Assembly (NCBI GenBank): GCA_966128725.1
Contig: CBHYLN010000002.1
Location: forward strand, 23,711-87,710
Origin: an uncultured bacterium
Lineage (GTDB): Bacteria > Bacteroidota > Ignavibacteria > OLB7
Direction: 5' to 3'
Length of the DNA stretch: 64,000 nt
In this document: piece after piece, positions 1 to 64,000 of the stretch
How positions within the stretch are numbered: position 1 is the stretch's first letter
How the letters are laid out: the number at the start of each line of letters is the position of its first letter
Made by a program: the position numbers and the translations under genes
The notes under the pieces: model-generated
What the model was told of the DNA's origin: nothing
Databases searched by the model: none
Seen by the model: the letters and a program-made list of their open reading frames with translations, nothing else

Positions 1-420
1 AACTTCGCCGCCTGTTGCACTCCTCGATGAAACGCGGTCATGATCCGAAACGCCGATTCGTCGCTGTTGTGGCAGCGTGGCCAGGCGTCGGACAACTTGT
101 CCTCGAATGTGGAAAGCCCAAGGTCCCCAACAACAAGGCCCAGATTGGGATTGATCGATTCCACGTGCGGCACCAGTACATCGCCCACACCACGAATAAT
201 GGGGCGCAGCGCTCCGAAAATTGTGTGCGGATGCTCGCCGACAGGCCACAGTTGTTCGAGCCTGCTCTCGGCAAGGAACATGCTGGTAAGATTGGCCTGA
301 GGATCGAGATCCACTGCAAGTACGTTCTGGCCGCGATCGGCGATCATCGTTGCCAGATGATACACCAGCGTTGTTTGGCCTACGCCGCCCTTGTTGTTGA
401 AGAACGCAATCGTCTTCATG
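1..420 (-). CDS. ParA/MinD-family P-loop ATPase. N-terminal part only; the start codon is at 420 and the gene runs off the window edge.
   Basis: Reverse-strand translation from ATG at 420: MKTIAFFNNKGGVGQTTLVYHLATMIADRGQNVLAVDLDPQANLT... (deviant Walker A KGGVGKT-like motif). A 4-nt ATGA overlap with the upstream gene's stop indicates an operon. Not in the ORF track because it has no in-window stop. Confidence 0.8.
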
Positions 421-1597
421 GATGCCTCCTGATGGTGGCCAGAATGTACCCTGCCTCGAACAGGAATTCCGCGGGGGGGCTGCCATTACGTGCCAAGGCG
501 TCCTGAGCACGAATCACACCACGGCCAAATCGGTTGACATACCCCAGCGCTTTCATTGCCTCGGCTACAACCGGATTGCGATAGCTGGTTTGCCGGGGGA
601 AATTGGATGCGGACGCCTCCGCGTACAGCCCGCCGGGGCTCTGTATTTCGATGCGGTCATCCAGCCACGTGATGCGCAACGGGGCCGTTGAGGAATAATC
701 GCGGTGCATCACGGCGTTCATCAGCAGTTCGCGAACGGCCACGCGTGGAAATGACTCCACCGTTCGTTCGCTGAGCAGACTTTGAGATACCGGAAACTGC
801 GTGATGTTGGCTTCGACCAATGCATCCAGTTCGCGCAGAATTGTCAGAAGATCGCCGTCGAGCTCGCGATCGTTGACGATCGGGTCGGCCAGCGATGTGC
901 CCGCCACACGCAGGAACTGAATGTAGGCGCCCGGCAGCCAGCGGCGAACGTCGAGCCCGAACAATAACACGCCGGCATGGGTGGGGCAGTTGTGCGGCAG
1001 GTCGAAGAATCGTAGCGAGGCAAGCTGATCGGCAACCGAGCGATGATTTTCGGCAATGATTTCCGGAGCAATGGCCTGCTGCCGGTACTCGATGAGGAAC
1101 AGGCTGGTTGCAAGATCCTCCAGTTGGCTCCCAAGGCATGGCAACGCATCGAACGTGCGCGCATGAGCTACCCTGCGCTCAACCAGCATGCGTTCCTCGT
1201 GCTCGGTTGCATAACCGCGCCGCGGACCGATTCGTATACAGACACGGCCCTTGTAGCGTACCGGCGGCAACAAGGCCGGCTGCACCGTAACAACGGCGAC
1301 GTCGCCTTCGGCTGTTGTGATCTTCGTGACGGTGATGGCGGGCAAGGGTTGGATGTTCCCATCGTCGCGCAGGCCACCAAGGTTGCGCAAGTCCTCATCG
1401 CCGATGGTAAGGCCGGCTATGCGCCTGGAATCATCCACGCCAACAATCAAATACCCGGGTTTGCCATGATTAGGTAGATCGTTCGCGAACGCACAAACGG
1501 CTTCGGCGAACTTATCCCTGTCCCGCATCGACGTCGTCAGTTCCACACGATCGGTCTCGTGAGTCGCGATCAGCTCGTGAAGGTCGTGCTCGGTCAT
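416..1597 (-). CDS. ATP-binding protein / putative transcriptional regulator with a divergent-AAA (AlbA_2, Schlafen-like) N-domain and an HATPase_c_4 (RecG C-terminal-like) C-domain
   Basis: 393-aa ORF with high GC3. The domain architecture is recognised from sequence patterns (e.g. LLMNAVMHRDY). Translationally coupled to the downstream ParA-like gene. Confidence 0.55.
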   Translation of the reverse strand: MTEHDLHELIATHETDRVELTTSMRDRDKFAEAVCAFANDLPNHGKPGYLIVGVDDSRRIAGLTIGDEDLRNLGGLRDDGNIQPLPAITVTKITTAEGDVAVVTVQPALLPPVRYKGRVCIRIGPRRGYATEHEERMLVERRVAHARTFDALPCLGSQLEDLATSLFLIEYRQQAIAPEIIAENHRSVADQLASLRFFDLPHNCPTHAGVLLFGLDVRRWLPGAYIQFLRVAGTSLADPIVNDRELDGDLLTILRELDALVEANITQFPVSQSLLSERTVESFPRVAVRELLMNAVMHRDYSSTAPLRITWLDDRIEIQSPGGLYAEASASNFPRQTSYRNPVVAEAMKALGYVNRFGRGVIRAQDALARNGSPPAEFLFEAGYILATIRRHP

Positions 1598-1684
1598 CGT
1601 GGATTGGTCCCGATTCGTTGCGATATCGAAACGCCTGTGTACAAAAAAACCGCGGCGTCGTTGCCGACTCGCGGTTTTATTCTG

Positions 1685-1758
1685 TGGGCGATGTAGGACT
1701 CGAACCTACGACCTCTTCGATGTGAACGAAGCGCGCTAACCAACTGTGCCAATCGCCC
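1685..1758 (-). tRNA. tRNA-Val: tRNA-Val (anticodon CAC)
   Basis: Reverse complement GGGCGATTGGCACAGTTGGTTAGCGCGCTTCGTTCACATCGAAGAGGTCGTAGGTTCGAGTCCTACATCGCCCA folds into a cloverleaf: 7-bp acceptor stem, anticodon stem CTTCG/CGAAG with loop TTCACAT, and a GTTCGAGTC T-loop. CCA is not encoded. Confidence 0.85.
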
Positions 1759-1866
1759 GATTGGGGCCACAAATGTACATCAGGCCCCGCCGCTTGCGCA
1801 AGCGCGATTTTGTATCAGAATCAACATTCCGGCCCCGGCCGATGTGCCGTGCGGGCCGGCCGCCGC

Positions 1867-2442
1867 CTATCGCCGTGTGCGGCGCATCTGCTGCATCTGT
1901 TGCTGGCGCATCCGCAGGTTTGCCGGCGCCTGCTGCATCATCTTCGCCACATCCTTGATCTGCTTCATCAGTTCGTCGCTCGGCTCCAGCTCCTGGGCCT
2001 CCTTCAACAGGCGGCGGGCGGCTTCCTTGTTCTCGGCGTTGAACTCCACCTGCGCCAGCATGAACAACACGCTTGCCTTTTCGTCGGTGGTCTGGAACTT
2101 GCCCACTTCCAGCGCGTTCTTGAACGCGGATCGGGCGCCCTTCATGTTGTTGGAGCGCACTTCCACCTGGCCCAGCAGCATGTAGTGGTATGTCCGGGAG
2201 TAGGGGTTCAGGCGGTCCGGATTCTTCACCTTCTCCAGCTTCGCGCGGGCGCCGGCGATGTCGCCGGCCATCAACATCTTGGAGACGTCGCCCACCTGAT
2301 TGAATCGCCAGGTGAAATACAGGAAGGTGCCGCCCAACGCGGTAAGGATGCCGCCAAGGATCCACCACTGAAACGCAAGCAGCGCAAGGCCGATGGCCGT
2401 GACGCCGATGATGATGCCAAGTATGAGCTTCTGATTCAACAT
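1867..2442 (-). CDS. Membrane-anchored TPR-like repeat protein
   Basis: ATG at 2442 gives MLNQKLILGIIIGVTAIGLALLAFQWWILGG..., two TM helices followed by TPR-like helical repeats. The longer 550-aa ORF in the track is a run-through of antisense frame. Confidence 0.6.
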   Translation of the reverse strand: MLNQKLILGIIIGVTAIGLALLAFQWWILGGILTALGGTFLYFTWRFNQVGDVSKMLMAGDIAGARAKLEKVKNPDRLNPYSRTYHYMLLGQVEVRSNNMKGARSAFKNALEVGKFQTTDEKASVLFMLAQVEFNAENKEAARRLLKEAQELEPSDELMKQIKDVAKMMQQAPANLRMRQQQMQQMRRTRR

Positions 2443-2582
2443 CCGAATATCGGAACAGGTTATGGATGAACGAAGAATGAAGGAATGACGACGGACGACT
2501 CGCGATCGCGGCCGCGGGTCACCGGCAGGGCACGCGCCCGGCCGCCGGCCTTTGGCTGGAACCGTCGCCTGGCGGCGCGCGG

Positions 2583-3125
2583 TTATTTCACCAGCGCCTG
2601 CACGGCCTTGAACTCGGGGATGTCCGCGCGGTCCATGATCTCGAACAGCGCCATCTCCACCGAGGTCTGCGTGATGCCCAGGCCGCGCATATGCTCCAGC
2701 GCGATCTGCTTGTTGCTCTCGGTGCGCGAGCCCACGGCGTCGGCCACGATCTCCACGGTATGGCCCATGTTGCGCAGGTCGCGCGCAGTCTGGTACACGC
2801 ATACGTGCGTTTCGGCGCCGCACACGATGATGTTCTCGCGTGCGGCAATCTCCAGCTCGCCACGGAACGTAAGATCGCCCATCGCCGAGAAGCTCATCTT
2901 CTCGATGGGGCGGTACCACTCGCCCAGCGCCTCGCGCACTTCCGGCAGCGTGGTGCCCAGGCCCTTGGGGTACTGCTCGGAAACCAGCATCGGGATGCCA
3001 AGCAGGGAACAGCCCTTCACAAGACGCACCACGTTCTCCACGATGGCGGCGCCGCCCGCGATGGCGGGCATCATGCGCTCCTGCACATCCACAACAATCA
3101 GCAGGGTATGATGACGATCGAGCAT
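2583..3125 (-). CDS. Isochorismatase-family cysteine hydrolase
   Basis: 180 aa. LLIVVDVQ... and CGAETHVCV motifs are typical of the isochorismatase fold. Confidence 0.85.
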   Translation of the reverse strand: MLDRHHTLLIVVDVQERMMPAIAGGAAIVENVVRLVKGCSLLGIPMLVSEQYPKGLGTTLPEVREALGEWYRPIEKMSFSAMGDLTFRGELEIAARENIIVCGAETHVCVYQTARDLRNMGHTVEIVADAVGSRTESNKQIALEHMRGLGITQTSVEMALFEIMDRADIPEFKAVQALVK

Positions 3126-3308
3126 CGAACAATCCTTTGATATTGAGGCGCCAACTTACGCAATTGCGGCGGATCGCGTTCCCGCGCGGTGCGCGCGCAA
3201 ACCGATGGTGGCGCATCAGGCAAATTCGCCGGGTGCGCCACCATGCACGGCCGTTGTTGTTCGCGCCGGGCCTTGCCCCGTGTGCGGAAGCTACCGCCTG
3301 ACAGGCTG

Positions 3309-4811
3309 CTAGTGCCCGCGCGCCAGAAGCTCGGTAATGGCCGGGGCCACATCGCCGGCGCCGGGCGCATCGGCCGAGACGATCCGGCCATTGGCGTCCA
3401 GAAGGATATGGTGAGGCAGGGCGGATGTCCGGTACCGCTGTGCAAGCGCCGAGCTGAATCCGGCGGCTTCGCGCAGGTGAACGCCGCGCACGCCGTTGAC
3501 CTCGATGAACCTCCGCCATGCCTTCTCCGAGGCATCGAACGACACGTACAGATATGTCACCGAATCACCGAAGCGTGCCTGCAGCTTCGCGGTCTGTGTC
3601 TTCAGCTCCTGCACACACGGGGCACAGTTGGTTGCCCAGATGTCGATATACACCGGGCGCCCCTTCAGTTGCGAAAGCGTGACCGGTTTGCCCTGCAGGT
3701 CGGGCAACGTGAAATCGGGCGCCGGGCGCCCAGGCATGAACGCCAGACGGAATTCGAGCTCGCGATCCAGCATGGCAACGTATTCGCGATTGCTGGCCTC
3801 GGTTCGGAATCGGCGTGTGAGCTCGTTGAAATCGTTGTTGACACGGGCTATCATTTCCGCGTACTTGACCGAGTCGGCCGAGGCCGCCTGCTGCACGTAT
3901 TCAAGCTGGCTTGCAATGCACCACAGATGCGCCATATCAAGCCCGTACCCGCGCAGGTGCTCGGCCGCAAGCCGCAGATTGTCCGTGTTCTCCGCTGCCC
4001 GATCCACGGCGCCCCCCGAGGCCTTCATCGAATCGGCCCAGCGCCGGTAACGATTCCGCATGTACTCCCGAACGAAATACGCGTACCCGGGTATGATGTC
4101 GGCGTTGCGGGTGTTCAGCGCCATTGTGTCGAGAAAGGTATAATACCCGGCCCATGTTGCCGCGTTGCCCGGCTCCTTGTGAGCGCGTGCATATTTCCAC
4201 ACGAACTGCAGCCGATCGTATGCCCAGCGGTAATACACTCGCCCGGTGAGAAAGGCCCGGAAGACATCGGAGGGCGGATGCTTCTTGAACGCATCCTCCA
4301 CAAACCGCAGTTGGTCGCTCAACCTGCGATCGGCAAGCGCGGCGAACTGGGCCGGCTCCATCTTCTGGTATGCGTTCTGGAACTCGTCGTACGCCGCGCC
4401 GTTGAAGAACTTCGTGGCGAATTCAGCCAGCAGATCGTTGTGCGCTTCGTGGTTGCCGCCGATCACCGTCTCGGTGGCCTTCCCCCGCCGGGCATAGTCA
4501 ACGCGGACGGTATCGCCGGGCGCGATGTACTTCTGATACGTGATATAGTCATCGCCGACCTTTACGTGGAACTCCACCGGGTGCTCAAGGTGCAACATGA
4601 TGGAGTACCGGCCGTCCTTGCCGATCCTGACCGAGTCGGTTGTTCCCCGGCTGAAGATATCGTCGAAGGCGGAGGCATAGTAGCCAACCAGAACGTTGGC
4701 GGCGTTCGCGTTGCGTATCACGCCGTGGATGACCGCAGTGGGTTGTGTTGGCTGGGCCTGCAGGGAGATGTGTGCTACGGCGGCGAGAGCAAGAACGGAT
4801 AGTAGGCGCAT
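3309..4811 (-). CDS. TlpA/ResA-like thiol-disulfide oxidoreductase with a large N-terminal domain and signal peptide
   Basis: The C-terminal thioredoxin fold carries a WATNCAPC active site. Signal peptide MRLLSVLALAAVAHISLQAQ. The start is 4811 (second Met) or 4823. Confidence 0.8.
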   Translation of the reverse strand: MRLLSVLALAAVAHISLQAQPTQPTAVIHGVIRNANAANVLVGYYASAFDDIFSRGTTDSVRIGKDGRYSIMLHLEHPVEFHVKVGDDYITYQKYIAPGDTVRVDYARRGKATETVIGGNHEAHNDLLAEFATKFFNGAAYDEFQNAYQKMEPAQFAALADRRLSDQLRFVEDAFKKHPPSDVFRAFLTGRVYYRWAYDRLQFVWKYARAHKEPGNAATWAGYYTFLDTMALNTRNADIIPGYAYFVREYMRNRYRRWADSMKASGGAVDRAAENTDNLRLAAEHLRGYGLDMAHLWCIASQLEYVQQAASADSVKYAEMIARVNNDFNELTRRFRTEASNREYVAMLDRELEFRLAFMPGRPAPDFTLPDLQGKPVTLSQLKGRPVYIDIWATNCAPCVQELKTQTAKLQARFGDSVTYLYVSFDASEKAWRRFIEVNGVRGVHLREAAGFSSALAQRYRTSALPHHILLDANGRIVSADAPGAGDVAPAITELLARGH

Positions 4812-5232
4812 CGAGGTATCCATCTGTTCGTGTGTGAATGAATGCCGTCGGGATGATCCGTCGATAGGGCTGTATCGATACGGAAACCTGCGCCGTGGTT
4901 ATGTGGCCCGATACTGCATCCGGGAGGAAGCGGGCGCAAATTATCAAATCCGTATCAATCAATGTCCCGTTTCGGCAACAGCGTTTGCTGCATTGCGCTA
5001 CGAGCGTCGCGGTGACTACCGCATGCGCCGGGATTGGCGAGCGTTTGTTGCGCCGGCCGCTGCCGGGCCATGCGCCGCGCCTGGCGGATCGGGGCACGTT
5101 CTGTTTCTTGCGCGTTGACGAACGAATCCCCTACCTTGCAGCGCGTATCGCTTCGCAGGCTCCCGGATTCATGGACGCATCCGGGCGTTCGTGTAACTCC
5201 GGTTCCAGCGCATTTTAGACGATTCTCTACTC

Positions 5233-7077
5233 ATGGACCATTCCGAGCTGATTCGCCGCATCAACGATCACGTGCTCCTGTTCGACGGCGCCACCGGCAC
5301 GTCGCTGCAGAACCAGAACCTTACCGCCGATGACTTCGGTGGCCCGGATCTGGAGGGCTGTAACGAGTATCTCTGCGTTTCCAAGCCCGAGGCCGTGCGC
5401 AAGGTGCATGTGGACTTCCTGGAGGCCGGCGCCGATATCATCGAAACCAACTCGTTCGGTTCGGCCTCGATTGTGCTGGCGGAGTACGATCTGGCCGACC
5501 GTGCCTACGAGCTGAGCCGCCTTTCGGCGGAGATCGCCCGTGACTGCGCCGACCAATACAGCACGCCGGAGTGGCCGCGCTTCGTGGCCGGTTCGGTTGG
5601 CCCAACAACGAAGCTGGTGTCGCTGGGGCAGATCGAGTTCGACGATATGCGCGGCTCGTATTACGAACAGATTGCCGGCCTTGTTGATGGCGGCGCCGAT
5701 CTGCTCTGCATCGAGACCTGCCAGGACCCCCTGCAGATCAAGGCGGCGCTGGGCGGCGCGATGGATTTCTTCGAGCGCGGCGGCCCAACCGGCTCACCGG
5801 CTCGCAAGGTGCCGATCATCGCCTCGGTGACGATCGAGCTTACCGGCACGATGCTGATGGGCACGGAGATTGCCGCGGCGCTTACGCTGCTTGAGCCGTA
5901 CGATATCATCACCATGGTGGGCATGAACTGCGCCACCGGCCCGAAGGAGATGGAGGAGAACCTTCGCTATCTCTGCCAGAACTCGCCGAAGCCCATTTTT
6001 GTGATGCCGAACGCCGGCATCCCGGAGAACATCGGCGGCCACGCGCATTACCACCTGACCCCGGAGGAGATGGTGACGTGGATGCGCAAGTACATCGGCG
6101 AGCTGGGCGTTTCGGTGGTGGGCGGCTGCTGCGGCACTACGCCCGACCATATCCGCGCGCTGCGTGGGCTGCTGAACGATGTCACGCGCGCCGAGCGTCA
6201 CTGGGAGTACACGCCCTCGGTGAGCTCCATCTACGGCTCGGTGCCGATGCAGGTGGAGCCCGCCCCGCTTCTGGTGGGCGAGCGCTGCAACGCGAACGGC
6301 TCCAAGAAATTCCGCGACCTGCTGGCCGCCGAGAACTACGACGCCATGGTGAACATGGCCAAGGAGCAGATCCGCGAGGGCGCGCATGTGCTGGATGTGT
6401 GCGTGGCCTTTGTTGGGCGCGACGAGAAGCGCGACATGACCGAGGTGGTGCGCCGGTTCAACACGCAGGTGGCGCTGCCGCTGGTGCTGGACTCCACGGA
6501 GGTGCCCGTGCTGGAGGCCGCGTTGAAGCTGTGCGCCGGGCGGGCGATCATCAACTCGATCAACTTCGAGGACGGCCCGGAAAAAGCGGCCGAGATCCTG
6601 CGCCTTGCCAAGCGTTACGGCGCGGCGGTGATTGCGCTGTCGATCGACGAGGAAGGGCAGGCGTACTCCTTCGAGAAGAAGGTGGCGATTGCCCGACGCA
6701 TCCGTGACTTCGCCGTGAACGAACATGGGCTGCGCGAGGAGGATCTGATTTTCGACGCGCTCACGTTCCCGCTGGGCGCGGGCTCGGAGGACCTGCGCGA
6801 CAGCGGCATCAACACGCTGAACGCGATCCGCGAGATCAAGCGGACGATGCCGCGCGCCAAGACGATTCTGGGCGTCAGCAACTGTTCGTTCGGGCTTTCG
6901 CCGGTAACGCGCCAGGTGGTGAACTCGGTGTTCCTGCACAACGCTGTGGAGGCCGGTCTGGACATGGCGATCGTGCATGCCTCGAAGATTCTGCCGCTGT
7001 ACCGGCTGGACGAACGCGGCGCCGAGATCGCGCGGCAGCTTGTGTTCGACGAACGCCAGTTCGAGGAGGTAGGATAA
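5233..7077 (+). CDS. metH: Methionine synthase N-terminal half: homocysteine S-methyltransferase plus pterin-binding (MeTr) modules, lacking B12-binding and activation domains
   Basis: 614 aa. LLFDGATGT...GADIIETNSF (Hcy module, Cys ligands GMNCATGP / GGCCGTTP), then the pterin-binding barrel. It ends at the position of the E. coli MetH linker before the cap/B12 domain. Confidence 0.85.
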   Translation: MDHSELIRRINDHVLLFDGATGTSLQNQNLTADDFGGPDLEGCNEYLCVSKPEAVRKVHVDFLEAGADIIETNSFGSASIVLAEYDLADRAYELSRLSAEIARDCADQYSTPEWPRFVAGSVGPTTKLVSLGQIEFDDMRGSYYEQIAGLVDGGADLLCIETCQDPLQIKAALGGAMDFFERGGPTGSPARKVPIIASVTIELTGTMLMGTEIAAALTLLEPYDIITMVGMNCATGPKEMEENLRYLCQNSPKPIFVMPNAGIPENIGGHAHYHLTPEEMVTWMRKYIGELGVSVVGGCCGTTPDHIRALRGLLNDVTRAERHWEYTPSVSSIYGSVPMQVEPAPLLVGERCNANGSKKFRDLLAAENYDAMVNMAKEQIREGAHVLDVCVAFVGRDEKRDMTEVVRRFNTQVALPLVLDSTEVPVLEAALKLCAGRAIINSINFEDGPEKAAEILRLAKRYGAAVIALSIDEEGQAYSFEKKVAIARRIRDFAVNEHGLREEDLIFDALTFPLGAGSEDLRDSGINTLNAIREIKRTMPRAKTILGVSNCSFGLSPVTRQVVNSVFLHNAVEAGLDMAIVHASKILPLYRLDERGAEIARQLVFDERQFEEVG

Positions 7078-7365
7078 GCAGGCGTTGATGCGTTTGCGGG
7101 CGGCGTTGCCTGGCAGGCGGGAGATTGAAAACCTCGAAAGCACGCTATCGTCAGGTCCCCAGCGGGGGCACGGGTCGGGCGAAGGTCGGTACGGCGCCAT
7201 GAAGAACGGTCCGCTCCGATGGAGCTTCAATTGGCTTCGGGCACCTCTCTGCTACAGACAGGTGCCTCCTACGGAGGCCTGTCCCTGCGACGTTGATTGC
7301 GCTTGCTGGTCGCCATTGCCGCGACGCATTGACTCATGCGAACACGCCGTTGGGCAACGTCGGGG

Positions 7366-9111
7366 TCAGCGCATCACCGCGAACCGGAAGCGCAGGCAGC
7401 GTGTGCCGTTTGCAAGCGTGCCAACGTACATGCCGCTTGGCAGATCGGCCACCGCGACATCTATCGTTCCATTGGTTGGCGCCACCATGCCGTGCCGTAC
7501 GGTGGCGCCGGTGACGGCCGCAATCGTGATGGTGGCCTGTGCAGGCGGGGTGCCGGCCAACGCGATCACCAGCCGATTGCCGTGTACCAGCGCCGAGCCG
7601 ATCGCCAACGCACCATCACTGCCCGCGCCGCCGACATCGCTTGTTGCGTCCAACATCTCGAACTGAAGCAGGCGGGTGCCTGCGGTGTCGAACGATTCCA
7701 CGATCAGCCGGTGGCGCGGCGCCGTCTCGATACGGATACGTCCAACCGCCGGCGACGTACCGGGCTGCAGCTCGGTCCAGATATTCAGCCCGAACCCCTT
7801 CATCTTCTCGAACACGTCGGAGACGGCGTGGTCCAGCGCGCCGGCCATGAACTCCGGCACAAGCGAGTGTTCGCCGTTGTCGTACACGTTGCTGTGCGCG
7901 TCGCCGCAGATCACCAGCATGTTCCGCGCCGCGCCTTCGGAAATCACCGCTTTCATCGAATCCACATCGGCCGGATACCCGGCCCACTTGTCGGCGAACT
8001 CAAGCGCGTAATCCTTGCGATTGGCAATCAGCATCAACTGAATGGCGGGGCCTGCCGCGGGGTTGAAGAACACCGGGCTTGCCAGGATCTTCCAGCGCGC
8101 CTTCGAGCCGCGTATCGCCTGAAGCAGCCACGTCCGTTGGTCAACACCGCTTACCGGATACCCGGCCAGCATCGAGTGTCCGGGCTTGGGCGCGAACGTG
8201 TTGCCCACGAATGCGCTGTCGGCCGGGTTGCGCTGCGAGCGGTCGTCGATCACGAACACCTCCGCATTGCCGATGGTGAACGAGTGCCAGATGCCAGCGG
8301 CGCCGTTGGCCAGCCCGTAGTGCGGGATGTATCGTTGATAGGCTTCAAGCAGCGCGCGCTTCACGGTGTCCGGCGCCGAACCCGCGCTGGAATTATTGCC
8401 GAGGTAGTCGTGGTCGTCCCAGGCGTAGGCCACGGGCATCACACCCAGCACATCGCGCGCAAACGGGTAGGCCGTGTCCAGCCGCATCTCGTACGAGCGG
8501 CGGATGCTGCCGGCCGCGGCCGGATATCCGGGAACCAGATTGTCCGGGTAGGTCCAGTCGCCCATCTGCACGAACACGTCGCCGCCCAGCGCTGCCGCGG
8601 TTGCAAACAACGGCCCTGTGTCGCCGGCTTGGTCGCGCTGGCAGGAACCGAACAGGATGGAGACGGGGGCATCGGCGCCGGCGGATGGGAATGTGCGGAA
8701 CGATTGCGTGCGCGAGATCGTGTTGCCGCCCGCATCCTCGGCCCGGTAATAGTATCGGGTGCTTGGCAGCAGTCCGCCAAGGACGATCCTGGCCGTGTTG
8801 TCGGTCGATGCGTCGGTCTGTGCCGGCGGGGTTGTCCGTGCGCCGGTGAAGGTGCTGTCGGCGCTGTAGCGCACGCTCACGGCGCCGGGCGCATCAAGCC
8901 ACAGCGCTACCGTGGCCGACGTATCGGTAACGGCGCCGGCCAACGGGAAACAATGCATCCGCTGCGCCCGCGCCGCCGACCCGCAAGCGATCAGCGACAG
9001 AAGGATGATCACGACCGTACGCCGGGCGTGCGGGTTGTGTGCGCAGTGAGTGTGGTTCCGGTGTGGGCTGGCTGATGTAGGCTGTGCCATGGCATGGAGC
9101 AGGAAAGGCAT
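7366..9111 (-). CDS. PhoD-like metallophosphatase (alkaline phosphatase D family) with a T9SS C-terminal sorting domain
   Basis: Calcineurin-like motifs (GDWTYPDN, AWDDHDY, GDAHSN). The C-terminal ~80 aa match the T9SS type-A CTD pattern. The start is uncertain: 9111 lies inside a 16-nt tandem duplication, and Met8 is an alternative. Confidence 0.8.
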   Translation of the reverse strand: MPFLLHAMAQPTSASPHRNHTHCAHNPHARRTVVIILLSLIACGSAARAQRMHCFPLAGAVTDTSATVALWLDAPGAVSVRYSADSTFTGARTTPPAQTDASTDNTARIVLGGLLPSTRYYYRAEDAGGNTISRTQSFRTFPSAGADAPVSILFGSCQRDQAGDTGPLFATAAALGGDVFVQMGDWTYPDNLVPGYPAAAGSIRRSYEMRLDTAYPFARDVLGVMPVAYAWDDHDYLGNNSSAGSAPDTVKRALLEAYQRYIPHYGLANGAAGIWHSFTIGNAEVFVIDDRSQRNPADSAFVGNTFAPKPGHSMLAGYPVSGVDQRTWLLQAIRGSKARWKILASPVFFNPAAGPAIQLMLIANRKDYALEFADKWAGYPADVDSMKAVISEGAARNMLVICGDAHSNVYDNGEHSLVPEFMAGALDHAVSDVFEKMKGFGLNIWTELQPGTSPAVGRIRIETAPRHRLIVESFDTAGTRLLQFEMLDATSDVGGAGSDGALAIGSALVHGNRLVIALAGTPPAQATITIAAVTGATVRHGMVAPTNGTIDVAVADLPSGMYVGTLANGTRCLRFRFAVMR

Positions 9112-9122
9112 GGAGCAGGAAA
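9091..9122. repeat. Perfect 16-nt tandem duplication (GGCATGGAGCAGGAAA x2) spanning the annotated phoD-like start codon
   Basis: Read directly from the sequence. On the coding strand it duplicates CTTTCCTGCTCCATGC, creating the MPFLLH N-terminal extension. Confidence 0.7.
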
Positions 9123-9632
9123 GAGAGAAGCACCTGAATGCTGCGTTTGTTCGCCAAAGCTACGGTGGCCAGACCTCGCGGCCAACGTTGCCCTGGGTAA
9201 CTGTTGTGAGCAACCGGTTGCGGCAACCCCCTCATGGTTCCGCAAGCCCGGTTACGACACCGCGGTTGCCAGGGGTGATGGCAACCGCGCCTGCAACAAT
9301 GGGTGGTGTCTTCTCTCTTTCCCGATCGCCCTCTCGATCGTGCTCCGTCGGACCTCCGCGATTCCCCTCCGCACCGATCTCGACATGCGCGTCATGCTGG
9401 ACACATGATGCGACGTTCACGTCGTTTGTGGGCGCAATCTGCACCGGCAACGTTACCGATGCGTTACCGATGGGTAACCTGAATGTTGTGTTTGCGGGCG
9501 CGTGGGTAATTGCGGATTGTGCCGCGGCATCCATGTGGCGAAGCCGGCCGCGTTCAGCATGCCGGCGGAATTATCTTGCGCGCCCCGGCGTTAGGGCCAG
9601 GGATTGCTGGCACGTTCACATGGGATCCCGTA

Positions 9633-11228
9633 ATGAGCAGCACGGAGTTCGATTGCATCGTTGTAGGGGCCGGGCATAACGGCCTTACCACCGCCTGTTA
9701 CCTGGCGCGGGCGGGCATGAGCGTTGCCGTGTTCGAGCGCCGCGAGATGGTGGGCGGCGCGGTGGCCACCGAGGAGATGTTCGGAGGCTATCAGATGGAT
9801 GTTGGCGGCTCGGCCCACATCATGATCCATACCACGCCGGTGGTGAGCGATCTGGAGCTGGAGCGCTTTGGGTTGGATTATATCGAGATGGACCCCTTCG
9901 CCTGGCATCCCACACCCGATGGCCAGTGGATTGCCTACTACCGCGATGTGGACCGCACGTGCCAATCGATTGCGCGCATCAGTCCGCGTGATGCCGACGC
10001 CTACCGCGACTTCATCAATTTCTGGAGCCCGATCAACGACGGCGTGTTCGAGACATTTCTGCGGCTGCCAACGCCCGGCAACCTGTTCCGCACGATGCTG
10101 AGCGGGAAGTTCGGGCGCAAACGCGATGTGGCTTCAACGTTGCGGAAGATCTTCACCAGCTACGGGCAGCTTATCAACGAGACGTTTACGCACGAGTCGG
10201 TACGGGCGTCGTTGCTGTGGCTGGCGGCGCAGTCCGGGCCGCCGCCGTCGGAGCCGGCAACCGCGGATTTCGTGGGCTGGCACTCGATGATCCACAAGTG
10301 CGGCGCCAAGCGCCCGCGCGGCGGCAGCGGCATGCTTACGCAGGCGATGGCGCGGCGGCTGGAGCACGACGGCGGTGTGATCCATACCTCGGCGCCGATT
10401 GCTCGCATTACCGTGCAGGGCGGCCGCGCAACCGGCGTGGAACTGGAAACCGGCGAGCGCTACACCGCACGCCGGGCAGTGGTGGCCGCGGGCCACGTGA
10501 TGACCACCATGTTGAAGCTGGTTGGGCCGGAGCACCTGCCGCCGGAGATGGTGCATCGCGTGGAAAATCTGCGTGTGGGCAACGGCTTCGGCATGGTGTT
10601 GCGATGCGCCTCGCGCGAATTGCCGAATTACACCGCGATGCCGCACACGCCGGGCGCCACCAGCACCAACACGCCGCTGGATTGCCATACCGGCCTTCAG
10701 TTGCTGGCGCCCTCGGCACGATATCTGGACAACGCGTACGCCGATTACCTGCGCGGCGAGAACTCGCGCGACCCGGCCGTGCTGGCAATGACGTTTTCGG
10801 CGATCGATCCCACGCTTGCGCCCGAAGGGAAGCACACGGTGTTTCTCTGGAGCCAGTATCACCCGTACGAGCTGGCCAACGGCGAGCGCTGGGATGATAT
10901 CCGCGAGCGCGAGGCCGGGAAGATCATCGCATCGGCCGCCCGGTTCGCGCCCAATCTGCCCGGCGCAATCACTGATACGTACATCCAGACGCCCCTTGAT
11001 ATCGAGCGCAAGCACGGAATGCTGCGCGGCAATGTGATGCACCTGGAAATGTCGTTCGATCAGATGTTCATCTTTCGCCCAACCCCGGAACTGAGCGACT
11101 ATACAACGCCGATTGCCGGCCTGTATCTGACCGGGGCAAGCACACATCCGGGCGGCGGGATTTTTGCCGCCAGCGGTTATAACACGGCTCACGTTGTTCT
11201 GAAGAAAACACGGTGGCGGAGACGATAG
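9633..11228 (+). CDS. NAD(P)/FAD-dependent oxidoreductase, phytoene desaturase (CrtI) family
   Basis: ATG at 9633 gives MSSTEFDCIVVGAGHNGLTTACYLARAG (Rossmann GxGxxG). The 532-aa length and conserved C-terminal blocks fit the CrtI-like family. The upstream 41 codons of the track ORF are unlikely to be coding. Confidence 0.75.
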   Translation: MSSTEFDCIVVGAGHNGLTTACYLARAGMSVAVFERREMVGGAVATEEMFGGYQMDVGGSAHIMIHTTPVVSDLELERFGLDYIEMDPFAWHPTPDGQWIAYYRDVDRTCQSIARISPRDADAYRDFINFWSPINDGVFETFLRLPTPGNLFRTMLSGKFGRKRDVASTLRKIFTSYGQLINETFTHESVRASLLWLAAQSGPPPSEPATADFVGWHSMIHKCGAKRPRGGSGMLTQAMARRLEHDGGVIHTSAPIARITVQGGRATGVELETGERYTARRAVVAAGHVMTTMLKLVGPEHLPPEMVHRVENLRVGNGFGMVLRCASRELPNYTAMPHTPGATSTNTPLDCHTGLQLLAPSARYLDNAYADYLRGENSRDPAVLAMTFSAIDPTLAPEGKHTVFLWSQYHPYELANGERWDDIREREAGKIIASAARFAPNLPGAITDTYIQTPLDIERKHGMLRGNVMHLEMSFDQMFIFRPTPELSDYTTPIAGLYLTGASTHPGGGIFAASGYNTAHVVLKKTRWRRR

Positions 11229-11643
11229 ATCGGCATTCGCATGTGATTGGTGGATGGCCAGCCGTACGTCATGGCAAGCACTACGGGCAACATCGCCGGG
11301 AACGTTTGGGGACGATGACGGCGATGGCACCGGCGAATGTTTGCGGCTGGGCGGCCTGCCGGCATCGTCGGTTGCCTGTGGTACCCAATCATGTACTCCC
11401 GCCCTGTAAAGCCGTGGTGTAGATTCGGTGCGGCACTGCCATGTATGGCAGGGTGCCACGCATTCCCTGTCCAGTTGGTTCCGCGGAGCATCGCGCCGTT
11501 TCCGGAGTGTCGTGTATAGAGGTCCTGCCCTCACACATCGCACATACTTGCGCTGCCACCATATGCGCCGTGGATTGGACCATCCCGAACATGTTGATCC
11601 CCCATCCAGTCACCGTTCCGTTTTCCAGATCAAGGAGAAAACC

Positions 11644-13191
11644 ATGCACACGTACTGTCGTTATTATGTACGATCAATGGCCGATGCCGGCAGGCACATT
11701 CTGCATCGGCTTCCACTGGCATCGGCCGCGTGCGCGCTGTTGTTGCTGGCGTTTATGATGCTCGGCGGCCCCGCCCGGCTTCAGGCCCAGTGCGGCGACG
11801 GAGTCCACGATTTCTGCAACGATACATGTTGCCAAACCGACGTTCTTCTGCTCAACTCGGGATTCAATCATCTCAGCGGCCGTTTGTACGAGCGTGGTGC
11901 CTCCGATGGTTACTGGGTTGTTACCGAGGACGATTCACCAGAAACCGATGATCCTCGCGCGGCCGTGGTGCTCGATCCGGTTGTTGAAGGGTTCGCCGAT
12001 GCCTATCCCAATACCGCTTGGATCGGCGCCACCGATCCCGGCCCGATAAGCGTCAGCAATGCCACCTACGAGAAGTGCTTCTGCGTGTGCGATTCGTCCA
12101 CCACGCTGACATTCACGTTGAACGTTACGTCCAACGTGGACATGAGGATCCCGGTGTATCTGGATGGCGTGCTTGTAGGAAGCGGACCGGGGGCGGTGAC
12201 CTTCACCCGCACGCTGGGCGCCGGGCGCCATTGCATCAGCATTCCAATTTCCAACGCCGGCCCGCGAGCGGCACTGAATGTGCAGGGAACGATACAGGGC
12301 CATGGGCTGCTGAAGTACAACTGCTGCGGGCCGCTCCCGCTTGCGGTGTCCACCTGCCGGACCAAGCATCTGCAGTTCAGCACAGATGGCACCTGGACCC
12401 TGGTAAGCGGCCCGGCCAATACGGGTTCCTACCCGCGTTGCGCCGACGTGGTTGCGCCGCAGCTCTGGGTGCCGATTGCCGGCACAACCTGGATTGGCCC
12501 CAGCTCGAACGCCGCGTCCGGGCCGCCGATCTCGCCGGCCGTGTACGTATATCGCAAGCATTTCTGCGTGGACAGCGCGGGCACCTATGTGATTACGGTA
12601 CAGTCGATGACCGATGACATCGGCGATATCTATGTGAACGGCGTGAATCTTGGCCCGGCCGGAACCTTCAGCGGCGCCACCACGCAGACGTTCATCGTTG
12701 GCCTTGGCTTCGGCTGCAATTGCATCGAGTTCGAGGTGACCGATCTGTTCTTCAGCATAACTGGGTTGAACGCGAAGATCGATATCCAGGGGGCGGCGCT
12801 GTTGAATCCCGAGTGCTGCGATTGCGGGAGCTGCGCTGCCGGGCAACGGCCGGGGCAGCAACACAACGACCTGGGCGACGGCGGCAATGCACGGATGAGC
12901 GGCGTTGGGCACAACGCGACCGATCGAGTGGCGGCACGCCCGATGTTGGTGAGCATCCCCAACCCGGCGAACGGCGAATCGGTGGTGCATTACGTGATCG
13001 ACGCCGACGCCCATGCCCAGCTTGAGCTGTACGATGCGGCCGGGCATCGCGTGCTGGTGGTGGACGATGGCGCGCGCACCCGTGGCGCCCATGAGGTGCC
13101 GTTGGTGACCAAGGGGCTGCCGGCGGGCGCATACCATCTGCGCCTTACCTACGGCGAGCAACACCTGACAGTGCCGTTGAACGTGCGGTAG
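11644..13191 (+). CDS. Cysteine-rich secreted protein with a T9SS C-terminal sorting domain (hypothetical cargo)
   Basis: Start MHTYCRYYVRSMADAGRHILHRLPLASAACALLLLAF... (signal peptide). More than 30 Cys in CC/CxC clusters. The last 80 aa (PMLVSIPNPANGESVVHYV...GAYHLRLTYGEQHLTVPLNVR) match the T9SS CTD pattern. Confidence 0.65.
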   Translation: MHTYCRYYVRSMADAGRHILHRLPLASAACALLLLAFMMLGGPARLQAQCGDGVHDFCNDTCCQTDVLLLNSGFNHLSGRLYERGASDGYWVVTEDDSPETDDPRAAVVLDPVVEGFADAYPNTAWIGATDPGPISVSNATYEKCFCVCDSSTTLTFTLNVTSNVDMRIPVYLDGVLVGSGPGAVTFTRTLGAGRHCISIPISNAGPRAALNVQGTIQGHGLLKYNCCGPLPLAVSTCRTKHLQFSTDGTWTLVSGPANTGSYPRCADVVAPQLWVPIAGTTWIGPSSNAASGPPISPAVYVYRKHFCVDSAGTYVITVQSMTDDIGDIYVNGVNLGPAGTFSGATTQTFIVGLGFGCNCIEFEVTDLFFSITGLNAKIDIQGAALLNPECCDCGSCAAGQRPGQQHNDLGDGGNARMSGVGHNATDRVAARPMLVSIPNPANGESVVHYVIDADAHAQLELYDAAGHRVLVVDDGARTRGAHEVPLVTKGLPAGAYHLRLTYGEQHLTVPLNVR

Positions 13192-13309
13192 GTGTTCGAT
13201 GCACGATGCGGAGCCTGGCACGATAACGCAGGGCAGTGAGGCGTATCGTACGCCGTGGCCCTGTGCCGGCAGGCATCCGTTATCCGGCGATCAGTCCGCG
13301 AAGTCGTTG

Positions 13310-13354
13310 AACAACAAACGGGCCGTGCCTATCATGTGAAAGGCACGGCCCGTT
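13310..13354. terminator. Bidirectional intrinsic-terminator-like hairpin between convergent genes
   Basis: Perfect 13-bp stem AACGGGCCGTGCC / GGCACGGCCCGTT with a 12-nt loop. On the minus strand it is followed by UUGUUGUU. Confidence 0.55.
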
Positions 13355-13388
13355 ATACTTCAGTGAGGGCGGCGAACGTTGGTATCGG

Positions 13389-14045
13389 CTACCAGGCGTA
13401 CCCGATCGTCAACTTCGCGCCGGGCGTAAGACCCTTTTCGGCGCTGCCAAGGCCAATCACGTTCTGGGCCGTTGTTGGCACGATGTTCAGATCCGCGCCC
13501 AACGCAAGCTGCGTGGTGCAATCCTCGAACACCGAAAAAGTCCAGCCGGTGTACAGGCCAAGCGAGATGGGTGTTTCCGATCGGCGATCAACTCGCGAGC
13601 CGCCGGCATCGTACACGTAGTCATCGTAGGAGATCGATGTCAACGAAAATGTCGGGCTGATGTAGAAGCCGCGGAAGGAACGCTTGGCCACATAGAACTG
13701 CGCGTCGAGCGTGAACCCGAAGCCGCTGAGCTCATCCGGCGCAAATGTGGTTGGGGCCTGGATGCCGCCGCCAACGGCGATCAACGGCGTAAGCGCATAG
13801 TGGTAGTTGATGTTGTACATCATCCAGAACTTGATCGGGTCCACCGAGATCATGTGCGACCGTGGCGTGATGTCCTCGCGTTTGGAGAGCGAAACCACGC
13901 TGGATGTGGTAACTACCTTGCCGGTTGTGGAATCCACCTGGGTCTGCGACTCGGTTCTGGTTTCTTCAACAGTTTTGGTTTGGGCCGCGGCCCCTGCAAC
14001 TATCAGAAGCCCGGTAAGTACCGTCGTGATGATGATTCGTTTCAT
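13389..14045 (-). CDS. Outer-membrane beta-barrel-type protein (hypothetical)
   Basis: ATG at 14045 gives MKRIIITTVLTGLLIVAGAAAQ (signal peptide). Alternating hydrophobic pattern with an aromatic C-terminus (...LTIGYAW). Confidence 0.55.
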   Translation of the reverse strand: MKRIIITTVLTGLLIVAGAAAQTKTVEETRTESQTQVDSTTGKVVTTSSVVSLSKREDITPRSHMISVDPIKFWMMYNINYHYALTPLIAVGGGIQAPTTFAPDELSGFGFTLDAQFYVAKRSFRGFYISPTFSLTSISYDDYVYDAGGSRVDRRSETPISLGLYTGWTFSVFEDCTTQLALGADLNIVPTTAQNVIGLGSAEKGLTPGAKLTIGYAW

Positions 14046-14404
14046 GCGATCTCTCCGATTTTCCCGCGGCATCGATTGCCGCATGGTTTTCACAAACGTT
14101 CTGGCGCGCCGCTTGCCTGTGTGCGATGACACACGGTCCGGCGCAATGTAACACTGCTGGCGCATGCAGCCGTGTTGGTGCCGGTCGGACATGGCATGCG
14201 CTGCAAGGTTCAACCGGGTTGGGGTGTCAGGGTCGTACAGGCTGAATTGTCACGAAACCGAACCCAAGGGCCAAGGTTGATATGCCATGGCTGGTTGTCG
14301 CGGCGGACAATGTAGCGTGTCGGCATGCCCCGATATGCTATCTTCGCGCAATTTCTCACGAAACAGTGGGCACCTGCTCACATGTTAAACGATAGGTCTG
14401 ACGT

Positions 14405-15109
14405 ATGAAACGCATTCTTTTGTCGATCGTGGCTGTTGCCGCGGTCGCATCCTTGATGCTTGTTGGCAACCCTGGTGTTGCCACGGCGCAGTTTGGATTT
14501 GGAGCGGGTCTTGTGGCTGCCGGCGACAACGTGTCGCAGGCGCAGGGTGAGCTTGCCGATCTTTTTGCCAAGGAAAACATTTCCGCGGGCGATATCTCGG
14601 GTGATATCGGGCTGTATCTCTCCGGACGCTTCCGCCTTGGCATGGGGCCTGTTCGCCTGTTGGGCGATGCCTCGTACCTGTTCTTCAAGGCCAAGGAGGT
14701 GACGCTTACCGAGGCCTCGGCAAATCCGGGCGATACCTCGGCATCCGGCACATTCGACGTTGGCACATCGATGTATCCCATCGCGGCCGGTGTGGCCTTC
14801 GCGCTGCCGATTCCGGTGGTGAAGCCATATGTGGGCGCGCAGCTCAGCTATACCCTTATCAACCGCACATTCACGCGTGTAAGCGGCGGGGCCGATTGGC
14901 AGACGCTGGGCGTGGAAAACAAGAGCGCCGGCGACCCGGAGCTTGGCATGACGGTGAATGCCGGCGCCGAGTTCAATCTGGCCTTCGCAACGCTTGATGT
15001 GGGTGCGCGTTATAACCTGACCAATCTGTTCTCTCAGGAAAACGGTGAGGCCCAGATGCGCTACCTGCAGGTAGGGGCGTCGCTGTTCTTTGGCTCTTCC
15101 GGAAACTGA
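14405..15109 (+). CDS. Outer-membrane beta-barrel protein (OmpW/porin-like, hypothetical)
   Basis: Signal peptide MKRILLSIVAVAAVASLMLVGNPGVATAQ, amphipathic beta-strands and a C-terminal ...LFFGSSGN. Confidence 0.6.
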   Translation: MKRILLSIVAVAAVASLMLVGNPGVATAQFGFGAGLVAAGDNVSQAQGELADLFAKENISAGDISGDIGLYLSGRFRLGMGPVRLLGDASYLFFKAKEVTLTEASANPGDTSASGTFDVGTSMYPIAAGVAFALPIPVVKPYVGAQLSYTLINRTFTRVSGGADWQTLGVENKSAGDPELGMTVNAGAEFNLAFATLDVGARYNLTNLFSQENGEAQMRYLQVGASLFFGSSGN

Positions 15110-15125
15110 GCGCTACGCGAGCCAT

Positions 15126-16058
15126 ATGACGATAATCGACCTTACCTGGCGCCTTCCAGGTCCATTGGCAACATATTTCCTGGCGCGCCAGGGGATGACG
15201 GTGATCAAATACGAGGATGCCTCGCACCGCGATCCATTTCTGAAGTGGGCCTGGGACCCCGCCTTTGCCGAGGTGTACCATGCCTTCCAGAGCGTGAAGC
15301 AGTTGCGGCTGATCGATTTCGGCTCGGCCGCCGATGTGGCGGCCCTGCACGAGCAGATACGCAACGCCGATGCGGTGGTGATGAGTTTCCCGCCGCGCGT
15401 GGAGGAAAAGCTGGGGCTTACCGAACAGGCGATCGCCTCGGGGTTCGCCGGCGTTTCCTTCACGCGCCTTGGCTTCCGTCCCGGCGACGATCACTCGGCG
15501 CACGATCTCAACTCGATGGCGCAAAGCCATCTGTTGAAGATGCATATCCTGGACCGCACCGACGATATCATCGCGCCGCCGTTTCTGCCGGTGACCGGTA
15601 TGTTCTTCTCGTATCACATCGGCATCACCGTGCTGGCCACGGTATTGCAGCAGCAGGCGCGTGCCGCACACGGCGTTACCGAGCCTATTCAGAACTGGTG
15701 TTATCTGCAGGACGCGGTGGACCAGGCGCAGCAGGCGTATTATCCGGCGTCGATCCAGGAGCGCACGCCCGCCACGTTTCTGCACAACGGGCGTTTCCCA
15801 TGCTACAACATCTACCGTACGGCCGACGGCGGGTATCTGGCGGTGGCCGCGGTGGAGCCCAAGTTCTGGGCGCGGTTCCGCGAGTTGGCCGGCCTGGCGC
15901 AGCTCTCCGATGATGACGGCCTTGTTGACGGCGAACGAGCGGTGCAGGTGAAGGCGGCCATCCTTGCCGCAGTGCGCTCGCGGACTACCGACGAGTGGCG
16001 TGCCATCTTCGCCGGGCACGATGCGTGCGTGGATCTGGTGGGGCCGTTTGTCGGGTAG
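15126..16058 (+). CDS. CoA-transferase family III (CaiB/BaiF-like), unusually short
   Basis: N-terminal IIDLTWRLPGPLATYFLARQGMTVIKYE matches the family signature. 310 aa versus ~400 typical; the C-terminal small domain appears to be missing. Confidence 0.6.
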   Translation: MTIIDLTWRLPGPLATYFLARQGMTVIKYEDASHRDPFLKWAWDPAFAEVYHAFQSVKQLRLIDFGSAADVAALHEQIRNADAVVMSFPPRVEEKLGLTEQAIASGFAGVSFTRLGFRPGDDHSAHDLNSMAQSHLLKMHILDRTDDIIAPPFLPVTGMFFSYHIGITVLATVLQQQARAAHGVTEPIQNWCYLQDAVDQAQQAYYPASIQERTPATFLHNGRFPCYNIYRTADGGYLAVAAVEPKFWARFRELAGLAQLSDDDGLVDGERAVQVKAAILAAVRSRTTDEWRAIFAGHDACVDLVGPFVG

Positions 16059-16159
16059 GGCAGAGAGGGGTGTGAGGGGCGTTGCGCCGGTGTTGAATCC
16101 GTTGAAGTACTGTACAGCCCGGCATTGGCCATGTTGCCGATGCCGATCCTCGAAAATCA

Positions 16160-16195
16160 AACGGCCCGTTCATGCATATGCACGAACGGGCCGTT
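16160..16195. terminator. Bidirectional intrinsic-terminator-like hairpin
   Basis: Perfect 12-bp stem AACGGCCCGTTC / GAACGGGCCGTT with a 12-nt loop. The minus-strand side is followed by UUGAUUUUCG. It lies between convergent genes. Confidence 0.55.
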
Positions 16196-16223
16196 GCTGC
16201 TTTGCGGGCAAGTGCCCGATCGG

Positions 16224-16982
16224 TTAGCGCTTTACCAGACCGTCGAGCGAAACGATGTATTCCTTGGCCGCGTCGTCATACCGTACGGTGTACTTCGTGG
16301 CGTAGTAGACCCCTGTCTTCGGGTACATGGCAGGCACCTTCATGTCCACGGTGGAGTTCGGGCGGGTAAGCATGTACTCGCGTGTGATCATCGGCTCGGT
16401 GAAGATCATCTTGCCGTCATAGTAGCCGTAGATCATCGTCCGCGTGAACGAGCCATTCGGCTGGAACTCGGAGGATGTCGGGTCGGCCCAATGCACGCCC
16501 ATGCGCGGCACCACGTTGACGGTGGAGATATATCCGGCCGGCACATGGTTCGTATCGGGCGCATTCATTGCCTTCACCGTATCGGCCGGGGTAATGCCAT
16601 CGCGCTCGGCGCTGGTGATCTGATAGAAGTGGAAGTCGAAGTGCGGGAACGTGTAGATATGATCCGGCTCGTGCCCGTGCGAATTCCAGTCCAGGCCCAT
16701 GTGATCGTATCCGGTGGCCGCGATCTGTGCCGGGAAGGTCAACGTGTACTCCGCGTCGCTGGCCGGGAGGCTGCCCATGGCCGCTTCGTTGATCGCAACG
16801 CCAACCGAGGTCGGGTTGCCGTCCTTGTCGAGCGTTACCATAGTGCGGGCCGAACCGGAACCCACGGTCACAGGAGTGCCGTAGAATGTGCCGCTCTTGT
16901 CGGTGGATACGGGATCGGTTGTGCAACCGGCTGCCAATACCAATGCCGACATCGATGCCAGAATGATTGCTGTGCGTTTCAT
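16224..16982 (-). CDS. Lipoprotein, hypothetical
   Basis: ATG at 16982 gives MKRTAIILASMSALVLAAGCTT (lipobox LAAGC). The track ORF extends further upstream, but the signal peptide supports the internal start. Confidence 0.6.
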   Translation of the reverse strand: MKRTAIILASMSALVLAAGCTTDPVSTDKSGTFYGTPVTVGSGSARTMVTLDKDGNPTSVGVAINEAAMGSLPASDAEYTLTFPAQIAATGYDHMGLDWNSHGHEPDHIYTFPHFDFHFYQITSAERDGITPADTVKAMNAPDTNHVPAGYISTVNVVPRMGVHWADPTSSEFQPNGSFTRTMIYGYYDGKMIFTEPMITREYMLTRPNSTVDMKVPAMYPKTGVYYATKYTVRYDDAAKEYIVSLDGLVKR

Positions 16983-17505
16983 TACCACAAATGCGTTTGT
17001 TATGTGAAAGGGTTGGACATGACTCACAAACCTTCTAATCGACCATGATGGCAATGGTGCCACACGATCGAGTGCGCGCGCATCGGCGGAACAGCCTGAT
17101 GTGTTAGGGTTTTGCATTGCTTTGCGTGGATGCCATGGGCGGGGCATCGCATCGCGAAGTTCGGAGGGTGCCTACGCCAACGATGCGCGCGGGTTGCACG
17201 TTCGGTCCGCCAAAAGGCGTAACAGACCGTTTGCAGGGATTGCCGTAGTGCAATGGACGGGTGAGGATGTTGGGCCGCGAATATACAGGTCAACAGCACC
17301 TCACGCAAATTCCTCACGTGGTTTGATGACCAGCACGCGATTGTGCCCCAACGCGTGTTCCGATCCTTCGGCGTTTGAATCGCAATACGAGTAATCGCGA
17401 TGGATGGATTTCGCCCGCTCCACTCCCTTGCCTGCCGGTTGAGGTTGTTTCCAGTGTTGATGTGTGTTCGCCTGCCCAGGCGACATGGTACCCTTCAGGG
17501 GCAGC

Positions 17506-17534
17506 TTGACAGCCCCAATCTCATCGGGTATATT
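17506..17534 (+). promoter_or_regulatory. Near-consensus sigma70-type promoter (TTGACA-17 nt-TATATT), ~390 nt upstream of the mutase ATG
   Basis: TTGACA at 17506-17511, 17-nt spacer, TATATT at 17529-17534, reading rightwards. Applicability to this organism's housekeeping sigma is inference. Confidence 0.45.
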
Positions 17535-17925
17535 CCGGCCAGTTCTCACTTCCTCTCAGCATGGTTGCTTCCAACATGTTTGTACTGAAACGCGGCGGTT
17601 GAGTTTGATCAGGGCATGGTGTGCCTGTCCCTGGATCAGCAGGAGAAACGTTGTGCCGATAACGGTGATGGGGCTTGCCCGTGTTGCATGCGGCAAGCGT
17701 CGGTGGTTGGCCAAGTAAGCGTATCGAACCCGGACTCAGCGAAACCGCTCGCCCTCCAGACGAGCGGTTTCGCCCGTTATGGGCGTGGTCCGTCGGTTCC
17801 AGGATCGGCGCCGATGCCGATGTTTTGGTGTGTTCCGTTTACATGCCTTGATTTCTCCATCGGATTGCCTTGCGTATCTTCACCATCAGTGATACAACCG
17901 AACAGCAACCAGTAGAACGGACCAC

Positions 17926-19647
<1,722 letters not shown>

Positions 19648-19887
19648 GTTCCGCGCCGGGCTTTGTTGTACGGTGTTCCTTCGATCGTGTTGAATGCGCC
19701 GGGCCGCACGGGCCTCGGTGATTCAGGTTGCACGACGATGCTGCGCGCATGGCGCAACGTTTGTTGATATGATTGCTTCGTGGTGCCGGGGCTTGGCTCC
19801 GGCACTCACGCACCCGCAGCATGTTCCCCTTCCCGCGTGGCGACCGCCGCGAACGTTTCCGCGTATTACTCAGGATCAACCAGCGCA

Positions 19888-20757
19888 ATGACTGAACAAC
19901 CAGGACAGGAACATCTCCATACGGCATCGGCCGGGGGGTATACGCCCGAGGGGGCGCATACGGATTTCACAACCGAGATGAGCTACGGCTCGTATCTCGC
20001 GTTGGAGCAACTGCTGAGCGCGCAGCATCCGGTATCCAGCGAGCACAACGAGATGTTGTTCATCGTGCAGCATCAGACCACCGAGTTATGGATGAAGCTT
20101 GTGCTGCACGAGCTGCGTGCCGCCAACCAGCATGTATGCAACGATGACTTGCAGCCTGCGTTCAAGATGCTGGCGCGGGTTAGCCGCATCATGCTGCAGT
20201 TGATTCAGGCCTGGGATGTGCTTGCCACGCTTACACCAAGCGAGTACCTGCTGTTCCGCGACAAACTGGGCCACTCCTCCGGATTTCAATCGTATCAGTA
20301 TCGCGCCATCGAGTTCATGCTGGGCAACAAGAATCGGGGGATGATGGCCCCGCATCGCCACATGGCCGAGACGCACGCCGAGCTGCAGAACGTGCTGGAG
20401 AGCCCCAGCCTGTACGACGAGGCGTTGCGCCTGCTTGCGCGTCGCGGCATCGAGGTGGACCCCGCCGTGTTGGAACGCGATTGGAGCCAGCCCTACGTGG
20501 CCAACGAATCGGTGGAGCGTGCCTGGGCAACGGTGTATCGCGACACCGCCCACCATTGGGATCTGTACGAGCTTGCCGAGAAGCTGGTGGACCTTGAGGA
20601 TTACTTCCGTCAGTGGCGATTCCGCCACGTGACCACCGTTGAACGCGTGATCGGGTTCCGGCGCGGCACGGGCGGAACGGCCGGTGTGGAGTACCTGCGG
20701 AAGATGCTGGCCGTGCGACTGTTCCCCGAGCTCTGGGATCTGCGCACCGCGCTGTAA
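19888..20757 (+). CDS. kynA: Tryptophan 2,3-dioxygenase
   Basis: ATG at 19888 gives MTEQPGQE... [18 protein letters not shown]...[14 protein letters not shown]...FRHV, matching the TDO family. Confidence 0.85.
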
Positions 20758-20902
20758 TACGATACGGAGTACGGGGGCCCTGCCGCCGCCATGCATCATA
20801 TATCAGTGTGCCGGGTATCCGCCGCCTGAAGGCGCGAGCAACGGTCATTGATTCTGTTTACCCACTCATTCATCGACTCATATGTAGCACGGAGGTGCCG
20901 CG

Positions 20903-21628
20903 ATGTTCATATCTCGCCAGACGGTTTTGGTTGCCGCGATTTGCGCGTGTTTCGCCTATCCAACACTGCATGCACAGGATCGCCGCACGATTTCGGTGAC
21001 CGGGGAAGCCGAGGTGCGCGTTGTGCCCGACGAAGCCATATTCAACTTCGGTATCGAGACGGATAACAAGGACATCGAGGTCGCCCGCCAGGAGAATGAC
21101 CGCCGGGTACGTGACCTGCTGGCAACGGCAACGAAGCTGGGGATACCCGAGAAGAACGTGCAGACCGATTACCTGAACATCGAGCCACGCTACGAGTACA
21201 ACAACACGCGGCAGGAGCGGGTGTTCTTTGGGTATTTCACCACGCGGAACGTGTCGATCCGGCTTACCAACCTGAGCCTGTTCGATGATCTGCTTTCGCG
21301 CGCGCTGAAGCTTGGTGTGAACTACGTGGGCGGCGCGCAGCTACGCACGTCGGAACTGCGGAAGCATCGCGATCAGGCACGCCTGATGGCAATCCGTGCC
21401 GCGCGCGAGAAGGCGGTGGCGCTTACGGCCGAGCTGGGTGTGAAGGTCGGCAAGCCGGTGACGATCTCCGAGGAGTCGCAGGGCGGATCGCCGTGGCGCA
21501 GCACGCGCATGATGATGCAGAATGCGATCGCCGATTCGCCCGATGGTGGCGGCGAAGGCTCGGGCACGTTGTCGCCGGGCCAGATCACGGTTACCGCACG
21601 TGTTACCGTGGTGTTCGAACTGGAGTAG
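20903..21628 (+). CDS. SIMPL-domain (DUF541) periplasmic protein
   Basis: Signal peptide followed by the characteristic ISVTGEAEVRVVPDEA... start and ...GQITVTARVTVVFEL end. Confidence 0.75.
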   Translation: MFISRQTVLVAAICACFAYPTLHAQDRRTISVTGEAEVRVVPDEAIFNFGIETDNKDIEVARQENDRRVRDLLATATKLGIPEKNVQTDYLNIEPRYEYNNTRQERVFFGYFTTRNVSIRLTNLSLFDDLLSRALKLGVNYVGGAQLRTSELRKHRDQARLMAIRAAREKAVALTAELGVKVGKPVTISEESQGGSPWRSTRMMMQNAIADSPDGGGEGSGTLSPGQITVTARVTVVFELE

Positions 21629-21738
21629 CAATCGTGCCGCGCCGCTCGCAGCGCGCGGCCGAACGATGCAGCGCACGGCCCCATGCCTGTAGGCCGACTG
21701 CCGACTGCCGACTGCCGGCGAACAATACATCGATCAGA

Positions 21739-22659
21739 ATGCCAGAGAACGCTTCAGTTGCTTCCGAACGCACGGCCTTGGGCAAGGTGTCGGCCGTGCG
21801 CGACCACGTTCGGCTGATGCGCCCATCGCACTGGCTGAAGAACACGTTTGTGTTCACGCCCCTGGTGTTCGGCAAGGCGCTGAGCGATTCCAACCGCGTT
21901 CTGAGCGCTGTGCTTGCGTTCACAGCGTTCTGCCTGGTAAGCTCGGCCGTGTACGTGGTGAACGACATCGCCGACCGCGCCGCCGATGCCGAACATCCGC
22001 ACAAGCGGAACCGACCGATTGCATCGGGCCGTGTGGGCCTGAATGCGGCGTGGGCGCATGCGTTGCTGCTGCTGCTTGCGGCCGTTGGCGTGGTGGTGCA
22101 ACTGCGCTGGCAGGCAATGCTGCTGGTTGGTGTGTATGCCGTTCTTAACGCGGCGTATTCGTTTGGCCTGAAGCATGTGGTGTTGGTGGATATCTTCATC
22201 ATCGCCGGCGGCTTCATGCTCCGTGTGCTTGCCGGGGCTCAGGCCATCGATGTTGAGGCGTCGCAGTGGTTGGTGATCTGCACGATGTTCCTTTCGCTGT
22301 TTCTCGCCATCGCCAAGCGGCGCAGTGAGATCAACCACATGGGGCGCGGCGACACGCGCAAGGTGCTGGATGATTACACCCCGGAGCTTGTTCGGTTGAT
22401 CATGAACGTGTCGGTTGCCGGAACCGTGATGAGCTACACGCTGTACACCGTAAGCGACCACACCCGCGAGTTCTTCGGCACCGGCAACTTCATCTATACC
22501 GTGCCGATTGTTGTGTACGGCATCTTCCGGTATCTGTATCTGGACGAAAAAAAGCGAACCGCGGAAAACCCCGTTGCCGTTGTGCTCAGCGATCCCGGAT
22601 TGATTCTGTGTTTGCTTGCATGGGTGGGCGCTTCGATCCTGATCATATATTTGCGCTGA
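21739..22659 (+). CDS. UbiA-family prenyltransferase, decaprenyl-phosphate phosphoribosyltransferase-like
   Basis: ATG at 21739. MRPSHWLKNTFVF and VVNDIADRAADAEHPHKRNRPIASG (NDxxDxxxD) motifs, ~8 TM helices. The upstream part of the track ORF is noncoding. Confidence 0.75.
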   Translation: MPENASVASERTALGKVSAVRDHVRLMRPSHWLKNTFVFTPLVFGKALSDSNRVLSAVLAFTAFCLVSSAVYVVNDIADRAADAEHPHKRNRPIASGRVGLNAAWAHALLLLLAAVGVVVQLRWQAMLLVGVYAVLNAAYSFGLKHVVLVDIFIIAGGFMLRVLAGAQAIDVEASQWLVICTMFLSLFLAIAKRRSEINHMGRGDTRKVLDDYTPELVRLIMNVSVAGTVMSYTLYTVSDHTREFFGTGNFIYTVPIVVYGIFRYLYLDEKKRTAENPVAVVLSDPGLILCLLAWVGASILIIYLR

Positions 22660-22807
22660 ACCGTTTGATGCGTTCCGCACCGCGATGTCCGTTGGCCGTA
22701 TTGCCGACGGTTGCGTGCGGGCAAGGAAATGTGGTGTGGCCGCGCGTTATCGCCGCGGCGTGCGTCGATCTCAACACTCAATCCCCGCCTCATACACTGT
22801 GTCATCG

Positions 22808-23722
22808 TTGATTGTTCATCCGGACGTAGCCCGTTCGCGCGCGCAGATCGATGCGTTGCGCGCGCAACTGCACGCCCTGTTCGAGGAACGCATCAGAATC
22901 CGGTTCGACACCTTTCCCTCGTTGCGCGATCGCTATGCCGAACTGTTCGGTGCTCAGGAGCGGGAACTGCAGGAACTGACTCTTGCGTTAAGCGAGCGGC
23001 GGCGCATGGTGGAGCTGTTTTCGTTGAAGCTCGACCGCGGCCAGAAGCTGGACGCACGTACGGTTGAACTGGTGATGAAAGCCGTGCGCACCGAGTTCGC
23101 CCGCGTGCGTGCCCGGATGCAGGCGGCGTTCAGCGCGGATCGGCGCAAGGAGTTCGATGACTCGTGGCGTCCGTCGGCCGTGGTGGAGCATGCCACCGCC
23201 CCGGAATCCGCCACACCTTCGACAACCAAGCGTCGCGCCGAAGAACTGCGTGATCTGTACCGCGTGCTCGCCAAACGTCTGCATCCCGATGCTCGCCAGG
23301 TGGGCGATGGGGAACCTCGCCGTGCCTATTGGGACCTGGTGCAACGCGGCTATCAGCGTGGCGATATCCCACTGCTGCGAACGCTGGTGCATCTGGTGGA
23401 GATGTTGGGGACGCTGGATGGCCAGGCCGAACCGGATGTCGAGATCGAGCGGCTGCGCATGGCCGTGCGATCCGAGCGTGCCCAGCTCGACGTTCTGAAG
23501 CGCGATGAGTTATATCAGCTTGGTGACCTTATGAACGATCCCGACTGGGTTGCCGACCGTCGCGCACGGTTTCAGGCGGACATCGCGCAGATCGAGCAGG
23601 ATGCCGCCAAGTGTGATCGGTTCCTTGCGCCGATTCTTTCGGGCCAGAACTACGCTCCGCCGGAAGTTGTCAGGACCATCTGGTCCAGCTTTGTTGAGGA
23701 CACCTACATCAACAATCGTTGA
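22808..23722 (+). CDS. J-domain-like (DnaJ HPD motif) protein, hypothetical
   Basis: The central region AEELRDLYRVLAKRLHPDARQ...RRAYWDLVQRGYQ resembles J-domain helices II-III with HPD. The start is uncertain (TTG at 22808 assumed; no in-frame ATG near the N-terminus). Confidence 0.45.
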   Translation: MIVHPDVARSRAQIDALRAQLHALFEERIRIRFDTFPSLRDRYAELFGAQERELQELTLALSERRRMVELFSLKLDRGQKLDARTVELVMKAVRTEFARVRARMQAAFSADRRKEFDDSWRPSAVVEHATAPESATPSTTKRRAEELRDLYRVLAKRLHPDARQVGDGEPRRAYWDLVQRGYQRGDIPLLRTLVHLVEMLGTLDGQAEPDVEIERLRMAVRSERAQLDVLKRDELYQLGDLMNDPDWVADRRARFQADIAQIEQDAAKCDRFLAPILSGQNYAPPEVVRTIWSSFVEDTYINNR

Positions 23723-24183
23723 GCCCCCCCCGAGAGAGGGGGTGCACGATCATGTACCTGCATCGAATCGGTCGGTTTACGATATTCACGCCGCTCTCCG
23801 GTAACCACGTTCGTCAGCTATTCACATCATTTTCGGGAATGCCCGGCTTTGTCGCCGGGGCATGAGTGCCGTGTTGTGCCGCTTCATCCATGATTGAAGC
23901 GCGTGCTGCCTGGCCGGCCAGGGACTGTGCCGGCCTTGCCACCAACTGTCCGAAAATCCTAAAACGAACTTGCCAGCAATGGCCGCACACGTGGGGACGG
24001 AGACCGGGTGGTGGTTGCGTTGCGAGGGTCACGGCATTGATGCCGGCAGCGCACGTGGTGGTGTGCCCACCGACGTTCGCGGCGAAACCGCGCATCCGTT
24101 TGAGGGACAGCCCGGCGGCTTCGGTCGTCGGGCTGTCATTGTATCGGCGATTCCGGTGTTGTCCGCGATGAGCCGGCACCGGC

Positions 24184-25056
24184 TTAATCGGGCATGTGCA
24201 GGTAGCCCTCGCGATTGGCCAGCCAATACGGCGCCAGCCGCTGCTCCATTGCTTCGGTATCCTGCTCGTAGGCCAATGCCAGCTCGCGTGTGCCGGGGTG
24301 GGTGTGCAGCTCGGGTACGGGATGTTCGATGCCGGTGATAATGGCGCTGGCGGTTTGCTCGGCTGTAAGCAGCGGGATTTCAGGTGGCGGCTGGGTGCCG
24401 CGCTCCTGCGCAATTGCATGGCCGCGTTCGCGTTCGTAGGCGAACAGATCCAGCATCGGGCGCCCTTCGGCAACCATCGCCCACTCGGTAATCGTACCAC
24501 CCGGTACCACCACCATCGCCTCGATTCCGCTGCCAACCAACTCGGTGCGCAATGCGCGGTTGAACCCAACGGTAGCGTGTTTCGCTGCCACATAGGCGGC
24601 GTTGCCAGGGTAGCCGATTTTGCCGGCAATCGACGCGATGGATACAATCATGCCGCGCCCCCGGGGCCGCATTGTCCGCAGTGCCGCTGCCGACGCATAC
24701 CATAGCGGGAAGACGTTGACACGGAACATCTCCTCGATGTGTTCCGGAGGCGTATCGTCCACATAACCGCAGTGGCCGCGCCCGGCGTTGTTGATCAGCA
24801 GATCGATGTGCCCGAACTCGCGCACGGCCTCGGCGATGAGGTGTTCAACCTGCGCGCGGTCGGTAACATCGCACGCCACGGCCAACGCACGGCCACCCGC
24901 ATCCCGCACACGACCGGCCACGGCCTGCAGGCGATCCTGCCGGCGGGCTCCCAGCACCACGGCCGCGCCGCGCCCGGCAAGGGCACAGGCCAGCGCCTCA
25001 CCGATCCCCGAACTGGCACCCGTGATAACCGCCACCGTGTCCTTCGATAGATCCAT
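24184..25056 (-). CDS. SDR-family short-chain dehydrogenase/reductase
   Basis: TGASSGIGEA NAD(P)-binding motif and YVAAK catalytic motif. 290 aa. Confidence 0.85.
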   Translation of the reverse strand: MDLSKDTVAVITGASSGIGEALACALAGRGAAVVLGARRQDRLQAVAGRVRDAGGRALAVACDVTDRAQVEHLIAEAVREFGHIDLLINNAGRGHCGYVDDTPPEHIEEMFRVNVFPLWYASAAALRTMRPRGRGMIVSIASIAGKIGYPGNAAYVAAKHATVGFNRALRTELVGSGIEAMVVVPGGTITEWAMVAEGRPMLDLFAYERERGHAIAQERGTQPPPEIPLLTAEQTASAIITGIEHPVPELHTHPGTRELALAYEQDTEAMEQRLAPYWLANREGYLHMPD

Positions 25057-25180
25057 TGTATTCTCCGTGTCGATTGTAGATTACTCGCCAGTCCGTCGCC
25101 GGGTGGCCGGCAACGGGGCAACGGGCAGTGGCGAACATGGCCCAACCCTGTAACCCGAAACGTTGAACCCTGCATTATTC

Positions 25181-25909
25181 ATGAGACGTGTTCTTCCGAT
25201 TCTTCTGGCAGCGGCGCTGGCCGCGTGTGGCGGCGGCGACCAAAAGCCCGCCGATAAATCCCCCACGGTTCCGGACTCGGCATCACAGGCCGGGAAACCC
25301 GCCGGCGGTGATGCAGGCAAGGGCACAGCGGCGACCACCGGCGCCGGGCCTACGGCATCCGCGCGTCGGTTTGATCATCCGGCCGGCATCATCGAGATGA
25401 AAAGCCTTTCAGGGCCGAAGATCGAAGCGGTACTGTACTTCGAGGATTACGGCGCGCGCATGTCCACGCAGACCGATATCGTCGACAGCATGAACGGCAA
25501 GCCGCTTACCATCACCAATGTGAGCATCCTGAGCGATGGCGTAAGCGTGCTGTTCGATCCGGTAAAGAAGGTAGGCCGCCGAAGCACGCAGCCGGAGGGC
25601 ACGGTCAACTACTTCCCGAGATTCGAAACCCTGAGCGACAGTGCGCGCGCCGCGTTGAAGTGCCAGACGCTTGGCAAGAAGACTATTGCCGGCAAGGAAT
25701 GCACCGGGTACTCCATCGAGCGCAATGGCATCATCCTGAAGGTGTGGACGTGGGACGGGATTCCGCTGCGATCGGAGTCGATCTACGCGCCAAACCAGTC
25801 GCTTTTGCTGGAGGCTACCAACGTGAAGGTTGACGTTGCCGTGCCGCCGGACAAGTTCACGATCCCGGACGACATCCAGATAACCGACGTGCCGGCAAGC
25901 ATGCCGTAG
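25181..25909 (+). CDS. Lipoprotein, hypothetical
   Basis: ATG at 25181 gives MRRVLPILLAAALAACGG (lipobox). The track ORF starts at an upstream TTG. Confidence 0.55.
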   Translation: MRRVLPILLAAALAACGGGDQKPADKSPTVPDSASQAGKPAGGDAGKGTAATTGAGPTASARRFDHPAGIIEMKSLSGPKIEAVLYFEDYGARMSTQTDIVDSMNGKPLTITNVSILSDGVSVLFDPVKKVGRRSTQPEGTVNYFPRFETLSDSARAALKCQTLGKKTIAGKECTGYSIERNGIILKVWTWDGIPLRSESIYAPNQSLLLEATNVKVDVAVPPDKFTIPDDIQITDVPASMP

Positions 25910-25957
25910 CTCCGATGCGCGACGGATACGTGTAGATGGACTGGCGCAAGAATGAAT

Positions 25958-25991
25958 CCGGCCGGTTGGCATGTCGTTGCCAACCGGCCGG
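25958..25991. terminator. Bidirectional hairpin (14-bp perfect palindrome stem) between convergent genes
   Basis: CCGGCCGGTTGGCA-TGTCGT-TGCCAACCGGCCGG. Confidence 0.5.
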
Positions 25992-26012
25992 CGCGTATCG
26001 ATGCCAGTGATG

Positions 26013-26348
26013 CTAGTGGCCGCCGGGGCGGCAGCAGGGGCTGAGATGCTTCTGCGCGTCGGGGTCGGCCTTGGTGCTGTTTGCATCGTAGCCGGCGGCG
26101 GCGATTGCGTTCTCGATGGTCGACAGCGTAAGCTTGCCGCTGTCGAACTTTACCACGGCGCTTTTGGCATCCACATCGATCTTTACTTTCCGCACGCCCT
26201 TCAGGCGCTTCAGTGCCGAGCCAATCGTGGCCTTGCACGATCCGCACTGGATTGTCGGGAGCGAAATGGTCGCTTCCTGGATGCCGCCGGCAAGTACCGG
26301 CATGGCAAGCATCAGCATCAACAACAACGGTGTAATGACACGCTTCAT
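26013..26348 (-). CDS. Periplasmic heavy-metal-associated (HMA, MerP/CopZ-like) domain protein
   Basis: ATG at 26348 gives MKRVITPLLLMLMLAMPVLAGG (signal peptide). A single HMA fold with LPTIQCGSCKATI (CxxC). Extra C-terminal ...SPCCRPGGH. Confidence 0.75.
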   Translation of the reverse strand: MKRVITPLLLMLMLAMPVLAGGIQEATISLPTIQCGSCKATIGSALKRLKGVRKVKIDVDAKSAVVKFDSGKLTLSTIENAIAAAGYDANSTKADPDAQKHLSPCCRPGGH

Positions 26349-26479
26349 CACATGACTCCTGGATATGTGTTCGGTTGGTTGATTCGCGATTTCGTCGATT
26401 GATCCCGTCACGCAGGCGGGATGCCGCGTGAACGGTACGATAGATCCAACAACGTACGGCAATGCCCTGCCGGGTTCCG

Positions 26480-28708
26480 TTACTCCGTCTCCTCACCGCC
26501 CAGTCGCAGCCTGATGCCCACGAACACCTCCCGTCCCTCAACAGGCCCCCACACCTGGCTTCCGTCCACATGGCCCTGGGCCACCTGGAATGCCAGCGGC
26601 ATTGTATCGCTCTGGCGGATGTCCAGCAAATTTGTGGCGCCCGCATACAATGCCACAATACCCAGCCATTGCTCGGCGCGGAAGTTCACAAGCAGATATG
26701 GGTCGGACTTCGTGACCGCCGCGGGGTTGGCACGAAGTGTCTGCGAGCCAACCCAACTTGCCCACGTCTCCGCCGTGAAGCCCGCAGCACGGTTGGCATA
26801 CATGGCCGTGGCGTCAACGTTCACGGTTGGGGCAAGCGGTACCGGCTGATAATCACCGCCGGATTGTTCGGTTGCGTAGTCGATTACCTGGCAGGCCAGC
26901 GAGCCGCTCCAGTGTTCGCCGAACGTGGGGCGCAACTGAATCTCGAACCCTCGCAGCCGTGTGCCAAGCGGATTGTTCTCGTACATAAGCGTGCCGGCGG
27001 CCAGGGAGTCGGGGTTGGGCATTGCCTTACCGATGATGCGTGTTGTATACGCATTTACGTTGAGATCGGCTCCGCCAGCGTCGCCTATCAGGAATCGATA
27101 GCTGGCGTCGGCATTCAACGTGATGGCACGTTCGTATCCGAACGACGGGTTCGAGCGCCATCGATAGATACCGTGAAGCACGCGATGATCCTCATCGAAC
27201 AATGCCTCGGCCTTGAAGCCCTGCCCTGCCATAAGGCGCATCGTGAACTGCCCCTCGGGCCGGAAGCGGATTGCGGCCCTGGGCGAGATCAGCAGTCCCG
27301 CCGAGGAGTGATGATCGGCGCGCAGCGCCGTCAGCAGGCTCCATGGGCCACCTAAGGCAAGTTCGCTCTGCACGTAGGCTGCCCACAACGTGTTCGAGTA
27401 TCCAATCCCCAGCGCGCTGTGTTCGGTCACTTGATCGTGGTGTGCCTGGATGCCTGCCACAAACGACGCTGCATCAAACGTGGTGGTGTAGGAAAGCTCG
27501 GCGTGTGCCGTACGTTGGTCGGCGTCCAGAAGGGTGGAACCGTAGTTGGCGGTGACGCCAACCAGTGATGCCGCGGCACGCAGTGCGATGTCGGACGATT
27601 CGTCCAGCGTCCGACCGATGGACACCAGCAGGTCGTAACGCGAAATATCGGAGCGTTCGTTATAGGTCTCGCCGCTCGTTCCTTCGCCGTGTGTTCCGGT
27701 CCGTTTGTCGTTGCCGACAAGGCCGGTGGCAATCAGCTCGGTGACATCGTCGAGCAACACGTTGGCCTTCAGCAGGCCGGAGAACCGTCGCCAGCCAGCC
27801 GAGGTCGGGGCGTCGGATGCGGAGTGATCGGAATACGATCCGAACGCCGCTATGCCGGCCGGACCGGCTACCCCGGTATACGAGGCGTTGATGTCGGCGG
27901 CGTCAGGCGCCCATGGCTCGCGGCCGGCCATTGTGGCGCTGAAGCCGAACTCCGGTATCTCGGTGGGCGGGCGTGTCTCCAGGTTTACAACGCCGGAAAC
28001 AGCCCGGTTGCCGTGCAGGGCGCTCGAGGCTCCCTCCACGATGCGGATTGTTTGAAGCGCCGTGGCCGGTATCATCGGCAGGCCGTACATGGTCGACAGG
28101 CCGGAGAACAGCGGCGCGCCATCGAGCGTCACGCTTACGTACGTTGGCTCCAGCCCGCGCAGCCGGGTGAAGCCGGCATTGTCCACCGCGCAAATCACAC
28201 GTGCGGCGGTACACGAACTGTAGCGCGCCAACGCATCGGCTGCCGTTGGAGCAAATGGCGCGTGCTGTTGCACCTCGTCGCGAATGGATTCCACGCGGCA
28301 GCAGGCGTCCTCTACCGAACGCGTGCGGCGCACCGCGCGCACTTCCACCTGTGGCGCCGTGGGCGCGGCTTCCTGCAATTCGATCAGCAGGTAATCGGAT
28401 GTGGGCTCCACCACCGTGCGTTGTGGCTCAAATCCCACGTGGCTGACCGCGATGCCAACGGCCGTGTTGAATGGCAGCGTGATCGAGAACGTGCCCGCCT
28501 GGTCGGTGATGGCTCCGTGTGGCAGGGCACTTGAATCGACAGCCGAGAATGCGCGGACCGTTGCGCCCGCCAGCGGATTCTGGTCGGCATCAAGAACCAG
28601 ACCGTTTATCGTTCTGGTTTGCGCGCGTATTGCGCCCGTGGCAATGCACAGGAACATTGCGGCAACGGCCGTTCGCACACCCGGGGTGGTAATTCTGAAG
28701 GATGACAT
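26480..28708 (-). CDS. TonB-dependent outer-membrane receptor with an N-terminal carboxypeptidase-regulatory-like domain (SusC/OprC-like)
   Basis: 742 aa. Signal peptide, INGLVLDADQNPLAGATVRA (CarbopepD_reg-like), plug domain, and a C-terminal beta-barrel ending in an aromatic residue. Confidence 0.85.
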   Translation of the reverse strand: MSSFRITTPGVRTAVAAMFLCIATGAIRAQTRTINGLVLDADQNPLAGATVRAFSAVDSSALPHGAITDQAGTFSITLPFNTAVGIAVSHVGFEPQRTVVEPTSDYLLIELQEAAPTAPQVEVRAVRRTRSVEDACCRVESIRDEVQQHAPFAPTAADALARYSSCTAARVICAVDNAGFTRLRGLEPTYVSVTLDGAPLFSGLSTMYGLPMIPATALQTIRIVEGASSALHGNRAVSGVVNLETRPPTEIPEFGFSATMAGREPWAPDAADINASYTGVAGPAGIAAFGSYSDHSASDAPTSAGWRRFSGLLKANVLLDDVTELIATGLVGNDKRTGTHGEGTSGETYNERSDISRYDLLVSIGRTLDESSDIALRAAASLVGVTANYGSTLLDADQRTAHAELSYTTTFDAASFVAGIQAHHDQVTEHSALGIGYSNTLWAAYVQSELALGGPWSLLTALRADHHSSAGLLISPRAAIRFRPEGQFTMRLMAGQGFKAEALFDEDHRVLHGIYRWRSNPSFGYERAITLNADASYRFLIGDAGGADLNVNAYTTRIIGKAMPNPDSLAAGTLMYENNPLGTRLRGFEIQLRPTFGEHWSGSLACQVIDYATEQSGGDYQPVPLAPTVNVDATAMYANRAAGFTAETWASWVGSQTLRANPAAVTKSDPYLLVNFRAEQWLGIVALYAGATNLLDIRQSDTMPLAFQVAQGHVDGSQVWGPVEGREVFVGIRLRLGGEETE

Positions 28709-28789
28709 GATGAACCTGCATTTGGAACATGGATAATGCTCCGCATGCGCATCGCTGCGCCTGCGGAAGGTGTGATGATCATGTTCCGA

Positions 28790-29248
28790 TCAACAGGGAG
28801 GGTGGTCCGGGATGGTTTGTGCGCCCGTTTGAAGCCGGGATGCCAGAGGCGCGGGATAGCTGTCGTGTGTGCCCTGCATGGTGCCGGTGGATGCGCCGCA
28901 CGGAGCGGCCAGTGCCACAAAGCAGCAGGCGCATACCCCGGTGCATCCGTCGGCGGCGGCATTGCCGTTGTGATGCGCCGGCCGCGAATCTCCGGGCCGT
29001 TGCGCCTTGCCCGCGACCGGCCCGCGATCCGCCTGATGCTGCCCGCATTCCGGCGTTTCGACGCCGCAATCGCAGTGATCATCACAGTCATCGGCCGGGC
29101 CGGAATGGCAGGGTGTTTCGGCAATGCAGCAGCCGGCGGCGCCCGCAGTTGTTGCCAGCGCCGACCCTCCGGTGGCCAATGCGACCAGCACCGCCAGAAG
29201 CAGAGCCAGGATGCGGCCGAGGCGCGAATATGTTGCCCGGGTATTCAT
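28790..29248 (-). CDS. Secreted Cys/His-rich small protein (hypothetical metal-binding), immediately upstream of the TonB receptor
   Basis: ATG at 29248 gives MNTRATYSRLGRILALLLAVLVALATGGSALA... then GCCIAETPCHSGPADDCDDHCDCGVETPECGQHQ...GCTGVCACCFVALAAPCG. GC3 ~75% supports coding. No recognisable family. Confidence 0.5.
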   Translation of the reverse strand: MNTRATYSRLGRILALLLAVLVALATGGSALATTAGAAGCCIAETPCHSGPADDCDDHCDCGVETPECGQHQADRGPVAGKAQRPGDSRPAHHNGNAAADGCTGVCACCFVALAAPCGASTGTMQGTHDSYPAPLASRLQTGAQTIPDHPPC

Positions 29249-29424
29249 AAAGCGCAAAAAGATACAACGGATCGGCAAATCCCGGCGTGTGCATTCTCCG
29301 GTGTGGCGCGTGCCCGCCTGTCGCGATGGCTGCGGTGCCGCCGTGCGCGCCGCGCGGTATCTCCGGGGCAATCCCGAACACATCCTGTTGTTTTCTATGG
29401 GCGCGCAATCGTACTTTAGGGCCC

Positions 29425-29886
29425 GTGACTATCAGGGCACTCATAACGCTTGGCACAATTTTCGGCCTGCTTGCGTTCGCGGTTGTACCGCTTCCGCTTG
29501 CCTGCTGCGAAGTTGCCGTTGCTGCACAATCCGCTGTGGTTGCGGCTTCGCCGGGGTGTTGTGGTGCGCCCAAGGCCGACTGCCATTGCGCGAAGTCGGT
29601 TCAACGGGCAGCCACGCCAATCCTTGGCAACGGCATATGTTGCATAGGCTCCGGCCCGCTTTCCTGCGACTGTCCCAGTGTTGCCTCTGCTTCGGTCGAC
29701 GCGCTTCCGCCACTCAACCTTGCCATCCAGCTTCCGGTTGTTGCCTTCAATGCCAACCGCATGCCATTGCCGGCTTTAACGATGGTTCACGGTTGGGGCC
29801 GCGTCTGCCGTGTTGGATCCTCGCCGCCACATCTTGCGGCCACCATGCACCGTACCTATCTCCGCATCGAGTCCTTGTTGATTTAG
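29425..29886 (+). CDS. Cys-rich small membrane-anchored protein (hypothetical), divergent from 28790-29248
   Basis: GTG at 29425 gives VTIRALITLGTIFGLLAFAVVPLPLACCEV...SPGCCGAPKADCHCAKS...GICCIGSGPLSCDCPS. It shares GCC...DCHC/HCDC/SCDC-type motifs with the divergent neighbour. Codon bias is weaker, so it is less certain. Confidence 0.3.
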   Translation: MTIRALITLGTIFGLLAFAVVPLPLACCEVAVAAQSAVVAASPGCCGAPKADCHCAKSVQRAATPILGNGICCIGSGPLSCDCPSVASASVDALPPLNLAIQLPVVAFNANRMPLPALTMVHGWGRVCRVGSSPPHLAATMHRTYLRIESLLI

Positions 29887-30160
29887 CACACCGCCACCTG
29901 GCGATGGCTGTTGATTCACCGAGCCCGACCATACGCATTGCGTTCGATGGCGCTCGGGAAGCCGTTGCCGTATCCCCAATAATTCCTGCTTCACATCGCG
30001 CGCGCTGAAGGCGTGTTGCTGGCCCGGCGTGAACCGCTTGCAACGTGTAGTGCCACGGCCGGATGCACGGCGCGCATGTGTCAACCGATGCCGTTCATCA
30101 ACGTGCCGGTACCGCTTCGGTGCGGTTGCCGGTTAGCCCATCATTTTTTGTTGGCGGAGC

Positions 30161-31537
30161 ATGTTGGCATACAAACGCTCATCATGGCGCTTCCGATTGT
30201 GCGCAGCGCTGGCATTGTGTCTCGCGCTGCTGGCCGTGCCGGCGTTGCGGGCGCAACCGCGGGCCGATACGCTTTGGCTTGGCCGGGACGATCTGCTGAA
30301 GATGCTGCGCGAGCGCGACCCGTTGTTTGCGCGCGGGCATGCTCTGCGCACACAGGCCGACGCCGAGCGAGCCCGATACGGAAGCTGGTTTCCGGGATAT
30401 CCGCAACTGGATTTCGAGCGCGTAACCGACGCCCCGTTTCATAACAACGGCGACGGGGGCTGGAGCCTTGGCCTGAATCAGGAGTTCGACATCTCGGGAC
30501 GCTTTGGCGCCCGTATGGCGGCCGCGCACGCAGCCGGGGGCGAACTGAGTGCCGACGCCGATCTTGCCGACGCGGATGCAGCCACGCGGGGGCAGGCACT
30601 GTTCGCGCGTTTGATTGTGGCCAACGAACGCATGCGTCTTACCGGGCTGTTGGCCGCAGCTGCCATGCGCCTGGATTCGCTTGCGGCGCGGTTGCTGGCT
30701 GCCGGTGAAATCTCCGAACTGGATCGCAATCTGGTGCGCATCCAGCGCGTTCAGGCCACGATCGAGGCCGAGCAGGCCACGGGGCGCATGGCGGCCGAAC
30801 AGGCCGATCTGCGACTGGCGTTCGGTATCGGCCGCGACACGGTGGTTGCGCCGAAACCGGGCTACGAGGATGTCGCGACCGCGTTGCTTGATTCGGCGGC
30901 CGCGTTCGAGGCAGGTGTTGCGCGCGGTGATGCTGATGTGCTTGCGCGCCGGCCCGAGTGGCGTGCGCTGCAGGCTCGTGCCCAGCGTTTGCGTGCCGAG
31001 CGCGATATCGCGGCTCGAAGCTGGGTGCCGAATGTCCGGCTTGGCCTGGCGCTGCACTCCGAAAGTATGGTGCTGCGTGGTGAGGATATCACCGGCAGCG
31101 AAGTTGTGCGCTCGGGATTTACGCGGCTGGCCTCAACCGACATGTTGCTCGGTGTGAACGTTGGCCTGGCGGTACCGCTGCCGATTAACGGGCTGTATCC
31201 TTCGGCTGGTCAGGAAGTGGCCGTTGCCGAGGGCGAACTGGCGCTGGTGGATGCCGACCGTGCCGTGTTGGTTGGGGGCATCCGGCGCGAGCTTGCACAT
31301 GCAACCGAACGCTTGCGCGCGGCCGCGCGTGGCCTGCGAGCGTATCAACAGGAGATAGTGCCGATTGTGGCGCGTAATCTGGAGCTGGCCGAGCGCGGGT
31401 ACGCGGCGGGTGAACTGAGCGCCTCGCAAGTGGTGCAACTGCAGGATCAATTGATGCGCACCGGCACGATGGCCATCGAACTGCGAATGGAACTGGAGCA
31501 GGCGGTCGCCGATGTGAATCGTGTAATGGGCAGATAG
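30161..31537 (+). CDS. czcC: TolC-family outer-membrane efflux protein (CzcC-like) of a heavy-metal RND system
   Basis: 458 aa. Signal peptide, two-repeat OEP architecture, followed by MFP and RND genes. Confidence 0.8.
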   Translation: MLAYKRSSWRFRLCAALALCLALLAVPALRAQPRADTLWLGRDDLLKMLRERDPLFARGHALRTQADAERARYGSWFPGYPQLDFERVTDAPFHNNGDGGWSLGLNQEFDISGRFGARMAAAHAAGGELSADADLADADAATRGQALFARLIVANERMRLTGLLAAAAMRLDSLAARLLAAGEISELDRNLVRIQRVQATIEAEQATGRMAAEQADLRLAFGIGRDTVVAPKPGYEDVATALLDSAAAFEAGVARGDADVLARRPEWRALQARAQRLRAERDIAARSWVPNVRLGLALHSESMVLRGEDITGSEVVRSGFTRLASTDMLLGVNVGLAVPLPINGLYPSAGQEVAVAEGELALVDADRAVLVGGIRRELAHATERLRAAARGLRAYQQEIVPIVARNLELAERGYAAGELSASQVVQLQDQLMRTGTMAIELRMELEQAVADVNRVMGR

Positions 31538-31555
31538 CGCAGAACTATACCGACT

Positions 31556-32254
31556 ATGGAACGAGAGATGATAGATCAACGGATCGATCCCAACCGGTCG
31601 CGGGGGCAGGCGCCTGTTATGGTGCCGTGGCTGTGCGCGCTGGTGTTGGTGGGGCTTGTGGCGAGCGTTCGTGATGTGTGGGCGCATGGCGGCGAGGATC
31701 ACGATCATCCCGCCGTTGCGGCTCCGTCGGCGGTTTCGGCGGGCACGCTCACCACGTTTGGCGTTTCGCCACGATACGAGCTGTTGATGAAGTACGAGGC
31801 GACCGAGGCCGATCACCCGGTAACGGTGCGACTGTTCCTCTGCGACTTCGCAACAAACCGTCCGGTGGAAGGCGCGTTATTCGTGTTTGCATCCAAGCCG
31901 GCGGGCGCGCGTTCGATCGAGGCCCCGCGCATGACGTCGCCGGGCGTATATCAGGCCACGATGACGTTTCCCAACGACACTGTCTACAGCCTGACCGCCA
32001 CGTTCTCGGTGGGCGATCAAAGCGAGACGATCGCGTTGCCGGCTGTGTACGCCGGCGAGGCGGCCGAGCACATTCTTGGCCAGCATACGGAATCCTCAGC
32101 CAACGGAGCCGGGCTGGGCGGCCTGTGGTGGCCAATCGCAATCGGCGCGGGTGCGCTTGTAGCCGTGGCGGTCTGGCTGGCGCGCCGCGCGCGAAAGCCG
32201 AGCGGCGGCAACAACGGACCAACGTTCAACAATCAACAGGGGAGCGGAGTATGA
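31556..32254 (+). CDS. Hypothetical membrane protein with an AHGGEDHDH His-rich motif, inserted between czcC and czcB
   Basis: N-terminal TM (WLCALVLVGLVASV) followed by AHGGEDHDHP, and a C-terminal TM (WWPIAIGAGALVAVAVWLARRARK). Its stop overlaps the czcB start (ATGA). Confidence 0.5.
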   Translation: MEREMIDQRIDPNRSRGQAPVMVPWLCALVLVGLVASVRDVWAHGGEDHDHPAVAAPSAVSAGTLTTFGVSPRYELLMKYEATEADHPVTVRLFLCDFATNRPVEGALFVFASKPAGARSIEAPRMTSPGVYQATMTFPNDTVYSLTATFSVGDQSETIALPAVYAGEAAEHILGQHTESSANGAGLGGLWWPIAIGAGALVAVAVWLARRARKPSGGNNGPTFNNQQGSGV

Positions 32255-33411
32255 ACATGCGTACATCACGATCGCGTCGTCCGCGTTGGGGGCGTACGCT
32301 GCTTGCCGGTGCGGTTGCCCTGTGCGTTGTGCTGGGCCGTTTGCTGGCGCATGGCGGCGAGGACCATGGAGACGCCGAACATGGTGCCGCCACGGCCAAC
32401 GGGCCGATGGCTACCACGATAAGCGTGGTCAAGGAGCAGCAGTTCGCGATTGGATTGCTCACCGAGCCGGCTGCCCGGCACCCGATGGGCGTTGGCATTA
32501 CCGCAACAGGGCGTGTTGTGCCGCGCACCGATGCGGTAGCCGATGTGATTCCCCCGATTGCCGGGCGTGTGGTGGGCGGTCGCCTGCCGCGCCTGGGGGA
32601 GCGTGTGCGGCGCGGAGAGGTTCTGTTCCGTGTACAGCAGGTGCTTGCACCAACCGAGCGCACGGCGCTGCGCCTGGAGCAGGTGAAAGCCAAGGCGGAA
32701 GTTGATGCGGCCCAGCGCGAGGTGGATCGATTGGTGCGTCTGGAGGGCGTTGTCGCGGCCAAGCAGTTGCTGGATGCCCGTGCCCGGCTGGCCTCGGCAC
32801 GCGAAGCAGCAACCGCCATCGCCGCCCAACTTCAGGGCGCGGGCACGGCGGTTGCCGTTGTTGCGCCAATCAGCGGAACCATCACCGCCGCCGACATCGC
32901 CGACGGTGAAATCCTTGATGCTTCGCGCCGGGCGTACAGCATCGCCAATCTCGACCACGTGTGGGTTGAAGCCGATGTGTTTGAAGCCGACCTTCCGAAA
33001 GTGCAGGGCGTGCGGGCCGTTGAGGTAACAACCCCCGCATATCCGGGCCGGACGTTCGCTGGCACGCTGTATCGCCTGGGCAGCGTTGTGGACCCCTCCA
33101 GCCGGGCGATCACCGTGCTGCTGGATGTCCGAAATCCCGACGAGCTGTTGAAGCTGAACATGAGCACGAGCGTTGTGCTGGCCGCTGGTGCGGCGCAGGA
33201 GGAGATCGCCATCCCGCAGAGCGCTCTGGTTCGGAGCGGCGCGCGTACCGTGGTGTTTGTGCATACGGCGCCCGAGGAGTTCCAGGTGCGCGACGTGCGA
33301 ACCACCGGCGCGGCTGCGGGCGGATACGTTGCGGCAAGCGGCATCGGCCTGGGCGAACGTGTTGTTGTCAGCGGCGCCCATCAGTTGAAGGCCGTCGCGG
33401 GCCTGCAATAG
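32251..33411 (+). CDS. czcB: Efflux RND periplasmic adaptor (membrane fusion protein, CzcB/CusB-like)
   Basis: ATG at 32251 (RBS GGAG). HlyD-like barrel-sandwich/beta-barrel blocks. The N-terminus (TM plus AHGGEDHGDAEHG) echoes the preceding ORF. Confidence 0.85.
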   Translation: MNMRTSRSRRPRWGRTLLAGAVALCVVLGRLLAHGGEDHGDAEHGAATANGPMATTISVVKEQQFAIGLLTEPAARHPMGVGITATGRVVPRTDAVADVIPPIAGRVVGGRLPRLGERVRRGEVLFRVQQVLAPTERTALRLEQVKAKAEVDAAQREVDRLVRLEGVVAAKQLLDARARLASAREAATAIAAQLQGAGTAVAVVAPISGTITAADIADGEILDASRRAYSIANLDHVWVEADVFEADLPKVQGVRAVEVTTPAYPGRTFAGTLYRLGSVVDPSSRAITVLLDVRNPDELLKLNMSTSVVLAAGAAQEEIAIPQSALVRSGARTVVFVHTAPEEFQVRDVRTTGAAAGGYVAASGIGLGERVVVSGAHQLKAVAGLQ

Positions 33412-33463
33412 GCGTTATCCATCCGATTTGATGATTGCTCCGATATAATGATCCGAGGAACTC

Positions 33464-36400
33464 GTGCTTAACTCGCTGATACTGTTCTCGCTTCGGAACC
33501 GTCCGCTTGTGCTGGCCGCGGCCGCGCTGTTGCTTGCCTACGGGGTGGTGGTGCTTACACGGCTTCCTGTGGATGTGCTGCCCGATCTGAACCGGCCAAC
33601 GGTTACCGTGATGACCGAAGCCCACGGCATGGCGCCCGAGGATGTGGAACTGTTGGTGTCGCGGCCCATCGAGTCCTCGATGAACGGAGCGTCGGGCGTG
33701 GAGCGGGTGCGGTCGGTATCGTCGATGGGGCTGTCCATCGTGTTTGTGGAGTTCGATTGGGGAAGTGATCTGTACCGCGATCGCCAGCTTGTGGCCGAGC
33801 GTCTGAGCGCTGTCCGCTCCAGCCTTCCCGCCGAGATCGTTCCGCAGCTTGGCCCGATTACTTCCGTGATGGGGCAGATCATGCTGGTGGGCCTCTCCGC
33901 CGACACCACCAGCCCGATGGCATTGCGGACGTTGGCCGATTTCACGGTGCGGCGCCGGCTGCTTACGATTCCGGGCGTGGCCCAGGTGACAACGATCGGC
34001 GGCGAGGTGAAGCAATTCCAAGTGGTTGCCAAGCCGTCGCAGTTGAAGGCGTTTGGTGTTTCGCTGGACGAACTGGAACAGGCCACGGCCCGTGCAAGCG
34101 CTGCCACCACCGGCGGTTACGTGGAGATCGGCGCGCAGGAGTATCCGATACGGAACCTGGCCCGCGCGGCTAACGCGGCCGACGTGGCGGCAACAGCGAT
34201 CCGCGTTTCCAACGGCGTTCCGGTAACCATCGGTCAGGTTGCCGATGTGCGCGAGGCTGCCGCACCCAAGCGCGGCGATGCCTCGGTAAACGCGCGCCCG
34301 GCTGTCATCCTAGCGGTGGAGAAGCAGCCCGACGCAAGCACGCTGGAGTTGTCGAAGCTGGTGGATTCGGCCTTGGCGGAGCTGAAGCCCAGTCTGCCGC
34401 GCGACGCACGAATCGACGCGCACGTGTTCCGGCAGGCGGATTTTATCGACAACGCAATCGGCAACGTGGAGGAAGCCCTTCGCGATGGTGCGATACTGGT
34501 TACGATTGTTCTGTTGCTGTTCCTGCTGAATGTGCGTACAACGGCGATCACGCTGACGGCAATACCACTTTCGATGGTGATCACCGCGCTGGTGTTCTGG
34601 CTGTTCGGCATCTCGATCAACACGATGACCCTTGGTGGGCTTGCTGTTGCCATCGGCGAGGTTGTGGACGATGCGATCGTTGATGTGGAGAATGTGTTCC
34701 GGCGACTTCGCGAGAACCGCGAAGCCGAACGCCCGCTGCCGGCGTTGACGGTTGTGTACCTGGCGTCGAGCGAGGTGCGGAATTCCATTGTGATCGCCAC
34801 GGTTCTGGTGGTGCTTGTGTTTGTACCGTTGTTCGCGTTGCAGGGGATGGAGGGGCGGATCTTCGCTCCGCTGGGCATTTCCTATGTGACGTCGATCGTG
34901 GCGTCGCTGCTGGTTTCGCTGACGGTTACGCCGGCGCTGGCGTCGTACCTGCTGCCGCGCTCGCGCGCGCTTGGCCGTGCCGAACGCGACAGTCCGCTTG
35001 TGCGCTGGTTGAAACAAATCGATCGCCAATTGCTGGAGCGCGTTCTTGCACGCCCCGTGCTGGTGATGGCTTCGGCGGCGCTCCTGTTCGCCGGAGCGGT
35101 TGCGATAATCCCGATGCTTGGCACCGAATTCCTCCCGCCCTTCAACGAGGGGTCGCTTACAATCAGCGTGGTGCAGCCGGCGGGCACATCGCTAAGCGAA
35201 TCCAACCGTATCGGCACGATGGTGGAGCGTCTGCTTGCCTCGGTGCCCGAGGTTGTTTCCGTTGCGCGCCGAACCGGCCGCGCCGAGTTGGATGAACATG
35301 CCGAGGGTGTGAACTCCAGCGACGTGGAGGTGCGCCTGCGGCCGGGCGATCGCGAGCAGGCGGCCGTGCTGGCCGATGTGCGCGCGCGTCTGGCGCTGGT
35401 GCCCGGCGTGGTGATCAACATCGGCCAACCGATCTCGCACCGGCTGGATCATCTCCTCTCCGGCGTGCGCGCGCAGATCGCCGTGAAGATTTTTGGCGAC
35501 GATCTTGGTGTGCTGCGGGCAAAGGCGGAGGACGTTCGCCGCGCGATGGCGCTGGTGCCCGGCGTGGTGGATCTTTCGGTGGAGCCGCAGGTGCTTCTGC
35601 CGCAAATCCCCATCGCCATCGATCGTGTTGCAGCCGCGCGATATGGAATGGCGCCCGGGGAGGTTGCCGAGCAACTGGAAACGGCACTCAGCGGCAGGCA
35701 GGTTGGTGCTGTTCTGGATGGGCAGCGAAGTTTTGCGCTGGTTGTTCGGTCGGATTCGGCGGCACGGCTTTCGCTGGACCAGATAAGCGCGTTGACCGTG
35801 GCAACCCCAACCGGGGCTCATGTGCCGGTACGTGAGCTGGCCCTGGTGGAATGGGGCAGCGGCCCAAACCAGATCCTGCACGAAAACGGGCAGCGCCGCA
35901 TCGTGGTGCAAGCCAATGTGGCCGGCCAGTCGTTGGGTGAAGTCATCTCGGGCATCAAGAGCTCCGTTGCCTCGCGTGTTGCGTTGCCCGAGGGGTACTT
36001 CATTACCTACGGTGGGCAGTTCGAGTCACAACAATCGGCGACACGCCTGTTGATGCTGCTGGCGGTGATGGCGGTGGTTGGGATGTTCGCCGTGTTGTAC
36101 GCGCATTTCCGGAGTGCGCGAATCGTGCTGCAGATTCTGCTGAACATACCTCTGGCGTTGGTTGGGGCGGTGGTGGCGATCACGCTTACCGATGCAACGA
36201 TATCGGTGGCAACCATTGTGGGCTTCATTACGCTTACGGGCATCGCGTCGCGCAATGGGATCATGATGATCTCGCACTATCTGCACCTGATGCGCGAGGA
36301 AGGCGAGGGGTTCACTCGCGAGATGATCGTCCGCGGTTCGCTGGAACGGCTGGTACCGGTGCTGATGACCGCACTGACCGCCGGGCTTGCCCTGATTCCG

Positions 36401-36646
36401 CTGGGATTGGCGCACGGTGCTCCGGGCAAGGAGATTCTGCATCCGGTTGCGATTGTGATCCTCGGTGGGCTGGTTTCCTCAACCCTGCTGGATATTTTCC
36501 TTACACCGGCCGTCTTCTGGCGCTTCGGGCGCACGGCCGCGCAGCAGTACTTCGAGCGCCGTGCCGCCAGCACGGTTACCGCTGTTGCCCCAACTGCAAA
36601 CGACGAACATCCCAATACCAATACATCTATCAGGAGTGAATCATGA
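33464..36646 (+). CDS. czcA: Heavy-metal efflux RND transporter, CzcA/CusA family
   Basis: 1060 aa, 12-TM RND architecture, N-terminus MLNSLILFSLRNRPLVLAAAALLLAYG typical of the HME-RND family. Confidence 0.95.
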   Translation: MLNSLILFSLRNRPLVLAAAALLLAYGVVVLTRLPVDVLPDLNRPTVTVMTEAHGMAPEDVELLVSRPIESSMNGASGVERVRSVSSMGLSIVFVEFDWGSDLYRDRQLVAERLSAVRSSLPAEIVPQLGPITSVMGQIMLVGLSADTTSPMALRTLADFTVRRRLLTIPGVAQVTTIGGEVKQFQVVAKPSQLKAFGVSLDELEQATARASAATTGGYVEIGAQEYPIRNLARAANAADVAATAIRVSNGVPVTIGQVADVREAAAPKRGDASVNARPAVILAVEKQPDASTLELSKLVDSALAELKPSLPRDARIDAHVFRQADFIDNAIGNVEEALRDGAILVTIVLLLFLLNVRTTAITLTAIPLSMVITALVFWLFGISINTMTLGGLAVAIGEVVDDAIVDVENVFRRLRENREAERPLPALTVVYLASSEVRNSIVIATVLVVLVFVPLFALQGMEGRIFAPLGISYVTSIVASLLVSLTVTPALASYLLPRSRALGRAERDSPLVRWLKQIDRQLLERVLARPVLVMASAALLFAGAVAIIPMLGTEFLPPFNEGSLTISVVQPAGTSLSESNRIGTMVERLLASVPEVVSVARRTGRAELDEHAEGVNSSDVEVRLRPGDREQAAVLADVRARLALVPGVVINIGQPISHRLDHLLSGVRAQIAVKIFGDDLGVLRAKAEDVRRAMALVPGVVDLSVEPQVLLPQIPIAIDRVAAARYGMAPGEVAEQLETALSGRQVGAVLDGQRSFALVVRSDSAARLSLDQISALTVATPTGAHVPVRELALVEWGSGPNQILHENGQRRIVVQANVAGQSLGEVISGIKSSVASRVALPEGYFITYGGQFESQQSATRLLMLLAVMAVVGMFAVLYAHFRSARIVLQILLNIPLALVGAVVAITLTDATISVATIVGFITLTGIASRNGIMMISHYLHLMREEGEGFTREMIVRGSLERLVPVLMTALTAGLALIPLGLAHGAPGKEILHPVAIVILGGLVSSTLLDIFLTPAVFWRFGRTAAQQYFERRAASTVTAVAPTANDEHPNTNTSIRSES

Positions 36647-36849
36647 ATCACGAAACAATTGTGATTGAGGGCATGAGCTGTGGTGGCTGTGTCAACAGTG
36701 TACGCAAGGCGCTGGAGCGCCTTGAGGTTAACGTGGTGGAGGTTACCATCGGAACGGCGACGGTTGAATACGATCCCGCCGCAACTTCACGCGAAACCCT
36801 GGTGGAAGCCATTGTAGATGCGGGCTTCGATGTGCCCGCGGTTGAATGA
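36643..36849 (+). CDS. copZ: Copper chaperone, CopZ-like (single HMA domain)
   Basis: 68 aa with IEGMSCGGCVNSV (MxCxxC). Overlaps the czcA stop (ATGA coupling). Confidence 0.85.
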   Translation: MNHETIVIEGMSCGGCVNSVRKALERLEVNVVEVTIGTATVEYDPAATSRETLVEAIVDAGFDVPAVE

Positions 36850-38021
36850 TGTGTACCAAAATGAACGAACAACAGAAGCGGGAGACAGGAATGATGATTG
36901 CATCCAGAAAGTGGTTCGGGTATGACGGGCGTACCTGCTGGCGCTGGTGCTGCACGGCCATGTGCCTGGCGATGACGGTCTTTACGGTAGTTGGTTGCGG
37001 CGGTGGTGATGCTCCGAAGTCGGGATCGGCCGACTCGGCGACCGCCACGCCCGCCGCCGATGGTGACCACCATCATGCCAACGCAGCGGAGGAAGCCGCC
37101 GTGCATACACATTCCACGGATATGACGGTGACCTCCGAGCCAGCCACAATCGCGCCGGGCGTGCCGACCACGATGACAATCAATATCGTGGAGAAGAATG
37201 GCGGTGCTCCCGTACAGGCGTTTGATACGGTGCACGAGAAGTTGCTGCATATGATTGTGGTGTCGGCGGACATGACATGGTTCAACCATGTGCATCCGGT
37301 GTATGCCGGCAATGGCCGATTCAGCATCCAGATTGCGCTGCCGAAGGCTGGCGAGTACTACATGTACGCGGATTACACACCGGCTGGCAAGGAGCACGAA
37401 ATCGCACAGCACAACTTTACGGTTACCGGAAGCGCTGGCTCCGCACCCAAGGAGGCCGTGGTGGATTCGCTTGGCGGACAGCCGTGGATAGTGAAGAGTG
37501 TTGGCTCGGCCCCGGAAGGGCACCCCGAACAGGCCACCGCCGCAACGTATCAGGTTGCGTTGATGCCCATGCCCGGCCACCTCGTGGCAGGCCAGGATGC
37601 CATGCTGCATTTTCAGGTGCGTGATGCGGCGGGCAAGCCGCTTGGTGATCTTGAACCGTACCTTGGCGCAATGGGCCATGCGGTGATTCTCTCGACCGAC
37701 GGCAAGGTGTATCTGCATACACATCCGATGGAGGACGGGATGGATCACGGTACCATGAAACATGGCGGTGGCGAACACGGGGCAATGAGCAAGGCTCCTC
37801 CCGTTGGCGGCGCCAATGCGGGGACAATGGGCCGGGGCTTCGCGGCCGGGGCCGAGCAGGACAATGCCCCAGCGGCAAAGAAACCTGCCGCCAAAGGCGC
37901 GGATGTTGTCTTCCACACGAATTTCCCACTGCCAGGGCGTTATCGTGTGTGGGGCCAGTTCCAACACCGCGGCAAGATTATTACCGTGACGTATCTGTTG
38001 GAAGTTGCGCCGGCGGCATAA
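36846..38021 (+). CDS. His/Met-rich periplasmic lipoprotein (putative Cu/Ag-binding), hypothetical
   Basis: Lipobox VVGCGG. Motifs HTHPMEDGMDHGTMKHGGGEHGAMS, WFNHVHPVY and GDHHHANAAEEAAVHTH. Translationally coupled to copZ (ATGA). The start is 36846 or Met16 (36891). Confidence 0.65.
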   Translation: MMCTKMNEQQKRETGMMIASRKWFGYDGRTCWRWCCTAMCLAMTVFTVVGCGGGDAPKSGSADSATATPAADGDHHHANAAEEAAVHTHSTDMTVTSEPATIAPGVPTTMTINIVEKNGGAPVQAFDTVHEKLLHMIVVSADMTWFNHVHPVYAGNGRFSIQIALPKAGEYYMYADYTPAGKEHEIAQHNFTVTGSAGSAPKEAVVDSLGGQPWIVKSVGSAPEGHPEQATAATYQVALMPMPGHLVAGQDAMLHFQVRDAAGKPLGDLEPYLGAMGHAVILSTDGKVYLHTHPMEDGMDHGTMKHGGGEHGAMSKAPPVGGANAGTMGRGFAAGAEQDNAPAAKKPAAKGADVVFHTNFPLPGRYRVWGQFQHRGKIITVTYLLEVAPAA

Positions 38022-38064
38022 CAGGCCACGGGCAGCTTCGGGTTTACGGGCGACAGTACAATGC

Positions 38065-38112
38065 GGGCATGGTGGTAAGCCTTCGGGTTTGCCGCCGTGC
38101 CCGTTTTTTGTT
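38065..38112 (+). terminator. Rho-independent terminator closing the czc-copZ-lipoprotein operon
   Basis: GGGCAUGGUGGUAAG-CCUUCGG-GUUUGCCGCCGUGCCC stem (G·U wobbles) followed by GUUUUUUGUUG. Confidence 0.7.
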
Positions 38113-38320
38113 GTGGGGTAAGGCCTGTCTGGGCATTGGGCGAGTGGCGAATAGTATATCGAGATGCGATTCCGGGCCAAAATCGTTGGTGGGCCGGGCG
38201 TGAAAACGTCGCGAATAGTTGTATATTTAAGTACAAATTATGAGTTCAATTGTATAAGATCGGGTCGTTGCCACTGCGGCTTCGCAACCACCCAGTCAGC
38301 GCCCAGACCCCGGTGCTCGA

Positions 38321-38590
38321 TTGAATCTCCACAAGTCAACCGGATTCATTCAATTCATTTCCGATACCGGTATGAAGGTGGTCATTGCTATCTACGACCG
38401 ATTGGGTCGCCGTGTGAAAACGCTCGCCGAAGGCGAACGCAAACCCGGCAAACACCACATGGAGTGGGACGGCACCGCCGACGACGGCCGCCGAGTTCTG
38501 CCAGGAAGTTATTTCTTTCGAGTCGACATCCTTGGTGTTGGCCCCATCGCACATTTCAAGATCGAACTCGAGCCCGAACATGCACCCTAA
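38321..38590 (+). pseudogene. Orphan T9SS C-terminal sorting domain (CTD-only ORF), probably the remnant of a larger secreted protein
   Basis: 89 aa (TTG start in the track; internal ATG gives MKVVIAIYDRLGRRVKTLAEGERKPGKHHMEWDGTADDGRRVLPGSYFFRV...). It matches only the CTD consensus. The in-frame upstream sequence hits a stop within 63 nt inside an AT-rich block. Confidence 0.5.
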
Positions 38591-38698
38591 CCATGATCAT
38601 ACACGCCCGCCGCCGCGCAACCGGCGGCGGGCGCCGTTACCAGTCTGTTGGATTACATTCGCGTCAGCAGGCTGTTGCTCAACAGCCCGATACAGGCT

Positions 38699-39346
38699 TC
38701 ACCGTACCTGCGCCCTGATATACCAGTAAGCTTCGATCACGCTCGCGAACTGCGCGCCGGGGTATTCCACGCGACCATAGTTGCCGACGTTCTCCGGCGA
38801 GGGCCATGGGTCGCGTACCACAACCGAGGCAATTACCGGCCCGGACCGTGTTTGCAGGAAGCTTGCGGCGGTAATCACCACTGCGTGACCACTGCCCGGC
38901 CCGGAGCGATATCCTGCAAGAACAGGATGCCCCTGGCTGAGCTCACGCAACAATACTGATGGCGTTGGCGCACCCCAGTTCATCGAGGATGCCACAACGT
39001 ACGGGTTGCCGGCATTGTCCACATTCCAGTTGTTCAGATTGGCGGTGATCGCCGGGAAGCTCCCGGCCCAGTTCGGCAGGCGGCCATATGGATCCGAGCC
39101 ATAGGTGCGCGCCACGATCTGCTCCTGAGATATGTCGACGCCATAGTAGTTCAGCACCATCTGGATGGATGCCGCCCAGCACCAGTTGGAGTTGCGCTGC
39201 GAGGCGGCGTAGAAGTTCATTTTCGACGACTGGATACCAACGTACTGTGCCTGGGGCTGGTACGAGTAGTACTGTGCCTGCGCCGCCGGCGAAGCAATGC
39301 CGGCCAGTGCAAGGAGAATCCAGATCAGATATCGCTTCGGGCTCAT
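38699..39346 (-). CDS. Secreted papain-like cysteine peptidase, C39-like domain
   Basis: ATG at 39346 gives MSPKRYLIWILLALAGIASPAAQAQ (signal peptide). NWCWAASIQMVLNYYG (catalytic Cys) and GHAVVI (His). Confidence 0.6.
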   Translation of the reverse strand: MSPKRYLIWILLALAGIASPAAQAQYYSYQPQAQYVGIQSSKMNFYAASQRNSNWCWAASIQMVLNYYGVDISQEQIVARTYGSDPYGRLPNWAGSFPAITANLNNWNVDNAGNPYVVASSMNWGAPTPSVLLRELSQGHPVLAGYRSGPGSGHAVVITAASFLQTRSGPVIASVVVRDPWPSPENVGNYGRVEYPGAQFASVIEAYWYIRAQVR

Positions 39347-39589
39347 CACGTTCGTTCGGGAATTATGTGCGGGCGCATCCAAGGCCGATGCATGCGGTCG
39401 TGGCGTCGGGCTGCCACGGGGCCTGCCGGAATGACGCAACGCCATTGTCTGCGTGACAATTACGACGGTGCCGTTACCCTACCCCCCGGGCATCGCAGGC
39501 AACTTTGGTAATTGGCGCCATCAAACGCAAGGCATCGTATGGTATGACGTGATATCGATTGCCCGGTTCCCGAACGACGGTGGTTGGCC

Positions 39590-40477
39590 TCAGATGTTGG
39601 GATGCTGGTCGCCGATGAAGGCGGTGATGGCGGAAAAATCTTGGTCACCCAATCCCGCGCGCTTTGCCATCGAGTACAGCTCTTTGACGGCCCCACCAAT
39701 CGGGAGCGCGGCGCCGTACTCGAACGCGGCTTCGGACGCCATGTGGAGATCCTTGTGCATCCATCGCAGGGGGAAATCCGTTGCATAGTCACCTGTTGTG
39801 ATCTTCGCAACCTTCGCGCCAATAAACGGCGCCACAAGCGGACCGTTGATCAGCGTTTGCAGGAGTTGTTCGGTGGAAAGGCCCATCGATTCACCGAAGG
39901 CAAGGGCTTCGGCGAACGCCGCCATCGAAGCGGCAAGCAGCAGGTTCAGCACCAGCTTCATGGCATTTCCCCTGCCGTGCTCGCCGGCATGTGTAATCCG
40001 AGTTCCCATGCACTCCAGCAGCGGGCGGCAGGCTTCGACGTCGGCCTCGGCGCCCCCAACAAGAAATGTCAGTTCCCCTCGCATTGCCGGTTGGCGTGTG
40101 CCGGCGACAGGAGCTTCCAGATATCGAACGCCGTGTGCGGCCGCCTGCCGGGCCATCTGGATGGCAAATGTCGGGTTGCATGTGCTGCAATCAACCCATA
40201 ACGCTCCCGGCTGCATGGCGGGCAGGAAGCCGTTCGGGCCAAGCGCCATCTGGTGCACGGCGCCTGGATCGGCCAACATCGTGAACACGATATCCACGCC
40301 CGTTGCCGCATCCGCGGGCGATTGGGCGACTCCTGATGCGCTGATTGCGCCGTCGCGCACCAACGCCTCGGCCTTTGCACGATCGCGATTGAATACCGAA
40401 AGCGTGTGTCCCTTCCGTGCCAGATTGGCGGCCATGTTGCCGCCCATGATCCCCAGTCCGATAAAGCCCAGTTTCAT
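39590..40477 (-). CDS. NAD(P)-dependent 3-hydroxyisobutyrate dehydrogenase-family oxidoreductase
   Basis: MKLGFIGLGIMGGNMAANL Rossmann start and the HIBADH/6PGDH-like C-terminal domain. Confidence 0.85.
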   Translation of the reverse strand: MKLGFIGLGIMGGNMAANLARKGHTLSVFNRDRAKAEALVRDGAISASGVAQSPADAATGVDIVFTMLADPGAVHQMALGPNGFLPAMQPGALWVDCSTCNPTFAIQMARQAAAHGVRYLEAPVAGTRQPAMRGELTFLVGGAEADVEACRPLLECMGTRITHAGEHGRGNAMKLVLNLLLAASMAAFAEALAFGESMGLSTEQLLQTLINGPLVAPFIGAKVAKITTGDYATDFPLRWMHKDLHMASEAAFEYGAALPIGGAVKELYSMAKRAGLGDQDFSAITAFIGDQHPNI

Positions 40478-40611
40478 GCTGTTCGATTGTTCGGTGTACG
40501 AAGCATCGCCGGCGTGGCGATATAAGCGGGGAAGTTAGGCGGTGTGGCGGCTGGCTGCCTTATCAAATGCTAGGAAGTGAAATGCGGCGATGCGCATGCG
40601 CACAGCCGCAT

Positions 40612-41238
40612 TCATGCAGCGTCCGGTGGATTGATCGGTGTGGCGGCTGTGGCAATCCCACGGCGGACGCGCGACAGCGAGACATCGGTGATGCCCAGGT
40701 ACGACGCAATATGGTACAGCGGAATCCGTGCATGCAGATCCGGGAAGTTGGCCACGAAATCGTTATACCGCTCGGTTGCGTCCTGATGCAGCAGGCTGCG
40801 CGTGCGAAGCTCCTTGCCGAGCAACAACCACTCGGCCAACAGGCGCCCCAGGCGGTCGAACGCTGGATGGCGATCGAACAACGCCACGAATTCACCGTAG
40901 GGCGCCTTCAGTATCAAGGTCGGTTCCAGCGCCTGCACGCCGTACATCAGCGGGCGGTTAAGCCGATAAGCGGCCAGCGAGCCGGCAAACGTGTGTTCGG
41001 CCACGAATGCCTTGTTCCACTCGGCCCCGTTGGCGCCTACATAGTAGAAGCGCAGCAGGCCGTGGCACACGAAGTAGATATAGTGGGTGGTTGCGCCCGG
41101 CAGTACGACATGTTCGCGGGCAGCATATCGGTGCTCGGTGAAGATCGCGGCAAGGTGCGGCCATTGCTCGCCGGGCATTTGGGTCCATTGCTCAACGGCG
41201 TTCCGGAGGAGGTGATATGGGGCCATTGCGTTGTGCAT
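40612..41238 (-). CDS. Crp/Fnr-family transcriptional regulator
   Basis: cNMP-binding beta-roll followed by a C-terminal HTH (IPLYHIASYLGITDVSLSRVRR). Confidence 0.8.
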   Translation of the reverse strand: MHNAMAPYHLLRNAVEQWTQMPGEQWPHLAAIFTEHRYAAREHVVLPGATTHYIYFVCHGLLRFYYVGANGAEWNKAFVAEHTFAGSLAAYRLNRPLMYGVQALEPTLILKAPYGEFVALFDRHPAFDRLGRLLAEWLLLGKELRTRSLLHQDATERYNDFVANFPDLHARIPLYHIASYLGITDVSLSRVRRGIATAATPINPPDAA

Positions 41239-41340
41239 GCCACTGCATTTCAGGCAGTTGAGCCGGGAATAGTACCCCGGGGACAGAGCATCCGAGATGA
41301 TGTGCTGTGCCCGGGGCGTCTGAGAGGGCTGGTCTGTTGC

Positions 41341-41910
41341 TCAGTCCGCCAGCAGCGTTCGAACGCGCATCAGGGCAAACCCGAGCAGATTCTCACCCAG
41401 CCATTGCCGTGGTTCGGTTGCGGCCGGGTCGTCCTGAGCCAATCCTATTCCCCAGATCCGATCCACGGGACTGGCCTCAACCAGAATTGCCGTGCCGGTG
41501 GAACAGAGAAATCGTCGCAGAGGCTCATTCTGGTCAAATTTCGCCGCATTACCGCGTACAACCAGGGAGAATCGTTCGGCACCCCATTGCTCCTCGCGGA
41601 ATCCGCGAACCTGCCGTCCCAGGCTTTTGGCTTCGCCTGGCGTGGCCGCCTGCATGATCTTCTCGCGCGTGTCGCGATCGTTGAACATACGCGCCTTCTC
41701 GGCCATCATGAAGTGTTCCGCCGAACGATATCGAGTGCCATCCACCGTAAACTCGGCTGGCCACCACTGCGAAAGGCAGCCTTTGCCGATACTGCCGTCC
41801 GGTTGTGGGGCGTGGCCCCAAAAAAGACAGTAGTTTGGCCGTAGTCCGCTCTCTATTGCGCTAACAAGTGCCGGTACATCCTGTATCGCATCATACTCAC
41901 TCAACGTCAT
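41341..41910 (-). CDS. NADAR-family protein (YbiA-like, DUF1768)
   Basis: 189 aa with conserved ...FWGH... and SAEHFMMAEKARMF... blocks. Confidence 0.8.
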   Translation of the reverse strand: MTLSEYDAIQDVPALVSAIESGLRPNYCLFWGHAPQPDGSIGKGCLSQWWPAEFTVDGTRYRSAEHFMMAEKARMFNDRDTREKIMQAATPGEAKSLGRQVRGFREEQWGAERFSLVVRGNAAKFDQNEPLRRFLCSTGTAILVEASPVDRIWGIGLAQDDPAATEPRQWLGENLLGFALMRVRTLLAD

Positions 41911-42345
41911 ATCTCCGTTTTTCGCGCAAAAAGCGTGTTAGCCGATTCGCTGAACGATTCATGCATCGTAAGCGATGGAGGGTAAACATACGATGCCGCC
42001 GTGGTTGCGCACAGTCCGTTTCGCAGTCTGCCTGCCCAAATGCGTCGGTGCAGGTGCCTTTCCGGGCCAAATTTCGGTATTGAAGGAGTCTAATTGTTCG
42101 GGGCGGTGGGTCGTGCTGCGACATTTCGCGCGAACGTTGGTCTTATCTCTCGGTGTGCAAATCGTACTCGCCGCACACACCCCATGCGGCGATACGGGTT
42201 CCATACTGAGAGGAAACCTGATATCTTCTGTTGCCGAGTTGGTACGGCATCAGTAGCTCTACAGGAAGGGGGGAGTTTCGTGCAGACATTTCCTTATGGT
42301 CGGTAAGCGGCGGCAGCCGCATTCTGTGGCCATTTTCGTTCACAC

Positions 42346-43029
42346 GTGTCAGCGATGCGAAAAGCGGAACACTATACTCCAGATGCTGCCTCGGCTGCGC
42401 GGGATTCGCGTGATGAGGCTTTGTTCGCACGGTTTGTAGCCGGCGACGAGCGAGCATTCAAGGAGTTATACTCTCATTACGAGCGTCCGCTGATCCTTTA
42501 CTGCCGTCACATGCTCTCCACGGAACAGGAGAGCCAGGATGTATTCCAGGAAGTTTGGCTTCGTGTGATACGCATCCGGACACGCGGCGAACGAGTGGAG
42601 AGATTCCGCGCGATGCTCTTTACAATCGCTCGCAATGCGGCGATCAATCATCTTCGAAATCGTCAACACGCTCAGTACCCTGTCTCACTAAGCCAGGTGA
42701 ACATCGAGAGCAACCCCGCTCTCGCGACGAGCGAAAACTTCGACGAGATGGAAGATCTGGTTAATCGGGCGTTGAAGCGGCTTCCCGACTCTCAGCGTGA
42801 AGCGTTTGTGCTCCATTCGATGCTGGGATATACGTTCCAGGAGATTGCCGATATGCAGGGCGTGACGATGACCGGGGCGAAAACCCGCGCATTCCGAGCT
42901 CGCTGCTACCTGCGCACCCTATTGTCGAACTGGCTCGGGTTGGCCGAGGATGCCGATGACAATGTCACCGCGTCCAAGCCATCCGAACAATCACCCCAAT
43001 TTGAGTCAGAAGATCATGAAAACGGCTGA
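42346..43029 (+). CDS. RNA polymerase ECF-type sigma factor (sigma-70 regions 2 and 4)
   Basis: LYCRHMLSTEQESQDVFQEVWLRV (region 2) and EIADMQGVTMTGAKTRAFRARCYLR (region 4 HTH). The start is GTG 42346 or ATG 42355. Confidence 0.85.
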   Translation: MSAMRKAEHYTPDAASAARDSRDEALFARFVAGDERAFKELYSHYERPLILYCRHMLSTEQESQDVFQEVWLRVIRIRTRGERVERFRAMLFTIARNAAINHLRNRQHAQYPVSLSQVNIESNPALATSENFDEMEDLVNRALKRLPDSQREAFVLHSMLGYTFQEIADMQGVTMTGAKTRAFRARCYLRTLLSNWLGLAEDADDNVTASKPSEQSPQFESEDHENG

Positions 43030-43783
43030 CCTCATATCGTCCTTTCTGAACAATGAGATGACTCTGGAACAGGAGCGCCAGTTCCTGCTCTCGGTGGCCG
43101 CAAGCGATTCGCTTCGGTTATCGTTGAAATCTCAGTTCATGCTCGATCGGATTGTCTCCGATCAGGTGCTTCACGCACATGTGCCGGAGCCGCTCCGCGC
43201 ATCAATCTTTGCGCAGGCGGCTGCTGTGTCGGTGCCTGCGCATTCCATCTCCAGCAGTATTCCGTCGGAACCCGCGGCCGAATCGCGCATTGCGCGGTTG
43301 TTTGGTCGTGCCGCGATGATGGCGGTTCTTGTTGTTGGTGGGTACGCCGCGGGATATTTCTCGCAAGCCTCGCCCGAAGCCAGCGGTATGCCGGCGGCAA
43401 ATGCACCGGCAGTGACCACCCCCGCGCAATCGTTGCCGGCGGTGGCCCCACAGGTCGATCCGGCAACGTCGGCAGCGCCTGATGCCGAGCCTGTGCAAGC
43501 CAAGGCGGCACAGGCGGTCGAACCGGGTCATCGCGTCGCCAATCGCACCGCGACGGTGTCGCGGCCGGAGCATCGTGTGGATGCCGCGCCTGCGGCCGGT
43601 GTGCAGGCCAATACCGAGCCTGCAACCAATGCAACGGGCACCACGGTTAACGCCGACGGCAGTAATGGCGCCGAGCACAGCCCGCAGGGGAGTGCCCGGT
43701 TCCAGCAAACAATTACGAAGCCTTCCAAGTCGCCTGATCAGGGCTCCGTTACACAACAGCCAAGGAGCCCCCAGACTCCATGA
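43017..43783 (+). CDS. Putative anti-sigma factor (single TM, Pro/Ala-rich periplasmic tail)
   Basis: ATG at 43017 gives MKTADLISSFLNNEMTLEQERQFLL...; TM AAMMAVLVVGGYAAGYF. Overlaps the sigma factor gene by 13 nt and the next gene by 4 nt. Confidence 0.55.
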
Positions 43784-45948
43784 GCGATGGCCCCACGTTT
43801 TGGGGGTGGCGTTGGGAATCCGTGCTGAGTCGTCTCATTCTGCTTTGCGCGCTTGTAGTCTCACCCCTGGCTCAGTCGCTGGCGCAGCCTTTGTCTCCGG
43901 CACCCGACATCGATCGGGTGCCGGATAGTTCGTTGATAGGCCCTGCTGTTCGCCTCGGTATCGTGCCTATGCTGGGAATGGTGCAACAGCTTGCCTCGTT
44001 CGACCGCTGTACCGTTGGCGCATCGTGTGGCGCATACCAAGCCACTTCCCGCGGCGAGCTAGGCATCGCCGTTCGTCTGGAAATGCCGTTTCGTATCCAC
44101 CCCAACATTCTTGCAACTGCCTCGCTTGCCTACGCGCGTAATGCGCTGGAATTGCTTACCCCGATCGATTCAGCGCTGGAAGGGCGGCGCCCGGATAACA
44201 CGGCAACCTGGATTACCAAGCAAACCAGCCTGCGGGCTTCGATGCCGTCGTTTTCAGTAGGGGTTGGCCTGGCTTTTGAACCCGTCCGTGGGTTGCGGTT
44301 TGGGCTTAAGCAGAACGTGAGCATTGTCAACACGGCGCGCCCAACCGTGGAGCAAATGCTTCTAGGTCCGGAGGAGGCTGTGTTCGCGGCCACGGGAACC
44401 GATCGAGCGCCGTTGGAGAATGCGAACGAGCCGGTGTTCAGGGCAGTGGTGCCGCGTGGTGCGCTGTGGGCTGGTTGGCAATTGCCGATCGGTTCGCGCT
44501 TCTCGCTGCAGCCCTCCGCCGGCATGGAGTTTACCGAATCGTCGATTGCCTCGAATGTTTCATGGTATGAAGTCGGGTTCGGCGCAGGTCTTGGGCTGGT
44601 CATCGATCTTGGCCCAAAGCCTGTGGACGCGGTGCCAGTGCCGGTTATAGCCGAGATTGGGCGCCAGGCTTCGGACACCGTCCGTCCGATCCAGCCGGCC
44701 AGGGATACCGTGGTGCCGGTTGTACCACCGAAGTACATCCTGCGTGCCAGCGTTGTTGTCAAGGGTATCGACGCGAAAGGGAACGAATACGATGATCCGG
44801 TGATCGAAATTGAGGAATCGCCCTGGAGCGAATCGGTGCCGGTGTTGCCGTTCATCTTTTTCGACAGCGCCGACGCGACAATTCCATCGCGGTACGTCCA
44901 ACTCGACGAGTTCTCGCCCCCGGAGCGCTTTCATGTGGATTCGCTGGCGGCAATCTCGCCTTTGAACATTCATTGGCAGATGTTGAACGTTGTTGGCGAG
45001 CAGTTGCGGGCCAACCCACGGCAACGACTGACGATTGCCGGCACAACCGCGGGCGATGAGCAGGGGGGCGATGCAACCCTTGGTGCCAGGCGGGCGCAGG
45101 CGGTGCAGCGTTACCTGATCGACCGGTGGCGGATCGATCCAAAACGTATAACCGTGACTGTGCTTGCACATCCTTCGTCTCCATCAAATGAATTGACCCG
45201 CGAAGGCCGCGCCGAAAACCGACGTGTGGAGCTGCGATTTGATGTTGGTGAACTGAGCCGCCCAATCCTGATTCGCCGGTTGGCCACCGTTGCGTCGCCG
45301 CCAGCGGTACAGTTCTATCAGAACATCGAGGCGGACACGGACATCGTTTCATCGTATGTGGTGGTTGAGCAGGGAGGCAAGGAACTGCTGCGCTTCGTTG
45401 GCAGCAACGACACCGGGCCGAAACCGCAGCAGAAGTTCTGGTCACTTGGCGACATGCGCGTCAACCGCGACCTGACGCCCATTCGTTATCGCTCGGTTAT
45501 TCGCGATGCGGTTGGGCAGGAGGTGGTGACCGAGGGTTCGTTTCGTGTGCTGGAACGCGCAACCCGTCGCCCAGAAGAACGCAAGGCGGAGCTGATCGAG
45601 TTCAACATTGTTGGCTTCGAGTTCAATTCCGCGGAACTGCGTCCGCAGCATTTTGTGCAACTGGAGGAGGTCGCCAAGGTTCTGACCTCGGGTGCGGATG
45701 TGTCGATTACCGGCTTTACCGATCGTACGGGTGATCCGGGTGGCAATGTGCAGTTGTCGCAGGCGCGCGCGCGCGCGGTGCTCGGGGCCTTGCGAACGAT
45801 GCGCGAACGCGCTGGTGAATCGATGCCGACCAAGCTCTCGGTGGTGGGATTGGGAAGCGATCAGCAGGCATATGATAACGATTTGCCGGAGGGGCGCCTG
45901 CTATCGCGCATGGTTCGTGTAACCGTGGCCCGTCAGTCGCGACGATAG
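43780..45948 (+). CDS. OmpA-family protein with two C-terminal OmpA-like peptidoglycan-binding domains and a large N-terminal (beta-barrel-like) region
   Basis: Two OmpA-like blocks (TIAGTTAGDEQGGDATLGARRAQAVQRYLI, and ITGFTDRTGDPGGNVQLSQARARAV ...R). Co-transcribed with the sigma/anti-sigma genes. Confidence 0.7.
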   Translation: MSDGPTFWGWRWESVLSRLILLCALVVSPLAQSLAQPLSPAPDIDRVPDSSLIGPAVRLGIVPMLGMVQQLASFDRCTVGASCGAYQATSRGELGIAVRLEMPFRIHPNILATASLAYARNALELLTPIDSALEGRRPDNTATWITKQTSLRASMPSFSVGVGLAFEPVRGLRFGLKQNVSIVNTARPTVEQMLLGPEEAVFAATGTDRAPLENANEPVFRAVVPRGALWAGWQLPIGSRFSLQPSAGMEFTESSIASNVSWYEVGFGAGLGLVIDLGPKPVDAVPVPVIAEIGRQASDTVRPIQPARDTVVPVVPPKYILRASVVVKGIDAKGNEYDDPVIEIEESPWSESVPVLPFIFFDSADATIPSRYVQLDEFSPPERFHVDSLAAISPLNIHWQMLNVVGEQLRANPRQRLTIAGTTAGDEQGGDATLGARRAQAVQRYLIDRWRIDPKRITVTVLAHPSSPSNELTREGRAENRRVELRFDVGELSRPILIRRLATVASPPAVQFYQNIEADTDIVSSYVVVEQGGKELLRFVGSNDTGPKPQQKFWSLGDMRVNRDLTPIRYRSVIRDAVGQEVVTEGSFRVLERATRRPEERKAELIEFNIVGFEFNSAELRPQHFVQLEEVAKVLTSGADVSITGFTDRTGDPGGNVQLSQARARAVLGALRTMRERAGESMPTKLSVVGLGSDQQAYDNDLPEGRLLSRMVRVTVARQSRR

Positions 45949-46161
45949 ACACGTGTGCGAACACGGAATAGCGGTTTTTGAGCAAAAAATGACGATTCGT
46001 TGCCGCCGCGGCATTCGAATTCGTGGCGGATCAACCTTGTTTCGCGCAGATGATTTAGCGATCTTAACGGAGATTGCGTTGGTGTATGGTTCCCCCCCGT
46101 ATCCCTGCGTGTCGTTCCGGCGTATCGAATCGACAAACAATGCTGTACACACGCTTGCAAA

Positions 46162-49100
46162 GTGCGTTACGCCAATACCGATACTGCTGAAAACCGTGAT
46201 ATCTCTGGTCTGATACGACGCCTCTCGCGCCGTGTTCTCCTGAGTGTTGTGGCCTTGCTATTGCTGGTCGCCGCGAACGCCGGTGCGCAGAATGGCCGGT
46301 GGGATTGGTCGGCGGTAACGTATCGTGGCCCATCGAAGCATGGAACGCGTCTGTTCGTGGATCGTTGGGGCCATACGCATGTTGTGTGGGTAGCGCAGTC
46401 GATTTGGTCCTCCTTGAGCGACTGGAATTCGCAGGACCCGAATAATTCTCGTGCCGGCTATCAGCTGTTCTACAGTTCGGATGCATCGGGGGTTTTCAGT
46501 GCTCCCATCCAGGCAACAGAAGCGGTCACTTCCGGCAGCCTGTTTCTTCGGACCAATCAGCCGGCGCCGGTAGTGTTTCAGATTGACCAGCAAGGTGCCG
46601 TGCATCTTGCATACCTGGCGAACTCCGATGGCCATCCCAGCCTGTTTTATACCTCGAATGCGTTGGGGGCTGGTACGATGGGGCAGAACGTGCGCCGCCA
46701 GTTCATCACCGATAAGCCACCGATTACCGATCTCGCGCTCAGCACGGATACCCTTGGGTTCGACATGGCCGTCGACACGCTCGGCTCGGCGCACTTCACG
46801 TGGGTGGAGTGGGTTGGCTCGGTGGCCAAGGTGTATTACACTTCCCCGCGTGAATTCTGGCAGCCGCTGCAGGTTGCGGAGTTCGAGTGTTCGGGGATGA
46901 CGGGAGCATGCCGTGTAGGCAAGCCGGATATCGAAGTTGACCGGCGAGGCCGGGCAGTGATCGTGGTTCGGAACGTGGTCAAGGGAGCGGGTGGGATTCG
47001 GCTGATTCGCCAAAACAAGCCGGGCGTGTTCGATACTCCGCGGTGGCTTCAGGCCTTCCCCTATGGTGATGTACTTGATGGGGCCGCGGCGTCCGATCTT
47101 CGTGTGCGGATGGCGATCGATTCCTCCAACCGCATTCATCTCGTGCTTCCATACGTTGACCGCTCGACCCCGGGCCGTAATCGGTTGCTGTATGTGATGG
47201 CCGATACCACTTCGCGCGATTCGGCGCTGGCCAATGATCCGGCAAACGTTATCGGCGATGCACGTCCGCTGACCGATGCTCCTCTGGATGCCGCACCACT
47301 CGATTTTGATATCTCCTACAACGCTGGCGACAGAATCGTGGTTGGCTGGACAACGCGAACCACCGGCGCGCCGGTTCGTATTGGATTCGCCGAATTGGCA
47401 CCGGCGGGCCAGCTCCCGGTGCCAGCATGGCAAACAACGGCCTTCAGCATGGATGCGCTTGGGCGCTTCGGCTCCAATGCGCCGTTATGGAAAGATGAGA
47501 TTCGTGTCGGCATGTCGGGCGATCGTATTGTGCTGGGCGGTCTCCACGAGCCGCGCAACGCTGCTCCTTCGGAAAAGGGTGTTTCGCATGTGGCAATCGT
47601 GCGCCGCACCTCGATCGCGCCCCGCATCCGCTACATTCATCCCGATGCCGCTGCGCCGGGGATGAACGTTGGCGTTGAGGTATTCGCTCATACCGATGAG
47701 CGTGGAAGTTTCGGTCGCGATACGCTGGGTGGCGCTGCGGTGGAGCTTGCCAATCCCGGGGATGCGGCCCGTGTTATTGTTGGCCCAACGGTTGTCAGCT
47801 GGGACGGGCGTCTCGCTTCGGCGATGATCTTCGTGAAGCCTGGGGCTGCTGCTGGTCCGGTTCCGCTTCGCGTCCGGGTTGGATCGTCAATCAGCAATGT
47901 TGATACGTTCTACGTTGTTAACCCAAGCCATGTTGGCAACCTCTCCGGCGGCGGTTTCATTGCTGCCCCGCGCTCGCGCCGTGGGGTAATGGTTGTTGAT
48001 TCGCTTATCCTGTCGGCAGGGGTCTTCAAAATCGATACCGCCGATACCGATCCGTTGACGCCCGGCAATCAGGGATTTCTGCCGGTGACGATTCTCGCCA
48101 GCGGGCCGGTTCGGATCGAGACGAACGCAACGCTCAGCGTTTCCGCCTTTGTGGATCCCATCCGCAAAGTCACCTATGCCGGCCCTGGCGGTGGCGGTGG
48201 TGGCACGGGCGGTCTGTTGACCGGCGGCTCCGGCTATACTGGCGGTGGCGGTGTTGTGTTCCAAAATGGCAGATGGCTGATGGGCAACAGCACCGGCGCT
48301 GGCAGCGAACACTCCGGTTTCTGGAATGGCGGCGGCGGGCTTAACGGAGTGCCGGGTGGAATCTCATTTTTTGAGGCACCGTCAGGTGGCGGAACTGGGC
48401 ACCCGTTTGGCGCTTCGGGTCTTTTCGGCCAGATACTTCCAACCATGCCGGTTGAGCGTGACACCGGCGGCTATGCCGGCGGAACTGCCGGGGGCAATGT
48501 TTATCTGGTTTCCATCAACAGTAATGTTGCAGCCGGCGGTGGTGGTGGCGGTAATGCCTCCAATGGCGTCAAGGGCAGCGACAACAGCGGCTTGAACCAC
48601 GACAATGCCGGTCGTGCGGTCGGTAGCCGGCAACTGGTGCCGTTCGCCGGCGGATCCGGTGGCGGCGGCGGCGCATCCTCGGCGTTGCAATCAAACGGTG
48701 GTTCCGGCGGTGGTGCCATTTCGATCGTATCGTTCGGTGGTATCAGCGTGTTCGGCGCCATCACCGCCGATGGGTGTGATGGTATCGGCGGTTCCAATCG
48801 CGACGCGGGTGGTGGCGGTGGCTCGGGTGGATCGATCATGCTTGCCGCGGTCGATTCGGTGTTTATCGGCCCGCTGGCGCAACTCTCGGTCAATGGTGGC
48901 AACGGTGGGCGCTCGGAGCTTCCTGGTGCGCATGGTGGCGCCGGCGGTATTGGGCGGATCCGTGTGGACGGGCGTGTTGCCGGTGGCGGGGCGATTGACC
49001 TTAGGAACTACAACACATTCAACGGACCGGGCGGCCCAAGCGGTTCCTCGATGCAGGCCCGGCAGTACTCGGTGATTACCGGCTATGCCACGCCCGACAG

Positions 49101-51960
49101 TATGATCGCGGTATGGAAATACGCCGAAGGCAGCACTTGGACCTCTTCGGCATGGCGCAAGGCGGATGCCCAAGGGGTCTGGCGCGACACCCTTACCGCG
49201 GCCGATGCAGCGCGCGGGCGCCTGTACGTTGTTGCGATGCAGCGTGTTAACGGCGCCTCGAATGCAAACTTCGCGTACCAGCCTTCCTGGGTGATGTCGC
49301 CCAGCAGCGCGGTGATGATCGGCCTTCCAAAGTTGACCGTTGCCAATGACACGGTGGACTTCGGCTGCATCCACTATACGCTGTGCAAGGATACGGATGT
49401 TGTGATCGCCAACCCCGGCGACCTTGGCGATCTTGTGCTTTCCAACATTCGCATCGAGGGGCCTGATTCGGCTCGATTCGTGTTGAGCAATGCACGTGTC
49501 AACCGAGTTGTGCGGGCCGGCACGTCCGATCCCATCACCATATCCTTCTGCCCTGGCGGTAAGGGAGTCTATCAGGCCGAGCTGGTGATGGAGACAAATT
49601 TGTCGTGGCAGCCGCAGCGTCGCATTCGTTTGGAAGGATGTGGCACCAGTGGTTTGTGGTCGCCAACGGTGGCTGCGTTGGATCTTGGGCGGGTATGCCC
49701 GGGCCAGTGCTCCGAGCAACGATTGACGGTGACCAACAGCGGCAATGCTCCGCTTGTTGTTGGCGCGCTGGGCTTCGATCCGGGTGTGGTGAGCGCTTCG
49801 ATAATATCTGGCGCCACGCCTGCTATTGCTCCCGGAACCTCGCGCGCCATCGTTCTGCGCCTGTGCCCGAAGCGCTTTGTGCCGGATTCGATGGTGATTT
49901 CGCTGGCTGGCAACTCGGTTGATGGTCCGCTTACGGTTATCGCACGCGCCGCCAATGCACGTCCGCAGCTCGACATCCCGTTCGATGTGGACTTCGGTAA
50001 GGTGTTCCTGGGCGGTGCCGAGCGCTGCAGCACGGCGACCATTGTTATCCGCAACCTGAGCACGGTTGTTCCGATGCGGATCAGCAACCTTGAAACCTCG
50101 TCGCCGCAGTTCACGATTCTGTCGCCGGCTCCTGGCTCCTACGATGTTGCTCCGGGAGGCTTCCTGCCGGTTAACGTCACCTTCTGTCCTGGCATTGCCG
50201 GGGTATACGGTGATGTGCTGCGCATGCAGATAGTGTCCGATGACTGCCGCACCGATACGGTTGTGCAACTGCGCGGCATTGGCGCCGAGCGCCAGGCCCG
50301 TTACGTTATCGAGGAACCCGGCCCATCGATCGGCACGTTGCAGTTCGCGCCCACGCTGGTTGGCGAAACCTCGCCACGGCGCGAGATCGTTATTCGCAAT
50401 GTTGGCGACGCCGAGGGCGATCCCATCAGTGCCACCGTAAGTGATGGTGCCTCGGAGTTCTCCGTGGAGACGAACACGATCCGTGGTATTCCTGCCGGTG
50501 ACGTCGCCCGCCTTGGCGTTGTGATGCATCCAACAGCCGCAGGCATCCGCAGTGGGCGCGTGGAGCTTTCCTCGGTGCAGCCCATCTGGGGCGATGCAGT
50601 ATTGCTGAATGGCCTGGCCACGCAGCCCGGGCTGCAGATCGATGCAAGCGTGATCGACCTGGGTGAGATATGTGTGGGCGAACAATCGTCGCCCGCAACG
50701 CTGGAGATCTCCAACAACGGGACTTCACCGGCAACAATTACCGGCATGGCTCATGGTGGACGCTTCCTGGTTTCAGGATTGCCGGTGGCATTCCCGTATG
50801 CGCTTGTCCCGGGTCAGAAGCTGCACATTGAGTTCCGAGCCCTTGCCGTTGACGAAGGGCCGATAGCCGATGAATTGGTTATTGAACAGGGCGGCGGCAT
50901 GCCGTTCCGAGTTACGTTGACCGCGCAGGGTATTCGTGGGCATCTGCTTACCAGCCAGTCGGCATTTGATATGGGCTGCATCCCAACGGGTGATGTAAGC
51001 CGGAGCATGTTTGTGCTGACCAATACGGGCAAGTGCCCGCTAACGGTTTCCGGGTTCACGGGGCTTGACAATGGATTCTTCGAGATAAGCCCGTCGGGCG
51101 CTCCGATCGTACTGCAACCGGGCCAGCAGCAGTCCTATACCGTACAATATCAGGCCGGAACAGCCGATGCGTTTACCACGGTGTCGGTGGTAAGCAATGC
51201 GCCCGAGGCAATCACGTTGTCGCTTACGGGCAGGGTGTGTAATTCGGCCGAACGGCGATTTGCGATAGCGTTGCCGTCCGATGCGACCGCGGCGGTTGGC
51301 GATACGTTCAGCCTGCCCGTCGTCGCAACGCTTACGCCTGCGGCTTCGTTCGACCTGTCATACGCGATAACGCTTTCCTATGCCTACGATCTGTTGGTAC
51401 CACGGATTGGTGCGCGTTACGATGCAGTGCCGATTGCAAGCCTGGCAAGCGGAACGATAAGCGATGCGGTTGCCATGGAGGAGATTACGCCCGGCCGACT
51501 TCTGCTTACCGGTACCATTCGGGCCGGTGCCACATCGGGTGTGCTGGCCCGCATCCCAATGAAAGTTCTGTTGGGATCAACGTATGCGACGCCTATCGCA
51601 GTAGCCGGCCTGCAGACCCAGCCGGCAATGCTGTACGGGGGCCAGAATGGCTTCTTCCGGGCAACTGGATGCGACACGGCCGGCGTGGTTGTAACCGGCA
51701 ATTATCTGCTTCGGCAGAATGTCCCCAACCCATTCCATCCAAGCACGGTGATTAGTTATACGATTGCCCGGCAGGAGCGAGTGGTGCTGAATCTGTACGA
51801 TGCCAGTGGCGCACTCATCAGGACATTGTTCGACGCGGTGCAGCCTGCTGGCAGCCACGAATTCCATTTTGATGCGTCGGGTATTCCAAGCGGTGTCTAC
51901 ACGTATGAGATTGTCAGTGGTCGGTATCGTGCCGCGCGCAGAATGGTGTTGACGGACTGA
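46162..51960 (+). CDS. Giant (1932 aa) T9SS-secreted surface protein: N-terminal domain, Gly-rich beta-helix-like repeat region, six tandem Ig-like choice-of-anchor-D/ASH-type domains, and a T9SS C-terminal sorting domain
   Basis: GTG start with an RRLSRRVLLSVVALLLLVAANAGAQ signal. Gly-rich block at ~aa 675-935. Six ~105-aa repeats with the pattern DFG.V..G......I.N.G...L.IS...SP.F......P..L.PG....V.F.P...G.Y. The C-terminus LLRQNVPNPFHPSTVISYTI...LYDASGALIRTL...GSHEFHFDASGIPSGVYTYEIVSG is a textbook T9SS CTD. Confidence 0.8.
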   Translation: MRYANTDTAENRDISGLIRRLSRRVLLSVVALLLLVAANAGAQNGRWDWSAVTYRGPSKHGTRLFVDRWGHTHVVWVAQSIWSSLSDWNSQDPNNSRAGYQLFYSSDASGVFSAPIQATEAVTSGSLFLRTNQPAPVVFQIDQQGAVHLAYLANSDGHPSLFYTSNALGAGTMGQNVRRQFITDKPPITDLALSTDTLGFDMAVDTLGSAHFTWVEWVGSVAKVYYTSPREFWQPLQVAEFECSGMTGACRVGKPDIEVDRRGRAVIVVRNVVKGAGGIRLIRQNKPGVFDTPRWLQAFPYGDVLDGAAASDLRVRMAIDSSNRIHLVLPYVDRSTPGRNRLLYVMADTTSRDSALANDPANVIGDARPLTDAPLDAAPLDFDISYNAGDRIVVGWTTRTTGAPVRIGFAELAPAGQLPVPAWQTTAFSMDALGRFGSNAPLWKDEIRVGMSGDRIVLGGLHEPRNAAPSEKGVSHVAIVRRTSIAPRIRYIHPDAAAPGMNVGVEVFAHTDERGSFGRDTLGGAAVELANPGDAARVIVGPTVVSWDGRLASAMIFVKPGAAAGPVPLRVRVGSSISNVDTFYVVNPSHVGNLSGGGFIAAPRSRRGVMVVDSLILSAGVFKIDTADTDPLTPGNQGFLPVTILASGPVRIETNATLSVSAFVDPIRKVTYAGPGGGGGGTGGLLTGGSGYTGGGGVVFQNGRWLMGNSTGAGSEHSGFWNGGGGLNGVPGGISFFEAPSGGGTGHPFGASGLFGQILPTMPVERDTGGYAGGTAGGNVYLVSINSNVAAGGGGGGNASNGVKGSDNSGLNHDNAGRAVGSRQLVPFAGGSGGGGGASSALQSNGGSGGGAISIVSFGGISVFGAITADGCDGIGGSNRDAGGGGGSGGSIMLAAVDSVFIGPLAQLSVNGGNGGRSELPGAHGGAGGIGRIRVDGRVAGGGAIDLRNYNTFNGPGGPSGSSMQARQYSVITGYATPDSMIAVWKYAEGSTWTSSAWRKADAQGVWRDTLTAADAARGRLYVVAMQRVNGASNANFAYQPSWVMSPSSAVMIGLPKLTVANDTVDFGCIHYTLCKDTDVVIANPGDLGDLVLSNIRIEGPDSARFVLSNARVNRVVRAGTSDPITISFCPGGKGVYQAELVMETNLSWQPQRRIRLEGCGTSGLWSPTVAALDLGRVCPGQCSEQRLTVTNSGNAPLVVGALGFDPGVVSASIISGATPAIAPGTSRAIVLRLCPKRFVPDSMVISLAGNSVDGPLTVIARAANARPQLDIPFDVDFGKVFLGGAERCSTATIVIRNLSTVVPMRISNLETSSPQFTILSPAPGSYDVAPGGFLPVNVTFCPGIAGVYGDVLRMQIVSDDCRTDTVVQLRGIGAERQARYVIEEPGPSIGTLQFAPTLVGETSPRREIVIRNVGDAEGDPISATVSDGASEFSVETNTIRGIPAGDVARLGVVMHPTAAGIRSGRVELSSVQPIWGDAVLLNGLATQPGLQIDASVIDLGEICVGEQSSPATLEISNNGTSPATITGMAHGGRFLVSGLPVAFPYALVPGQKLHIEFRALAVDEGPIADELVIEQGGGMPFRVTLTAQGIRGHLLTSQSAFDMGCIPTGDVSRSMFVLTNTGKCPLTVSGFTGLDNGFFEISPSGAPIVLQPGQQQSYTVQYQAGTADAFTTVSVVSNAPEAITLSLTGRVCNSAERRFAIALPSDATAAVGDTFSLPVVATLTPAASFDLSYAITLSYAYDLLVPRIGARYDAVPIASLASGTISDAVAMEEITPGRLLLTGTIRAGATSGVLARIPMKVLLGSTYATPIAVAGLQTQPAMLYGGQNGFFRATGCDTAGVVVTGNYLLRQNVPNPFHPSTVISYTIARQERVVLNLYDASGALIRTLFDAVQPAGSHEFHFDASGIPSGVYTYEIVSGRYRAARRMVLTD

Positions 51961-52018
51961 TCTGGTGGCTGTAATGCCCGAGCGTACCGATCACGCACAT
52001 CGCGTGTCAAGTTTCAAT

Positions 52019-52047
52019 GGGGTGGCAGTAGATGCCGCCCCTTTTTA
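52019..52047 (+). terminator. Rho-independent terminator of the giant gene, overlapping the stop codon of the convergent GT9 gene
   Basis: GGGGUGGC-AGUAGAU-GCCGCCCC followed by UUUUU. Confidence 0.6.
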
Positions 52048-53118
52048 GTTCGTGCCCAGCAGTTCCATCACGGCATCGGTGATCTCCTGCGGTGACAACG
52101 TTGATGTATCCGATGATGGGGCCGTGATCGAGCGGTGCGCAACCCCAAGCGGGCCCCAGCCGGCCTGGTTTACCGCCGGTGTGTACAATGCCACGGTTGG
52201 GGTGCTGGTCGCCGACGCAATATGTACGATCGATGTATCGGGTGTGACGATTACGCGGGCCATTGCGATTGCCGCCACCGCAACACCAAGACTGGGTGTT
52301 GCCAGTGCCGTGGCGCCGCTGCTTGTGGCAATTGCCGCTACACGCTCGCCAGCTTCCGGCGCGCCCATAACCACAACGGTATAACCCAGTTGTCCGATAC
52401 GCCGGGCCAGCTCGGCATTCAGCTCGTCGGGCAGTTCGCGGTCGGCCGTGCCCGACGAGATGTTCAGCATCACAAACGTATGCTCGGCAATCCCGAGCGC
52501 TGACAGGGCCGTATGCGCTGCGATGCGGTCGGCATTCGATATCGGGATACTGTACCCTGGCCGTTCAATCGGGTGGTCGAAGGCAAATCCGTTTGCGAAC
52601 ACCAGGTAGGTGCGGTCGGCGAAATGGGGCGCGGCGGTGTCCACCGCATGGTCGAACAAGCGCTCGTGCCCCACTACGTGTTGCCCGATGGTTCTTCCCT
52701 TGGGCGTAAGGATTGCGCTCAGCAGGGCGGGCAGGGTTGTTTGTCCCAACACGAGCTGCAGCGTTGCATCAAACGATCGGCGACGGCATGCCCGAACAAT
52801 GCCCAGCCTGTTCAGGAATGAGCCACCCCACACCCACACATGCGAGATACGAGGATCGTGCCTGAAGAACGCGGCGTTTGCCGGCGATGCCAATACGTCG
52901 ATCTCGACCCCTGGAGCAACCGTGTGCAGGGCCTCGATAATCGGAGTGCTTATTACGGCATCGCCAAGGCGATCGTGCCGGATAAGCAGCACGCGGCGCA
53001 GCGATGCGGCGGCTAGGAGCGGTTGGCCCGTTGCGCGCCCTGCCAGCGCGGCCAGCAGCCGAAGGATAACCGCGCGGGCACCGTGGGGAGTATGTCTGGT
53101 TTGCGTCACCGGGCGCAA
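52045..53118 (-). CDS. Glycosyltransferase family 9 (LPS heptosyltransferase-like)
   Basis: RVLLIRHDRLGDAVISTPIIEAL N-terminal signature and the GT-B fold pattern. Confidence 0.65.
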   Translation of the reverse strand: MRPVTQTRHTPHGARAVILRLLAALAGRATGQPLLAAASLRRVLLIRHDRLGDAVISTPIIEALHTVAPGVEIDVLASPANAAFFRHDPRISHVWVWGGSFLNRLGIVRACRRRSFDATLQLVLGQTTLPALLSAILTPKGRTIGQHVVGHERLFDHAVDTAAPHFADRTYLVFANGFAFDHPIERPGYSIPISNADRIAAHTALSALGIAEHTFVMLNISSGTADRELPDELNAELARRIGQLGYTVVVMGAPEAGERVAAIATSSGATALATPSLGVAVAAIAMARVIVTPDTSIVHIASATSTPTVALYTPAVNQAGWGPLGVAHRSITAPSSDTSTLSPQEITDAVMELLGTN

Positions 53119-53402
53119 AGATCACCATCGGTGCACGACTTCGCAACCGTTGCCGCCCGTTGAGGCCAACATCGTGGTGTTGCCATACCATGCCATTGTT
53201 GCCTGCATTGGTCTGTGCCCGGCTCGATATCCGTTTCGTGTTCATCAATGTTGCTCATTGATGTTGGCTGCAAGGTACCTTTTGCACCTCGTGCTCGATT
53301 GGGTATCTTAGGCCCCCTTACCATTCCGGCCGCGATGATATCGTCGGTCGGGGTCCGCTCCGAGTTCGGAGCGCAACTCCACGCAAATTCTAGAAGCAGA
53401 CG

Positions 53403-54092
53403 ATGCCGTCGGCAATTGTACTTACGTTTATCGGGCATTCGGCGTGGCTTATCGAGCACGGCGAGCATCGCATTCTGATCGATCCGTTCATTACCGGCAA
53501 TCCCGTTGCCACGGTGAGCGCGAACGACATGCAGCCAACACATATCGTGCTGTCGCATGCCCACGGGGATCATCTTGGCGATACGATTCCGATTGCGATT
53601 CGCACCGGCGCTCAGGTGATTGCGACGTTCGAGCTGGCCAATTACCTTGCCGCGCAGGGCGTGCAGCAAACCGTTGGTATGGGCATCGGCGGCGCGCGGG
53701 ATTTCTCGTTCGGTCGGTTGAGGTTCACGCCGGCGATTCACAGCTCAACAACGCCCGACGGAACACCCTGTGGCAATCCTGCGGGGCTGGTGTTTACCAT
53801 CGATGGGCGCACCGTGTACCATGCCGGCGACACGGCGCTGTTCTCGGATATGAAGCTCATTGGTCAGCGCGATGCGATCGACGTAGCGCTGTTGCCGATT
53901 GGTGATTTCTTTACGATGGGGATCGACGATGCTGTTATCGCGGCGGAGTTCCTTGCGCCGAAGCTTGTGATCCCCATGCATTACAACACCTTCCCTCCGA
54001 TTGCTGTTGACTCCGCGCGTTTCATAGCCGCGTTGGAATCACGTGGCATTCCAGGCCAACTGCTTGCACCGGGTGCTTCCCACACGATGTAA
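53403..54092 (+). CDS. MBL-fold metal-dependent hydrolase (UPF0173-like)
   Basis: LTFIGHSAWLIE...ILIDPF...HIVLSHAHGDHLGD metallo-beta-lactamase motifs. 229 aa. Confidence 0.75.
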   Translation: MPSAIVLTFIGHSAWLIEHGEHRILIDPFITGNPVATVSANDMQPTHIVLSHAHGDHLGDTIPIAIRTGAQVIATFELANYLAAQGVQQTVGMGIGGARDFSFGRLRFTPAIHSSTTPDGTPCGNPAGLVFTIDGRTVYHAGDTALFSDMKLIGQRDAIDVALLPIGDFFTMGIDDAVIAAEFLAPKLVIPMHYNTFPPIAVDSARFIAALESRGIPGQLLAPGASHTM

Positions 54093-54119
54093 GCGGACGG
54101 CATCGCGTTATGGTGCGCG

Positions 54120-54770
54120 GTGCCTGCGATGAAACACGATGCCGTTGTGCGCCTGCTTATGACACCCGTTACCAACAATCCCGATATCGTACTTCCGTGG
54201 GAGACGCTGGCGCGCGAAACCTTCGCCGATTGTCGCATCTTCTCAATCGAGAAGGTCCGGCGGCGCAGCAGCGCCAGCGGTCGCGAGGGCGATTTCTTCA
54301 CGATCGTCAGCAACGACTGGGTAAACGTTGTGGCGATTACGCCGGGGAACGAGTTGGTGCTGATCCGTCAGTATCGCCAGGGCTCCAACGAGATCACCCT
54401 TGAGATCCCTGGCGGGATCGTCGACGAGGGAGAGGATCCGATTGATGCCGCGCGACGCGAGCTGTTGGAGGAAACCGGGTACTCGTGCGCCAGCGCCATG
54501 CTGATTGGGCGCGTGCGACCGAACCCGGCGATCATGAACAATTGGGCATACACGGTACTGGCCACCGGGCTCTCCGAGCCGAGTGGTCAGGAGCTCGACG
54601 AACACGAGGAGATCGATGTATGCACGCTTCCGGTGGAACACGTTGAATCCATGCTGCGCGAGGGAGTGATAACGCACTCCCTCGTTGTGAACGCACTTCT
54701 CTGGTATAAACTGAACGGAATCTCGAGTGGCCAGGCCTTGGGAGCCACGACAGGAACGATTGATGGGTAA
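54120..54770 (+). CDS. NUDIX hydrolase
   Basis: Nudix box [23 protein letters not shown]. Confidence 0.8.
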
Positions 54771-55740
54771 AGTAATAGCGATAGCGAATCAGAAGGGAGG
54801 CGTTGGCAAGACCACAACGGCCGTGAACCTTGCGGCCTCGCTGGCTGCGGCCGAGCAGCCCACGTTGTTGATCGATATCGACGCCCAGGCAAACGCTTCC
54901 AGTGGGCTGGGAATCGATTCGCAGAAGCTGAACAAGACGATCTACGAAGTGATTGTCGATGGGATTTCCCCTGCGGATGCTGCGCTTAAAACGGAGCTGC
55001 CGTGTCTGGATGTTATCCCGGCCCATATCAATCTTGTTGGCGCCGAAATCGAGATGATCGACGTTCCGAATCGCGAGCGTGTGCTGGCGCGCGCGTTGGA
55101 ACCGATGCGCCGCGTGTACACGTACATCATCATCGATTGCCCGCCTTCGCTCAGCCTTCTTACGCTGAATGCGCTGACCGCGGCGGACTCGATCCTTATC
55201 CCCGTGCAGTGTGAATATTATGCGCTGGAGGGGTTGGGGCAGCTCCTCAATACGGTCTCGATCGTCAAGAAGCATCTTAACCCGGCACTGGATATCGAAG
55301 GCGTCCTGTTGACCATGTTCGACAGCCGGCTTCGTCTGTCCAATCAGGTTGCCGGCGAGGTGCGCCGCTATTTCGGCGACAAGGTGTTCCAGACCATGAT
55401 CACGCGGAACGTGCGCCTGAGCGAGGCCCCAAGCCACGGCAAGCCGGTACTGCTGTACGATGCGCTGTCGATCGGCACCAAGAACTACATTGATCTCGCC
55501 ACGGAGATTCTTCGGCGTGATGGCTTGCTCCCGAATGCGGAAGCAAGCGAGCCCGGATCGCCTGCTGTTTCCACCGCGCGGGCTTCGCGTCCGCAGGCCG
55601 GGCGCGTGCGCCCGTCGGCCGAGATGCCGGCGGGATCGGATGATGTTTCCGATGAGCCTGCCGCAACGGACGATGTGGCCGATACTCCCGACGCGATCCG
55701 CGACGACCAATCGTCGACCGACCATTCATCGTTACGTTGA
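54763..55740 (+). CDS. parA: Chromosome partitioning ATPase ParA/Soj
   Basis: ATG at 54763 gives [28 protein letters not shown]. Followed directly by parB. Confidence 0.9.
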
Positions 55741-55750
55741 TACTGGCACG

Positions 55751-56707
55751 ATGAGCAAGAGCAAGACAGCATTAGGACGAGGCCTGCAGGCGCTGTTGTC
55801 CACGAGCGTGCCGGAGATCACACCCGAGGTTCGTGATGAGTTGCCACGCGACGACGGTCAGTCGGTTGGCACGATCTGCTTTGTGGATATCCAGAAGGTG
55901 CGGCGCAATCCCTTCCAGCCGCGCATCGATTTCAACGTTGACGCGCTGCGGGAGCTGACGCAATCGATTCAGGAGAACGGCGTGATCCAGCCGATCACCG
56001 TTCGCCGGGTTGATGGCGGCTTTGAACTGGTATCCGGCGAGCGCCGTGTTCGTGCCTCGATTGATGCCGGGCTGACGCAGATCCCGGCATACATTCTCAA
56101 CGTGGAATCCGATCGCGCCATGATGGAGTTGGCGCTGATCGAGAACGTTCAACGCGAGAATCTTAACCCGATCGAAGTTGCACTGGGGTACCAGCGGCTA
56201 CTGAAGGAGTGCGATCTTACACAGGAAGATGTGGCCCAGAAGGTGGGCAAGGACCGCTCCACGGTTACCAACTTCATCCGATTGCTGAAACTGCCGGAGC
56301 CGATTCAGAGCTCGTTGCGCAACAACGAGATATCGATGGGACACGCTCGTGCGTTGTTGACGATTCCGGAAGACGGCGAGCGGCTGGCGGTATGGCGTAA
56401 GGTTCGCGACGAAGGGCTTTCGGTGCGCCGAACCGAACAGGTGGCCAAGGTTGCCGCCGAATCCGGTACGCGTGGCCCTAAAGCCAAAGCAGCCGCGCGC
56501 GCCTCGGCTGCCGATGATGCTCCGAACGAGCCCGGCCTGTCGCTTACGTACTCCGAGTTCTCAACGCGATTGCAGCAGGTTCTGGGGACGCAGGTGCGCA
56601 TTCGTGCGGCTGCCACTGGTGAGGGCACAATTGCGATCGACTTCTATTCCAACGAGGATTTTGAACGCCTGATGGAACTGCTCGAGATCATCGAGCGTCA
56701 CGCGTAG
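55751..56707 (+). CDS. parB: Chromosome partitioning protein ParB/Spo0J
   Basis: ATG at 55751 gives MSKSKTALGRGLQALL...; ParB box GERRVRAS and an HTH. Confidence 0.9.
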   Translation: MSKSKTALGRGLQALLSTSVPEITPEVRDELPRDDGQSVGTICFVDIQKVRRNPFQPRIDFNVDALRELTQSIQENGVIQPITVRRVDGGFELVSGERRVRASIDAGLTQIPAYILNVESDRAMMELALIENVQRENLNPIEVALGYQRLLKECDLTQEDVAQKVGKDRSTVTNFIRLLKLPEPIQSSLRNNEISMGHARALLTIPEDGERLAVWRKVRDEGLSVRRTEQVAKVAAESGTRGPKAKAAARASAADDAPNEPGLSLTYSEFSTRLQQVLGTQVRIRAAATGEGTIAIDFYSNEDFERLMELLEIIERHA

Positions 56708-56723
56708 TGTTGCCGAACTGCAA

Positions 56724-57299
56724 ATGGAAATGACCGACTACCTCGCGATTCTCGGCATGATTGCCGGTGGAGCCTATCTGGTGATGGCGGTGCTCGCCTT
56801 CAACCGGTCGCGGCAGCGTCATGCCGAAGCCGCCCAATCGGGTTCCGCGCAGGTTATTCTCAGCATCGAGGATGCAGGGCTGCAGGAGGGGGAGTCAACT
56901 TCCGATCGCATGCACAAGCTGGCAGGATTCTGTGCCTCGATCGGACGTCGTGTGTTCGCCGAGGATTTCGACTTTACGGTTGAAAGCCTTGCACGGGTGG
57001 ATCGTGTTATCGTTGCCGGCTGGGGGAACGTCGAGCCCGACGAAATTAACCCCATGGTGATACAGTCCTTTGGCGCATACGTGGGTGAGGTTCTTTCGCG
57101 GCGTACGCGCGGGCGGTGGGTGAGCGGCATGACCGACTCCGACCCCGCAACCATCTTGTTCCTGGCGCCCAACGACGAAACCGTAAGTGTCTCTCCGTTC
57201 CTGCTGGTACGCGAGAAATTTGAACGGATGTATCAGTTCGATCTCTCCATTGCGTTTACCGCGCTCGAGCAGAAGCTGAAGGAGTTGAAGGTGGCATGA
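56724..57299 (+). CDS. Hypothetical membrane protein downstream of parB
   Basis: N-terminal TM YLAILGMIAGGAYLVMAVLAF. No recognisable family. High GC3. Confidence 0.45.
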   Translation: MEMTDYLAILGMIAGGAYLVMAVLAFNRSRQRHAEAAQSGSAQVILSIEDAGLQEGESTSDRMHKLAGFCASIGRRVFAEDFDFTVESLARVDRVIVAGWGNVEPDEINPMVIQSFGAYVGEVLSRRTRGRWVSGMTDSDPATILFLAPNDETVSVSPFLLVREKFERMYQFDLSIAFTALEQKLKELKVA

Positions 57300-57718
57300 T
57301 TCACCATCAGACGCGGATACGGGTTCGGTATCCCGACACCGACAAGATGGGAGTTGTGTACCACGGGGTGTACGTGGAGTACCTTGAAACGGGCCGTACC
57401 GAAATGATGCGCGAGCTGGGCCTTGCCAACTCGGCGTTGGAATCCAGCGGTGTGATGCTGCCTGTGCTGGATGTCGTGCTTTCGATTCGTCGGCCGGCGC
57501 GCTACGACGAGATCCTTACCGTGCATACGTTTGTGCGCCGCCAGATTGGTGCTCGCATGGTGCTGGAGTACGAGATTCGCCGCGACGACGAGCTGCTGGT
57601 TACCGGCAGTACCTCGCATGCGTTTACCACTGTCGACACGATGAAGCCTGTCCGCCCGCCACGCGAGTTTCTCGCGATGATCGCAGCTGGCGATGATGGG
57701 ACAGGTCTGGCAGGCTGA
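57296..57718 (+). CDS. Acyl-CoA thioesterase, YbgC/FadM-like (hotdog fold)
   Basis: RVRYPDTDKMGVVYHGVYVEYLE is characteristic of the 4HBT family. Confidence 0.8.
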   Translation: MIHHQTRIRVRYPDTDKMGVVYHGVYVEYLETGRTEMMRELGLANSALESSGVMLPVLDVVLSIRRPARYDEILTVHTFVRRQIGARMVLEYEIRRDDELLVTGSTSHAFTTVDTMKPVRPPREFLAMIAAGDDGTGLAG

Positions 57719-57756
57719 GTAATTGATATCCCACCAATTCCGATACCCTCTTGCAG

Positions 57757-59499
57757 TCAGCGTTTGGATGTGCGGAGCTGCGCTGTACCGTTACTGCTGT
57801 TGCGTTCGTATACGGCAAGCCGCAGGCTGGTGTTGTGGGGCAGAAAGCGCACGGGCAATTCCGTGCGCCGGTATGAGTGCGTCAACATCGTGTCGACCCC
57901 GGGCAATGCAGTAAGGGCGTTCTCCGAAGTCAGCGTTGAGCCTGTGATTCCCGAAAGGCTGTCGCCGAGGTCGGCGACAATGAACGCCGGCCGTGTTGAT
58001 AGAAGGTGAGTCTGTACCAGCCGGCGCCATTCGACAGGTGCAAACGGTGCAATTATGAATGCCGAGTGGTAGATCGGAATCACGGGCACGTTCCGGTTAT
58101 ACAGGTACAGCATACCCGCCTGGCTGGAAAGCACGAACAGGTCGGAATCGTTCCTTGCTTTCCATAGTCGGTTGAATCCGCCGAACATTCCGGTTGGGTA
58201 TACCACTCGCTTATTGTCCTCAACGTCGATGTGGTCCGGGTCCTGAAGGATGTCCAGACGTTCGTAAACCATCATCAGCGTATGCCAGGTGTAGCCAGGC
58301 AACGGACCAAACAACAGGGCGCATGCCAGCAGCAGTGGCGCCAGCAGGCGCGTGTAACCGTGCCACACATGGTGCCGTGCCAGCCATGCGAGGGTGTGGG
58401 TAATGCCAGCCGCCGCCAGTATCGCGCCAAACGGCATGATGCGGATGAAGTGATACGACGGATACTTGCCTTCGATTACAACCGTGGCAATCATGGCCAG
58501 GAATGCCATGGTACAGAAACGCATCAGCTCGTTCAGTGGAGAGGTTTGTGTACGTACGTCCGTTGGGGGCTCGATAGGCCCTGTATGTGGTGCTGATGGC
58601 CACCAGCCAAGCGCTGCGATAATTGCCGTGCATGTTGGCAGCAGAAGAACAAGGGTGTAGTCCTGTGCCAGATGCTGCGGCAGAAGAGTTGCCAGATTGC
58701 GCGCCCATGTGGTGGGCGAGGCAAGTTCGATTGCACCGTAGGCCCGTGTGAACTCCATCACCTGCGCGAACTGATGCCATGCGTTCCCAAGCGTGATATA
58801 GGCTGCAAGCAACGCCACCGCAATCGAGAATCCACCAACCAGGCCAAGCAGGCTGGCAAGTCGGCGTGATCGGGTAACGTCATGACGAAGCGCGATAACA
58901 AGTGCCGCAACCGGCAGGAGCCCGGCAAGCGTGAACTTCATCAACATCAGCGCGCCAATCGCCAGCCCGGCGATGATGGCGGCGCGCGGTGATCGCTGTT
59001 TCAGGATACACCAGGCGGTGATAGTGCCAAACAAACCGGTGAAGGCCTCCGACTGCGCCAGGTCGCCGAAACCCTGCGAGTAGTACAGGGCAGTGTAGAG
59101 GAATGCGGCCAACGCCGCTGTAAAATCACCGGCGCCCAGATGGCGAAGAAGCCGAACGATCAGCAGGCACGTCATGGCCTGAACTATCAAATCAAGAAGC
59201 CGGATATCGGCGCCATTCCACTGAAGGAGTCCGGCCAGTGCATACAGATGATAGATAAGCGGCGGTTTGATGTCGATGATGTCGCGGTACATGACCGCAC
59301 CGTTCAGGATGCGCTGTCCGCTTACGTAGAACAGTGATTGATCGTGCCCCAGCGGCAGCATTAACGACGGCAGTGCCACAAGCAACAACGCCCCTCCGAC
59401 CAACCACCATGCGCGTCTCGACAGCCGGTGTTCTTCCGGCCGTGTATCGAACAGGCGAAGAAGGCGCGGTTGTTTGTTGTGCGGCCGTTGGTTGTTCAT
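57757..59499 (-). CDS. Integral-membrane glycosyltransferase, family 39 (ArnT/PMT-like)
   Basis: ATG at 59499 (MNNQRPHNKQ...). Multiple TM helices with a periplasmic loop motif typical of GT-C enzymes. Confidence 0.6.
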   Translation of the reverse strand: MNNQRPHNKQPRLLRLFDTRPEEHRLSRRAWWLVGGALLLVALPSLMLPLGHDQSLFYVSGQRILNGAVMYRDIIDIKPPLIYHLYALAGLLQWNGADIRLLDLIVQAMTCLLIVRLLRHLGAGDFTAALAAFLYTALYYSQGFGDLAQSEAFTGLFGTITAWCILKQRSPRAAIIAGLAIGALMLMKFTLAGLLPVAALVIALRHDVTRSRRLASLLGLVGGFSIAVALLAAYITLGNAWHQFAQVMEFTRAYGAIELASPTTWARNLATLLPQHLAQDYTLVLLLPTCTAIIAALGWWPSAPHTGPIEPPTDVRTQTSPLNELMRFCTMAFLAMIATVVIEGKYPSYHFIRIMPFGAILAAAGITHTLAWLARHHVWHGYTRLLAPLLLACALLFGPLPGYTWHTLMMVYERLDILQDPDHIDVEDNKRVVYPTGMFGGFNRLWKARNDSDLFVLSSQAGMLYLYNRNVPVIPIYHSAFIIAPFAPVEWRRLVQTHLLSTRPAFIVADLGDSLSGITGSTLTSENALTALPGVDTMLTHSYRRTELPVRFLPHNTSLRLAVYERNSSNGTAQLRTSKR

Positions 59500-59692
59500 G
59501 TAGGCAGAGTGTCGATGAAAGCCCGTGCGGCGTGTCCGATGCGATGCGCGAGGAATATACTTCGGCGATGATGCCAATGCGAGTGCCGCGTTTGCGCAGC
59601 CATGATATGCGAAGCGCCCTAACTGATCTCCAGCCAGGGCGCTCCGTATCAATACCAGAACATGAATGTGACAACGGCATGGGCCGCCTGGA

Positions 59693-60814
59693 TCAGCGAG
59701 CCTCGATCGGCGAGTACTTCTGATCCACCTTGCCTGTATAGTCCGCTGCCGGACGGATCAGGCGGTTATCAAGCTGCTGCTCGATGATGTGCGCTGTCCA
59801 GCCGCTCATACGGCTCATGGCGAAGATCGGCGTGAACAGGTCGATCGGAATCCCCATCACATAGTATGCCGATGCGGAATAGAAGTCCACGTTCGGATAC
59901 AGTCCCTTCTGCTCCAGCACGGTTTGCTCGATGGTGCGCGACATGTCGTACCACTGGCGCTGGCCTGCCTCGGTGCACAATTGCTCGGAGAACCGACGCA
60001 GATGTGTGGCGCGCGGGTCTTCGGTCTTGTACACACGATGGCCGAAGCCCATGATCTTACGCTTGCTGGCAAGTGCGTCGGTGATCCACTGCTGCACCTG
60101 TGCCGGGTCGCCGATCTCCAGGAGCATCTTCATCACCTGCTCGTTGGCACCACCGTGCAACGGACCCTTCAACGCGCCGATGGCGCCTACAACCGCCGAG
60201 TACATGTCCGACAATGTTGCGGCGATCACGCGGGCCGTGAACGTGGAAGCATTGAACTCGTGATCGGCATGCAGGATCAGCGCGGTGTCGAACATCTTCA
60301 CATGCTCGGCGGATGCCTCAGTACCCAGCAACATCCAGAGGAAGTTTGCCGCGATCGAAAGCTCCGGCTTGGGCATGTGGATATCGGCACCGGTGCGGAT
60401 GCGGTGCAACAGCGCCACAACAATCGGCGTCTTGGCAAGAAGCCGGATCGCCTTGCGATAGTTTGCCTCGCGGCTGTTGTCGTTACGATCAGGATCGAAG
60501 AACGACAACGAACTCGTGATTCCACGAAGGGCCTCCATGCCGCTCACGTCCGACGGAAGCGACATCATCTGCCCGACGATCTGGCGTGGGAGATGTGCTT
60601 CGGCACGAAGCTGCGCGACGAATTCGTCCAACTGCGACTGCGTCGGCAGGTCGCCGTTCAGCAGCAGATAGGCAACTTCCTCGAAGCTTCCCTGTACCAG
60701 TTCGTGGATATCGTAACCGCGGTAGATCAGCCTACCTTCCCGGCCGTCGATGAAGCAGATCGCCGACTCACCGGCGATGACATCTTCAAGGCCCTTCTTT
60801 TGTACCTCAGCCAT
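59693..60814 (-). CDS. gltA: Citrate synthase (373 aa type)
   Basis: ATG at 60814 gives MAEVQKKGLEDVIAG...; GFGHRVYKTEDPRA signature. Confidence 0.9.
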   Translation of the reverse strand: MAEVQKKGLEDVIAGESAICFIDGREGRLIYRGYDIHELVQGSFEEVAYLLLNGDLPTQSQLDEFVAQLRAEAHLPRQIVGQMMSLPSDVSGMEALRGITSSLSFFDPDRNDNSREANYRKAIRLLAKTPIVVALLHRIRTGADIHMPKPELSIAANFLWMLLGTEASAEHVKMFDTALILHADHEFNASTFTARVIAATLSDMYSAVVGAIGALKGPLHGGANEQVMKMLLEIGDPAQVQQWITDALASKRKIMGFGHRVYKTEDPRATHLRRFSEQLCTEAGQRQWYDMSRTIEQTVLEQKGLYPNVDFYSASAYYVMGIPIDLFTPIFAMSRMSGWTAHIIEQQLDNRLIRPAADYTGKVDQKYSPIEAR

Positions 60815-61088
60815 AGCGACTTGTTGTTGGCGTTTTATGAGTGAACGAATGCAAAAATCATGCGAAGATAGGAAAACTCTGCGAGTTGCTGCGCCGTTGA
60901 AATGCCGGTTGTCGACCCGAAAAACAACGAGGGGCGTTCGATCCCTTCGATGTATGCGGTAACCACGGCCTGATGCCGAGCGGTGCCGTCCTGTGGCCAA
61001 TTTGTGAACATCTGCATCAGGGCTGGCGGGCATGCCGAATTGCGCCCGGCGCCGTGTTCATCCCTGGCGTTTGCGTATACTTCGTGCA

Positions 61089-62324
61089 ATGCGCTTCCGA
61101 CAGTATACTCTCCTGATCGCACGCCGCTACCTTGCGCCCAGTCGCCGCAACCGGTTCGTGAACTTCATCACGGCGATCGCGGTGCTTGGGGTAATGTTCG
61201 GCGTTTCGGCACTGCTGATTTCGATGGCCATCCTCGACGGCTTCGATCAAACGCTGCGTGCCAACATGGTTTCCTTCCTTGGGCACATCGAGGTAACATC
61301 ATTCGGGGGGCGCCCGCTTACCGGGTATCAACGGATGATCGAAACCCTGCCGCGCAAGGTAACGTCGGTGGCGGCGGTAAGCCCGTACGCCTCGCGTGAG
61401 GCGATTATCCGCTCGCGGGCTACACTGGAGGGGGTGCTGCTGAAGGGGGTGCTGCCGGCGAACGACGTTTCGGCGATACGTTCGAAGATCATTGCCGGCG
61501 CCTACAATCTTCCCGAGCCCTCGGATTCCGGTTTGCCGACCATCATCATCGGCGAACGCCTTGCCCAGAAGCTCCGGGTGGCGCTTGGCGACAGCGTTGT
61601 GGTGTTTGCGCCGAACGGTCCGCCCACGCCCGAGAATCCGCCGGCGATCGAGCAGTTCGTGATCGGCGGCATCTACCGGACCGGGATGGCCCAGTTCGAC
61701 GACATCTACACCTATACGTCGCTTGGGGTTGCCCGGCGGTTGTTCGAGCTGCCCGGCGACCAGGTGACAGGGTATGATATCGTGGTGCGCGATGTGGCCA
61801 ATGTGGAGGAAACCGCCCGCCAGCTCGACACGGCCATGGGATTCCCGCACTATCCGCGCACCGTGTACGACATCTATCAATCAATCTTTGCCTGGCTCGA
61901 TCTCCAGCGCGCGCCGATTCCGATAGTGCTTGGCCTTATCACAATCGTGGCCGTGTTTAACGTGGCTTCCACGCTGTTGATGGTGGTGCTCGAGAAAACC
62001 GAGTCGATCGGCGTGCTGGCCACGCTGGGCTCGCGGCCCGGCGGTGTGATGGGGGTGTTCGTGGGCCAGGGGTTGCTGATCGGCATTACAGGCACTGCCC
62101 TTGGGGTGGTGCTTTCGCTGGGGTTCACGCTGGCACAGACGGAGTTCAAGTTTCTCCGACTGGATCCGTTGATCTACTTCATCGACGCCGTGCCCGTGGT
62201 GTTTGTCGGGTGGCATTACGCCCTGGTGGTTTCGGTGTCGCTTGTTCTGTGCATCGTTTCCACAGTGCTGCCTGCGTGGATCGCCTCCACGGTGAGCCCC
62301 GTAACGGCGCTTCGTTTTCGTTGA
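61089..62324 (+). CDS. FtsX-family ABC transporter permease, LolC/LolE-like
   Basis: ATG at 61089 gives MRFRQYTLLIARRYL...; MacB-like periplasmic domain plus four TM helices. Confidence 0.8.
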   Translation: MRFRQYTLLIARRYLAPSRRNRFVNFITAIAVLGVMFGVSALLISMAILDGFDQTLRANMVSFLGHIEVTSFGGRPLTGYQRMIETLPRKVTSVAAVSPYASREAIIRSRATLEGVLLKGVLPANDVSAIRSKIIAGAYNLPEPSDSGLPTIIIGERLAQKLRVALGDSVVVFAPNGPPTPENPPAIEQFVIGGIYRTGMAQFDDIYTYTSLGVARRLFELPGDQVTGYDIVVRDVANVEETARQLDTAMGFPHYPRTVYDIYQSIFAWLDLQRAPIPIVLGLITIVAVFNVASTLLMVVLEKTESIGVLATLGSRPGGVMGVFVGQGLLIGITGTALGVVLSLGFTLAQTEFKFLRLDPLIYFIDAVPVVFVGWHYALVVSVSLVLCIVSTVLPAWIASTVSPVTALRFR

Positions 62325-62419
62325 CCCACCCGTATGCCATGCACAGCCGGCACCAGCCGTGTGCCGGGCTCATCGTCCATAAATCCTCTACGGCCCTTTG
62401 GCCGTGATCGCAGCGAACG

Positions 62420-64000
62420 TTGGCCGGAATTCCCGAAGAGATCGTTGAACGCGTAAAGAACGAGGCGAACATCGTTGATGTTGTCTCGGACTACGTGCGG
62501 TTGCGCCGTGCCGGCAAAAACTGGCTGGGCCTGTGCCCGTTCCACGACGATACGAAGCCGTCGTTCCACGTGGAGCCGGTGCGCGGGATCTTCAAGTGTT
62601 TTGCGTGTGGCAAGGGCGGCAACGTGTTCACGTTCCTGATGGAGCTGAACGGCTGGACCTTCCCGGAAACGGTGCGCAACCTTGCCGGCACCCTGGGCAT
62701 CGAGATTCCGGAGGAGGAGCGCGATCGCCAGGGGTTCAGCGAAAACGAACGCCTGGCCTCGGCCGTGCGGGATGCCTCGGAGTTCTTTCAACGCACACTG
62801 AAATCCGATGCTGGGGCCGCCGCGGTAACCTACTTCCGCAAGCGCGGCCTGACCGACGAAACCATCGCCAAGTTCCACCTTGGGTATGCTCCCGATGCGT
62901 GGGACGAGTTGTTGAAGCATCTGAGCCGTTCAGGGTACTCCTCCGACGAACTTGAACGTTCCGGCCTGGTGATTCGTCGTGAAGGTCGTTCGGGCCATTA
63001 CGACAGGTTCCGCGATCGCACCACGTATCCCATCTTCGCCGCCACCGGGCGTATCCTGGGCTTCGGCGCCCGGCGTATGAACGAGGACCCCGATCAGCCG
63101 AAGTACATCAATTCGCCCGACTCGCCCATCTATCACAAGAGCCGTGTGTTGTACGGCCTGTTCCAGGCCCGCGACGCCATTCGGCGAGCCGGCACCGCGC
63201 TGATGGTGGAAGGGTATCTGGATGTGATCTCGCTGCACCAGGCCGGTGTGGAAACGGCGATCGCCACGTGCGGAACCGCGATCGCGCCCGAGCATGCCGA
63301 GCTGGTTGCCCGTTACTGTTCGCGTGTTGTGCTCGTGTTCGACAGCGACCGCGCCGGGCAGAATGCCACCGAGCGCGGCATCGACGTGCTTCTGCGCAAG
63401 GGGCTGGATGTATCGGTGCTGCGTCTTCCCGATGGCGAGGACCCCGATACGTTCGTTCAACGCTTTGGCGCCAAGGAGTTCGAGGGGCGCGTGGAGCGCA
63501 GCGTTTCGTTTCTGGAGTTCCGGGCTCGCATGTTGAAGAACTCCGGCGACTTCGATGCGCCTGAGCGTGCTGCCGAGGCGGTCCGTTCGATTGTGTCCAC
63601 GATCGCGCTGGTTCCGGACGCGCTGAAGCGCGAGCTGTACGTGCAGAAGATCGCCGGCGACTATCATCTGTCCGAAACGCTGCTTGCCAATGAACTGGCC
63701 CGCGCGTTGGGGGCCAAGACGAGCGGGCGACGTCGCGAGCTGTTACCACGCGATCGTCCGCAACAGCCGGAAGGCTCCGTACCGCTTCCGCCCGAGCCCT
63801 ATGCTGCGCCGCCCGAGATTGACGGATCGGCCGTGCAGCTTGTGCGCCGGCGTCCGCTGGTACGTGCCGAGCTGCCCGCCGACGAGATGCAGTTGTTGGC
63901 CGTGCTGCTCGAGGGCGATCCGCAGATGCTGGAGCACGTGTTCGCTCGCATCGATCCGCAGGACTTTTCCCATCCCTTGATTCGTGAGCTGGTGGAGCTT
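62420..64000 (+). CDS. dnaG: DNA primase DnaG (5' part; runs off the window end)
   Basis: TTG at 62420 is the first start after an in-frame stop: (M)AGIPEEIVERVKNEANIVDVVSDYVRLRRAGKNWLGLCPFHDDTKPSFHVEPVRGIFKCFACGKGGNVFTF (CHC2 zinc finger), then a TOPRIM region (EGYLDVISLHQAG). Not in the ORF track because it has no stop. Confidence 0.85.
   Translation, partial: MAGIPEEIVERVKNEANIVDVVSDYVRLRRAGKNWLGLCPFHDDTKPSFHVEPVRGIFKCFACGKGGNVFTFLMELNGWTFPETVRNLAGTLGIEIPEEERDRQGFSENERLASAVRDASEFFQRTLKSDAGAAAVTYFRKRGLTDETIAKFHLGYAPDAWDELLKHLSRSGYSSDELERSGLVIRREGRSGHYDRFRDRTTYPIFAATGRILGFGARRMNEDPDQPKYINSPDSPIYHKSRVLYGLFQARDAIRRAGTALMVEGYLDVISLHQAGVETAIATCGTAIAPEHAELVARYCSRVVLVFDSDRAGQNATERGIDVLLRKGLDVSVLRLPDGEDPDTFVQRFGAKEFEGRVERSVSFLEFRARMLKNSGDFDAPERAAEAVRSIVSTIALVPDALKRELYVQKIAGDYHLSETLLANELARALGAKTSGRRRELLPRDRPQQPEGSVPLPPEPYAAPPEIDGSAVQLVRRRPLVRAELPADEMQLLAVLLEGDPQMLEHVFARIDPQDFSHPLIRELVEL

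Follow-up and report, generated by a model that had tools for sequence, protein, structure and literature searches.

What is the 943-nt stretch of noncoding DNA that separates a methylmalonyl-CoA-mutase-family gene from its divergent neighbor? It lies at positions 16983–17925 of the window, by which we mean the whole 64-kb stretch of DNA that was analyzed. A promoter-like site close to consensus and a perfect hairpin stand ahead of the mutase gene, an arrangement that the earlier note read as either a regulatory leader of the mutase mRNA or an independent small RNA. We propose, with confidence slightly better than even, that the gap is a lineage-specific composite spacer without a sensor RNA for the mutase, and that the mutase is transcribed from a promoter of its own. 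It is the conserved promoter retained beside the mutase gene that makes us read the gap as an insertion-derived spacer and not as a riboswitch. The genes around the gap are arranged as follows.

14405–15109: OMP-like hypothetical gene, first in the local gene order, before the CoA-transferase gene
15126–16058, plus strand: CoA-transferase family III gene (CoA_transf_3, Pfam PF02515)
16224–16982, minus strand: DUF5602/TTHB210-like lipoprotein gene (Pfam PF18197), with a signal peptide and lipobox LAAGC
16983–17925: noncoding divergent spacer of 943 nt between the lipoprotein gene (minus) and the mutase gene (plus)
17926–19647, plus strand: gene for a methylmalonyl-CoA-mutase-family large subunit of 573 aa (MM_CoA_mutase, Pfam PF01642, 741 bits)

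The mutase polypeptide has no B12-binding domain in its 573 aa, and its homologues in the protein search carry the names Kapabacteria or Kapaibacterium. The DNA comes from a MAG of the Kapabacteria type, within the Bacteroidota/Chlorobi group. The codon usage of the lipoprotein gene is native-like. An independent assembly from a different sample (L081) covers the entire gap at 99.8% identity, so the gap is no mis-assembly. Its GC content is the same as that of other spacers, in a window that is more than 82% coding (noncoding share 17.5%).

The earlier description of a noncoding divergent region of about 940 nt held at the exact boundaries, with codon and Pfam tests negative throughout. Codon-position GC periodicity was absent from the gap, and all of its open reading frames had negative codon-usage log-likelihoods, between −0.02 and −0.26 per codon (vs +0.27 to +0.58 for real genes). 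Each frame contains 6–13 stops, and a six-frame scan found no Pfam domain in the gap at E ≤ 1. The 99-aa frame at 17616–17915, which had been dismissed as a coding sequence on first reading, indeed scored −0.075 with a GC3 of 0.60. The least improbable frame, of 82 aa on the minus strand (17304–17549), matched two repetitive proteins in a HMMER search of 1.84 billion proteins; their scores are sums over repeats, and we judged both matches spurious. By codon bias, open frame and homology, the gap is neither a coding gene nor a pseudogene. It also contains no tRNA or tmRNA remnants, no tandem repeats and no sequence copied elsewhere in the window. A replication origin was considered and rejected, as the gap has no DnaA box (≤ 1 mismatch) and the GC skew runs monotonically through the window, with no switch.

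Relatives were sought among 80 species-level genomes retrieved via the mutase, through exact-protein look-ups, and with a metagenome scan and a protein search for the lipoprotein. The mutase orthologues are 87–90% identical at the protein level and have spacers of 85–494 nt. In loci L085–87 and L090, the same OMP-like and CoA-transferase genes are followed directly by the mutase, across spacers of 381 and 331 nt, and the CoA-transferase of the window shares 78–80% amino acid identity with its counterparts immediately before the mutase in L085 and L090. Synteny downstream of the mutase is also kept (SIMPL, UbiA, a hypothetical gene and SDR). L088 carries another cassette at the equivalent position, and the mutase spacers of L083, L084 and L088 measure 85–131 nt. 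The lipoprotein gene was missing from this position in all relatives examined; its closest homologue in the protein search is at 56% identity, against 90% for relatives of the mutase, and the metagenome scan returned lipoprotein relatives of 46% identity or less. Judged from gene order, the CoA-transferase gene is the ancestral upstream neighbor of the mutase. The same comparison showed that the lipoprotein gene, together with ~730–780 nt of extra noncoding DNA, is a lineage-specific insertion in the CoA-transferase/mutase spacer. Neither a target duplication nor a mobile-element signature was found around the insertion, and its boundaries are unmappable because the spacers of the group diverge beyond recognition. 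The only copies of the gap sequence that were found are more than 99% identical (L081 and L082), with none at a useful evolutionary distance. Searches of the gap by blastn and tblastx against all fetched loci, plasmids and phages gave no match besides one promoter block in relatives, and tblastx against the fetched loci gave nothing significant.

That block (17838–17884, ~45 nt) is the only portion of the gap that aligns with relatives. It holds the first of three promoter-like sites.

17852–17882, plus strand: predicted mutase promoter of the Bacteroidetes/Chlorobi type, with −33 element TTTC (17852–17855), a 19-nt spacer and −7 element TATCTTCA (17875–17882)
17506–17534, plus strand: distal promoter-like site TTGACA-17-TATATT, 11/12 matches, which also fits TTG-N20-TA[ATC][ATC][AT]T
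17280–17308, minus strand: promoter-like site TTG-N20-TATATT facing the lipoprotein gene, whose ATG is 298 nt away

The −7 box of the proximal site ends 43 nt before the mutase ATG. The motif GTATCTT is common to all seven Kapabacteria sequences in the alignment and is missing in the more distant L001; from the end of the TATCTT box to the ATG, the distance is 39–56 nt across relatives, mostly 39–43. The block is kept in L083, whose entire spacer is 85 nt, and the spacers of L085 and L090 have only their final 69 nt in common. In a Chlorobiaceae MAG (L003), the mutase is preceded by the canonical TTTG-N19-TATCTTTG. In Chlorobaculum tepidum, dRNA-seq gave the promoter pattern TTG-N17-23-TA[ATC][ATC][AT]T (bioRxiv 10.1101/172254), and the TATCTT box matches its −7 consensus, TA[ATC][ATC][AT]T. 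Within the window, TTG-N17-23-TA..T sites are enriched in noncoding DNA, with 11 of 24 falling in the 17.5% that is noncoding. With −33 and −7 elements ~19 nt apart and conserved near the gene, the proximal block is, on its sequence, a Bacteroidetes/Chlorobi-type promoter. Transcription of the mutase would then start near 17888 and leave a 5′UTR of ~38 nt.

The distal site is present as the earlier note had it, with 11 of 12 consensus positions matched and a 17-nt spacer. It is the sole site of at least 11/12 in the 64 kb, where shuffles average 0.16 per window, and only 8 of 2000 shuffled gap sequences contained one as good. At 10/12 or better, three sites stand against 2.3 expected, indicating no enrichment of sigma-70-consensus sites in this genome beyond the distal site; at the lenient cut-off of 9/12, one was found vs 0.9 expected. 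Its hexamers, a spacer within 16–18 nt and a rarity beyond chance make it a predicted sigma-70-family promoter. The site was found in no relative, and no collection searched held a sequence homologous to the region around it. The minus-strand site, which follows the published C. tepidum pattern (bioRxiv 10.1101/172254), is weak, with about one such match expected by chance. An ECF-type motif (GGAAC-N15-19-GTT) occurs once in the gap, at 17088–17111 on the plus strand, and was set aside: the window total of 12 vs 7.5 expected is not above chance.

Several inverted repeats bear on where transcripts might end.

17739–17773, both strands: perfect 13-bp GC-rich hairpin, arms 17739–17751 and 17761–17773, loop of 9 nt
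17804–17834, plus strand: short hairpin ATCGGCGCCGATGCCGAT followed by GTTTTGGTGTGTT, z = −2.1, just upstream of the mutase promoter
17673–17698, plus strand: marginal hairpin GCTTGCC/GGCAAGC, −17.1 kcal/mol, z = −2.66
17606–17638, plus strand: imperfect hairpin TGATCAGGG/CCCTGGATCA, −14.6 kcal/mol, z = −0.54, with 54 of 200 shuffles as good
17075–17191: perfect 11-bp inverted repeat CGCGCGCATCG/CGATGCGCGCG enclosing 95 nt
16160–16195: perfect 12-bp hairpin where the CoA-transferase and lipoprotein genes converge, with minus-strand tail GTTTGATTTTCG

The stem first reported as 11 bp at 17741–17771 is perfect, as stated, and its length needs correcting to 13 bp at 17739–17773. It folds with −24.4 kcal/mol as plus-strand RNA and −30.8 as minus-strand RNA, z being −6.3 in either case, and none of 200 shuffles did as well. 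The accompanying statement that the region contains multiple stable hairpins was too strong: it applies to 17739–17773, while 17606–17638 is at chance level and 17673–17698 is marginal. A sliding structure z-score gave no signal besides the 13-bp hairpin, the putative 385-nt leader as a whole folding at z = −1.9 and the minus strand of 16983–17273 at z = −2.8. The repeat at 17075–17191 overlaps a minus-strand Rfam match to Bp2_287, a Burkholderia sRNA, which at 22 bits is far below the gathering score of 70.

The 13-bp hairpin has the stable GC-rich stem-loop of an intrinsic terminator and lacks the 3′ U-tract (tail CCGUUAUGGG; by strand, plus CCGTTATGGGCG and minus TGAGTCCGGGTT); a terminator scan did not pick it. 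Perfect-stem hairpins of at least 10 bp number eight in the window vs 0.9 in shuffles. Three of the seven others (13317, 16160 and 25958) lie where the ends of two genes converge and have no strong U-tracts; the one at 16160–16195 is a probable bidirectional terminator. The hairpin at 38604 is also at a convergent end if the frame at 38164–38718, for which Pfam gave no match, is discounted as a gene. A hairpin of similar build at 9261–9289 lies in the divergent gap upstream of a PhoD gene, so not all such hairpins are gene-end terminators. By analogy, the 13-bp hairpin resembles the U-tract-poor terminator class of this genome. The site at 17804–17834 is weakly intrinsic-terminator-like; three of its type were found vs 1.7 expected, which is not significant alone.

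Based on these data, we propose a plausible history and working order for the locus. The ancestral state would have been the CoA-transferase gene, a spacer of ~330–380 nt containing the terminator of that upstream gene and the mutase promoter, and then the mutase. The lipoprotein gene, in opposite orientation, and its ~730–780 nt of noncoding DNA would have entered this spacer. The mutase would still be transcribed from TTTC-N19-TATCTTCA, and transcription arriving from the left may be blocked before that promoter by the 17739–17773 hairpin, which the weaker, U-rich-tailed hairpin at 17804–17834 follows. We infer that the 13-bp hairpin originated either as the orphaned CoA-transferase terminator or as the terminator of some transcript arising inside the insert. 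The distal site, if active, would produce a noncoding RNA of ~235–290 nt ending before the mutase promoter, and not a leader of the mutase mRNA, while 16983 to ~17500 would serve as promoter and 5′UTR of the lipoprotein gene. Counting against this explanation are the missing U-tract of the 13-bp hairpin, the similar hairpin in the divergent gap before the PhoD gene, and the fact that it gives no positive reason why so compact a genome should keep ~750 nt of additional noncoding DNA.

The retained length is one of the points that would be better served if the distal promoter and the 13-bp hairpin delimited a lineage-specific gene for a trans-acting small RNA of ~235 nt, a possibility that we regard as doubtful. 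An independent small RNA ending at 17739–17773, the second proposal of the earlier note, would be the best fit to the anatomy of the gap, in which a rare promoter, 200 nt, a terminator-class hairpin and the mutase promoter follow one another. The 11/12 promoter match is unique and is followed, 200 nt on, by the strongest hairpin of the region, no coding potential exists between them, and the same class of hairpin marks 3′ ends elsewhere in the window. However, no homologue appeared in any collection searched and no Rfam family matched; the interval 17541–17785 folds no better than shuffles (z = −1.5); the predicted end has no U-tract, the transcript itself being a prediction; and sigma-70-consensus sites are otherwise not enriched.

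A remnant of a protein-coding gene, with the hairpin as the terminator of that gene or of a neighbor, is an improbable source of the extra DNA. At ~750 nt the DNA is the size of a gene, the 13-bp hairpin is terminator-like, and the site takes up differing gene cassettes in relatives. Against this stand the coding tests described above: every frame has a negative codon score and is broken by stops, neither the Pfam scan nor tblastx returned a significant match, and the 82-aa minus-strand frame matches only two repetitive proteins judged to be junk. In addition, the GC content does not set the gap apart from other spacers.

We consider it very unlikely that the mutase is transcribed from ~17541 through a 385-nt riboswitch or attenuator leader with the 17739–17773 hairpin as its terminator. 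The order of promoter, ~200 nt, strong hairpin and gene is the classic one for a riboswitch, and the MFE model closes 17655–17784 as one domain via the helix GCCGATAACGG/CCGTTATGGGC. However, cmscan of 16000–19000 and 17480–17930 at E ≤ 10 with lax filters found no plus-strand family in the leader, only a 9.7-bit fragment on the 17739–17773 hairpin. The cobalamin riboswitches (RF00174, RF01482 and RF01689) gave no match at that threshold and none in the orthologous spacers, and no other Rfam family matched in any orthologue spacer. At the gathering threshold, the window and six relatives yielded only a tRNA (tRNA-Val), located elsewhere. Duplexes of the leader with the 5′ and 3′ arms of the hairpin reach −18.4 and −15.8 kcal/mol and are equalled by 20% and 91% of shuffles, respectively, indicating that mutually exclusive terminator/antiterminator pairing is not above chance. 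The sole leader ORF has 13 codons and no special features. Moreover, the conserved promoter of the mutase itself is downstream of the hairpin, and the orthologues in L083, L084 and L088 manage without any such leader in their short spacers. What B12 riboswitches ordinarily regulate is the supply of B12 or isozymes that do without it, and not mutases that depend on it. The earlier note had named non-conservation in relatives as evidence against its leader, and the leader is not conserved, the orthologue spacers sharing only the promoter block. These results thus lend no support to a riboswitch or attenuator leader of the mutase. Because the mutase proteins of the relatives are no more than 87–90% identical, non-conservation excludes a widespread riboswitch but not a young lineage-specific RNA. 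A new lineage-restricted cis-regulatory RNA of this kind, an orphan riboswitch or protein-dependent attenuator driven by the distal promoter, would end in the 13-bp hairpin and add a second, conditional layer over the proximal promoter; we give it barely any credence.

Finally, the perfect symmetry of the 13-bp inverted repeat and its setting in a divergent regulatory region, with the mutase promoter ~80 nt downstream, would suit an operator or recombination site acting as DNA, a role made highly unlikely by GC-rich 13-bp arms and a 9-bp spacer like those of the gene-end terminator hairpins of the window and unlike typical operators, by the absence of a second copy from the window and relatives, and by the lack of an adjacent regulator or recombinase gene. 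A search of viral contigs with the hairpin pattern gave no match.

With the insertion-derived spacer as the preferred reading, the gap as a whole is ordinary. Its value is practical and negative: a near-consensus promoter and a perfect hairpin precede a B12-enzyme gene, yet there is no riboswitch here, and the actual promoter of the mutase is recognizable through comparison with relatives. The block at 17852–17882 illustrates, for an uncultured class, a conserved promoter of the Bacteroidetes/Chlorobi type, and in Kapabacteria the CoA-transferase/mutase spacer has taken up insertions repeatedly. Should the distal unit be transcribed, it would be the first candidate small RNA gene for Kapabacteria, though a lineage-specific one, a status we would grant it only tentatively and with little confidence.

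Compared with known systems, the gap resembles cobalamin riboswitches in context only, with ~200 nt of potential RNA before a hairpin and upstream of a B12-related gene; unlike them, it has no match at E ≤ 10, and the orthologous spacers likewise have none. The distal unit is reminiscent of the intergenic sRNA loci predicted by SIPHT-type searches in its near-consensus promoter, ~200 nt of noncoding sequence, strong hairpin and long intergenic region, but it is not conserved and has no structure signal beyond the terminal hairpin. Like intrinsic (Rho-independent) terminators, among them the bidirectional type of convergent gene ends, the 17739–17773 hairpin has a long perfect GC-rich stem and a short loop, a build also seen in the window at 13317, 16160, 25958 and 38604; it differs in having no U-tract and in its position, a divergent spacer that contains no annotated gene end. 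Although its −33 element is TTTC and its −7 element is without the terminal TG, the block at 17852–17882 has the −33/−7 geometry and the TAnnTT core of the Bacteroidetes/Chlorobi sigma-A promoters (TTTG/TAnnTTTG).

The 943-nt gap between the divergent lipoprotein and mutase genes is noncoding by every test that we ran. Its main features and flanking genes are as follows.

16224-16982, minus strand: TTHB210-like/DUF5602 lipoprotein gene, left of the gap
16983-17925: divergent gap, 943 nt, noncoding
17075-17085 / 17181-17191: perfect 11-bp inverted repeat around 95 nt
17308-17280, minus strand: promoter-like site of the Chlorobaculum tepidum pattern, directed at the lipoprotein gene
17506-17534, plus strand: TTGACA-17-TATATT (distal site), from the promoter scan
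17739-17751 and 17761-17773: perfect 13-bp stem, GCGAAACCGCTCG / CGAGCGGTTTCGC, loop of 9
17804-17834: weak hairpin with a U-rich tail, upstream of the conserved mutase promoter
17926-19647, plus strand: gene for a methylmalonyl-CoA-mutase-family large subunit (573 aa), right of the gap

Third-position GC bias, 0.75-0.90 in the flanking genes, is lost within the gap, where each of the six frames contains 6-13 stops and six-frame translation gave no Pfam match at E <= 1. Under a codon model trained on 16 window genes (14 with Pfam matches; lipoprotein gene excluded), training genes scored +0.27 to +0.58 per codon and the lipoprotein gene, whose product has a typical lipoprotein signal peptide at its N-terminus (MKRTAIILASMSALVLAAGC), scored +0.375; all gap ORFs of at least 25 aa were negative (-0.02 to -0.26). 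These results bear out the earlier note's view that the gap holds no credible coding sequence. The least unlikely candidate, a minus-strand ORF of 82 aa, had only two matches among 1.84 billion representatives, both repetitive proteins and judged spurious, their scores being summed repeats. A contig from another sample (L081) covers both flanking genes and the entire gap at 99.8% identity, with two SNPs in the gap, which rules out an assembly artefact. Also rejected were foreign composition (GC 0.559 vs 0.51-0.61 in other spacers), a replication origin (no DnaA boxes, no skew switch), tRNA or tmRNA remnants, tandem repeats, and an ECF-type promoter (one GGAAC-N16-GTT site, with a window count not above chance).

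Mutase homologues reach 90% identity, and the closest ones carry the names Candidatus Kapaibacterium, Kapabacteria, Chlorobi or Bacteroidetes; the best species-level genomes reached via the mutase are Chlorobiota and Ignavibacteria MAGs. We compared the mutase locus of Kapabacteria relatives (87-90% protein identity), in which the spacer upstream of the mutase has the following lengths.

L083: 85 nt
L088: 123 nt
L084: 131 nt
L090: 331 nt
L085-87: 381 nt
L089: 494 nt

The lipoprotein gene is absent from this locus in all compared relatives (L083-L090). In L085-87 and L090, a CoA-transferase family III gene lies directly upstream of the mutase on the same strand, with a hypothetical OMP-like gene before it; both have orthologues in the window, at 15126-16058 (78-80% identical) and 14405-15109 (56% identical), respectively. 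In the window, the 1867 nt between CoA-transferase and mutase comprise the lipoprotein gene and noncoding stretches of 165 and 943 nt. From this synteny, together with a best lipoprotein homologue of only 56% identity among 5.8 billion proteins, it follows that the lipoprotein gene and ~730-780 nt of extra noncoding DNA were added in this lineage to a spacer that was ancestrally ~330-380 nt long. Neither repeats nor a target duplication marks an insertion at the gap, and comparisons of the gap with plasmids, phages and viral contigs gave no match. At the same spot, L088 (2151-3877, cf. window 16059-17925) has another two-gene cassette, an AAA_15/AAA_21 ATPase and DUF3226, which looks defence-like; insertions or rearrangements recur at this CoA-transferase-to-mutase position. 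The upstream neighbour of the mutase in other relatives is a DUF3179 protein, a LuxR-type regulator or a PDDEXK_3 protein.

Downstream synteny (SIMPL, UbiA, a hypothetical gene, SDR) is retained. In L089 and on the P0007 contig, the mutase is followed by SIMPL and UbiA; in the window, a tryptophan 2,3-dioxygenase gene (19780-20757), absent from that position in the relatives, comes between mutase and SIMPL/UbiA. Given the insert upstream, lineage-specific additions thus lie on either side of the mutase. The mutase polypeptide contains the substrate-binding domain PF01642 only, and the gene for the B12-binding subunit is not adjacent, which points to a split-type enzyme with its partner gene elsewhere. 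At its N-terminus the mutase has an NG-rich extension, encoded by 2.8 copies of the 12-nt unit GCCAATGGCCAC in tandem (17947-17979); differences in length between orthologues (566-579 aa) may map to this N-terminal region.

The lipoprotein gene promoter must lie in the left portion of the gap, between 16983 and ~17500. Overlapping the inverted repeat there, the Rfam model Bp2_287, a Burkholderia sRNA, aligns over its full length on the minus strand (17078-17232) but stays below threshold (22 bits vs a gathering score of 70; E = 0.038 in a 3-kb search), and the minus-strand fold of 16983-17273 has z = -2.8. These signals may reflect structure in the 5'UTR of the lipoprotein mRNA, or they may be due to chance.

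The hairpin at 17739-17773 has z = -6.3, the same on both strands, and a sliding-window scan found no further outstanding local structure. The earlier note had called it a perfect 11-bp stem; perfect it is, but with 13 bp. Two other hairpins singled out there proved unremarkable (z = -0.5 and -2.7), as did the folds of the putative 385-nt mutase leader (z = -1.9) and of segment 17541-17785 (z = -1.5). Perfect hairpins with stems of at least 10 bp number eight in the 64-kb window vs 0.9 in shuffles, and those with at least 12 bp six vs 0. The other seven, GC-rich with stems of 10-14 bp, are listed below; three of them lie exactly at convergent gene ends.

9261-9289: 11-bp stem, in a second divergent gap
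13317-13354: convergent gene ends; arm AACGGGCCGT
16160-16195: convergent gene ends; same arm
25958-25991: convergent gene ends
38604-38633: a fourth at convergent ends only if ORF 38164-38718, for which Pfam gave no match, is discounted as a gene
43896-43925
54659-54684

As a class, these hairpins look like the terminators of the host genome; the U-tracts of those at gene ends are mostly poor. The build of 17739-17773 matches that of the gene-end hairpins, so a terminator-class element is its best reading; it may be a CoA-transferase gene terminator that was orphaned, or may mark where a transcript from within the insert ends. Hairpins also occur in the corresponding spacers of relatives, such as an 11-bp stem 224 nt before the ATG in L090. 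The second divergent gap (9112-9509) separates PhoD-like phosphatase (minus) and amine-oxidase (plus) genes; either it holds a small unannotated unit, or hairpins of the 9261-9289 type are not always terminators.

The housekeeping promoter of the Chlorobi/Bacteroidetes-type host group differs from that of E. coli: dRNA-seq of C. tepidum revealed promoters resembling TTG-N17-23-TANNTTTG, in which the -7 box is TA[ATC][ATC][AT]T (bioRxiv 10.1101/172254). Sites fitting this pattern are enriched in the noncoding 17.5% of the window (11 of 24), and the distal site also matches it, as TTG-N20-TATATT, and hence is not dismissible on taxonomic grounds. It is present as the earlier note described. At a lenient threshold, the scan returns one site per 2 kb, which is the shuffle expectation; an 11/12 match is rare, this being the sole one in 64 kb (shuffles give 0.16), and when the gap was shuffled 2000 times, such a site arose in only 8 cases. 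Between this site and the 13-bp hairpin lie 200 nt without coding potential. This anatomy would suit a transcription unit for a noncoding RNA, ~235 nt long if it ends at the 13-bp hairpin and as much as ~290 nt if it ends at the second. An independent small RNA is possible on these sequence features. That it is functional we consider unlikely: no homologue turned up in the collections searched, the terminal hairpin is the only structural signal, and a similar hairpin lies upstream of the PhoD gene. The riboswitch or attenuator leader proposed for the mutase is not supported, because one that mattered should show in orthologous spacers or Rfam, and we found no Rfam leader family, no counterpart in those spacers (only the block at 17838-17884, next to the gene, is common to relatives), no antiterminator-type pairing of leader segments with hairpin arms better than in shuffled sequence, and a single, featureless leader ORF of 13 codons. 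The conserved promoter comes after both the 13-bp and the weak hairpin, so that a transcript begun at 17541 would more likely stop short of this promoter than feed the mutase. The observation that started this analysis is accurate; the best-supported picture is one in which the spacer would have been generated by insertion and the mutase would keep its own conserved promoter, shielded by a terminator-class hairpin. Architecture of this kind is ordinary for a genome, with a twist that is specific to the lineage.

By blastn against all loci, the gap gave one 31-nt match (17851-17881), and aligning the last 200 nt before the mutase ATG revealed a single conserved block, 17838-17884 (...ACATGCCTTGATTTCTCCATCGGATTGCCTTGCGTATCTTCACC). 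Its elements are a -33 TTTC, a 19-nt spacer and a -7 TATCTTCA; GTATCTT is common to all seven Kapabacteria sequences and missing from the more distant L001. The L085 and L090 spacers, despite the same gene order, have only their last 69 nt in common. Elsewhere in the window, a metallo-beta-lactamase-fold gene has TTGCACCTCGTGCTCGATTGGGTATCTT (53282-53309) 94 nt ahead of it; this sequence and the mutase promoter carry the window's only two exact copies of TTGnGTATCTT, which hints at a local -7 consensus. Mutase transcription would start near 17888, leaving a 5'UTR of ~38 nt. The assignment of 17852-17882 as the native mutase promoter is well supported by the conserved block, by the distance from the TATCTT box end to the ATG (39-43 nt in most relatives, 56 nt in L089), by retention of this box in L083 though its entire divergent spacer is 85 nt, and by likeness to more distant mutase loci: Bacteroidota MAG L005 has TTTG ~20 nt before TATCTTAA, and Chlorobiaceae MAG L003 has a textbook TTTG-N19-TATCTTTG, where the window has TTTC at -33.

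Follow-up and report, generated by a model that had tools for sequence, protein, structure and literature searches.

We assign a probability of about 0.5 to the reading that two divergent operons in the window, the whole stretch of 64,000 nucleotides of DNA from an uncultured bacterium that was analysed, serve one thiophilic transition metal, most likely copper, and that each of them is controlled in cis by a cysteine-rich leader. Each operon is bounded by a strong intrinsic terminator: The minus-strand operon consists of C (a Cys-rich protein of 152 amino acids), the TonB-dependent receptor B and the periplasmic HMA protein A, and the plus-strand operon runs from D (153 amino acids) via the outer-membrane factor E, F, the adaptor G and the HME-RND pump H to I and J. 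The divergent genes C and D start 176 bp apart, and this spacer (29249-29424) presumably contains both promoters. The terminator of the plus-strand operon, previously claimed for 38065-38112, is present at 38063-38104 (plus strand), with a 19-bp stem including 11 G-C pairs and a T-run, TTTTTGTTGT. The terminator of the C-B-A operon (25958-25991, minus strand; 14-bp stem, 11 G-C) begins 22 nt past the stop codon of A and was absent from the first-pass annotation. Stop and start codons overlap in an ATGA both for F and G (32251-32254) and for H and I (36643-36646); therefore, the translational coupling is real, as had been stated for the copZ-like gene I. According to Pfam, NCBIfam and the ORF coordinates, A, B, C and E to J are located where the first-pass annotation had put them, and a receptor operon with a Cys-rich protein at its head and a periplasmic HMA protein after the receptor indeed adjoins the exporter. 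The claim that every gene has a metal-handling signature needs a correction: C, D, F and J, four of the ten proteins, belong to no Pfam family and can be read at the level of motifs only.

The C gene (28790-29248, minus strand) lies directly upstream of B, and its product has no Pfam family, even at E <= 10. A CACC motif (28922-28933) is followed by 40 residues and by PPC immediately before the stop codon (28790-28801). Only four homologs are known, each encoded immediately 5' of a receptor of the same family. C has an export signal, and the CxCC motif, the 40-residue spacer and the PPC-stop are found in all three independent C lineages despite an identity of only 27-32%. The terminal codons CCT CCC TGY TGA are conserved as well, and CCT makes up only 3-6% of the proline codons. 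The leader RNA that starts at the PPC-stop of C and reaches as far as the AUG of B (28706-28801, minus strand) has a predicted minimum free energy of -35.7 kcal/mol (z = -3.32), and 1 of 200 shuffled sequences folds as well. In the predicted structure, an outer helix pairs 28793-28797 with 28715-28719, and a second helix pairs 28780-28787 with 28724-28731. The same stem topology is found in the related loci L001, L081 and L082 with different, covarying arm sequences; since there are only three independent C lineages, this covariation is anecdotal. The closing duplex is better than in shuffled sequences in L001 (p = 0.006), L081 (p = 0.003) and L082 (p = 0.02), and not better at the locus studied here (p = 0.27). 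For the leader RNA as a whole, the z-score is -2.75 in L001 and weak in L081 (-1.6) and L082 (-0.75).

The efflux operon is headed by D (29425-29886, plus strand), which encodes an exported Cys-rich protein that belongs to no Pfam family; neither C nor D matches DUF2946, even at E <= 10. This conserved gene occupies about half of the region 29249-30160 that had been regarded as intergenic. D contains three CC pairs as well as CHC and CDC (29665-29673); 50 residues after the last Cys there is an SSPP motif (29818-29829), followed by a 19-residue tail that ends with LLI-stop. Homologs were found in L001 (tblastn, E 1.3e-9), as the protein P0128 (E 1.5e-10), and in L003 and L025. Proteins of D-like build head related RND operons in L017, L024, L026, L061 and L066, and D can be aligned with relatives that end with LRAPP or LRGPP (L017 and L024). 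Within the D family, the distance from the last Cys to PP is 49-53 residues; it is 50 at this locus, in L001 and in L025.

CutF and CruR are published nascent-chain sensors that control the downstream gene in cis. C and D share with them the export signal, the Cys cluster, the fixed spacing to PP and the position at the head of an operon. Moreover, the usual neighbours of the published CutF-like proteins are first of all outer-membrane efflux proteins, and next TonB-like proteins. There are, however, differences: the PP of D, about 20 residues from the C-terminal end, lies beyond the published 15-residue filter for CutF-like proteins, and the HPPC and QPPC endings of C are not among the tested arrest motifs. 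The proline motif of CutF alone is only a weak staller. By analogy with these systems, we infer ribosome arrest at C and D as well as the sign of the regulation. No regulator gene is encoded nearby, and MerR-family and two-component genes are absent from about 20 kb on either side; therefore, C and D may themselves sense the metal. No known RNA element was found at the locus. The spacer 29249-29424 contains no conserved operator, no block shared with L001 and no sigma-70-like promoter match, and its palindromes are GC-rich and only weak.

It is possible, but on the whole rather unlikely, that C and D have no regulatory role and are just Cys-rich metal-binding buffers or chaperones, either secreted or tethered to the membrane, and that the operons are expressed constitutively or under a regulator encoded elsewhere. 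The export signals and the many Cys residues of both proteins would suit such a role, and the 19-residue tail of D is conserved after the PP, suggesting a function for the finished protein. In addition, the 274-nt spacer after D gives no signal of RNA structure (z = 0.07), and CzcI-type proteins have no proline motif. However, what C conserves is not a fold but its Cys cluster, the spacer and the final residues, including their codons, and the stem between the stop codon of C and the receptor start recurs in relatives. Furthermore, the families of C and D have very few members and evolve quickly, as would be expected for leaders, and no stable protein is detected for CutF itself.

In addition to D, the plus-strand operon encodes a tripartite export system. 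E (30161-31537, plus strand) is a CzcC/CusC/NieC-like outer-membrane factor (PF02321, E 7.4e-21), G (32251-33411, plus strand) a periplasmic adaptor (HlyD_D23, E 2.1e-32; TIGR01730, 130 bits), and H (33464-36646, plus strand) an HME-RND pump (TIGR00914, 790 bits versus a cut-off of 701). H is about equidistant from ZneA (459 bits) and CusA (446 bits). In the alignment, the Met triad of CusA (M573, M623, M672) corresponds to Ser, Ser and His, and the transmembrane segment TM4 (AIGEVVDDAIVDVEN, 34649-34693) has AIG-DDA-VEN where classical CzcA has DFG-DGA-VEN, with extra acidic residues kept. A CusA-type pump was ruled out by the Met triad and by a TM4 unlike that of CusA, and a classical CzcA-type pump by TM4 and by motifs of the NieA clade. 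H has the published signature motifs of NieA, HAEGV and HRLDH, within DEHAEGVN (35291-35314) and SHRLDH (35435-35452), and NieA-type motifs are present in most of 80 relatives of H. Moreover, the published gene order of the nie operon, nieI-C-cep-B-A, is the order at this locus. Judged by its sequence, H is a member of the NieA clade. The description of the exporter as a tripartite HME-RND system, accompanied by a translationally coupled CopZ and by a lipoprotein of the His/Met kind, is supported, and the designation of its pump as CusA-like or classical CzcA-like has to be given up. We suggest that E, G and H form a NieCBA-type HME-RND machine for envelope efflux, in which the periplasmic binding site of the pump would provide His, Asp and Glu in place of Met.

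Three helper proteins may assist this machine. The 'cep'-like protein F (31556-32254, plus strand) has a signal peptide, an Ig-like domain and a C-terminal membrane anchor; its match to YtkA of Pfam is weak (E 0.064). Its predicted mature N-terminus is HGGEDHDH (31685-31708), and A-HGG-x-DH is invariant across the alignment of the F family. Homologs of F were detected by tblastn in 47 of the 80 related loci, and the AHGGEDH motif in 38, F-adaptor fusions among them. The N-terminus of G also bears HGGEDHGDAEHG (32350-32385), and the common HGGEDH motif suggests that F, a membrane-anchored periplasmic protein, hands metal to the adaptor. Both the HGGEDH motifs and the His/carboxylate site of H would be compatible with Ni(II), Zn(II) or Cu(II) as the metal. 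I (36643-36849, plus strand) is an HMA protein without a signal peptide (PF00403, E 9e-13; MSCGGC at 36673-36690) that reaches 42-53 bits with CopZ models, under their cut-offs, and has a homolog with 63% identity in L001; it would act as a CopZ-like chaperone in the cytoplasm. J (36846 or 36891 to 38021, plus strand) has the lipobox VVGC (36987-36998) and two Ig-like domains, the first of which matches the Ig domain of F (hhalign, 85% probability). Its AF2 model (mean pLDDT 78.9) consists of two beta-sandwiches and has only generic Ig folds as PDB neighbours. As a helper lipoprotein, J would offer one His cluster per domain (WFNHVHP, 37278-37298; LHTHP, 37713-37727), and there is a His/Met loop at 37728-37787. 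The residues H120, H133, H135, H240, H263, H276 and H278 are invariant. All 329 homologs of J are annotated as 'hypothetical'; many have a YtkA domain (PF13115), and fusions with HMBD or cupredoxin domains occur in some of them.

Among the candidate metals for the locus, copper is the most likely. Of the earlier suggestion of copper or silver, copper is a reasonable guess, and there is nothing specific for silver. According to Pfam, there are two HMA proteins, A and I, at the locus. The YtkA, HMBD and cupredoxin domains among the homologs of J also speak for copper, and YtkA/CtaK has a role in copper trafficking. An unlikely alternative is a system for nickel or cobalt (or zinc) as a divalent cation, with the receptor importing the same metal or a metallophore. 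This would agree with HAEGV(H/N) and HRLDH, which fit the H-X4-H and H-X3-H nickel-type motifs, and nickel is the only published metal suggestion for the NieA clade, although for NieA itself it is a mere prediction (PMC7060636). In this reading, Ni(II), Co(II) or Zn(II) would occupy the His-rich sites of H, F, G and J. HGGEDH and the His clusters of J are borderline- or hard-metal ligands, and the extra acidic residues in TM4 of H point in the same direction. On the other hand, CxxC and vicinal-Cys sites are abundant in A, B, C, D and I, and this favours soft metals. When 10 kb around each of the 80 related pumps are considered, 25 loci encode CPC-type P1B ATPases, 14 have a multicopper-oxidase motif and 41 have YxCPMH; YtkA or cupredoxin fusions are also found. 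Finally, published Cys-type CutF-like proteins head copper loci, and the His-only ones go with nickel/cobalt genes.

The receptor B (26480-28708, minus strand) has an N-terminal CarboxypepD_reg domain, a Plug domain and a barrel (Pfam). Its plug carries the motif EDACCRVES (28286-28312), and C136, C137, H149, C166 and C173 are invariant among this locus, L001 and L081. A (26013-26348, minus strand) has a signal peptide and an HMA domain (PF00403, E 7.6e-16). The metal site of A is CGSC (26235-26246), and its C-terminus bears two vicinal Cys residues within PCCRPGGH (26016-26039); its best NCBIfam match is MerP (TIGR02052, 64 bits versus a cut-off of 92.55). The homolog in L001 (53% identity) keeps the CC tail. 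With its vicinal-Cys plug, B would probably act in the import direction and, together with the CC tail of A, provide a route for uptake and hand-over of the metal. It seems improbable that the two arms have no functional connection, with the receptor importing something different, such as a thiol-bearing metallophore or another nutrient, and the adjacency being accidental. The arms do occur apart: C and the receptor are alone in L081 and L082, the efflux operon lacks a receptor in L003, and A relatives with the CC tail adjoin RND pumps without a nearby receptor in L005, L016 and L026. Having them side by side is thus a feature of this lineage in particular. However, the complete two-arm arrangement is conserved in L001 at only 40-70% protein identity; the vicinal-Cys chemistry is common to A, B, C and D, and A is co-transcribed with B up to one terminator. 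The proposed island acquired by horizontal transfer finds little support, as the composition deviates only mildly. Nor does the cluster give the impression of a recent arrival, since it sits amid housekeeping genes and the left-flank synteny with L001 runs past it.

A CusCBA-type Cu(I)/Ag(I) exporter paired with a NosA/OprC-type importer, both under CueR, CusRS or CzcRS bound in 29249-30160, is highly improbable: the three exporter genes are there along with CopZ and the His/Met lipoprotein, the operons diverge from a common spacer and copper-related genes are frequent near related pumps, but the Cus and OprC memberships are already contradicted by the Met triad and TM4 of H and by B, which matches neither the TIGR01778 profile nor OprC/NosA, and the proposed binding region, about half of which is gene D, has neither a conserved operator nor a regulator gene near it.

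For the two leader-controlled operons, we propose that the first gene of each encodes an exported Cys-rich leader that acts in cis, as CutF and CruR do. The nascent chain would show its Cys cluster beyond the membrane with the ribosome still on the C-terminal proline motif, and metal binding to this chain would alter the dwell time of the ribosome there. The same principle is proposed for D. In the case of C, a ribosome held at the PPC-stop would melt the stem between stop and start, and the start site of the receptor would thus be opened for translation.

The metal locus consists of two divergent operons, and ORF listing, translation and scans with Pfam and NCBIfam, on which our gene calls are based, bear out the gene list of the first-pass annotation. 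On the minus strand, the Cys-rich protein C (28790-29248; from the ORF listing and translation) is followed by the TonB-dependent receptor B (26480-28708) with its CarboxypepD_reg, Plug and barrel domains and by the HMA protein A with a signal peptide (26013-26348), and a terminator at 25991-25958 closes this receptor operon. The plus-strand operon encodes the outer-membrane factor E (30161-31537), the 232-aa protein F with an HGGEDHDH sequence (31556-32254), the adaptor G (32251-33411), the HME-RND pump H (33464-36646; TIGR00914, 790 bits), the CopZ-like protein I (36643-36849) and the lipoprotein J, which ends at 38021; F and J were called from translation, and A, E, G and I from the Pfam and NCBIfam scans. 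F and G are joined by an ATGA overlap, as are H and I, and the terminator claimed for this strand is present at 38063-38104 with a stem of 19 bp. The interval 29249-30160 had been taken for intergenic; it holds a conserved gene that had been missed, D (29425-29886, plus strand), recognized by homology: a relative was matched by tblastn with an E value of 1.3e-9 and the homologous library protein P0128 by phmmer with 1.5e-10. GC3 was unable to tell ORFs apart in 28709-30160, and the coding status was decided by homology there. Both operons open with a small exported Cys-rich ORF.

The word island had implied horizontal acquisition, and we see no case for a recent event of this kind: the composition of the cluster is only mildly shifted (GC 0.63 as compared to 0.59-0.63 elsewhere in the window; a tetranucleotide distance of 0.14, the highest of the window, yet with a whole range of just 0.085-0.147), neither an integrase gene nor a tRNA gene lies at its borders, the flanks are made up of housekeeping genes (methionine synthase, methylmalonyl-CoA mutase, tryptophan dioxygenase, SDR and ParB), and the left flank with the SDR gene and the lipoprotein gene U is syntenic with the related locus L001. 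L001 has the entire arrangement of SDR, U, A, B, C, D, E, F, G, H, I and J at protein identities of about 40-70%. Its record, CAYVWR010000005.1, is titled 'uncultured Alphaproteobacteria', and its pump is 71% identical to H. The closest pumps in species-representative genomes, with 64-70% identity, are those of Candidatus Kapaibacterium MAGs, and the homologs of J carry the names Kapabacteria, Chlorobi or Bacteroidetes. Since the pump, the CarboxypepD_reg receptor and the neighbours of L001 match Kapaibacterium/Bacteroidota relatives, the alphaproteobacterial label of this MAG is probably wrong. The modules can also occur separately: C and the receptor are found alone in L081 and L082, and L003 has D and the efflux operon in the absence of the receptor. 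Around the cluster, we noted that U (25163-25909, plus strand), which has no Pfam family, is convergent with A and adjoins the terminator at 25958-25991; L001 keeps it at the same place as two tandem copies (598-1392 and 1428-2279). Directly after the efflux operon, a predicted exported papain-like cysteine peptidase (Peptidase_C39_2, C70-like) is encoded at 38699-39445 on the minus strand, which L001 does not have there. The gap of about 600 nt between terminator and peptidase gene (38105-38698) contains no convincing ORF, the sole ORF having a GC3 of 0.48 versus about 0.72 in real genes. Further on, a protein of 1932 aa with Ig-like repeats (46162-51960, plus strand; HYDIN/VesB-like, DUF1573, ASH) has a FlgD_ig-like C-terminal end, which suggests a secreted surface protein.

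The assignment of the pump to the Cus/Czc family does not hold. As in CusCFBA of Escherichia coli and CzcCBA/ZneCBA of Cupriavidus, a tripartite HME-RND system with the TIGR00914 signature is present, and the scores of H against ZneA and CusA, 459 and 446 bits, place it about equally far from the two. When H is aligned to 3t51/3k07 by phmmer, the residues M573, M623 and M672 of CusA correspond to S568, S618 and H663 of H, which therefore lacks the methionine triad for Cu(I)/Ag(I). Moreover, TM4 of H reads AIGEVVDDAIVDVEN, unlike DFG-DGA-VEN, the TM4 signature of CzcA/CnrA (HME1/2) (PMC3637150). The locus also has no CusF, and F and J are unrelated by sequence to CusF or CzcI. Pumps of the H type should not carry Cus or Czc labels. 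Two motifs point elsewhere: DEHAEGVN, in which the last His of HAEGVH is replaced by Asn, and SHRLDH. In the form DEHAEGV[HN] and PISHR[LI]DHL they occur in most of the 80 related pumps. A study of Cupriavidus neocaledonicus identified HAEGVH and HRLDH as motifs that mark NieA, noted that the nieI-C-cep-B-A operon encodes an additional exported protein between C and B, and proposed a new HME class ('class 6') for NieA, with nickel as a predicted substrate only (PMC7060636). The order nieIC-cep-nieBA in strain STM 6070 is the same as that of D-E-F-G-H, with a small first gene leading. Judged by its motifs and operon order, both matched to the published description, H belongs with the NieA clade. 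It differs from nie in having HAEGVN rather than HAEGVH, in an operon that runs on into the CopZ-like I and the lipoprotein J, and in its host from the Bacteroidota/Kapabacteria group. This clade is large, and its substrate is a predicted one only.

Several components of the efflux operon have so far escaped attention. We regard F, which was found by tblastn in 47 of 80 related loci, as the counterpart of 'cep'. It combines an Ig-like domain with an anchor at the C-terminus and has a signal peptide whose predicted cleavage after Ala leaves HGGEDH at the new N-terminus; the mature part of the adaptor G begins with the very same residues. The sequence A-HGGEDH-G is present in F-like proteins, adaptors and F-adaptor fusions of 38 of the 80 loci from several phyla, and a literature search found no mention of HGGEDH. 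Because F and G share this motif, F may hand the metal to the adaptor. As a separate observation, L008, L020, L037, L040, L044 and L068 have the F-like protein and the adaptor fused in one ORF of about 550-620 aa upstream of the RND gene; the fusions have two A-HGGEDH-G motifs, so that the second copy is internal and not at a mature N-terminus. The F family had no match in the PDB, and BLASTP did not match F with J. YtkA (PF13115) matched F weakly (E 0.064) and J itself not at all, and profile-profile comparison provided a weak link, a remote similarity of the Ig domain of F to domain 1 of J (hhalign, 85%). The CopZ-like I has a PF00403 domain (E 9e-13) with an MSCGGC site and no signal peptide, and scores 42-53 bits with the CopZ exception models, which have cut-offs of 91-95. 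For J, the search returned 329 homologs, all named 'hypothetical'; many carry YtkA (PF13115; at 40-55% identity, precomputed annotation), and fusions to HMBD or cupredoxin domains occur in some. The AlphaFold model of J (94 sequences, mean pLDDT 78.9) predicts two Ig-like sandwiches, for which the fold search against the PDB gave generic Ig-like neighbours alone, and seven His residues in two HxHP-type clusters are invariant. J resembles YtkA/CtaK of Bacillus subtilis as a lipoprotein with Ig-like domains; what sets it apart from YtkA/CtaK are the HxHP clusters of its two domains, its His/Met loop and its place in an efflux operon.

The receptor had been likened to the import proteins OprC and NosA. 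B has in common with these that it depends on TonB, that its gene lies in a metal locus and that Cys, His and Met residues are conserved. However, B carries a CarboxypepD_reg domain at its N-terminus and a plug with a CC motif, and similarity in sequence to OprC/NosA was not detected: TIGR01778 is absent among the 16 NCBIfam TonB-receptor models matched by B, and OprC is not among the PDB matches, the best of which is the colicin I receptor (E 2.7e-9). The plug of B starts with an invariant RRTR-S/T-VEDACCRVESI...QQHAPF...YSSCT...C sequence, which is common to the window, L001, L081 and L082. In the HMA protein A, a CGSC site is accompanied by a conserved CC tail at the C-terminus. Proteins related to A that end in this tail adjoin related pumps in L005, L016 and L026 with no receptor nearby, so that A may act more widely, for the periplasmic metal pool as a whole and not just for the receptor. 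Together with the 'cep' protein and its adaptor-shared A-HGGEDH and with the lipoprotein J, the vicinal-Cys-plug receptor is one of the unstudied yet widespread pieces of the NieA-type pump clade.

How might the two operons be controlled? A metalloregulator binding site had been expected in 29249-30160, and none was found there: the region contains gene D, and the C-D spacer of 176 bp has no block conserved in comparison to L001 and weak GC-rich palindromes alone. A sigma-70 scan, which may not suit this phylum, gave no match in this spacer; its only two hits fall in 38105-38698. The only regulator gene found up to about 20 kb to the left and right of the cluster is that of an ECF sigma factor at 42346-43029; MerR-family and two-component genes are absent there. 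We set this factor aside, because three unrelated genes intervene between its gene and the cluster and because the receptor has no signalling domain. The ECF gene is followed by a 277-aa ORF without a family, possibly an anti-sigma factor, and by a gene for a 722-aa OmpA-family protein (block 42346-45948). Rfam gave nothing at the metal locus, neither at the gathering score in a search across the window nor at E <= 1 across 28600-30260, and these results exclude a riboswitch of the NiCo type or of any other known kind. Elsewhere in the window, Rfam matched just a single tRNA gene at 1685-1758 (minus strand), far from the metal locus.

Small exported proteins at the head of metal operons have a precedent. 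CutF of Rhodobacter and CruR of Bordetella (DUF2946) are leader proteins whose nascent chains sense periplasmic copper via a Cys motif with the ribosome on a C-terminal proline motif; downstream control is exerted by an RBS-masking stem-loop in the case of CutF and by Rho termination in the case of CruR (10.1101/2022.11.11.516240; PMC9426467). CutF-like genes precede outer-membrane efflux proteins most often and TonB-like proteins next, and 40% of the set are from Bacteroidota once normalized for the available proteomes (10.1101/2022.11.11.516240; 10.1101/2025.02.05.636593). The rule set of Ozturk et al. comprises an export signal or Nin-Cout anchor, PP within the last 15 residues and a length of <150 aa. 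C starts with MNTRATYSRLGRILALLLAVLVALATGGSALA and D with MTIRALITLGTIFGLLAFAVVPLPLA, N-terminal signals or anchors of the CutF-like kind as judged by eye from the hydrophobic stretches, and both proteins are Cys-rich. C has PP at positions -3 and -2 and, with the chosen start, 152 aa; D, a protein of 153 aa, has PP at -21 and -20, outside the last 15 residues. The motifs are CxCC and PPC in C, and CDC and SSPP in D. Their build of signal peptide, Cys motif and C-terminal proline motif is the same as that of CutF from Rhodobacter capsulatus and of CutF-like proteins, whereas C and D precede a receptor gene and an RND operon and CutF a multicopper oxidase. In contrast to the CutF-like set, C and D each form a tiny family without a Pfam model: an hmmscan of C, D and their L001 homologs against Pfam gave no match at E <= 10, to DUF2946 (PF11162-type) or to any other family, and at this threshold there was nothing usable for J either.

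For C, conservation is confined to few features. A profile search of 5.8 billion clustered proteins found only four homologs from three independent lineages, each directly upstream of the same receptor family. At 27-32% identity, what they still share is the export signal, a cluster of Cys and His residues with CxCC at its end, a distance of exactly 40 residues, and [DE][HQ]PPC-stop. The last codons are CCT CCC TG(T/C) TGA in 4 of 4 homologs, and CCT accounts for 3-6% of the Pro codons in those genomes. From at or just after the C stop, a predicted RNA helix pairs with the region 5-15 nt before the receptor AUG. The helix arms differ by lineage: GGAACAUG/CAUGUUCC plus CCUGU/GCAGG in the window, UUCACUGUAGAAG/CUUUACAGUGAA in L001 and CUGUAACCAU/AUGGUUACAG in L081. 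The whole-leader z score is -3.32 in the window, -2.75 in L001, -1.59 in L081 and -0.75 in L082, and the closing duplex, compared to shuffles, has p values of 0.27, 0.006, 0.003 and 0.02, respectively. A ribosome held on the PPC-stop of C would sit on the 5' arm and thereby release the receptor start region, and such an opening would follow the logic of CutF, where a stem-loop after the stop likewise masks the start of the next gene. The CruR (Bp2923)-BfrG-Bp2921 operon of Bordetella pertussis is similar in another respect: there, an exported Cys-motif leader with a C-terminal PP heads a TonB-dependent transporter operon, as C does, and the spacing from Cys to PP is conserved in both (45 residues in CruR and 40 in C). 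Three differences set C apart from CruR: (i) C ends with PPC-stop and CruR with RAPP plus three residues, and the Cys motifs are CxCC and CXXC, respectively. (ii) The third gene encodes the HMA protein A here and a PepSY protein there. (iii) cruR is followed by a spacer of 162 nt with Rho-dependent termination; C lies 81 nt upstream of the receptor gene, and this spacer with its RBS-occluding stem fits translational control.

Our confidence in a regulatory role is lower for D than for C. True homologs of D are few, namely L001, P0128, L003 and L025; a single-sequence search with D had no matches, and the full phmmer search gave just two real relatives along with repetitive false matches. All true homologs have 49-53 residues between the last Cys and PP (50 in the window, L001 and L025), and then a tail of 10-19 residues that ends with LLI or ILV. 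In a rule-based scan of the 80 loci, the same build was found ahead of other pumps of the clade: L026, L061 and L066 have PP and a ...FLI/LLI tail, and the classical RAPP-type ending is seen only in the distant D relatives of L017 (LRAPPISIC) and L024 (LRGPPALAIT). On these grounds, D is a member of a loosely defined superfamily of leaders resembling CutF. D has no terminal arrest motif, and the spacer of 274 nt between D and the gene of the outer-membrane factor E is without excess structure (z = 0.07). Just before the start of E, at 30100-30150, there is a GC-rich hairpin, GCCGGUACCGC-UUCG-GUGCGGUUGCCGG, with a U-run 12-13 nt later; it is attenuator-like, yet it fails the terminator rule of the scan. 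In L003, a Kapaibacterium contig, a 764-aa BNR/sortilin-repeat protein (1936-4230) is encoded between the D-like leader and the outer-membrane factor, so that the leader is not always directly beside the efflux genes.

Which metal is handled by this system? The MerP-like A and the vicinal Cys pairs prompted us to consider mercury, which we rejected as no merT-, merA- or merR-like gene is present in the window. With MerP TIGR02052, A scores 64 bits, below the cut-off of 92.55. A divalent metal, i. e. nickel, cobalt or zinc, is rather unlikely, even if three observations speak for it and against copper: the site of the pump is of the His/carboxylate type, HGGEDH is not thiophilic, and the sole published guess for the pump clade is nickel. 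We consider copper to be the metal with a probability of about 0.55. Copper is favoured by the two HMA proteins, by the vicinal Cys pairs in A, B, C and D, by the tie of J to the YtkA family, which acts in copper trafficking in Bacillus, and by the surroundings of the 80 related pumps: within 10 kb, CPC-type P1B ATPases are encoded in 25 loci, a multicopper-oxidase motif in 14, and YxCPMH in 41. In addition, published work on CutF-like leaders has found Cys-type leaders at the head of copper loci and His-only ones at the head of nickel/cobalt loci. Of the original picture, the efflux and uptake-like operons are both present and the metal is probably copper; the Cus, classical Czc and OprC/NosA families, the regulator site and the island are not part of it any more.

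The most interesting content of this locus is the back-to-back pair of leader ORFs together with several widespread uncharacterized accessory proteins; they make the locus a variant of the known leader-sensor/efflux theme that is new in its make-up. It is tempting to go one step further, even though we think that this is quite unlikely to be correct: C and D would be unrelated, lineage-specific nascent-chain metal sensors that gate opposite fluxes of one metal without a transcription factor. C, with its PPC-stop, would open the RBS-masking stem before the uptake receptor, and D, with its internal PP and conserved tail, would head the efflux pump operon; periplasmic metal would be sensed co-translationally, and uptake and efflux would be balanced by that alone. 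If this is true, the D type (PP, about 18 residues, LLI-stop) would represent a new class of arrest or force-sensing leaders that would be widespread ahead of NieA-type pumps in Bacteroidota. Already if C and D act as leaders of the CutF/CruR kind, one metal would switch uptake and efflux in opposite directions via only two short ORFs and mRNA structure, which would make the locus a compact natural test case, in a Bacteroidota-related group with initiation signals unlike those of the proteobacterial models studied to date, and the principle of CutF and CruR would reach into protein families that are invisible to the current domain models.

Follow-up and report, generated by a model that had tools for sequence, protein, structure and literature searches.

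To our knowledge, metal sensing by a nascent peptide was described between 2021 and 2025 and is represented by two experimental systems, CruR and CutF, both of them from Proteobacteria. CruR (Bp2923) of Bordetella pertussis, a member of the DUF2946 family (PF11162), carries a CXXC motif followed after 45 residues by a RAPP motif, this distance being conserved within 1-2 residues; a +5 insertion in the spacer breaks regulation, and the rut region of cruR is described as containing more C than G (PMC9426467). In CutF of Rhodobacter capsulatus, a nascent peptide targeted to Sec, a Cys/His metal motif is combined with a proline motif at the C-terminus (PMC9973294; bioRxiv 10.1101/2025.02.05.636593); by sensing metal in the periplasm the peptide turns on, in cis, a gene for detoxification, and once exported it is reported to be rapidly degraded (PMC9973294). 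The CutF-like proteins, whose motifs are made of Cys, of His or of both, are reported most frequently from positions upstream of OEP/CzcC genes, with genes for TonB-dependent receptors as the second most frequent downstream neighbour (PMC9973294). CzcI of Cupriavidus metallidurans is a periplasmic protein reported to quench the activity of CzcCBA (PMC10127602); the authors of the CutF study placed it in a CutF-like cluster, and it has no C-terminal proline motif (PMC9973294). SecM, VemP, MifM, TnaC and the RAPP-type ApdA/ApdP are arrest peptides summarised in the CutF preprint (bioRxiv 10.1101/2025.02.05.636593).

Here we compare these systems with a divergent gene pair, A and B, found in a 64-kb window (the whole stretch of DNA that was analysed) from an uncultured lineage. 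The two look like divergent new examples of this known type of switch, not like a new class of metal-binding protein.

The divergent pair and its neighbours

ORF A occupies 28790..29248 on the minus strand (152 aa) and is a candidate leader peptide of an uptake operon; ORF B, at 29425..29886 on the plus strand (153 aa, GTG start), is a candidate leader peptide or sensor of a czc efflux operon. The first-pass annotation had called two divergent ORFs here, which the ORF listing and translation confirmed, and the Cys strings that it quoted are present in the translations (13 Cys in A, 11 in B). A may also start at a TTG at 29278, giving a peptide that would begin MPIRCI.., to be compared with MPNGRCI.. 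in the related loci L001 and L004.

The gene downstream of A encodes a TonB-dependent receptor (CarboxypepD_reg, Plug and barrel; 26480..28708, minus strand), and the last gene of this uptake operon encodes a MerP/CopZ-like HMA protein with a signal peptide (26013..26348, minus strand). On the plus strand, the efflux operon (30161..38021) consists of czcC (30161-31537), orf232 (31556-32254), czcB (32251-33411), czcA (33464-36646), copZ (36643-36849) and orf391 (36846-38021). All the neighbours that had been proposed (TonB receptor, periplasmic HMA protein, czc genes and copZ) are therefore there; the statement that the pair lies upstream of the TonB receptor holds for A but not for B, which heads the czc operon. 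The neighbours of A and B in the island are the receptor, the HMA protein, RND pump parts and housekeeping genes, and the neighbour and pump genes most resemble genes of Bacteroidota.

No gene for a regulator or transcription factor was found within or beside this 12-kb metal island (26.0-38.0 kb), and the nearest ECF sigma factor gene, at 42346, has its own partners. The divergent intergenic region (29249..29424) contains a conserved GTTG-N21-TAnnTTnG-GGCCC-GTG block at 29387-29427; neither a conserved palindrome or operator nor a sigma-70 consensus was found in it, and the scan for promoter and terminator consensus sequences was empty.

Conservation and coding status

Using HMMER in a full search with B, we recovered two true relatives (P0004 and P0008) together with four low-complexity false positives (P0003 and P0005-P0007), and a metagenome scan with a hand-made pattern of the B tail yielded L006 and L008 as well as two chance matches (L005 and L007); an earlier metagenome scan, with poor patterns made from the B alignment, found nothing. 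Beyond the queries themselves or a 99% twin, nothing was returned by word-indexed protein searches that started from A, from B or from the alignment of A, and no plasmid sequence was matched by tblastn with either ORF. B and its homologues (P0004/L004, L001, P0008/L003, L006 and L008) stand immediately first before czcC-orf232-czcB-czcA in all six loci, corresponding to five independent lineages. Positional orthologues of A, divergent from B, are found in L001, L004, L008 and L003; A occurs in four lineages in all, and lies directly upstream of a TonB-dependent receptor in the window, in L001 and in L004, contigs permitting. L006 carries B and the czc genes, and both A and the receptor are absent, so that each leader goes with its own operon; the B copy of this locus is His-rich in place of the Cys-rich clusters.

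The same locus bears on the suggestion, made in the first-pass annotation, that the pair is metallophore-related. A and B could give rise to Cys-rich metallophores or RiPPs that are secreted and then re-imported via the TonB receptor, as they are Cys-rich, have a leader-like N-terminus and adjoin a receptor gene. We hold this to be very improbable: they are proteins of ~150 aa with a Sec-type hydrophobic segment, their core sequence is unconserved, and B is tied to the efflux pump and occurs in L006 without any receptor. Moreover, no genes for biosynthesis, modification, cyclisation or maturation (e.g. MbnB/C, radical SAM or YcaO), nor for dedicated export, were found in the island or in the related loci.

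Against an HMM built from the other B copies, the copy in the window reaches 72 bits, shuffled sequences reaching at most 6.4 bits. The A copy in the window scores 3.9-6.7 bits against the HMM of the other A copies, which exceeds all 300 shuffles, and composition-corrected BLASTP among the A copies gave no significance, so that the sequence homology of A is weak. The two ORFs diverge fast, at 34-38% identity where the adjacent receptor has 59%, and support for conservation comes from only 3-5 independent lineages. No relationship between A and B is detectable at the level of sequence (BLASTP of A against B, E=2.3; cross-family HMM scores near zero), and the GCC...CHC/HCDC motif that had been taken as shared between them is not a conserved or homologous feature; searched for in relatives, the motif pair is missing from several orthologues, one B orthologue being His-rich.

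Judged by their conservation, A and B are real, conserved genes. The opposite reading, in which GC-rich DNA has left one or both frames open by chance and the region serves only as a promoter or leader, draws on the many long overlapping ORFs of the region, on a GC3 lower than that of the neighbouring genes, especially for B, and on a protein database that apparently has no entry for either ORF from the source contig. The length of the ORFs is indeed little evidence here, since several overlapping ORFs of 160-290 aa occupy other frames, and the GC3 of A, given as ~75% in the first-pass annotation, was computed as 70% (B 62%, neighbouring genes 71-75%). This reading is nevertheless effectively refuted by in-frame conservation across 4-5 lineages, A and B recurring at equivalent slots on unrelated contigs, with synonymous substitutions at invariant residues, by a pN/pS below 1 in the proposed frame and by the 72 bits of B against its family HMM. 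Between L001 and L004 the in-frame pN/pS is 0.53 for A and 0.29 for B, most of the other frames of A giving about 1.0-1.4, and values below 1 are confined to the proposed frame and to the codon-aligned antisense frame, which contains a stop. In the tails of both A and B, invariant residues are encoded by codons that differ synonymously; these, together with pN/pS minima in the export segment of A (0.09 over N-terminal codons 1-28 of the equivalent region, L001 against L004) and in the tail of B (0.13), indicate that constraint acts at the level of the peptide. A is found in four lineages and B in five, with pN/pS below 1, and the ORFs are thus not the unconserved frames, free of purifying selection, that the first-pass annotation had considered as a possible outcome.

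As that annotation had proposed, A and B do not resemble metallothioneins, Csp, CopC or CusF: no Pfam or NCBIfam profile of a metal-binding domain (metallothionein, Csp, CopC, CusF, HMA, DUF305 or YtkA) matched A or B. The profile of A found nothing in the PDB at E<=1, and that of B found a chance-level match alone, to a serum lectin (E=0.07). DUF6660, considered as a possible relative, gave no Pfam match, and no mention of it was found in the literature.

Fixed distances, variable clusters and spacers

Every copy of A and B has one strong hydrophobic segment near the N-terminus (Kyte-Doolittle 1.97-2.75), in agreement with the first-pass annotation. In A it is ILALLLAVLVALAT (29171..29212, minus strand; Kyte-Doolittle 2.43), followed by GGSALA|TT, and falls inside helix 4-41, the sole confident element of the AF2 model, pLDDT being below 50 across most of the rest of A. 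In B it spans 29437..29502 (plus strand) and ends in a conserved P-x-P-L-x motif, and AF2 again predicts a confident N-terminal helix, with a pLDDT below 50 over residues 22-153; both models were made from single sequences, so that their low confidence is weak evidence. A lipoprotein signal was ruled out by inspection of the residues preceding the first Cys.

Beyond its export segment, A (152-163 aa among the copies) carries a first variable cluster of Cys, His and Asp, GCCIAETPCHSGPADDCDDHCDCGVETPECG (29042..29134, minus strand), at which the orthologues have differing Cys clusters. Then comes a CACC (28922..28933, minus strand), the sole CxxC in the peptide, each copy having exactly one (CACC, CACC, CACC, CCWC and CSCC). 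The peptide ends in DHPPC and a TGA stop (28790..28807, minus strand), a candidate ribosome-arrest motif: D[H/R]PPC-TGA-TC is found in all four complete copies, where its codons differ synonymously. In these four copies CxxC and PPC-stop are separated by exactly 40 residues; aligning this spacer requires compensating indels, yet its length is constant.

B (148-165 aa among the copies) has a variable Cys-rich region from CC(E) to a last CxC (CDC; 29503..29673, plus strand), replaced by a His-rich run in L006, and a conserved tail, GSSPPHLAATMHRTYLRIESLLI, with the stop (29815..29886, plus strand). Its best-conserved part is this Cys-free tail. The gap from CxC to SPP is 49-50 residues in the five Cys-bearing copies (50, 49, 49, 50 and 50), and the tail after SPP is exactly 18 residues long and ends in LLI-stop in six copies out of six. 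Length kept while sequence varies is the pattern of a molecular ruler, the same property as is reported for CruR.

With a single N-terminal membrane segment in both peptides and a short conserved C-terminal tail in B, one may think of membrane-anchored signalling proteins, anti-sigma-like or partners of an unlinked regulator, that would detect metal in the periplasm and signal via this tail. This is improbable, as the island has no adjacent sigma factor or regulator, the ECF sigma factor at 42346 has its own partners, no zf-HC2 or other anti-sigma domain is found and a second membrane segment, needed in B for a cytoplasmic tail, is missing from L001 and L004 and so not conserved.

At the RNA level, the spacer between A and the receptor (81 nt; 28709..28789, minus strand) is C-rich, G-poor and contains a nested hairpin with a fold z-score of -2.3, the outer stem of which pairs the last codons of the uORF with a GCAGG ~9 nt 5' of the receptor AUG. 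A comparable long-range stem exists in L001 and L004 and is absent from L008, and no consensus RNA structure was found for this spacer; among the copies of A, the spacers to the next gene measure 81-105 nt. The spacer between B and czcC (274 nt; 29887..30160, plus strand) is long at all loci (274, 260, 256, 311, 271 and 162 nt), its sequence is unconserved and not alignable across them, and its fold is no better than that of shuffled sequences. Rfam gave nothing relevant on the window or on the region. The last ~100 nt of every copy of A and B have a C:G ratio of about 2:1, neighbouring genes being at about 1:1 or richer in G than in C.

Possible metal-sensing leader peptides and what they would mean

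We favour, with about even confidence, the reading that A and B act in cis as metal-sensing leader peptides (regulatory uORFs) similar to CruR and CutF. The likeness lies in the export segment, the variable clusters, the fixed distance from the last Cys motif to the prolines, the C-rich 3' end and the long spacers. The first-pass annotation had listed sensors among the possible functions; as nascent peptides of the CutF/CruR kind they would indeed be sensors, though not conventional sensor proteins. Its proposal of a new metal-binding family is borne out only insofar as no Pfam, NCBIfam or PDB family recognises A or B, whereas their architecture and context are those of the CutF-like class already described (PMC9973294).

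Judged by this architecture, CruR is the best match for A. Both are the first ORF of an operon in which a TonB-dependent transporter comes next, both have an export signal, a single CXXC and a Pro-Pro at the extreme C-terminus, and both are followed by a long spacer (162 nt for CruR, 81-105 nt for A) after a 3' region with more C than G. By contrast, A ends in D[H/R]PPC-stop where CruR has RAPP ~3 residues before its end, its spacing is 40 residues instead of 45, and it carries extra Cys clusters and belongs to another lineage. B is further from CruR, with a CxC (CC in L006) in place of the CXXC and an SSPP 18 residues before the stop. Of the features of the DUF2946/CruR family, the export segment is present in A and B, the CXXC in A but not in B and the RAPP in neither; both head a metal-homeostasis operon with a long spacer, and the Cys-to-Pro spacing is fixed within each family (40 in A, 49-50 in B) at values that differ from the 45 of CruR. 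PF11162 gave no match, by hmmscan of Pfam-A at E<=1 and at E<=10, in the copies tried, namely A and B of the window, three further A sequences (L001 with both starts and the cut L003) and two further B copies. The lack of RAPP in A, the distance of the PP of B from its end and the missing match to PF11162 count against the leader reading, as do a spacer RNA structure that is not demonstrably conserved, the weak homology among the copies of A and the small number of independent lineages.

The two contexts most often seen for CutF-like proteins, OEP/CzcC and TonB-dependent receptors, are those of B and A respectively, and the Cys-to-His swap within that class, which includes His-only variants, is seen in the B of L006. 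With respect to the CutF-like rules, A fits in its PP, signal and neighbour, and is the sole ORF of the 64-kb window to unite an export segment, Cys/His content and a PP within the last 15 residues, whereas B fits in its signal and neighbour: its PP lies 19-20 residues from the end, before the 18-residue tail, and so outside the rule of a PP within the last 15. A (152-163 aa) is longer than the limit of <150 aa for the class, and so is the B of the window (153 aa), the copies of B spanning 148-165 aa. Most CutF-like spacers are shorter than 100 nt, against 162-311 nt for B, and CutF acts via a stem-loop that shields the downstream ribosome-binding site, whereas the B spacer folds no better than shuffled sequences. 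The classical arrest peptides have a conserved C-terminal stretch of ~17-23 residues, a length filling the upper ribosomal tunnel, and are likewise encoded just upstream of the regulated gene and exported, their arrest being coupled to events outside the ribosome. A and B differ from them in having no sequence similarity to their motifs and in having a metal-binding Cys motif as the putative ligand sensor.

The last system to be compared, CzcI, leads to the main alternative, which we consider possible but doubtful: that A and B, exported or anchored in the membrane, persist as stable Cys-rich proteins that bind metal and act in trans. CzcI and CzcI2 are small exported proteins encoded directly upstream of czcC and co-transcribed with czcCBA; B is likened to them by position alone and differs from CzcI as described in its conserved SPP-plus-tail module, and a leader-like ORF on a Cupriavidus plasmid (L011, 2647-3009) has a 9-bit similarity to B that covers the export segment only. 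On such a reading, B would modulate or feed CzcCBA in the periplasm like CzcI, reported as a periplasmic quencher of this pump (PMC10127602), and A would pass metal to or from the TonB receptor and the HMA protein, or buffer metal. Both peptides do carry an export segment and dense clusters of Cys or His, and a metal site to which the last Cys motif and residues of the C-terminus both contribute would explain the fixed spacing; in A, the CxxC and the invariant Cys at the C-terminus could make up such a folded site. However, no fold is predicted outside the N-terminal helix, the Cys clusters are positionally unconserved and replaceable by His, the spacers keep their length but not their sequence, the best-conserved part of B has no Cys, rapid degradation is reported for CutF after export, and this alternative accounts neither for the C>G skew nor for the long spacers. 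Roles as protein and as leader are compatible, CzcI itself being among the CutF-like clusters.

Returning to the leader reading, ribosome arrest, action in cis, a role for Rho, the directions of the responses and the identity of the metal are all taken by analogy from the described systems. The signs of metal-dependent arrest in cis are indirect, namely the C:G ratio of about 2:1 at the 3' ends of the leaders and, in the window and in L001 and L004, the hairpin that connects the stop of the uORF with the start region of the receptor gene. On each operon mRNA the leader would be the first ORF to be translated, and its hydrophobic segment would target the nascent chain to the Sec translocon. With the ribosome at the C-terminal motif, the last Cys motif would be a fixed residue count behind: the CxxC of A, 43 residues from the stop, would be just outside the ribosomal tunnel, and the CxC of B, 70 residues from the stop, across the translocon. 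Metal binding, or an effect of metal on disulfide formation, would alter the pausing of the ribosome at the C-terminal motif, and the paused ribosome would either cover the 3' end of the leader, which is rich in C and poor in G (Rho-loading-like), or open the spacer RNA, so that pausing would set the expression level of the downstream operon. On the same analogy, A would switch off the uptake genes, those of the TonB receptor and the HMA protein, in response to metal, and B would switch on the efflux genes czcC-orf232-czcB-czcA-copZ.

More tentatively, the module of B may represent a new, non-RAPP class of arrest peptide or sensor that reads periplasmic metal across the translocon, and would form with A a reciprocal switch that needs no transcription factor. 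The module consists of an export segment, a Cys/His-rich loop, a 50-residue ruler, SPP and an 18-residue tail of the form H-x-T-[YF]-L-...-LLI-stop; in the reciprocal switch, one divergent promoter region would drive importer and exporter, each gated by its own nascent-peptide sensor.

If the leader reading is true, this locus would extend nascent-peptide metal sensing to families that current profiles miss, in an uncultured lineage, and two unrelated leaders would control uptake and efflux next to each other in an island without a transcription factor. The spacer lengths, 40 residues in A and 50+18 in B, are testable predictions of the position of the metal motif with respect to the ribosome tunnel and the translocon. 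As gene callers and Pfam easily miss leaders of this kind, "orphan" metal operons without a regulator may often carry one.

The divergent ORF pair and its two operons

Two small open reading frames, ORF A (28790-29248, minus strand, 152 aa) and ORF B (29425-29886, plus strand, 153 aa, GTG start), face away from each other, each with one strongly hydrophobic N-terminal segment and with 13 (A) or 11 (B) cysteines, clustered as the first-pass annotation had quoted them. The start of A is ambiguous (ATG 29248 or TTG 29278). Co-directional with A, and 81 nt downstream of it, is the gene of a TonB-dependent receptor (26480-28708), followed by that of a signal-peptide HMA protein (26013-26348). Co-directional with B, and 274 nt downstream, is czcC, after which come orf232, czcB, a CusA/CzcA-family pump, a CopZ-like gene and an unassigned His/Met-rich ORF. 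The pair had been placed as a whole upstream of the receptor, which is correct for A only; B is the first gene of the efflux operon. A has a GC3 of 70% (not the approximately 75% previously claimed) and B of 62%, the adjoining genes having 71-75%.

Neither ORF has a match in Pfam, NCBIfam or PDB, and direct comparison and cross-family HMM scores gave no significant similarity between A and B; the GCC...CHC motif that they had been said to share is therefore a trait of the window copy and not a family feature. The protein collection contains CzcA and CzcC of the window's contig, and neither A nor B, used as query, retrieved an entry from it, so that the gene caller apparently skipped or mis-framed both.

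In all loci B precedes czcC, and A, always divergent from B, precedes the receptor wherever the contig extends that far. In one related locus, L006, B stands before czcC with neither A nor a receptor nearby; each small ORF thus belongs to its own operon. Upstream of B in L006 are a flavin reductase and an ABC substrate-binding protein. No transcription factor was found between 26.0 and 38.0 kb, the metal island, or in its flanks. The nearest ECF sigma factor (42346-43029, plus strand) has its own neighbours, and we give low weight to anti-sigma-like signalling as the role of the small ORFs. Two further ORFs follow the sigma gene (42950-43783 and 43780-45948, plus strand), the 42346-45948 unit being separate from the metal island.

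Several observations concern the pump and receptor genes themselves. All related loci, and the plasmid pumps of Hymenobacter and Cupriavidus as well, encode a protein of the orf232 type (about 190-245 aa) between czcC and czcB (window 31556-32254, plus strand; L003 2812-3549; L004 3543-4223; L006 about 4430-5112; L009 3060-3689; L011 4305-4865). The protein combines a signal anchor with an HGGEDH(D/G) motif, a middle part weakly resembling YtkA and a membrane segment at the C-terminus; no Pfam family matches it, and it looks to be a fourth, so far undescribed, component of this subtype of RND pump. The czcB adaptor (32251-33411, plus strand) carries HGGEDHGDAEHG after its membrane anchor, a motif common to orf232, and an overlap of its start codon with the stop of orf232 (ATGA) suggests that the two genes are translationally coupled. 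After copZ, a 391-aa His/Met-rich putative lipoprotein (36846-38021, plus strand; e.g. HTHPMEDGMDHGTMKHGGGEHG) has no Pfam or NCBIfam match. In the receptor, the segment RTRSVEDACCRVESIRDEVQQHAPFAP...YSSCT.AR..C with its vicinal Cys pair (window about 28230-28320, minus strand, residues about 130-180) is identical in the window and in the 59%-identical receptors of L001 and L004, and is an unusually conserved Cys-bearing stretch close to the plug.

Conservation and anatomy of the two families

Several overlapping frames are open for 160-290 codons in this GC-rich region, so ORF length proves nothing and the question of gene status is settled by conservation. A receptor query of the genome collection led to locus L001 (receptor 59% identical), where both small ORFs lie divergently as in the window and czcC comes next. 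With B as query, a full HMMER search recovered two homologues, P0004 (L004) and P0008 (L003), in loci where B is followed by genes for an OEP, a homologue of orf232 and an adaptor, and preceded by an A-like ORF in divergent orientation. A DNA pattern of the B tail matched all known copies and, within the window, nothing else; in the metagenome collection it added two loci, L006 and L008. The conservation of A and B rests on 3-5 independent lineages, all on short metagenomic contigs.

Window B scored 72 bits against an HMM of the other copies (shuffles at most 6.4 bits). The A copies are far more divergent: window A scored 3.9-6.7 bits against the others, above all 300 shuffles, composition-corrected BLASTP between them was not significant, and the argument for an A family is that of positional orthology and common anatomy. 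Between L001 and L004, pN/pS in the proposed frames was 0.53 for A and 0.29 for B (receptor, 0.10), and about 1.0-1.4 in most other frames of A; the codon-aligned antisense frame of A gave 0.55 but contains a stop. The invariant C-terminal residues of both ORFs are encoded by differing synonymous codons between lineages, which shows that selection acts on the peptide. Chance ORFs, a reading which the many open frames would allow, are given low weight.

The conservation pattern of both families is unusual for a folded protein. In A, the export segment is followed by Cys/His/acidic clusters that vary by lineage and by a single CxxC (CACC, CCWC or CSCC), then by exactly 40 residues, D[H/R]PPC and a TGA stop in 4/4 complete copies; the 40-residue stretch is barely alignable and requires compensating indels. 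In most copies of B the export segment terminates in P-x-P-L-x-CC; after variable Cys clusters come a final CxC, 49-50 poorly conserved residues, G-S-S-P-P, exactly 18 residues and the stop, with A, H, T, Y/F, L and the final LLI of the tail invariant or nearly so. The L006 orthologue of B (2224-2721, plus strand) has a His/Asp run, HGHDDDHAHDAGDHHSHGDDHHDHG, in place of the Cys clusters and keeps the spacing and the tail. The A stop is TGA followed by TC in 4/4 copies (window 28790-28794 and orthologues) and the B stop is TAG in 5/6 (window 29884-29886 and orthologues), preferences that may be linked to release-factor choice at a regulated termination step.

A second hydrophobic segment of B occurs in some lineages and is missing in L001 and L004, and so does not represent a conserved membrane span. 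AlphaFold predicted a confident helix in the N-terminal segment only, with pLDDT below 50 for most of the rest of A and for B residues 22-153, which is weak evidence because these single-sequence models were made without an alignment. The serious alternative is that one or both ORFs encode stable periplasmic metal-binding proteins acting in trans: B could modulate the pump as CzcI does (PMC10127602), and in A the CxxC could form a metal site together with the invariant C-terminal Cys, which would account for the fixed spacing too. Such a role and that of a leader peptide need not exclude each other. A metallophore precursor, another reading of these Cys-rich peptides, is given low weight.

Candidate leader peptides and their proposed readout

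CruR (Bp2923, DUF2946) of Bordetella pertussis is encoded by an upstream ORF, the first of an operon that includes a TonB-dependent transporter; ribosome arrest at its RAPP motif blocks Rho-dependent termination and copper, via CXXC, lifts the arrest, the rut site being assigned to a C>G region of cruR and the spacer measuring 162 nt (PMC9426467). CutF of Rhodobacter capsulatus is exported co-translationally, and periplasmic copper at its CXXXC makes translation stall at a proline motif at the C-terminus, so that a stem-loop masking the cutO ribosome-binding site opens (PMC9973294; bioRxiv 10.1101/2025.02.05.636593). The 5,334 CutF-like proteins, chiefly from Pseudomonadota and Bacteroidota, have Cys-, His- or mixed motifs, are most commonly followed by OEP/CzcC-type and next by TonB-like genes, and include CzcI as a member without the proline motif (PMC9973294).

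A and B share this anatomy and both genomic contexts, and A is the sole six-frame ORF in the 64-kb window retrieved by a rule set equivalent to the CutF-like one. However, the Pfam DUF2946 model matched no copy searched, A has D[H/R]PPC at a spacing of 40 where CruR has RAPP at 45, B has CxC, with PP 19-20 residues from the end, where CruR has CXXC and PP near its end, and both ORFs slightly exceed the CutF-like length rule. We therefore do not file them as DUF2946 members, but as new variants of the CutF/CruR functional kind, sequence-unrelated or very divergent, CzcI being compared by description only.

A 120-aa leader-like ORF, annotated 'hypothetical protein', was also seen in L011 (Cupriavidus sp. 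EM10 plasmid NZ_CP076063.1, 2647-3009), where it carries a signal, a run rich in His and, at the C-terminus, SGPPLRPPHAPA, with TolC-orf186-HlyD-RND beginning 93 nt further downstream. Pfam, DUF2946 included, misses it; its similarity to B, confined to the export segment, is only 9 bits, and the plasmid collection contains only two weak relatives. The case shows how poorly profiles catch such leaders.

Every copy of A and of B is C-rich and G-poor (about 2:1) over its final ~100 nt and into the start of the spacer, whereas in neighbouring genes C is about equal to G or G exceeds C. Spacers measure 81, 95, 94 and 105 nt after A and 274, 260, 256, 311, 271 and 162 nt after B, with no sequence conservation among copies. 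In the window, the spacer between A and the receptor has a better fold than shuffled sequences (z=-2.3), with an outer stem in which the final uORF codons pair with a GCAGG ~9 nt ahead of the receptor AUG; in L001 and L004 an analogous stem joins the stop-codon region to bases immediately before the AUG. L008 has no analogous stem, no consensus structure could be derived across copies, and a part for this RNA structure in the readout is suggestive only. The divergent intergenic region has no conserved palindrome, and no Rfam family matched. Immediately 5' of the B start, a GTTG-N21-TAnnTTnG-GGCCC-GTG block is conserved (window 29387-29427; L001 about 1942-1985, minus strand), which we take to resemble a Bacteroidota-type -33/-7 promoter; the B mRNA would then be leaderless or near-leaderless.

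By analogy, A and B would act in cis as nascent-peptide metal sensors. With the ribosome at the PPC-stop of A, the CxxC would lie 42-43 residues from the peptidyl-transferase centre, just beyond the tunnel, a geometry like that of CruR. With the ribosome at the end of B, 23 conserved residues would occupy the upper tunnel and the CxC would be 70 residues back, enough to cross the translocon, resembling the transmembrane sensing proposed for CutF. As in those systems, the paused ribosome could shield the C-rich end of the leader from Rho or open the spacer RNA, and metal would turn uptake off and efflux on, a direction taken from CruR and CutF. Our guess for the metal is Cu(I)/Ag(I), from the CxxC motifs, the HMA and CopZ-like partners and a AIGEVVDDAIVDVEN segment, read from the translation of the pump, which is presumably a CusA-type signature; the His-rich L006 copy of B suggests that some lineages use a different metal. 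The feature is real and coherent, and its best explanation, with a mechanism that we hold to be about evenly balanced between right and wrong, is that A and B form a divergently arranged pair of metal-sensing leader peptides of the CutF/CruR kind, which would gate the uptake and efflux operons.

Follow-up and report, generated by a model that had tools for sequence, protein, structure and literature searches.

A candidate metal-capture protein that shares an HGGEDH motif with the adaptor of an RND pump with NieA-type motifs

An operon at 29287–38021 in the 64-kb stretch of DNA analysed here (the window) encodes an outer-membrane factor, a periplasmic adaptor and an HME-RND pump, together with an additional gene, here called X, that lies between the first two. 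The genes and features are as follows.

29287–29886, + strand: Cys-rich membrane ORF of 199 aa (CC, CC, CHC, CC, CDC), conserved in the relative L001
30161–31537, + strand: outer-membrane factor, TolC-like, 458 aa (Pfam OEP, E 7e-21)
31556–32254, + strand: protein X, accessory protein of 232 aa (228 aa from the ATG at 31568), recognised by its profile family and its kept gene position
31556–31684, + strand: predicted Sec signal peptide of X, aa 1–43, ending in VRDVWA, with the cut predicted between A43 and H44 from family residue statistics
31685–31702, + strand: H44-G-G-E-D-H49 motif of X, predicted mature N-terminus and putative metal site, from family conservation
31745–32050, + strand: predicted periplasmic Ig-like/YtkA-like beta-sandwich of X, aa 64–165 (AF2; Pfam YtkA in relatives)
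32123–32191, + strand: predicted C-terminal transmembrane helix of X (about residues 190–212; AF2 helix 191–212), followed by an RRARK cytoplasmic tail
32251–33411, + strand: periplasmic adaptor (membrane fusion protein), 386 aa, with a predicted signal peptide at aa 1–33 (HlyD_D23 and TIGR01730)
32350–32367, + strand: H34-G-G-E-D-H39 motif of the adaptor, after A33 and followed by GDAEHG, about 25 residues ahead of the first conserved adaptor segment
33464–36646, + strand: HME-RND pump, NieA type by its motifs, 1060 aa (TIGR00914, E 4e-237)
34649–34693, 35297–35314 and 35438–35452, + strand: pump motifs read from the sequence, respectively AIGEVVDDAIVDVEN in TM4, HAEGVN and HRLDH
36643–36849, + strand: CopZ-like HMA metallochaperone, 68 aa, with MSCGGC (Pfam HMA, E 9e-13; NCBIfam CopZ, E 3.5e-14)
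36846–38021, + strand: His-rich lipoprotein-like protein of 391 aa with tandem YtkA-like domains and homologues in X/adaptor/RND loci

An earlier note had described X as a 232-aa frame wedged between the genes of the outer-membrane factor and the adaptor, and both its position in the ORF list of the window and the overlap of its TGA stop with the adaptor ATG at 32251, as ATGA, were confirmed. Translation may in fact begin at the ATG at 31568, which gives 228 aa, as in P0001, a database protein that is 100% identical. The same inserted gene, in the order outer-membrane factor, X, adaptor and with a 4-nt overlap, was found in the operons of relatives (loci L001, L003, L005 and L007), a point that the earlier note had raised; X is a genuine gene that is kept across relatives. 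Further upstream, the frame at 29287–29886 has no Pfam match, is 33% identical over 202 aa (E 1e-24) to an ORF that precedes the outer-membrane factor gene in L001, and probably opens the operon. A Cys/His-rich ORF on the minus strand (28790–29383) was considered for the same upstream gap and rejected, the plus-strand frame being better conserved.

The product of X consists of a hydrophobic stretch, the residues A43-H44GGEDH49, a body, and a hydrophobic stretch at residues 190–209 (32123–32182), part of a predicted helix that reaches residue 212, followed by RRARK. In an AF2 model built with a 50-sequence alignment, the body is predicted as a beta-sandwich with a pLDDT of 97–98, and the tail carrying the motif as disordered, with a pLDDT of 52–58. 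Searches of window X against Pfam and NCBIfam gave only a sub-threshold match to YtkA (PF13115; E 0.064, 14.3 bits, against a gathering threshold of 25.9 bits), and the same Pfam family matched 21 of 50 X-family members at E <= 0.01, the best of them at E 1.8e-8. A sequence search of the PDB with the X-family profile returned only weak matches to filamin-type Ig repeats. Among the folds of the PDB, the model came closest to H. pylori CrdA (9ll2/9ll4; E ~8e-4, target-normalised TM-score 0.64–0.65), a borderline match at 9–12% identity within a generic fold. We rejected the idea that X or the adaptor is a lipoprotein, since on reading the sequences Leu precedes each Cys and there is no lipobox.

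Window X has six close homologues, and a profile search put the size of its family, counted in 50%-identity clusters, at no fewer than 783 (E <= 1e-3), of which 366 reach E <= 1e-10. The hosts belong to Bacteroidota, Acidobacteriota, Pseudomonadota (alpha- and betaproteobacteria), Myxococcota, Sericytochromatia and the Ignavibacteria/Kapaibacteria group, and the genes are often plasmid-borne and situated inside copper-resistance islands. Betaproteobacterial matches are abundant (362) and include proteins from Oxalobacteraceae and Burkholderiaceae MAGs, with no Cupriavidus entry among the best 120 of the 362. In the databases, the members are called hypothetical or bear evidently mistaken annotations, such as LPXTG anchor or part of an adaptor. 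Their common architecture comprises a signal-peptide-like segment, (A)HGGEDHG, a flexible linker, a YtkA/Ig-like beta-sandwich, a C-terminal membrane helix and an Arg/Lys tail; a C-terminal hydrophobic 19-mer was found in 197 of 201 standalone members, in 172 of those with at least two K/R residues after it.

The adaptor is a clear member of its class (Pfam HlyD_D23, E 2e-32; TIGR01730, E 7e-38), with ZneB (E 2.7e-24) and CusB (E 1e-16) as the closest solved structures. Both window translations show what the earlier note had seen in them, an N-terminal hydrophobic segment followed by AHGGEDH, and this heptapeptide is the only sequence that the two proteins have in common (BLASTP E 0.013). When the pair was shuffled 20,000 times with its composition preserved, 27 of the shuffles gave a common 7-mer, and the sharing goes beyond chance because the motif is conserved: H44, G45 and H49 are present in 100% and A43, G46, E47 and D48 in at least 90% of 50 diverse X-family members, and an AHGGEDH-type motif recurs at the same place in the adaptors of related operons. 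The reading of the earlier note would have been refuted by a similarity confined to the motif together with an ORF that is absent or unconserved elsewhere; the first proved true, but the second is false, the ORF being conserved in related operons across phyla. The motif contains the sole conserved His, Cys or Met of the X family, in which no Met or Trp is conserved, and in the body E75 is the only comparably conserved residue and the sole one of ligand type (D97 reaches 62%). A recent duplication of DNA encoding a transmembrane-plus-motif module was rejected as its origin, for only the motif codons are common to the two genes and their wobble positions differ. A literature text search for HGGEDH found no paper.

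Related loci were fetched by scanning for a degenerate DNA pattern that encodes AHGGEDHG, which leans to carriers of the exact motif, and the counts given here are those among the matches listed; since the motif itself selected the loci, co-occurrence figures are inflated. Among these matches, an in-frame AHGGEDHG behind a hydrophobic segment was seen only in X proteins, adaptors and X-adaptor fusions, the remaining 41 in-frame matches resembling no protein of the operon, and the carriers span at least seven phyla. The dominant order was X-adaptor-RND (17 loci), while in several Acidobacteriota loci the outer-membrane factor gene stands between X and the adaptor. Many adaptors of about 510–610 aa are natural X-adaptor fusions in which the motif is present twice; Haliscomenobacter WP_013768957.1 is one such natural fusion. 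By regular expression, both partners carried the motif in 17 of the 23 adjacent X-adaptor pairs listed, a figure that rose to at least 19 of the 23 once HGDEDH variants had been counted in by hand. The second His or the whole motif is missing from some X proteins and some adaptors (e.g. in L044, L116 and L125), so the pairing is common, not obligatory.

The earlier note had taken the hydrophobic segment before the motif for a transmembrane anchor. The segment itself is there, but its length and the residues at −3 and −1 are as expected for a protein cut by signal peptidase I. The residue at −1 of the motif is A in 92% and otherwise G, S or P (A/G/S in 102 of 103 proteins), that at −2 is bulky, and at −3 A (48%) and V (26%) are followed by L, S, I and T as most of the remainder, A/V/L/S/I/T together making up about 96%. 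From the last upstream K/R of the charged start to the motif His there is a median of 19 residues, hydrophobic plus polar. The context thus combines the charged n-region, the hydrophobic h-region and the small residues at −1 and −3 of a Sec/signal peptidase I substrate, and in both X and the adaptor the N-terminal segment has the look of a signal peptide that can be cut off, not of an anchor. We infer this cleavage from residue statistics; as the residues at −1 and −3 suit signal peptidase I, mature X and the mature adaptor would probably start with His, and in both of them the motif probably forms a free N-terminus instead of a juxtamembrane segment. The internal second motif of the fusions has the same −1/−3 pattern; unless the fusions are cut internally, this copy is not terminal, and a free N-terminus is then perhaps not required.

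The operon had been described in the earlier note as czcCBA, which the pump sequence contradicts. CzcCBA pumps (HME1/HME2) have DFG-X3-DGA-X3-VEN as the signature of transmembrane helix IV (PMC3637150), whereas TM4 of the window pump reads AIG-X3-DDA-X3-VEN. The motif A(V/I)G-X3-DAA-X3-(I/V)EN of CusCFBA (HME4) is likewise missing, DDA standing in place of DAA, and in a phmmer alignment to CusA the positions of the Met triad M573/M623/M672 read S, S and H. NieCBA was proposed as HME-RND "class 6" with AIG-X3-DDA-X3-VEN in TM4 and periplasmic HRLDH and HAEGVH (PMC7060636), and the window pump matches the NieA rows in the supplement of that paper in AIG-DDA-VEN and HRLDH, with one His replaced in the third motif (HAEGVN versus HAEGVH). 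Judged by these motifs, the partner pump is of the NieA type, neither Czc nor Cus. The assignment extends to the related loci: A[IV]G-DDA-[VI]EN was found in 30 of the 31 neighbouring RND pumps listed whose TM4 is readable, the single deviating pump sitting on the opposite strand, and HRLDH in nearly all. Our literature search for nieA/nieB returned only the Cupriavidus paper (PMC7060636), which reports nieIC-cep-nieBA, the block A3AGDRAFT_00906–00910, in Cupriavidus neocaledonicus STM 6070, with cep, a "conserved exported protein", between nieC and nieB.

Downstream of the pump, the CopZ-like gene overlaps its neighbours as ATGA at each end. The product of 36846–38021 is a second accessory protein of the NieA-type pump: homologues occur in many X/adaptor/RND loci, at times between the adaptor and RND genes, and bear HMBD+YtkA or YtkA+Cupredoxin_1 domains. 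The CopZ-like HMA gene and the His-rich YtkA-like protein in the same operon lean to copper, and a homologous locus on a Hymenobacter plasmid lies among genes for a P-type ATPase, a cupredoxin, and DUF305, HMBD and four-helix-bundle copper-binding proteins. The closest fold to X, that of CrdA, likewise belongs to a protein that handles Cu/Ag. Nickel was proposed for NieA from H-x3/4-H motifs alone (PMC7060636), in contrast to the copper-leaning context of the window. The metal is ambiguous, the context favouring copper and the His/carboxylate ligands and the published NieA guess favouring Ni(II) or another divalent ion; the substrate of the pump is probably copper, or else nickel or zinc.

What is known of periplasmic metallochaperones serving RND metal pumps comes, to our knowledge, essentially from CusF/CusB and their Met-based handling of Cu(I)/Ag(I). 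The gene for CusF lies between those of the outer-membrane factor and the adaptor in E. coli CusCFBA, with SilF/SilB as a further case, just as X does in the window. CusF is a small periplasmic metal-binding partner of a metal site on the flexible N-terminal tail of the adaptor, as we propose for X, its transfer of metal to the CusB N-terminus is established, and CusCFBA is an HME-RND pump with periplasmic substrate uptake, as assumed for the pump of X (PMC6235853). The two proteins are unrelated in sequence and fold: CusF is soluble and has an OB-fold whose Cu(I) site is made of His/Met/Met/Trp, whereas X is predicted to be an Ig/YtkA-like sandwich, anchored in the membrane at its C-terminus and tagged with His/Glu/Asp at its N-terminus. 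Unlike CusF and CusB, the presumed donor and acceptor in the X system bear the same motif, and CusA has a Met triad where the pump of X reads S, S and H. In STM 6070, cep occupies the position of X in the order outer-membrane factor, cep, adaptor, RND, a comparison by position, PMC7060636 giving neither sequence nor motif for cep; its RND subunit has the AIG-X3-DDA-X3-VEN and HRLDH of the window pump, with HAEGVH where the latter has HAEGVN. The earlier note had called X an insertion foreign to canonical czcCBA operons, and it is indeed a real and conserved extra gene, but the pump is not CzcCBA, and cusF in cusCFBA and cep are precedents for its position.

Two further comparisons concern the fold and the tag. 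H. pylori CrdA (of CrdAB-CzcBA) is, as we propose for X, a periplasmic beta-sandwich accessory to an RND metal pump and binds Cu/Ag, but it has about 106–108 residues against the 232 of X, which adds a C-terminal transmembrane helix, and no common metal-site motif was seen between the two. Proteins of the CopC/CrdA type keep Met/His ligands inside the fold; the body of X is without conserved His or Met and has only E75. The YtkA/FixH-type E-set domain (PF13115), to which the domains of the 36846–38021 protein belong, corresponds to the sandwich in those members of the X family that match it; the features by which the family is defined, namely its signal peptide, HGGEDH tag, C-terminal anchor and RND linkage, lie outside PF13115. 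In CopC, in the "histidine brace" of PmoB/LPMO and in ZinT (HGHHSH), an N-terminal His made by signal peptidase is a metal ligand. Predicted mature X, which starts with His-Gly and has its second His at position 6, recalls their chelation by amine and imidazole, with the differences that His1 lies within a folded site in those proteins and on a disordered tail in X, and that the fusions hold an internal copy.

The earlier note had spoken of a metal-capture or sensing module. Very strong selection on the motif in both proteins fits capture; the sensing half is not borne out, as there is neither a signalling domain nor a linked regulator. As X bears the same near-invariant tag as the adaptor, X most likely captures metal for the pump, and we infer metal binding and hand-off by X. 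We lean, with some reserve, towards X as a membrane-tethered, CusF-like but non-homologous metal-capture subunit of a NieCBA-type pump, acting with the matching tag of the adaptor. X would be exported by its Sec signal peptide and cut after A43, so that the mature protein starts with His-Gly-Gly-Glu-Asp-His on a flexible tail of about 15–20 residues, joined to the rigid Ig-like (YtkA-like) sandwich, which a short helix and the one C-terminal transmembrane helix would hold at the periplasmic face of the inner membrane. The adaptor, translationally coupled to X via ATGA, would be processed alike and show the identical tag on its own flexible N-terminal tail. The tag would bind a borderline metal ion through the N-terminal amine and the imidazole of His1, through His6 and through the Glu/Asp carboxylates. 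Tethered X would pick up periplasmic metal and hand it by ligand exchange to the identical site of the adaptor, from where it would reach the pump at its His-rich periplasmic site (HAEGVN, HRLDH). Overall, this would be a relay like that from CusF to CusB to CusA, made of unrelated parts and with His/carboxylate in place of Met chemistry.

Alternatively, X could be a scaffold or anchor that places the soluble, cleaved adaptor and the tripartite complex at the inner membrane, like small RND-associated membrane proteins, the motif serving independent metal binding or control of adaptor conformation with no hand-off. The natural fusions, which join the adaptor to the X transmembrane hairpin, the transmembrane helix kept in nearly the whole family, and the non-ligand sandwich residues N101, P103, G130 and Y132, which are conserved among 50 members and could form an interface, would all suit such a role. 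A pure anchor has no need for the motif, however, and it is the His/Glu/Asp motif, not the transmembrane helix or the body, that is conserved best; in addition, the intervening outer-membrane factor gene parts X from the adaptor in the Acidobacteriota loci mentioned above. We regard a scaffold role as unlikely.

Somewhat more improbable, in our estimate, is a metal-dependent switch or sensor, in which occupancy of the tags gates or activates the pump allosterically, as proposed for the CusB N-terminus, or signals the periplasmic metal load. The role of the CusB N-terminus as a switch is debated. The tags are located on flexible tails beside the periplasmic entrance region of the pump, which favours a switch; switch and relay are hard to tell apart from sequence alone. 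Against it, the cytoplasmic tail of X is short and basic, and the loci examined contain no conserved adjoining two-component or ECF regulator; the sensor role is rated low because of this and because X has no signalling domain. In a last reading, the motif would serve in processing or sorting, or would be an artefact of chance or duplication, and X would have no role in the pump. The place of the motif directly at the predicted signal peptidase site and the mere seven residues that X and the adaptor share in the window would fit this, but the reading is very improbable and largely refuted by conservation and linkage: two His, a Glu and an Asp are classic metal ligands, the shuffled pairs rarely yielded a 7-mer, the motif is confined, among the protein types of the operon, to X, adaptors and fusions across phyla, and X is conserved, confidently folded and fused to the adaptor in many genomes.

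In the capture reading that we prefer, the X family would be a non-homologous answer to the task of CusF/CusB, present in hundreds of clusters at 50% identity. The family merits a name and a profile, which would replace labels such as hypothetical, LPXTG anchor or part of an adaptor. The near-invariant seven-residue tag offers a precise target for mutagenesis and spectroscopy, and since the same tag is found on putative donor and acceptor and natural fusions exist, hand-off and switch can be tested directly against each other. A broader proposal, which we put forward tentatively and hold to be doubtful, is that a phylum-spanning class of NieA-type RND pumps passes a divalent metal (Cu(II)/Ni(II)) between identical tags made by signal peptidase and then to the His cluster of the pump, the fusions being cut internally to free His1 of the adaptor. 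If true, this internal cleavage would amount to a polyprotein-style maturation, which would be unusual for a bacterial envelope complex.

The 232-aa ORF at 31556-32254 (+), whose product is here called X, was found by ORF calling and in the raw sequence. As the earlier note had described, it lies between the outer-membrane factor and adaptor genes. It begins 18 nt downstream of the former, and its TGA stop and the adaptor start codon at 32251 overlap as ATGA. Its start is possibly ATG 31568, that of P0001, a database protein 100% identical to X. The operon and its flanks are arranged as follows.

26480-28708, minus strand: TonB-dependent receptor with an N-terminal CarboxypepD_reg domain, divergent to the efflux operon
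29287-29886, plus strand: Cys-rich predicted membrane protein (CC, CC, CHC, CC, CDC), upstream of the outer-membrane factor gene
30161-31537, plus strand: TolC-like outer-membrane factor
31556-32254, plus strand: X
32251-33411, plus strand: RND periplasmic adaptor
33464-36646: RND pump, with TM4 AIGEVVDDAIVDVEN and periplasmic HAEGVN and HRLDH
36643-36849, plus strand: CopZ-like cytoplasmic HMA protein (MSCGGC), ATGA overlap with the RND stop and the next start
36846-38021, plus strand: 391-aa His-rich lipoprotein-like protein with tandem YtkA-like domains and a VVGC lipobox
38699-39445, minus strand: secreted Peptidase_C39-like/AvrRpt2-like papain-fold protein, just downstream of the operon

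An equivalent TonB-dependent receptor stands beside the operon in L001 (2982-5228), a relative with ~50% identity, an import receptor being kept next to a metal export system in both. The papain-fold gene is apparently unrelated to X.

The X ORF is a real gene, and its family is large and unnamed. Six homologues came from a word-indexed search; a HMMER profile search of 1.84 billion representatives matched 783 clusters with E up to 1e-3, of which 366 reached 1e-10 and 20 reached 1e-30, a large betaproteobacterial subfamily among the family's members. Invariant or nearly so in a 50-member alignment (mean column identity 26%) are A43, H44, G45, G46, E47, D48, H49, E75, N101, P103, G130 and Y132; no conserved His, Cys or Met was found in the family outside the motif. 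Variants of the motif include AHEGEDH, AHEGHDH, AHDGEDH, AHGDEDH and, without the first His, (A/S)GGGDDH(D/T)H, and in many betaproteobacterial members the TM helix is immediately preceded by a second His-rich patch (H-x-H...W-x-E-W). In the AF2 model built on the 50-member alignment, a beta-sandwich (residues 64-165, pLDDT 97-98) is followed by a helix (168-182) and a TM helix (191-212), with the motif placed in a flexible tail (pLDDT 52-58). Of the 50 members, 21 match Pfam YtkA-like (best E 1.8e-8); X itself does so weakly (E 0.064). No sequence relative was found among solved structures; the top PDB fold match, H. pylori CrdA, which is the periplasmic Cu/Ag component of the CrdAB-CzcBA pump, is borderline (E 8e-4, target-normalised TM-score 0.65), and the fold is a generic Ig-like one. 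In databases the members are named 'hypothetical protein' or are plainly mis-annotated, for instance as 'Nickel transport protein' and, for several members, 'LPXTG cell wall anchor domain-containing protein', and HGGEDH was absent from papers in the literature searched.

Translation and BLASTP upheld the claim that a hydrophobic segment followed by AHGGEDH occurs in both X (M...PVMVPWLCALVLVGLVASVRDVWA-HGGEDHDHPAVAA...) and the adaptor (MNMRTSRSRRPRWGRTLLAGAVALCVVLGRLLA-HGGEDHGDAEHGAA...). Within the window this heptapeptide is the sole similarity between the two (E 0.013); any common 7-mer arose in 27 of 20,000 shuffles of the pair. Recent duplication was ruled out as the source of the motif, since the DNA coincides only at the motif codons and differs there at wobble positions.

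The hydrophobic segment had been taken for an N-terminal membrane anchor, a reading that the residues at -1 and -3 and the spacing, which fit a signal peptide, speak against. The 103 first motifs (50%-identity representatives) are preceded at -1 by A (95), G (5), S (2) or P (1) and at -3 mostly by A (49), V (27), L (8), S (6), I (5) and T (4); F, L and W predominate at -2; and the last upstream n-region K/R precedes the motif His by a median of 19 residues. This is, as judged from sequence, the signal peptidase I pattern, and mature X and adaptor would begin H-G-G-E-D-H-G. The hydrophobic stretch at residues 190-209 of X is followed by RRARK; a C-terminal hydrophobic helix is present in 197 of 201 standalone family members, 172 of these 197 having at least two Lys/Arg after it. 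Twin arginines in the adaptor n-regions of the window (32251-32349), L001 and L007 (SRRPRW, MRRGVV and PRRIPI) hint at possible Tat export of adaptors in the window and close relatives; none were seen in Hymenobacter adaptor n-regions.

The same inserted gene was found in the operons of close relatives, with gene order and the 4-nt overlap kept, and in their adaptors AHGDDAHE or AHGGEDHG comes after an N-terminal hydrophobic segment. When one genome per species was scanned with a degenerate DNA version of AHGGEDHG, at least 120 loci emerged, the ORFs of which were classified using window-protein profiles. Among the loci listed, the in-frame motif follows a hydrophobic stretch in X proteins, adaptors and X-adaptor fusions, the other in-frame matches (n=41) corresponding to no operon protein, and the commonest order is X-adaptor-RND (at least 17 loci). 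Of 23 adjacent unfused X-adaptor pairs, 17 have the motif in both partners by regular expression, and at least 19 do once HGDEDH variants are corrected for by hand, a figure biased upward because these loci were chosen by the motif itself. About 45 of the best 150 family representatives are fusions (~500-650 aa) running from signal peptide, AHGGEDH, sandwich, TM helix and Arg-rich loop to a short hydrophobic segment, AHGGEDH and adaptor; one from Haliscomenobacter bears a plain adaptor-subunit annotation. Their internal second motifs (n=36) follow short signal-peptide-like hydrophobic cores and have the same -1/-3 preferences (A at -1 in 33), which raises the possibility of internal cleavage. 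In a homologous operon on a Hymenobacter sublimis plasmid, another lineage-specific gene, for a 'nuclear transport factor 2 family protein' (L128 10750-11259), is inserted within the CBA core, between adaptor and RND.

The name czcCBA, given to the operon earlier, did not hold. The window RND is about equidistant from ZneA (E about 1e-136) and CusA (E about 1e-132), and lacks the Met triad of CusA, the aligned residues being S, S and H. Its signatures are those tabulated for NieA, the RND subunit of Cupriavidus neocaledonicus STM 6070 (HAEGVH, HRLDH and AIG-X3-DDA-X3-VEN; PMC7060636 supplement), but with HAEGVN for HAEGVH, and on these signatures the operon is not czc. Among the loci listed, 30 of 31 neighbouring RND pumps with readable TM4 have A[IV]G-DDA-[VI]EN, nearly all of them with HRLDH, and the only pump that differs is encoded on the opposite strand. 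In nieIC-cep-nieBA, the usual CBA order is broken after nieC by cep, which encodes a conserved exported protein and precedes nieB; a new HME class was proposed for Nie, with nickel guessed from H-x3/4-H motifs alone (PMC7060636). The extra gene stood, in an operon of another type than czcCBA. A gene at this position had been reported once, as cep, a possible homologue of X that matches it in position. The Cys-rich 29287-29886 protein, which has no Pfam match and resembles L001 5542-6330 (33% identity, E 1e-24), may be a 'nieI' counterpart or a separate metal-binding component.

The CopZ-like HMA gene and the gene of the His-rich YtkA-like protein are translationally coupled to the pump; such coupling of a Cu(I)-type cytoplasmic chaperone to an RND pump is unusual. 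The His-rich protein (HHH, HTH, HVHP, HTHP and, at 37761, HGGGEH) probably serves pumps of this class as a second metal accessory. Its homologues recur in such operons, sometimes between the adaptor and RND genes, and combine HMBD with YtkA-like domains in Bacteroidota and YtkA-like with Cupredoxin_1 in Acidobacteriota. Neighbours at the Hymenobacter plasmid locus include a P-type ATPase, cupredoxin, DUF305, HMBD, HMA and four-helix-bundle copper-binding proteins. Copper is favoured as the substrate by this context of CopZ-like HMA, HMBD/cupredoxin homologues and Hymenobacter copper genes, and the His/carboxylate ligands predicted in the tags, with the pump His cluster, point to a borderline divalent ion, e.g. 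Cu(II), Ni(II) or Zn(II), rather than Cu(I)/Ag(I) bound by Met as in Cus.

X would be a type-I membrane-tethered periplasmic subunit that captures metal with its flexible N-terminal tag and hands it to the identical tag at the flexible N-terminus of the adaptor, ~25 residues ahead of the first conserved adaptor segment, from where it would move to the periplasmic His site of the pump. This path would parallel the CusF to CusB to CusA relay (PMC6235853), but the proteins are unrelated and the ligand chemistry is different. Alternatively, X could be a scaffold or anchor, or the motif a metal-dependent switch; a non-metal processing signal is effectively excluded by conservation and linkage. The original observation holds, and its interpretation is supported in part, for the extra conserved gene and the matched motif, and not for the czc label and the N-terminal anchor. 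X belongs to a widespread predicted accessory family of NieA-type HME-RND systems and, as a putative metal-capturing subunit, would vary the chaperone-plus-adaptor theme; its motif is sharply delimited and testable.
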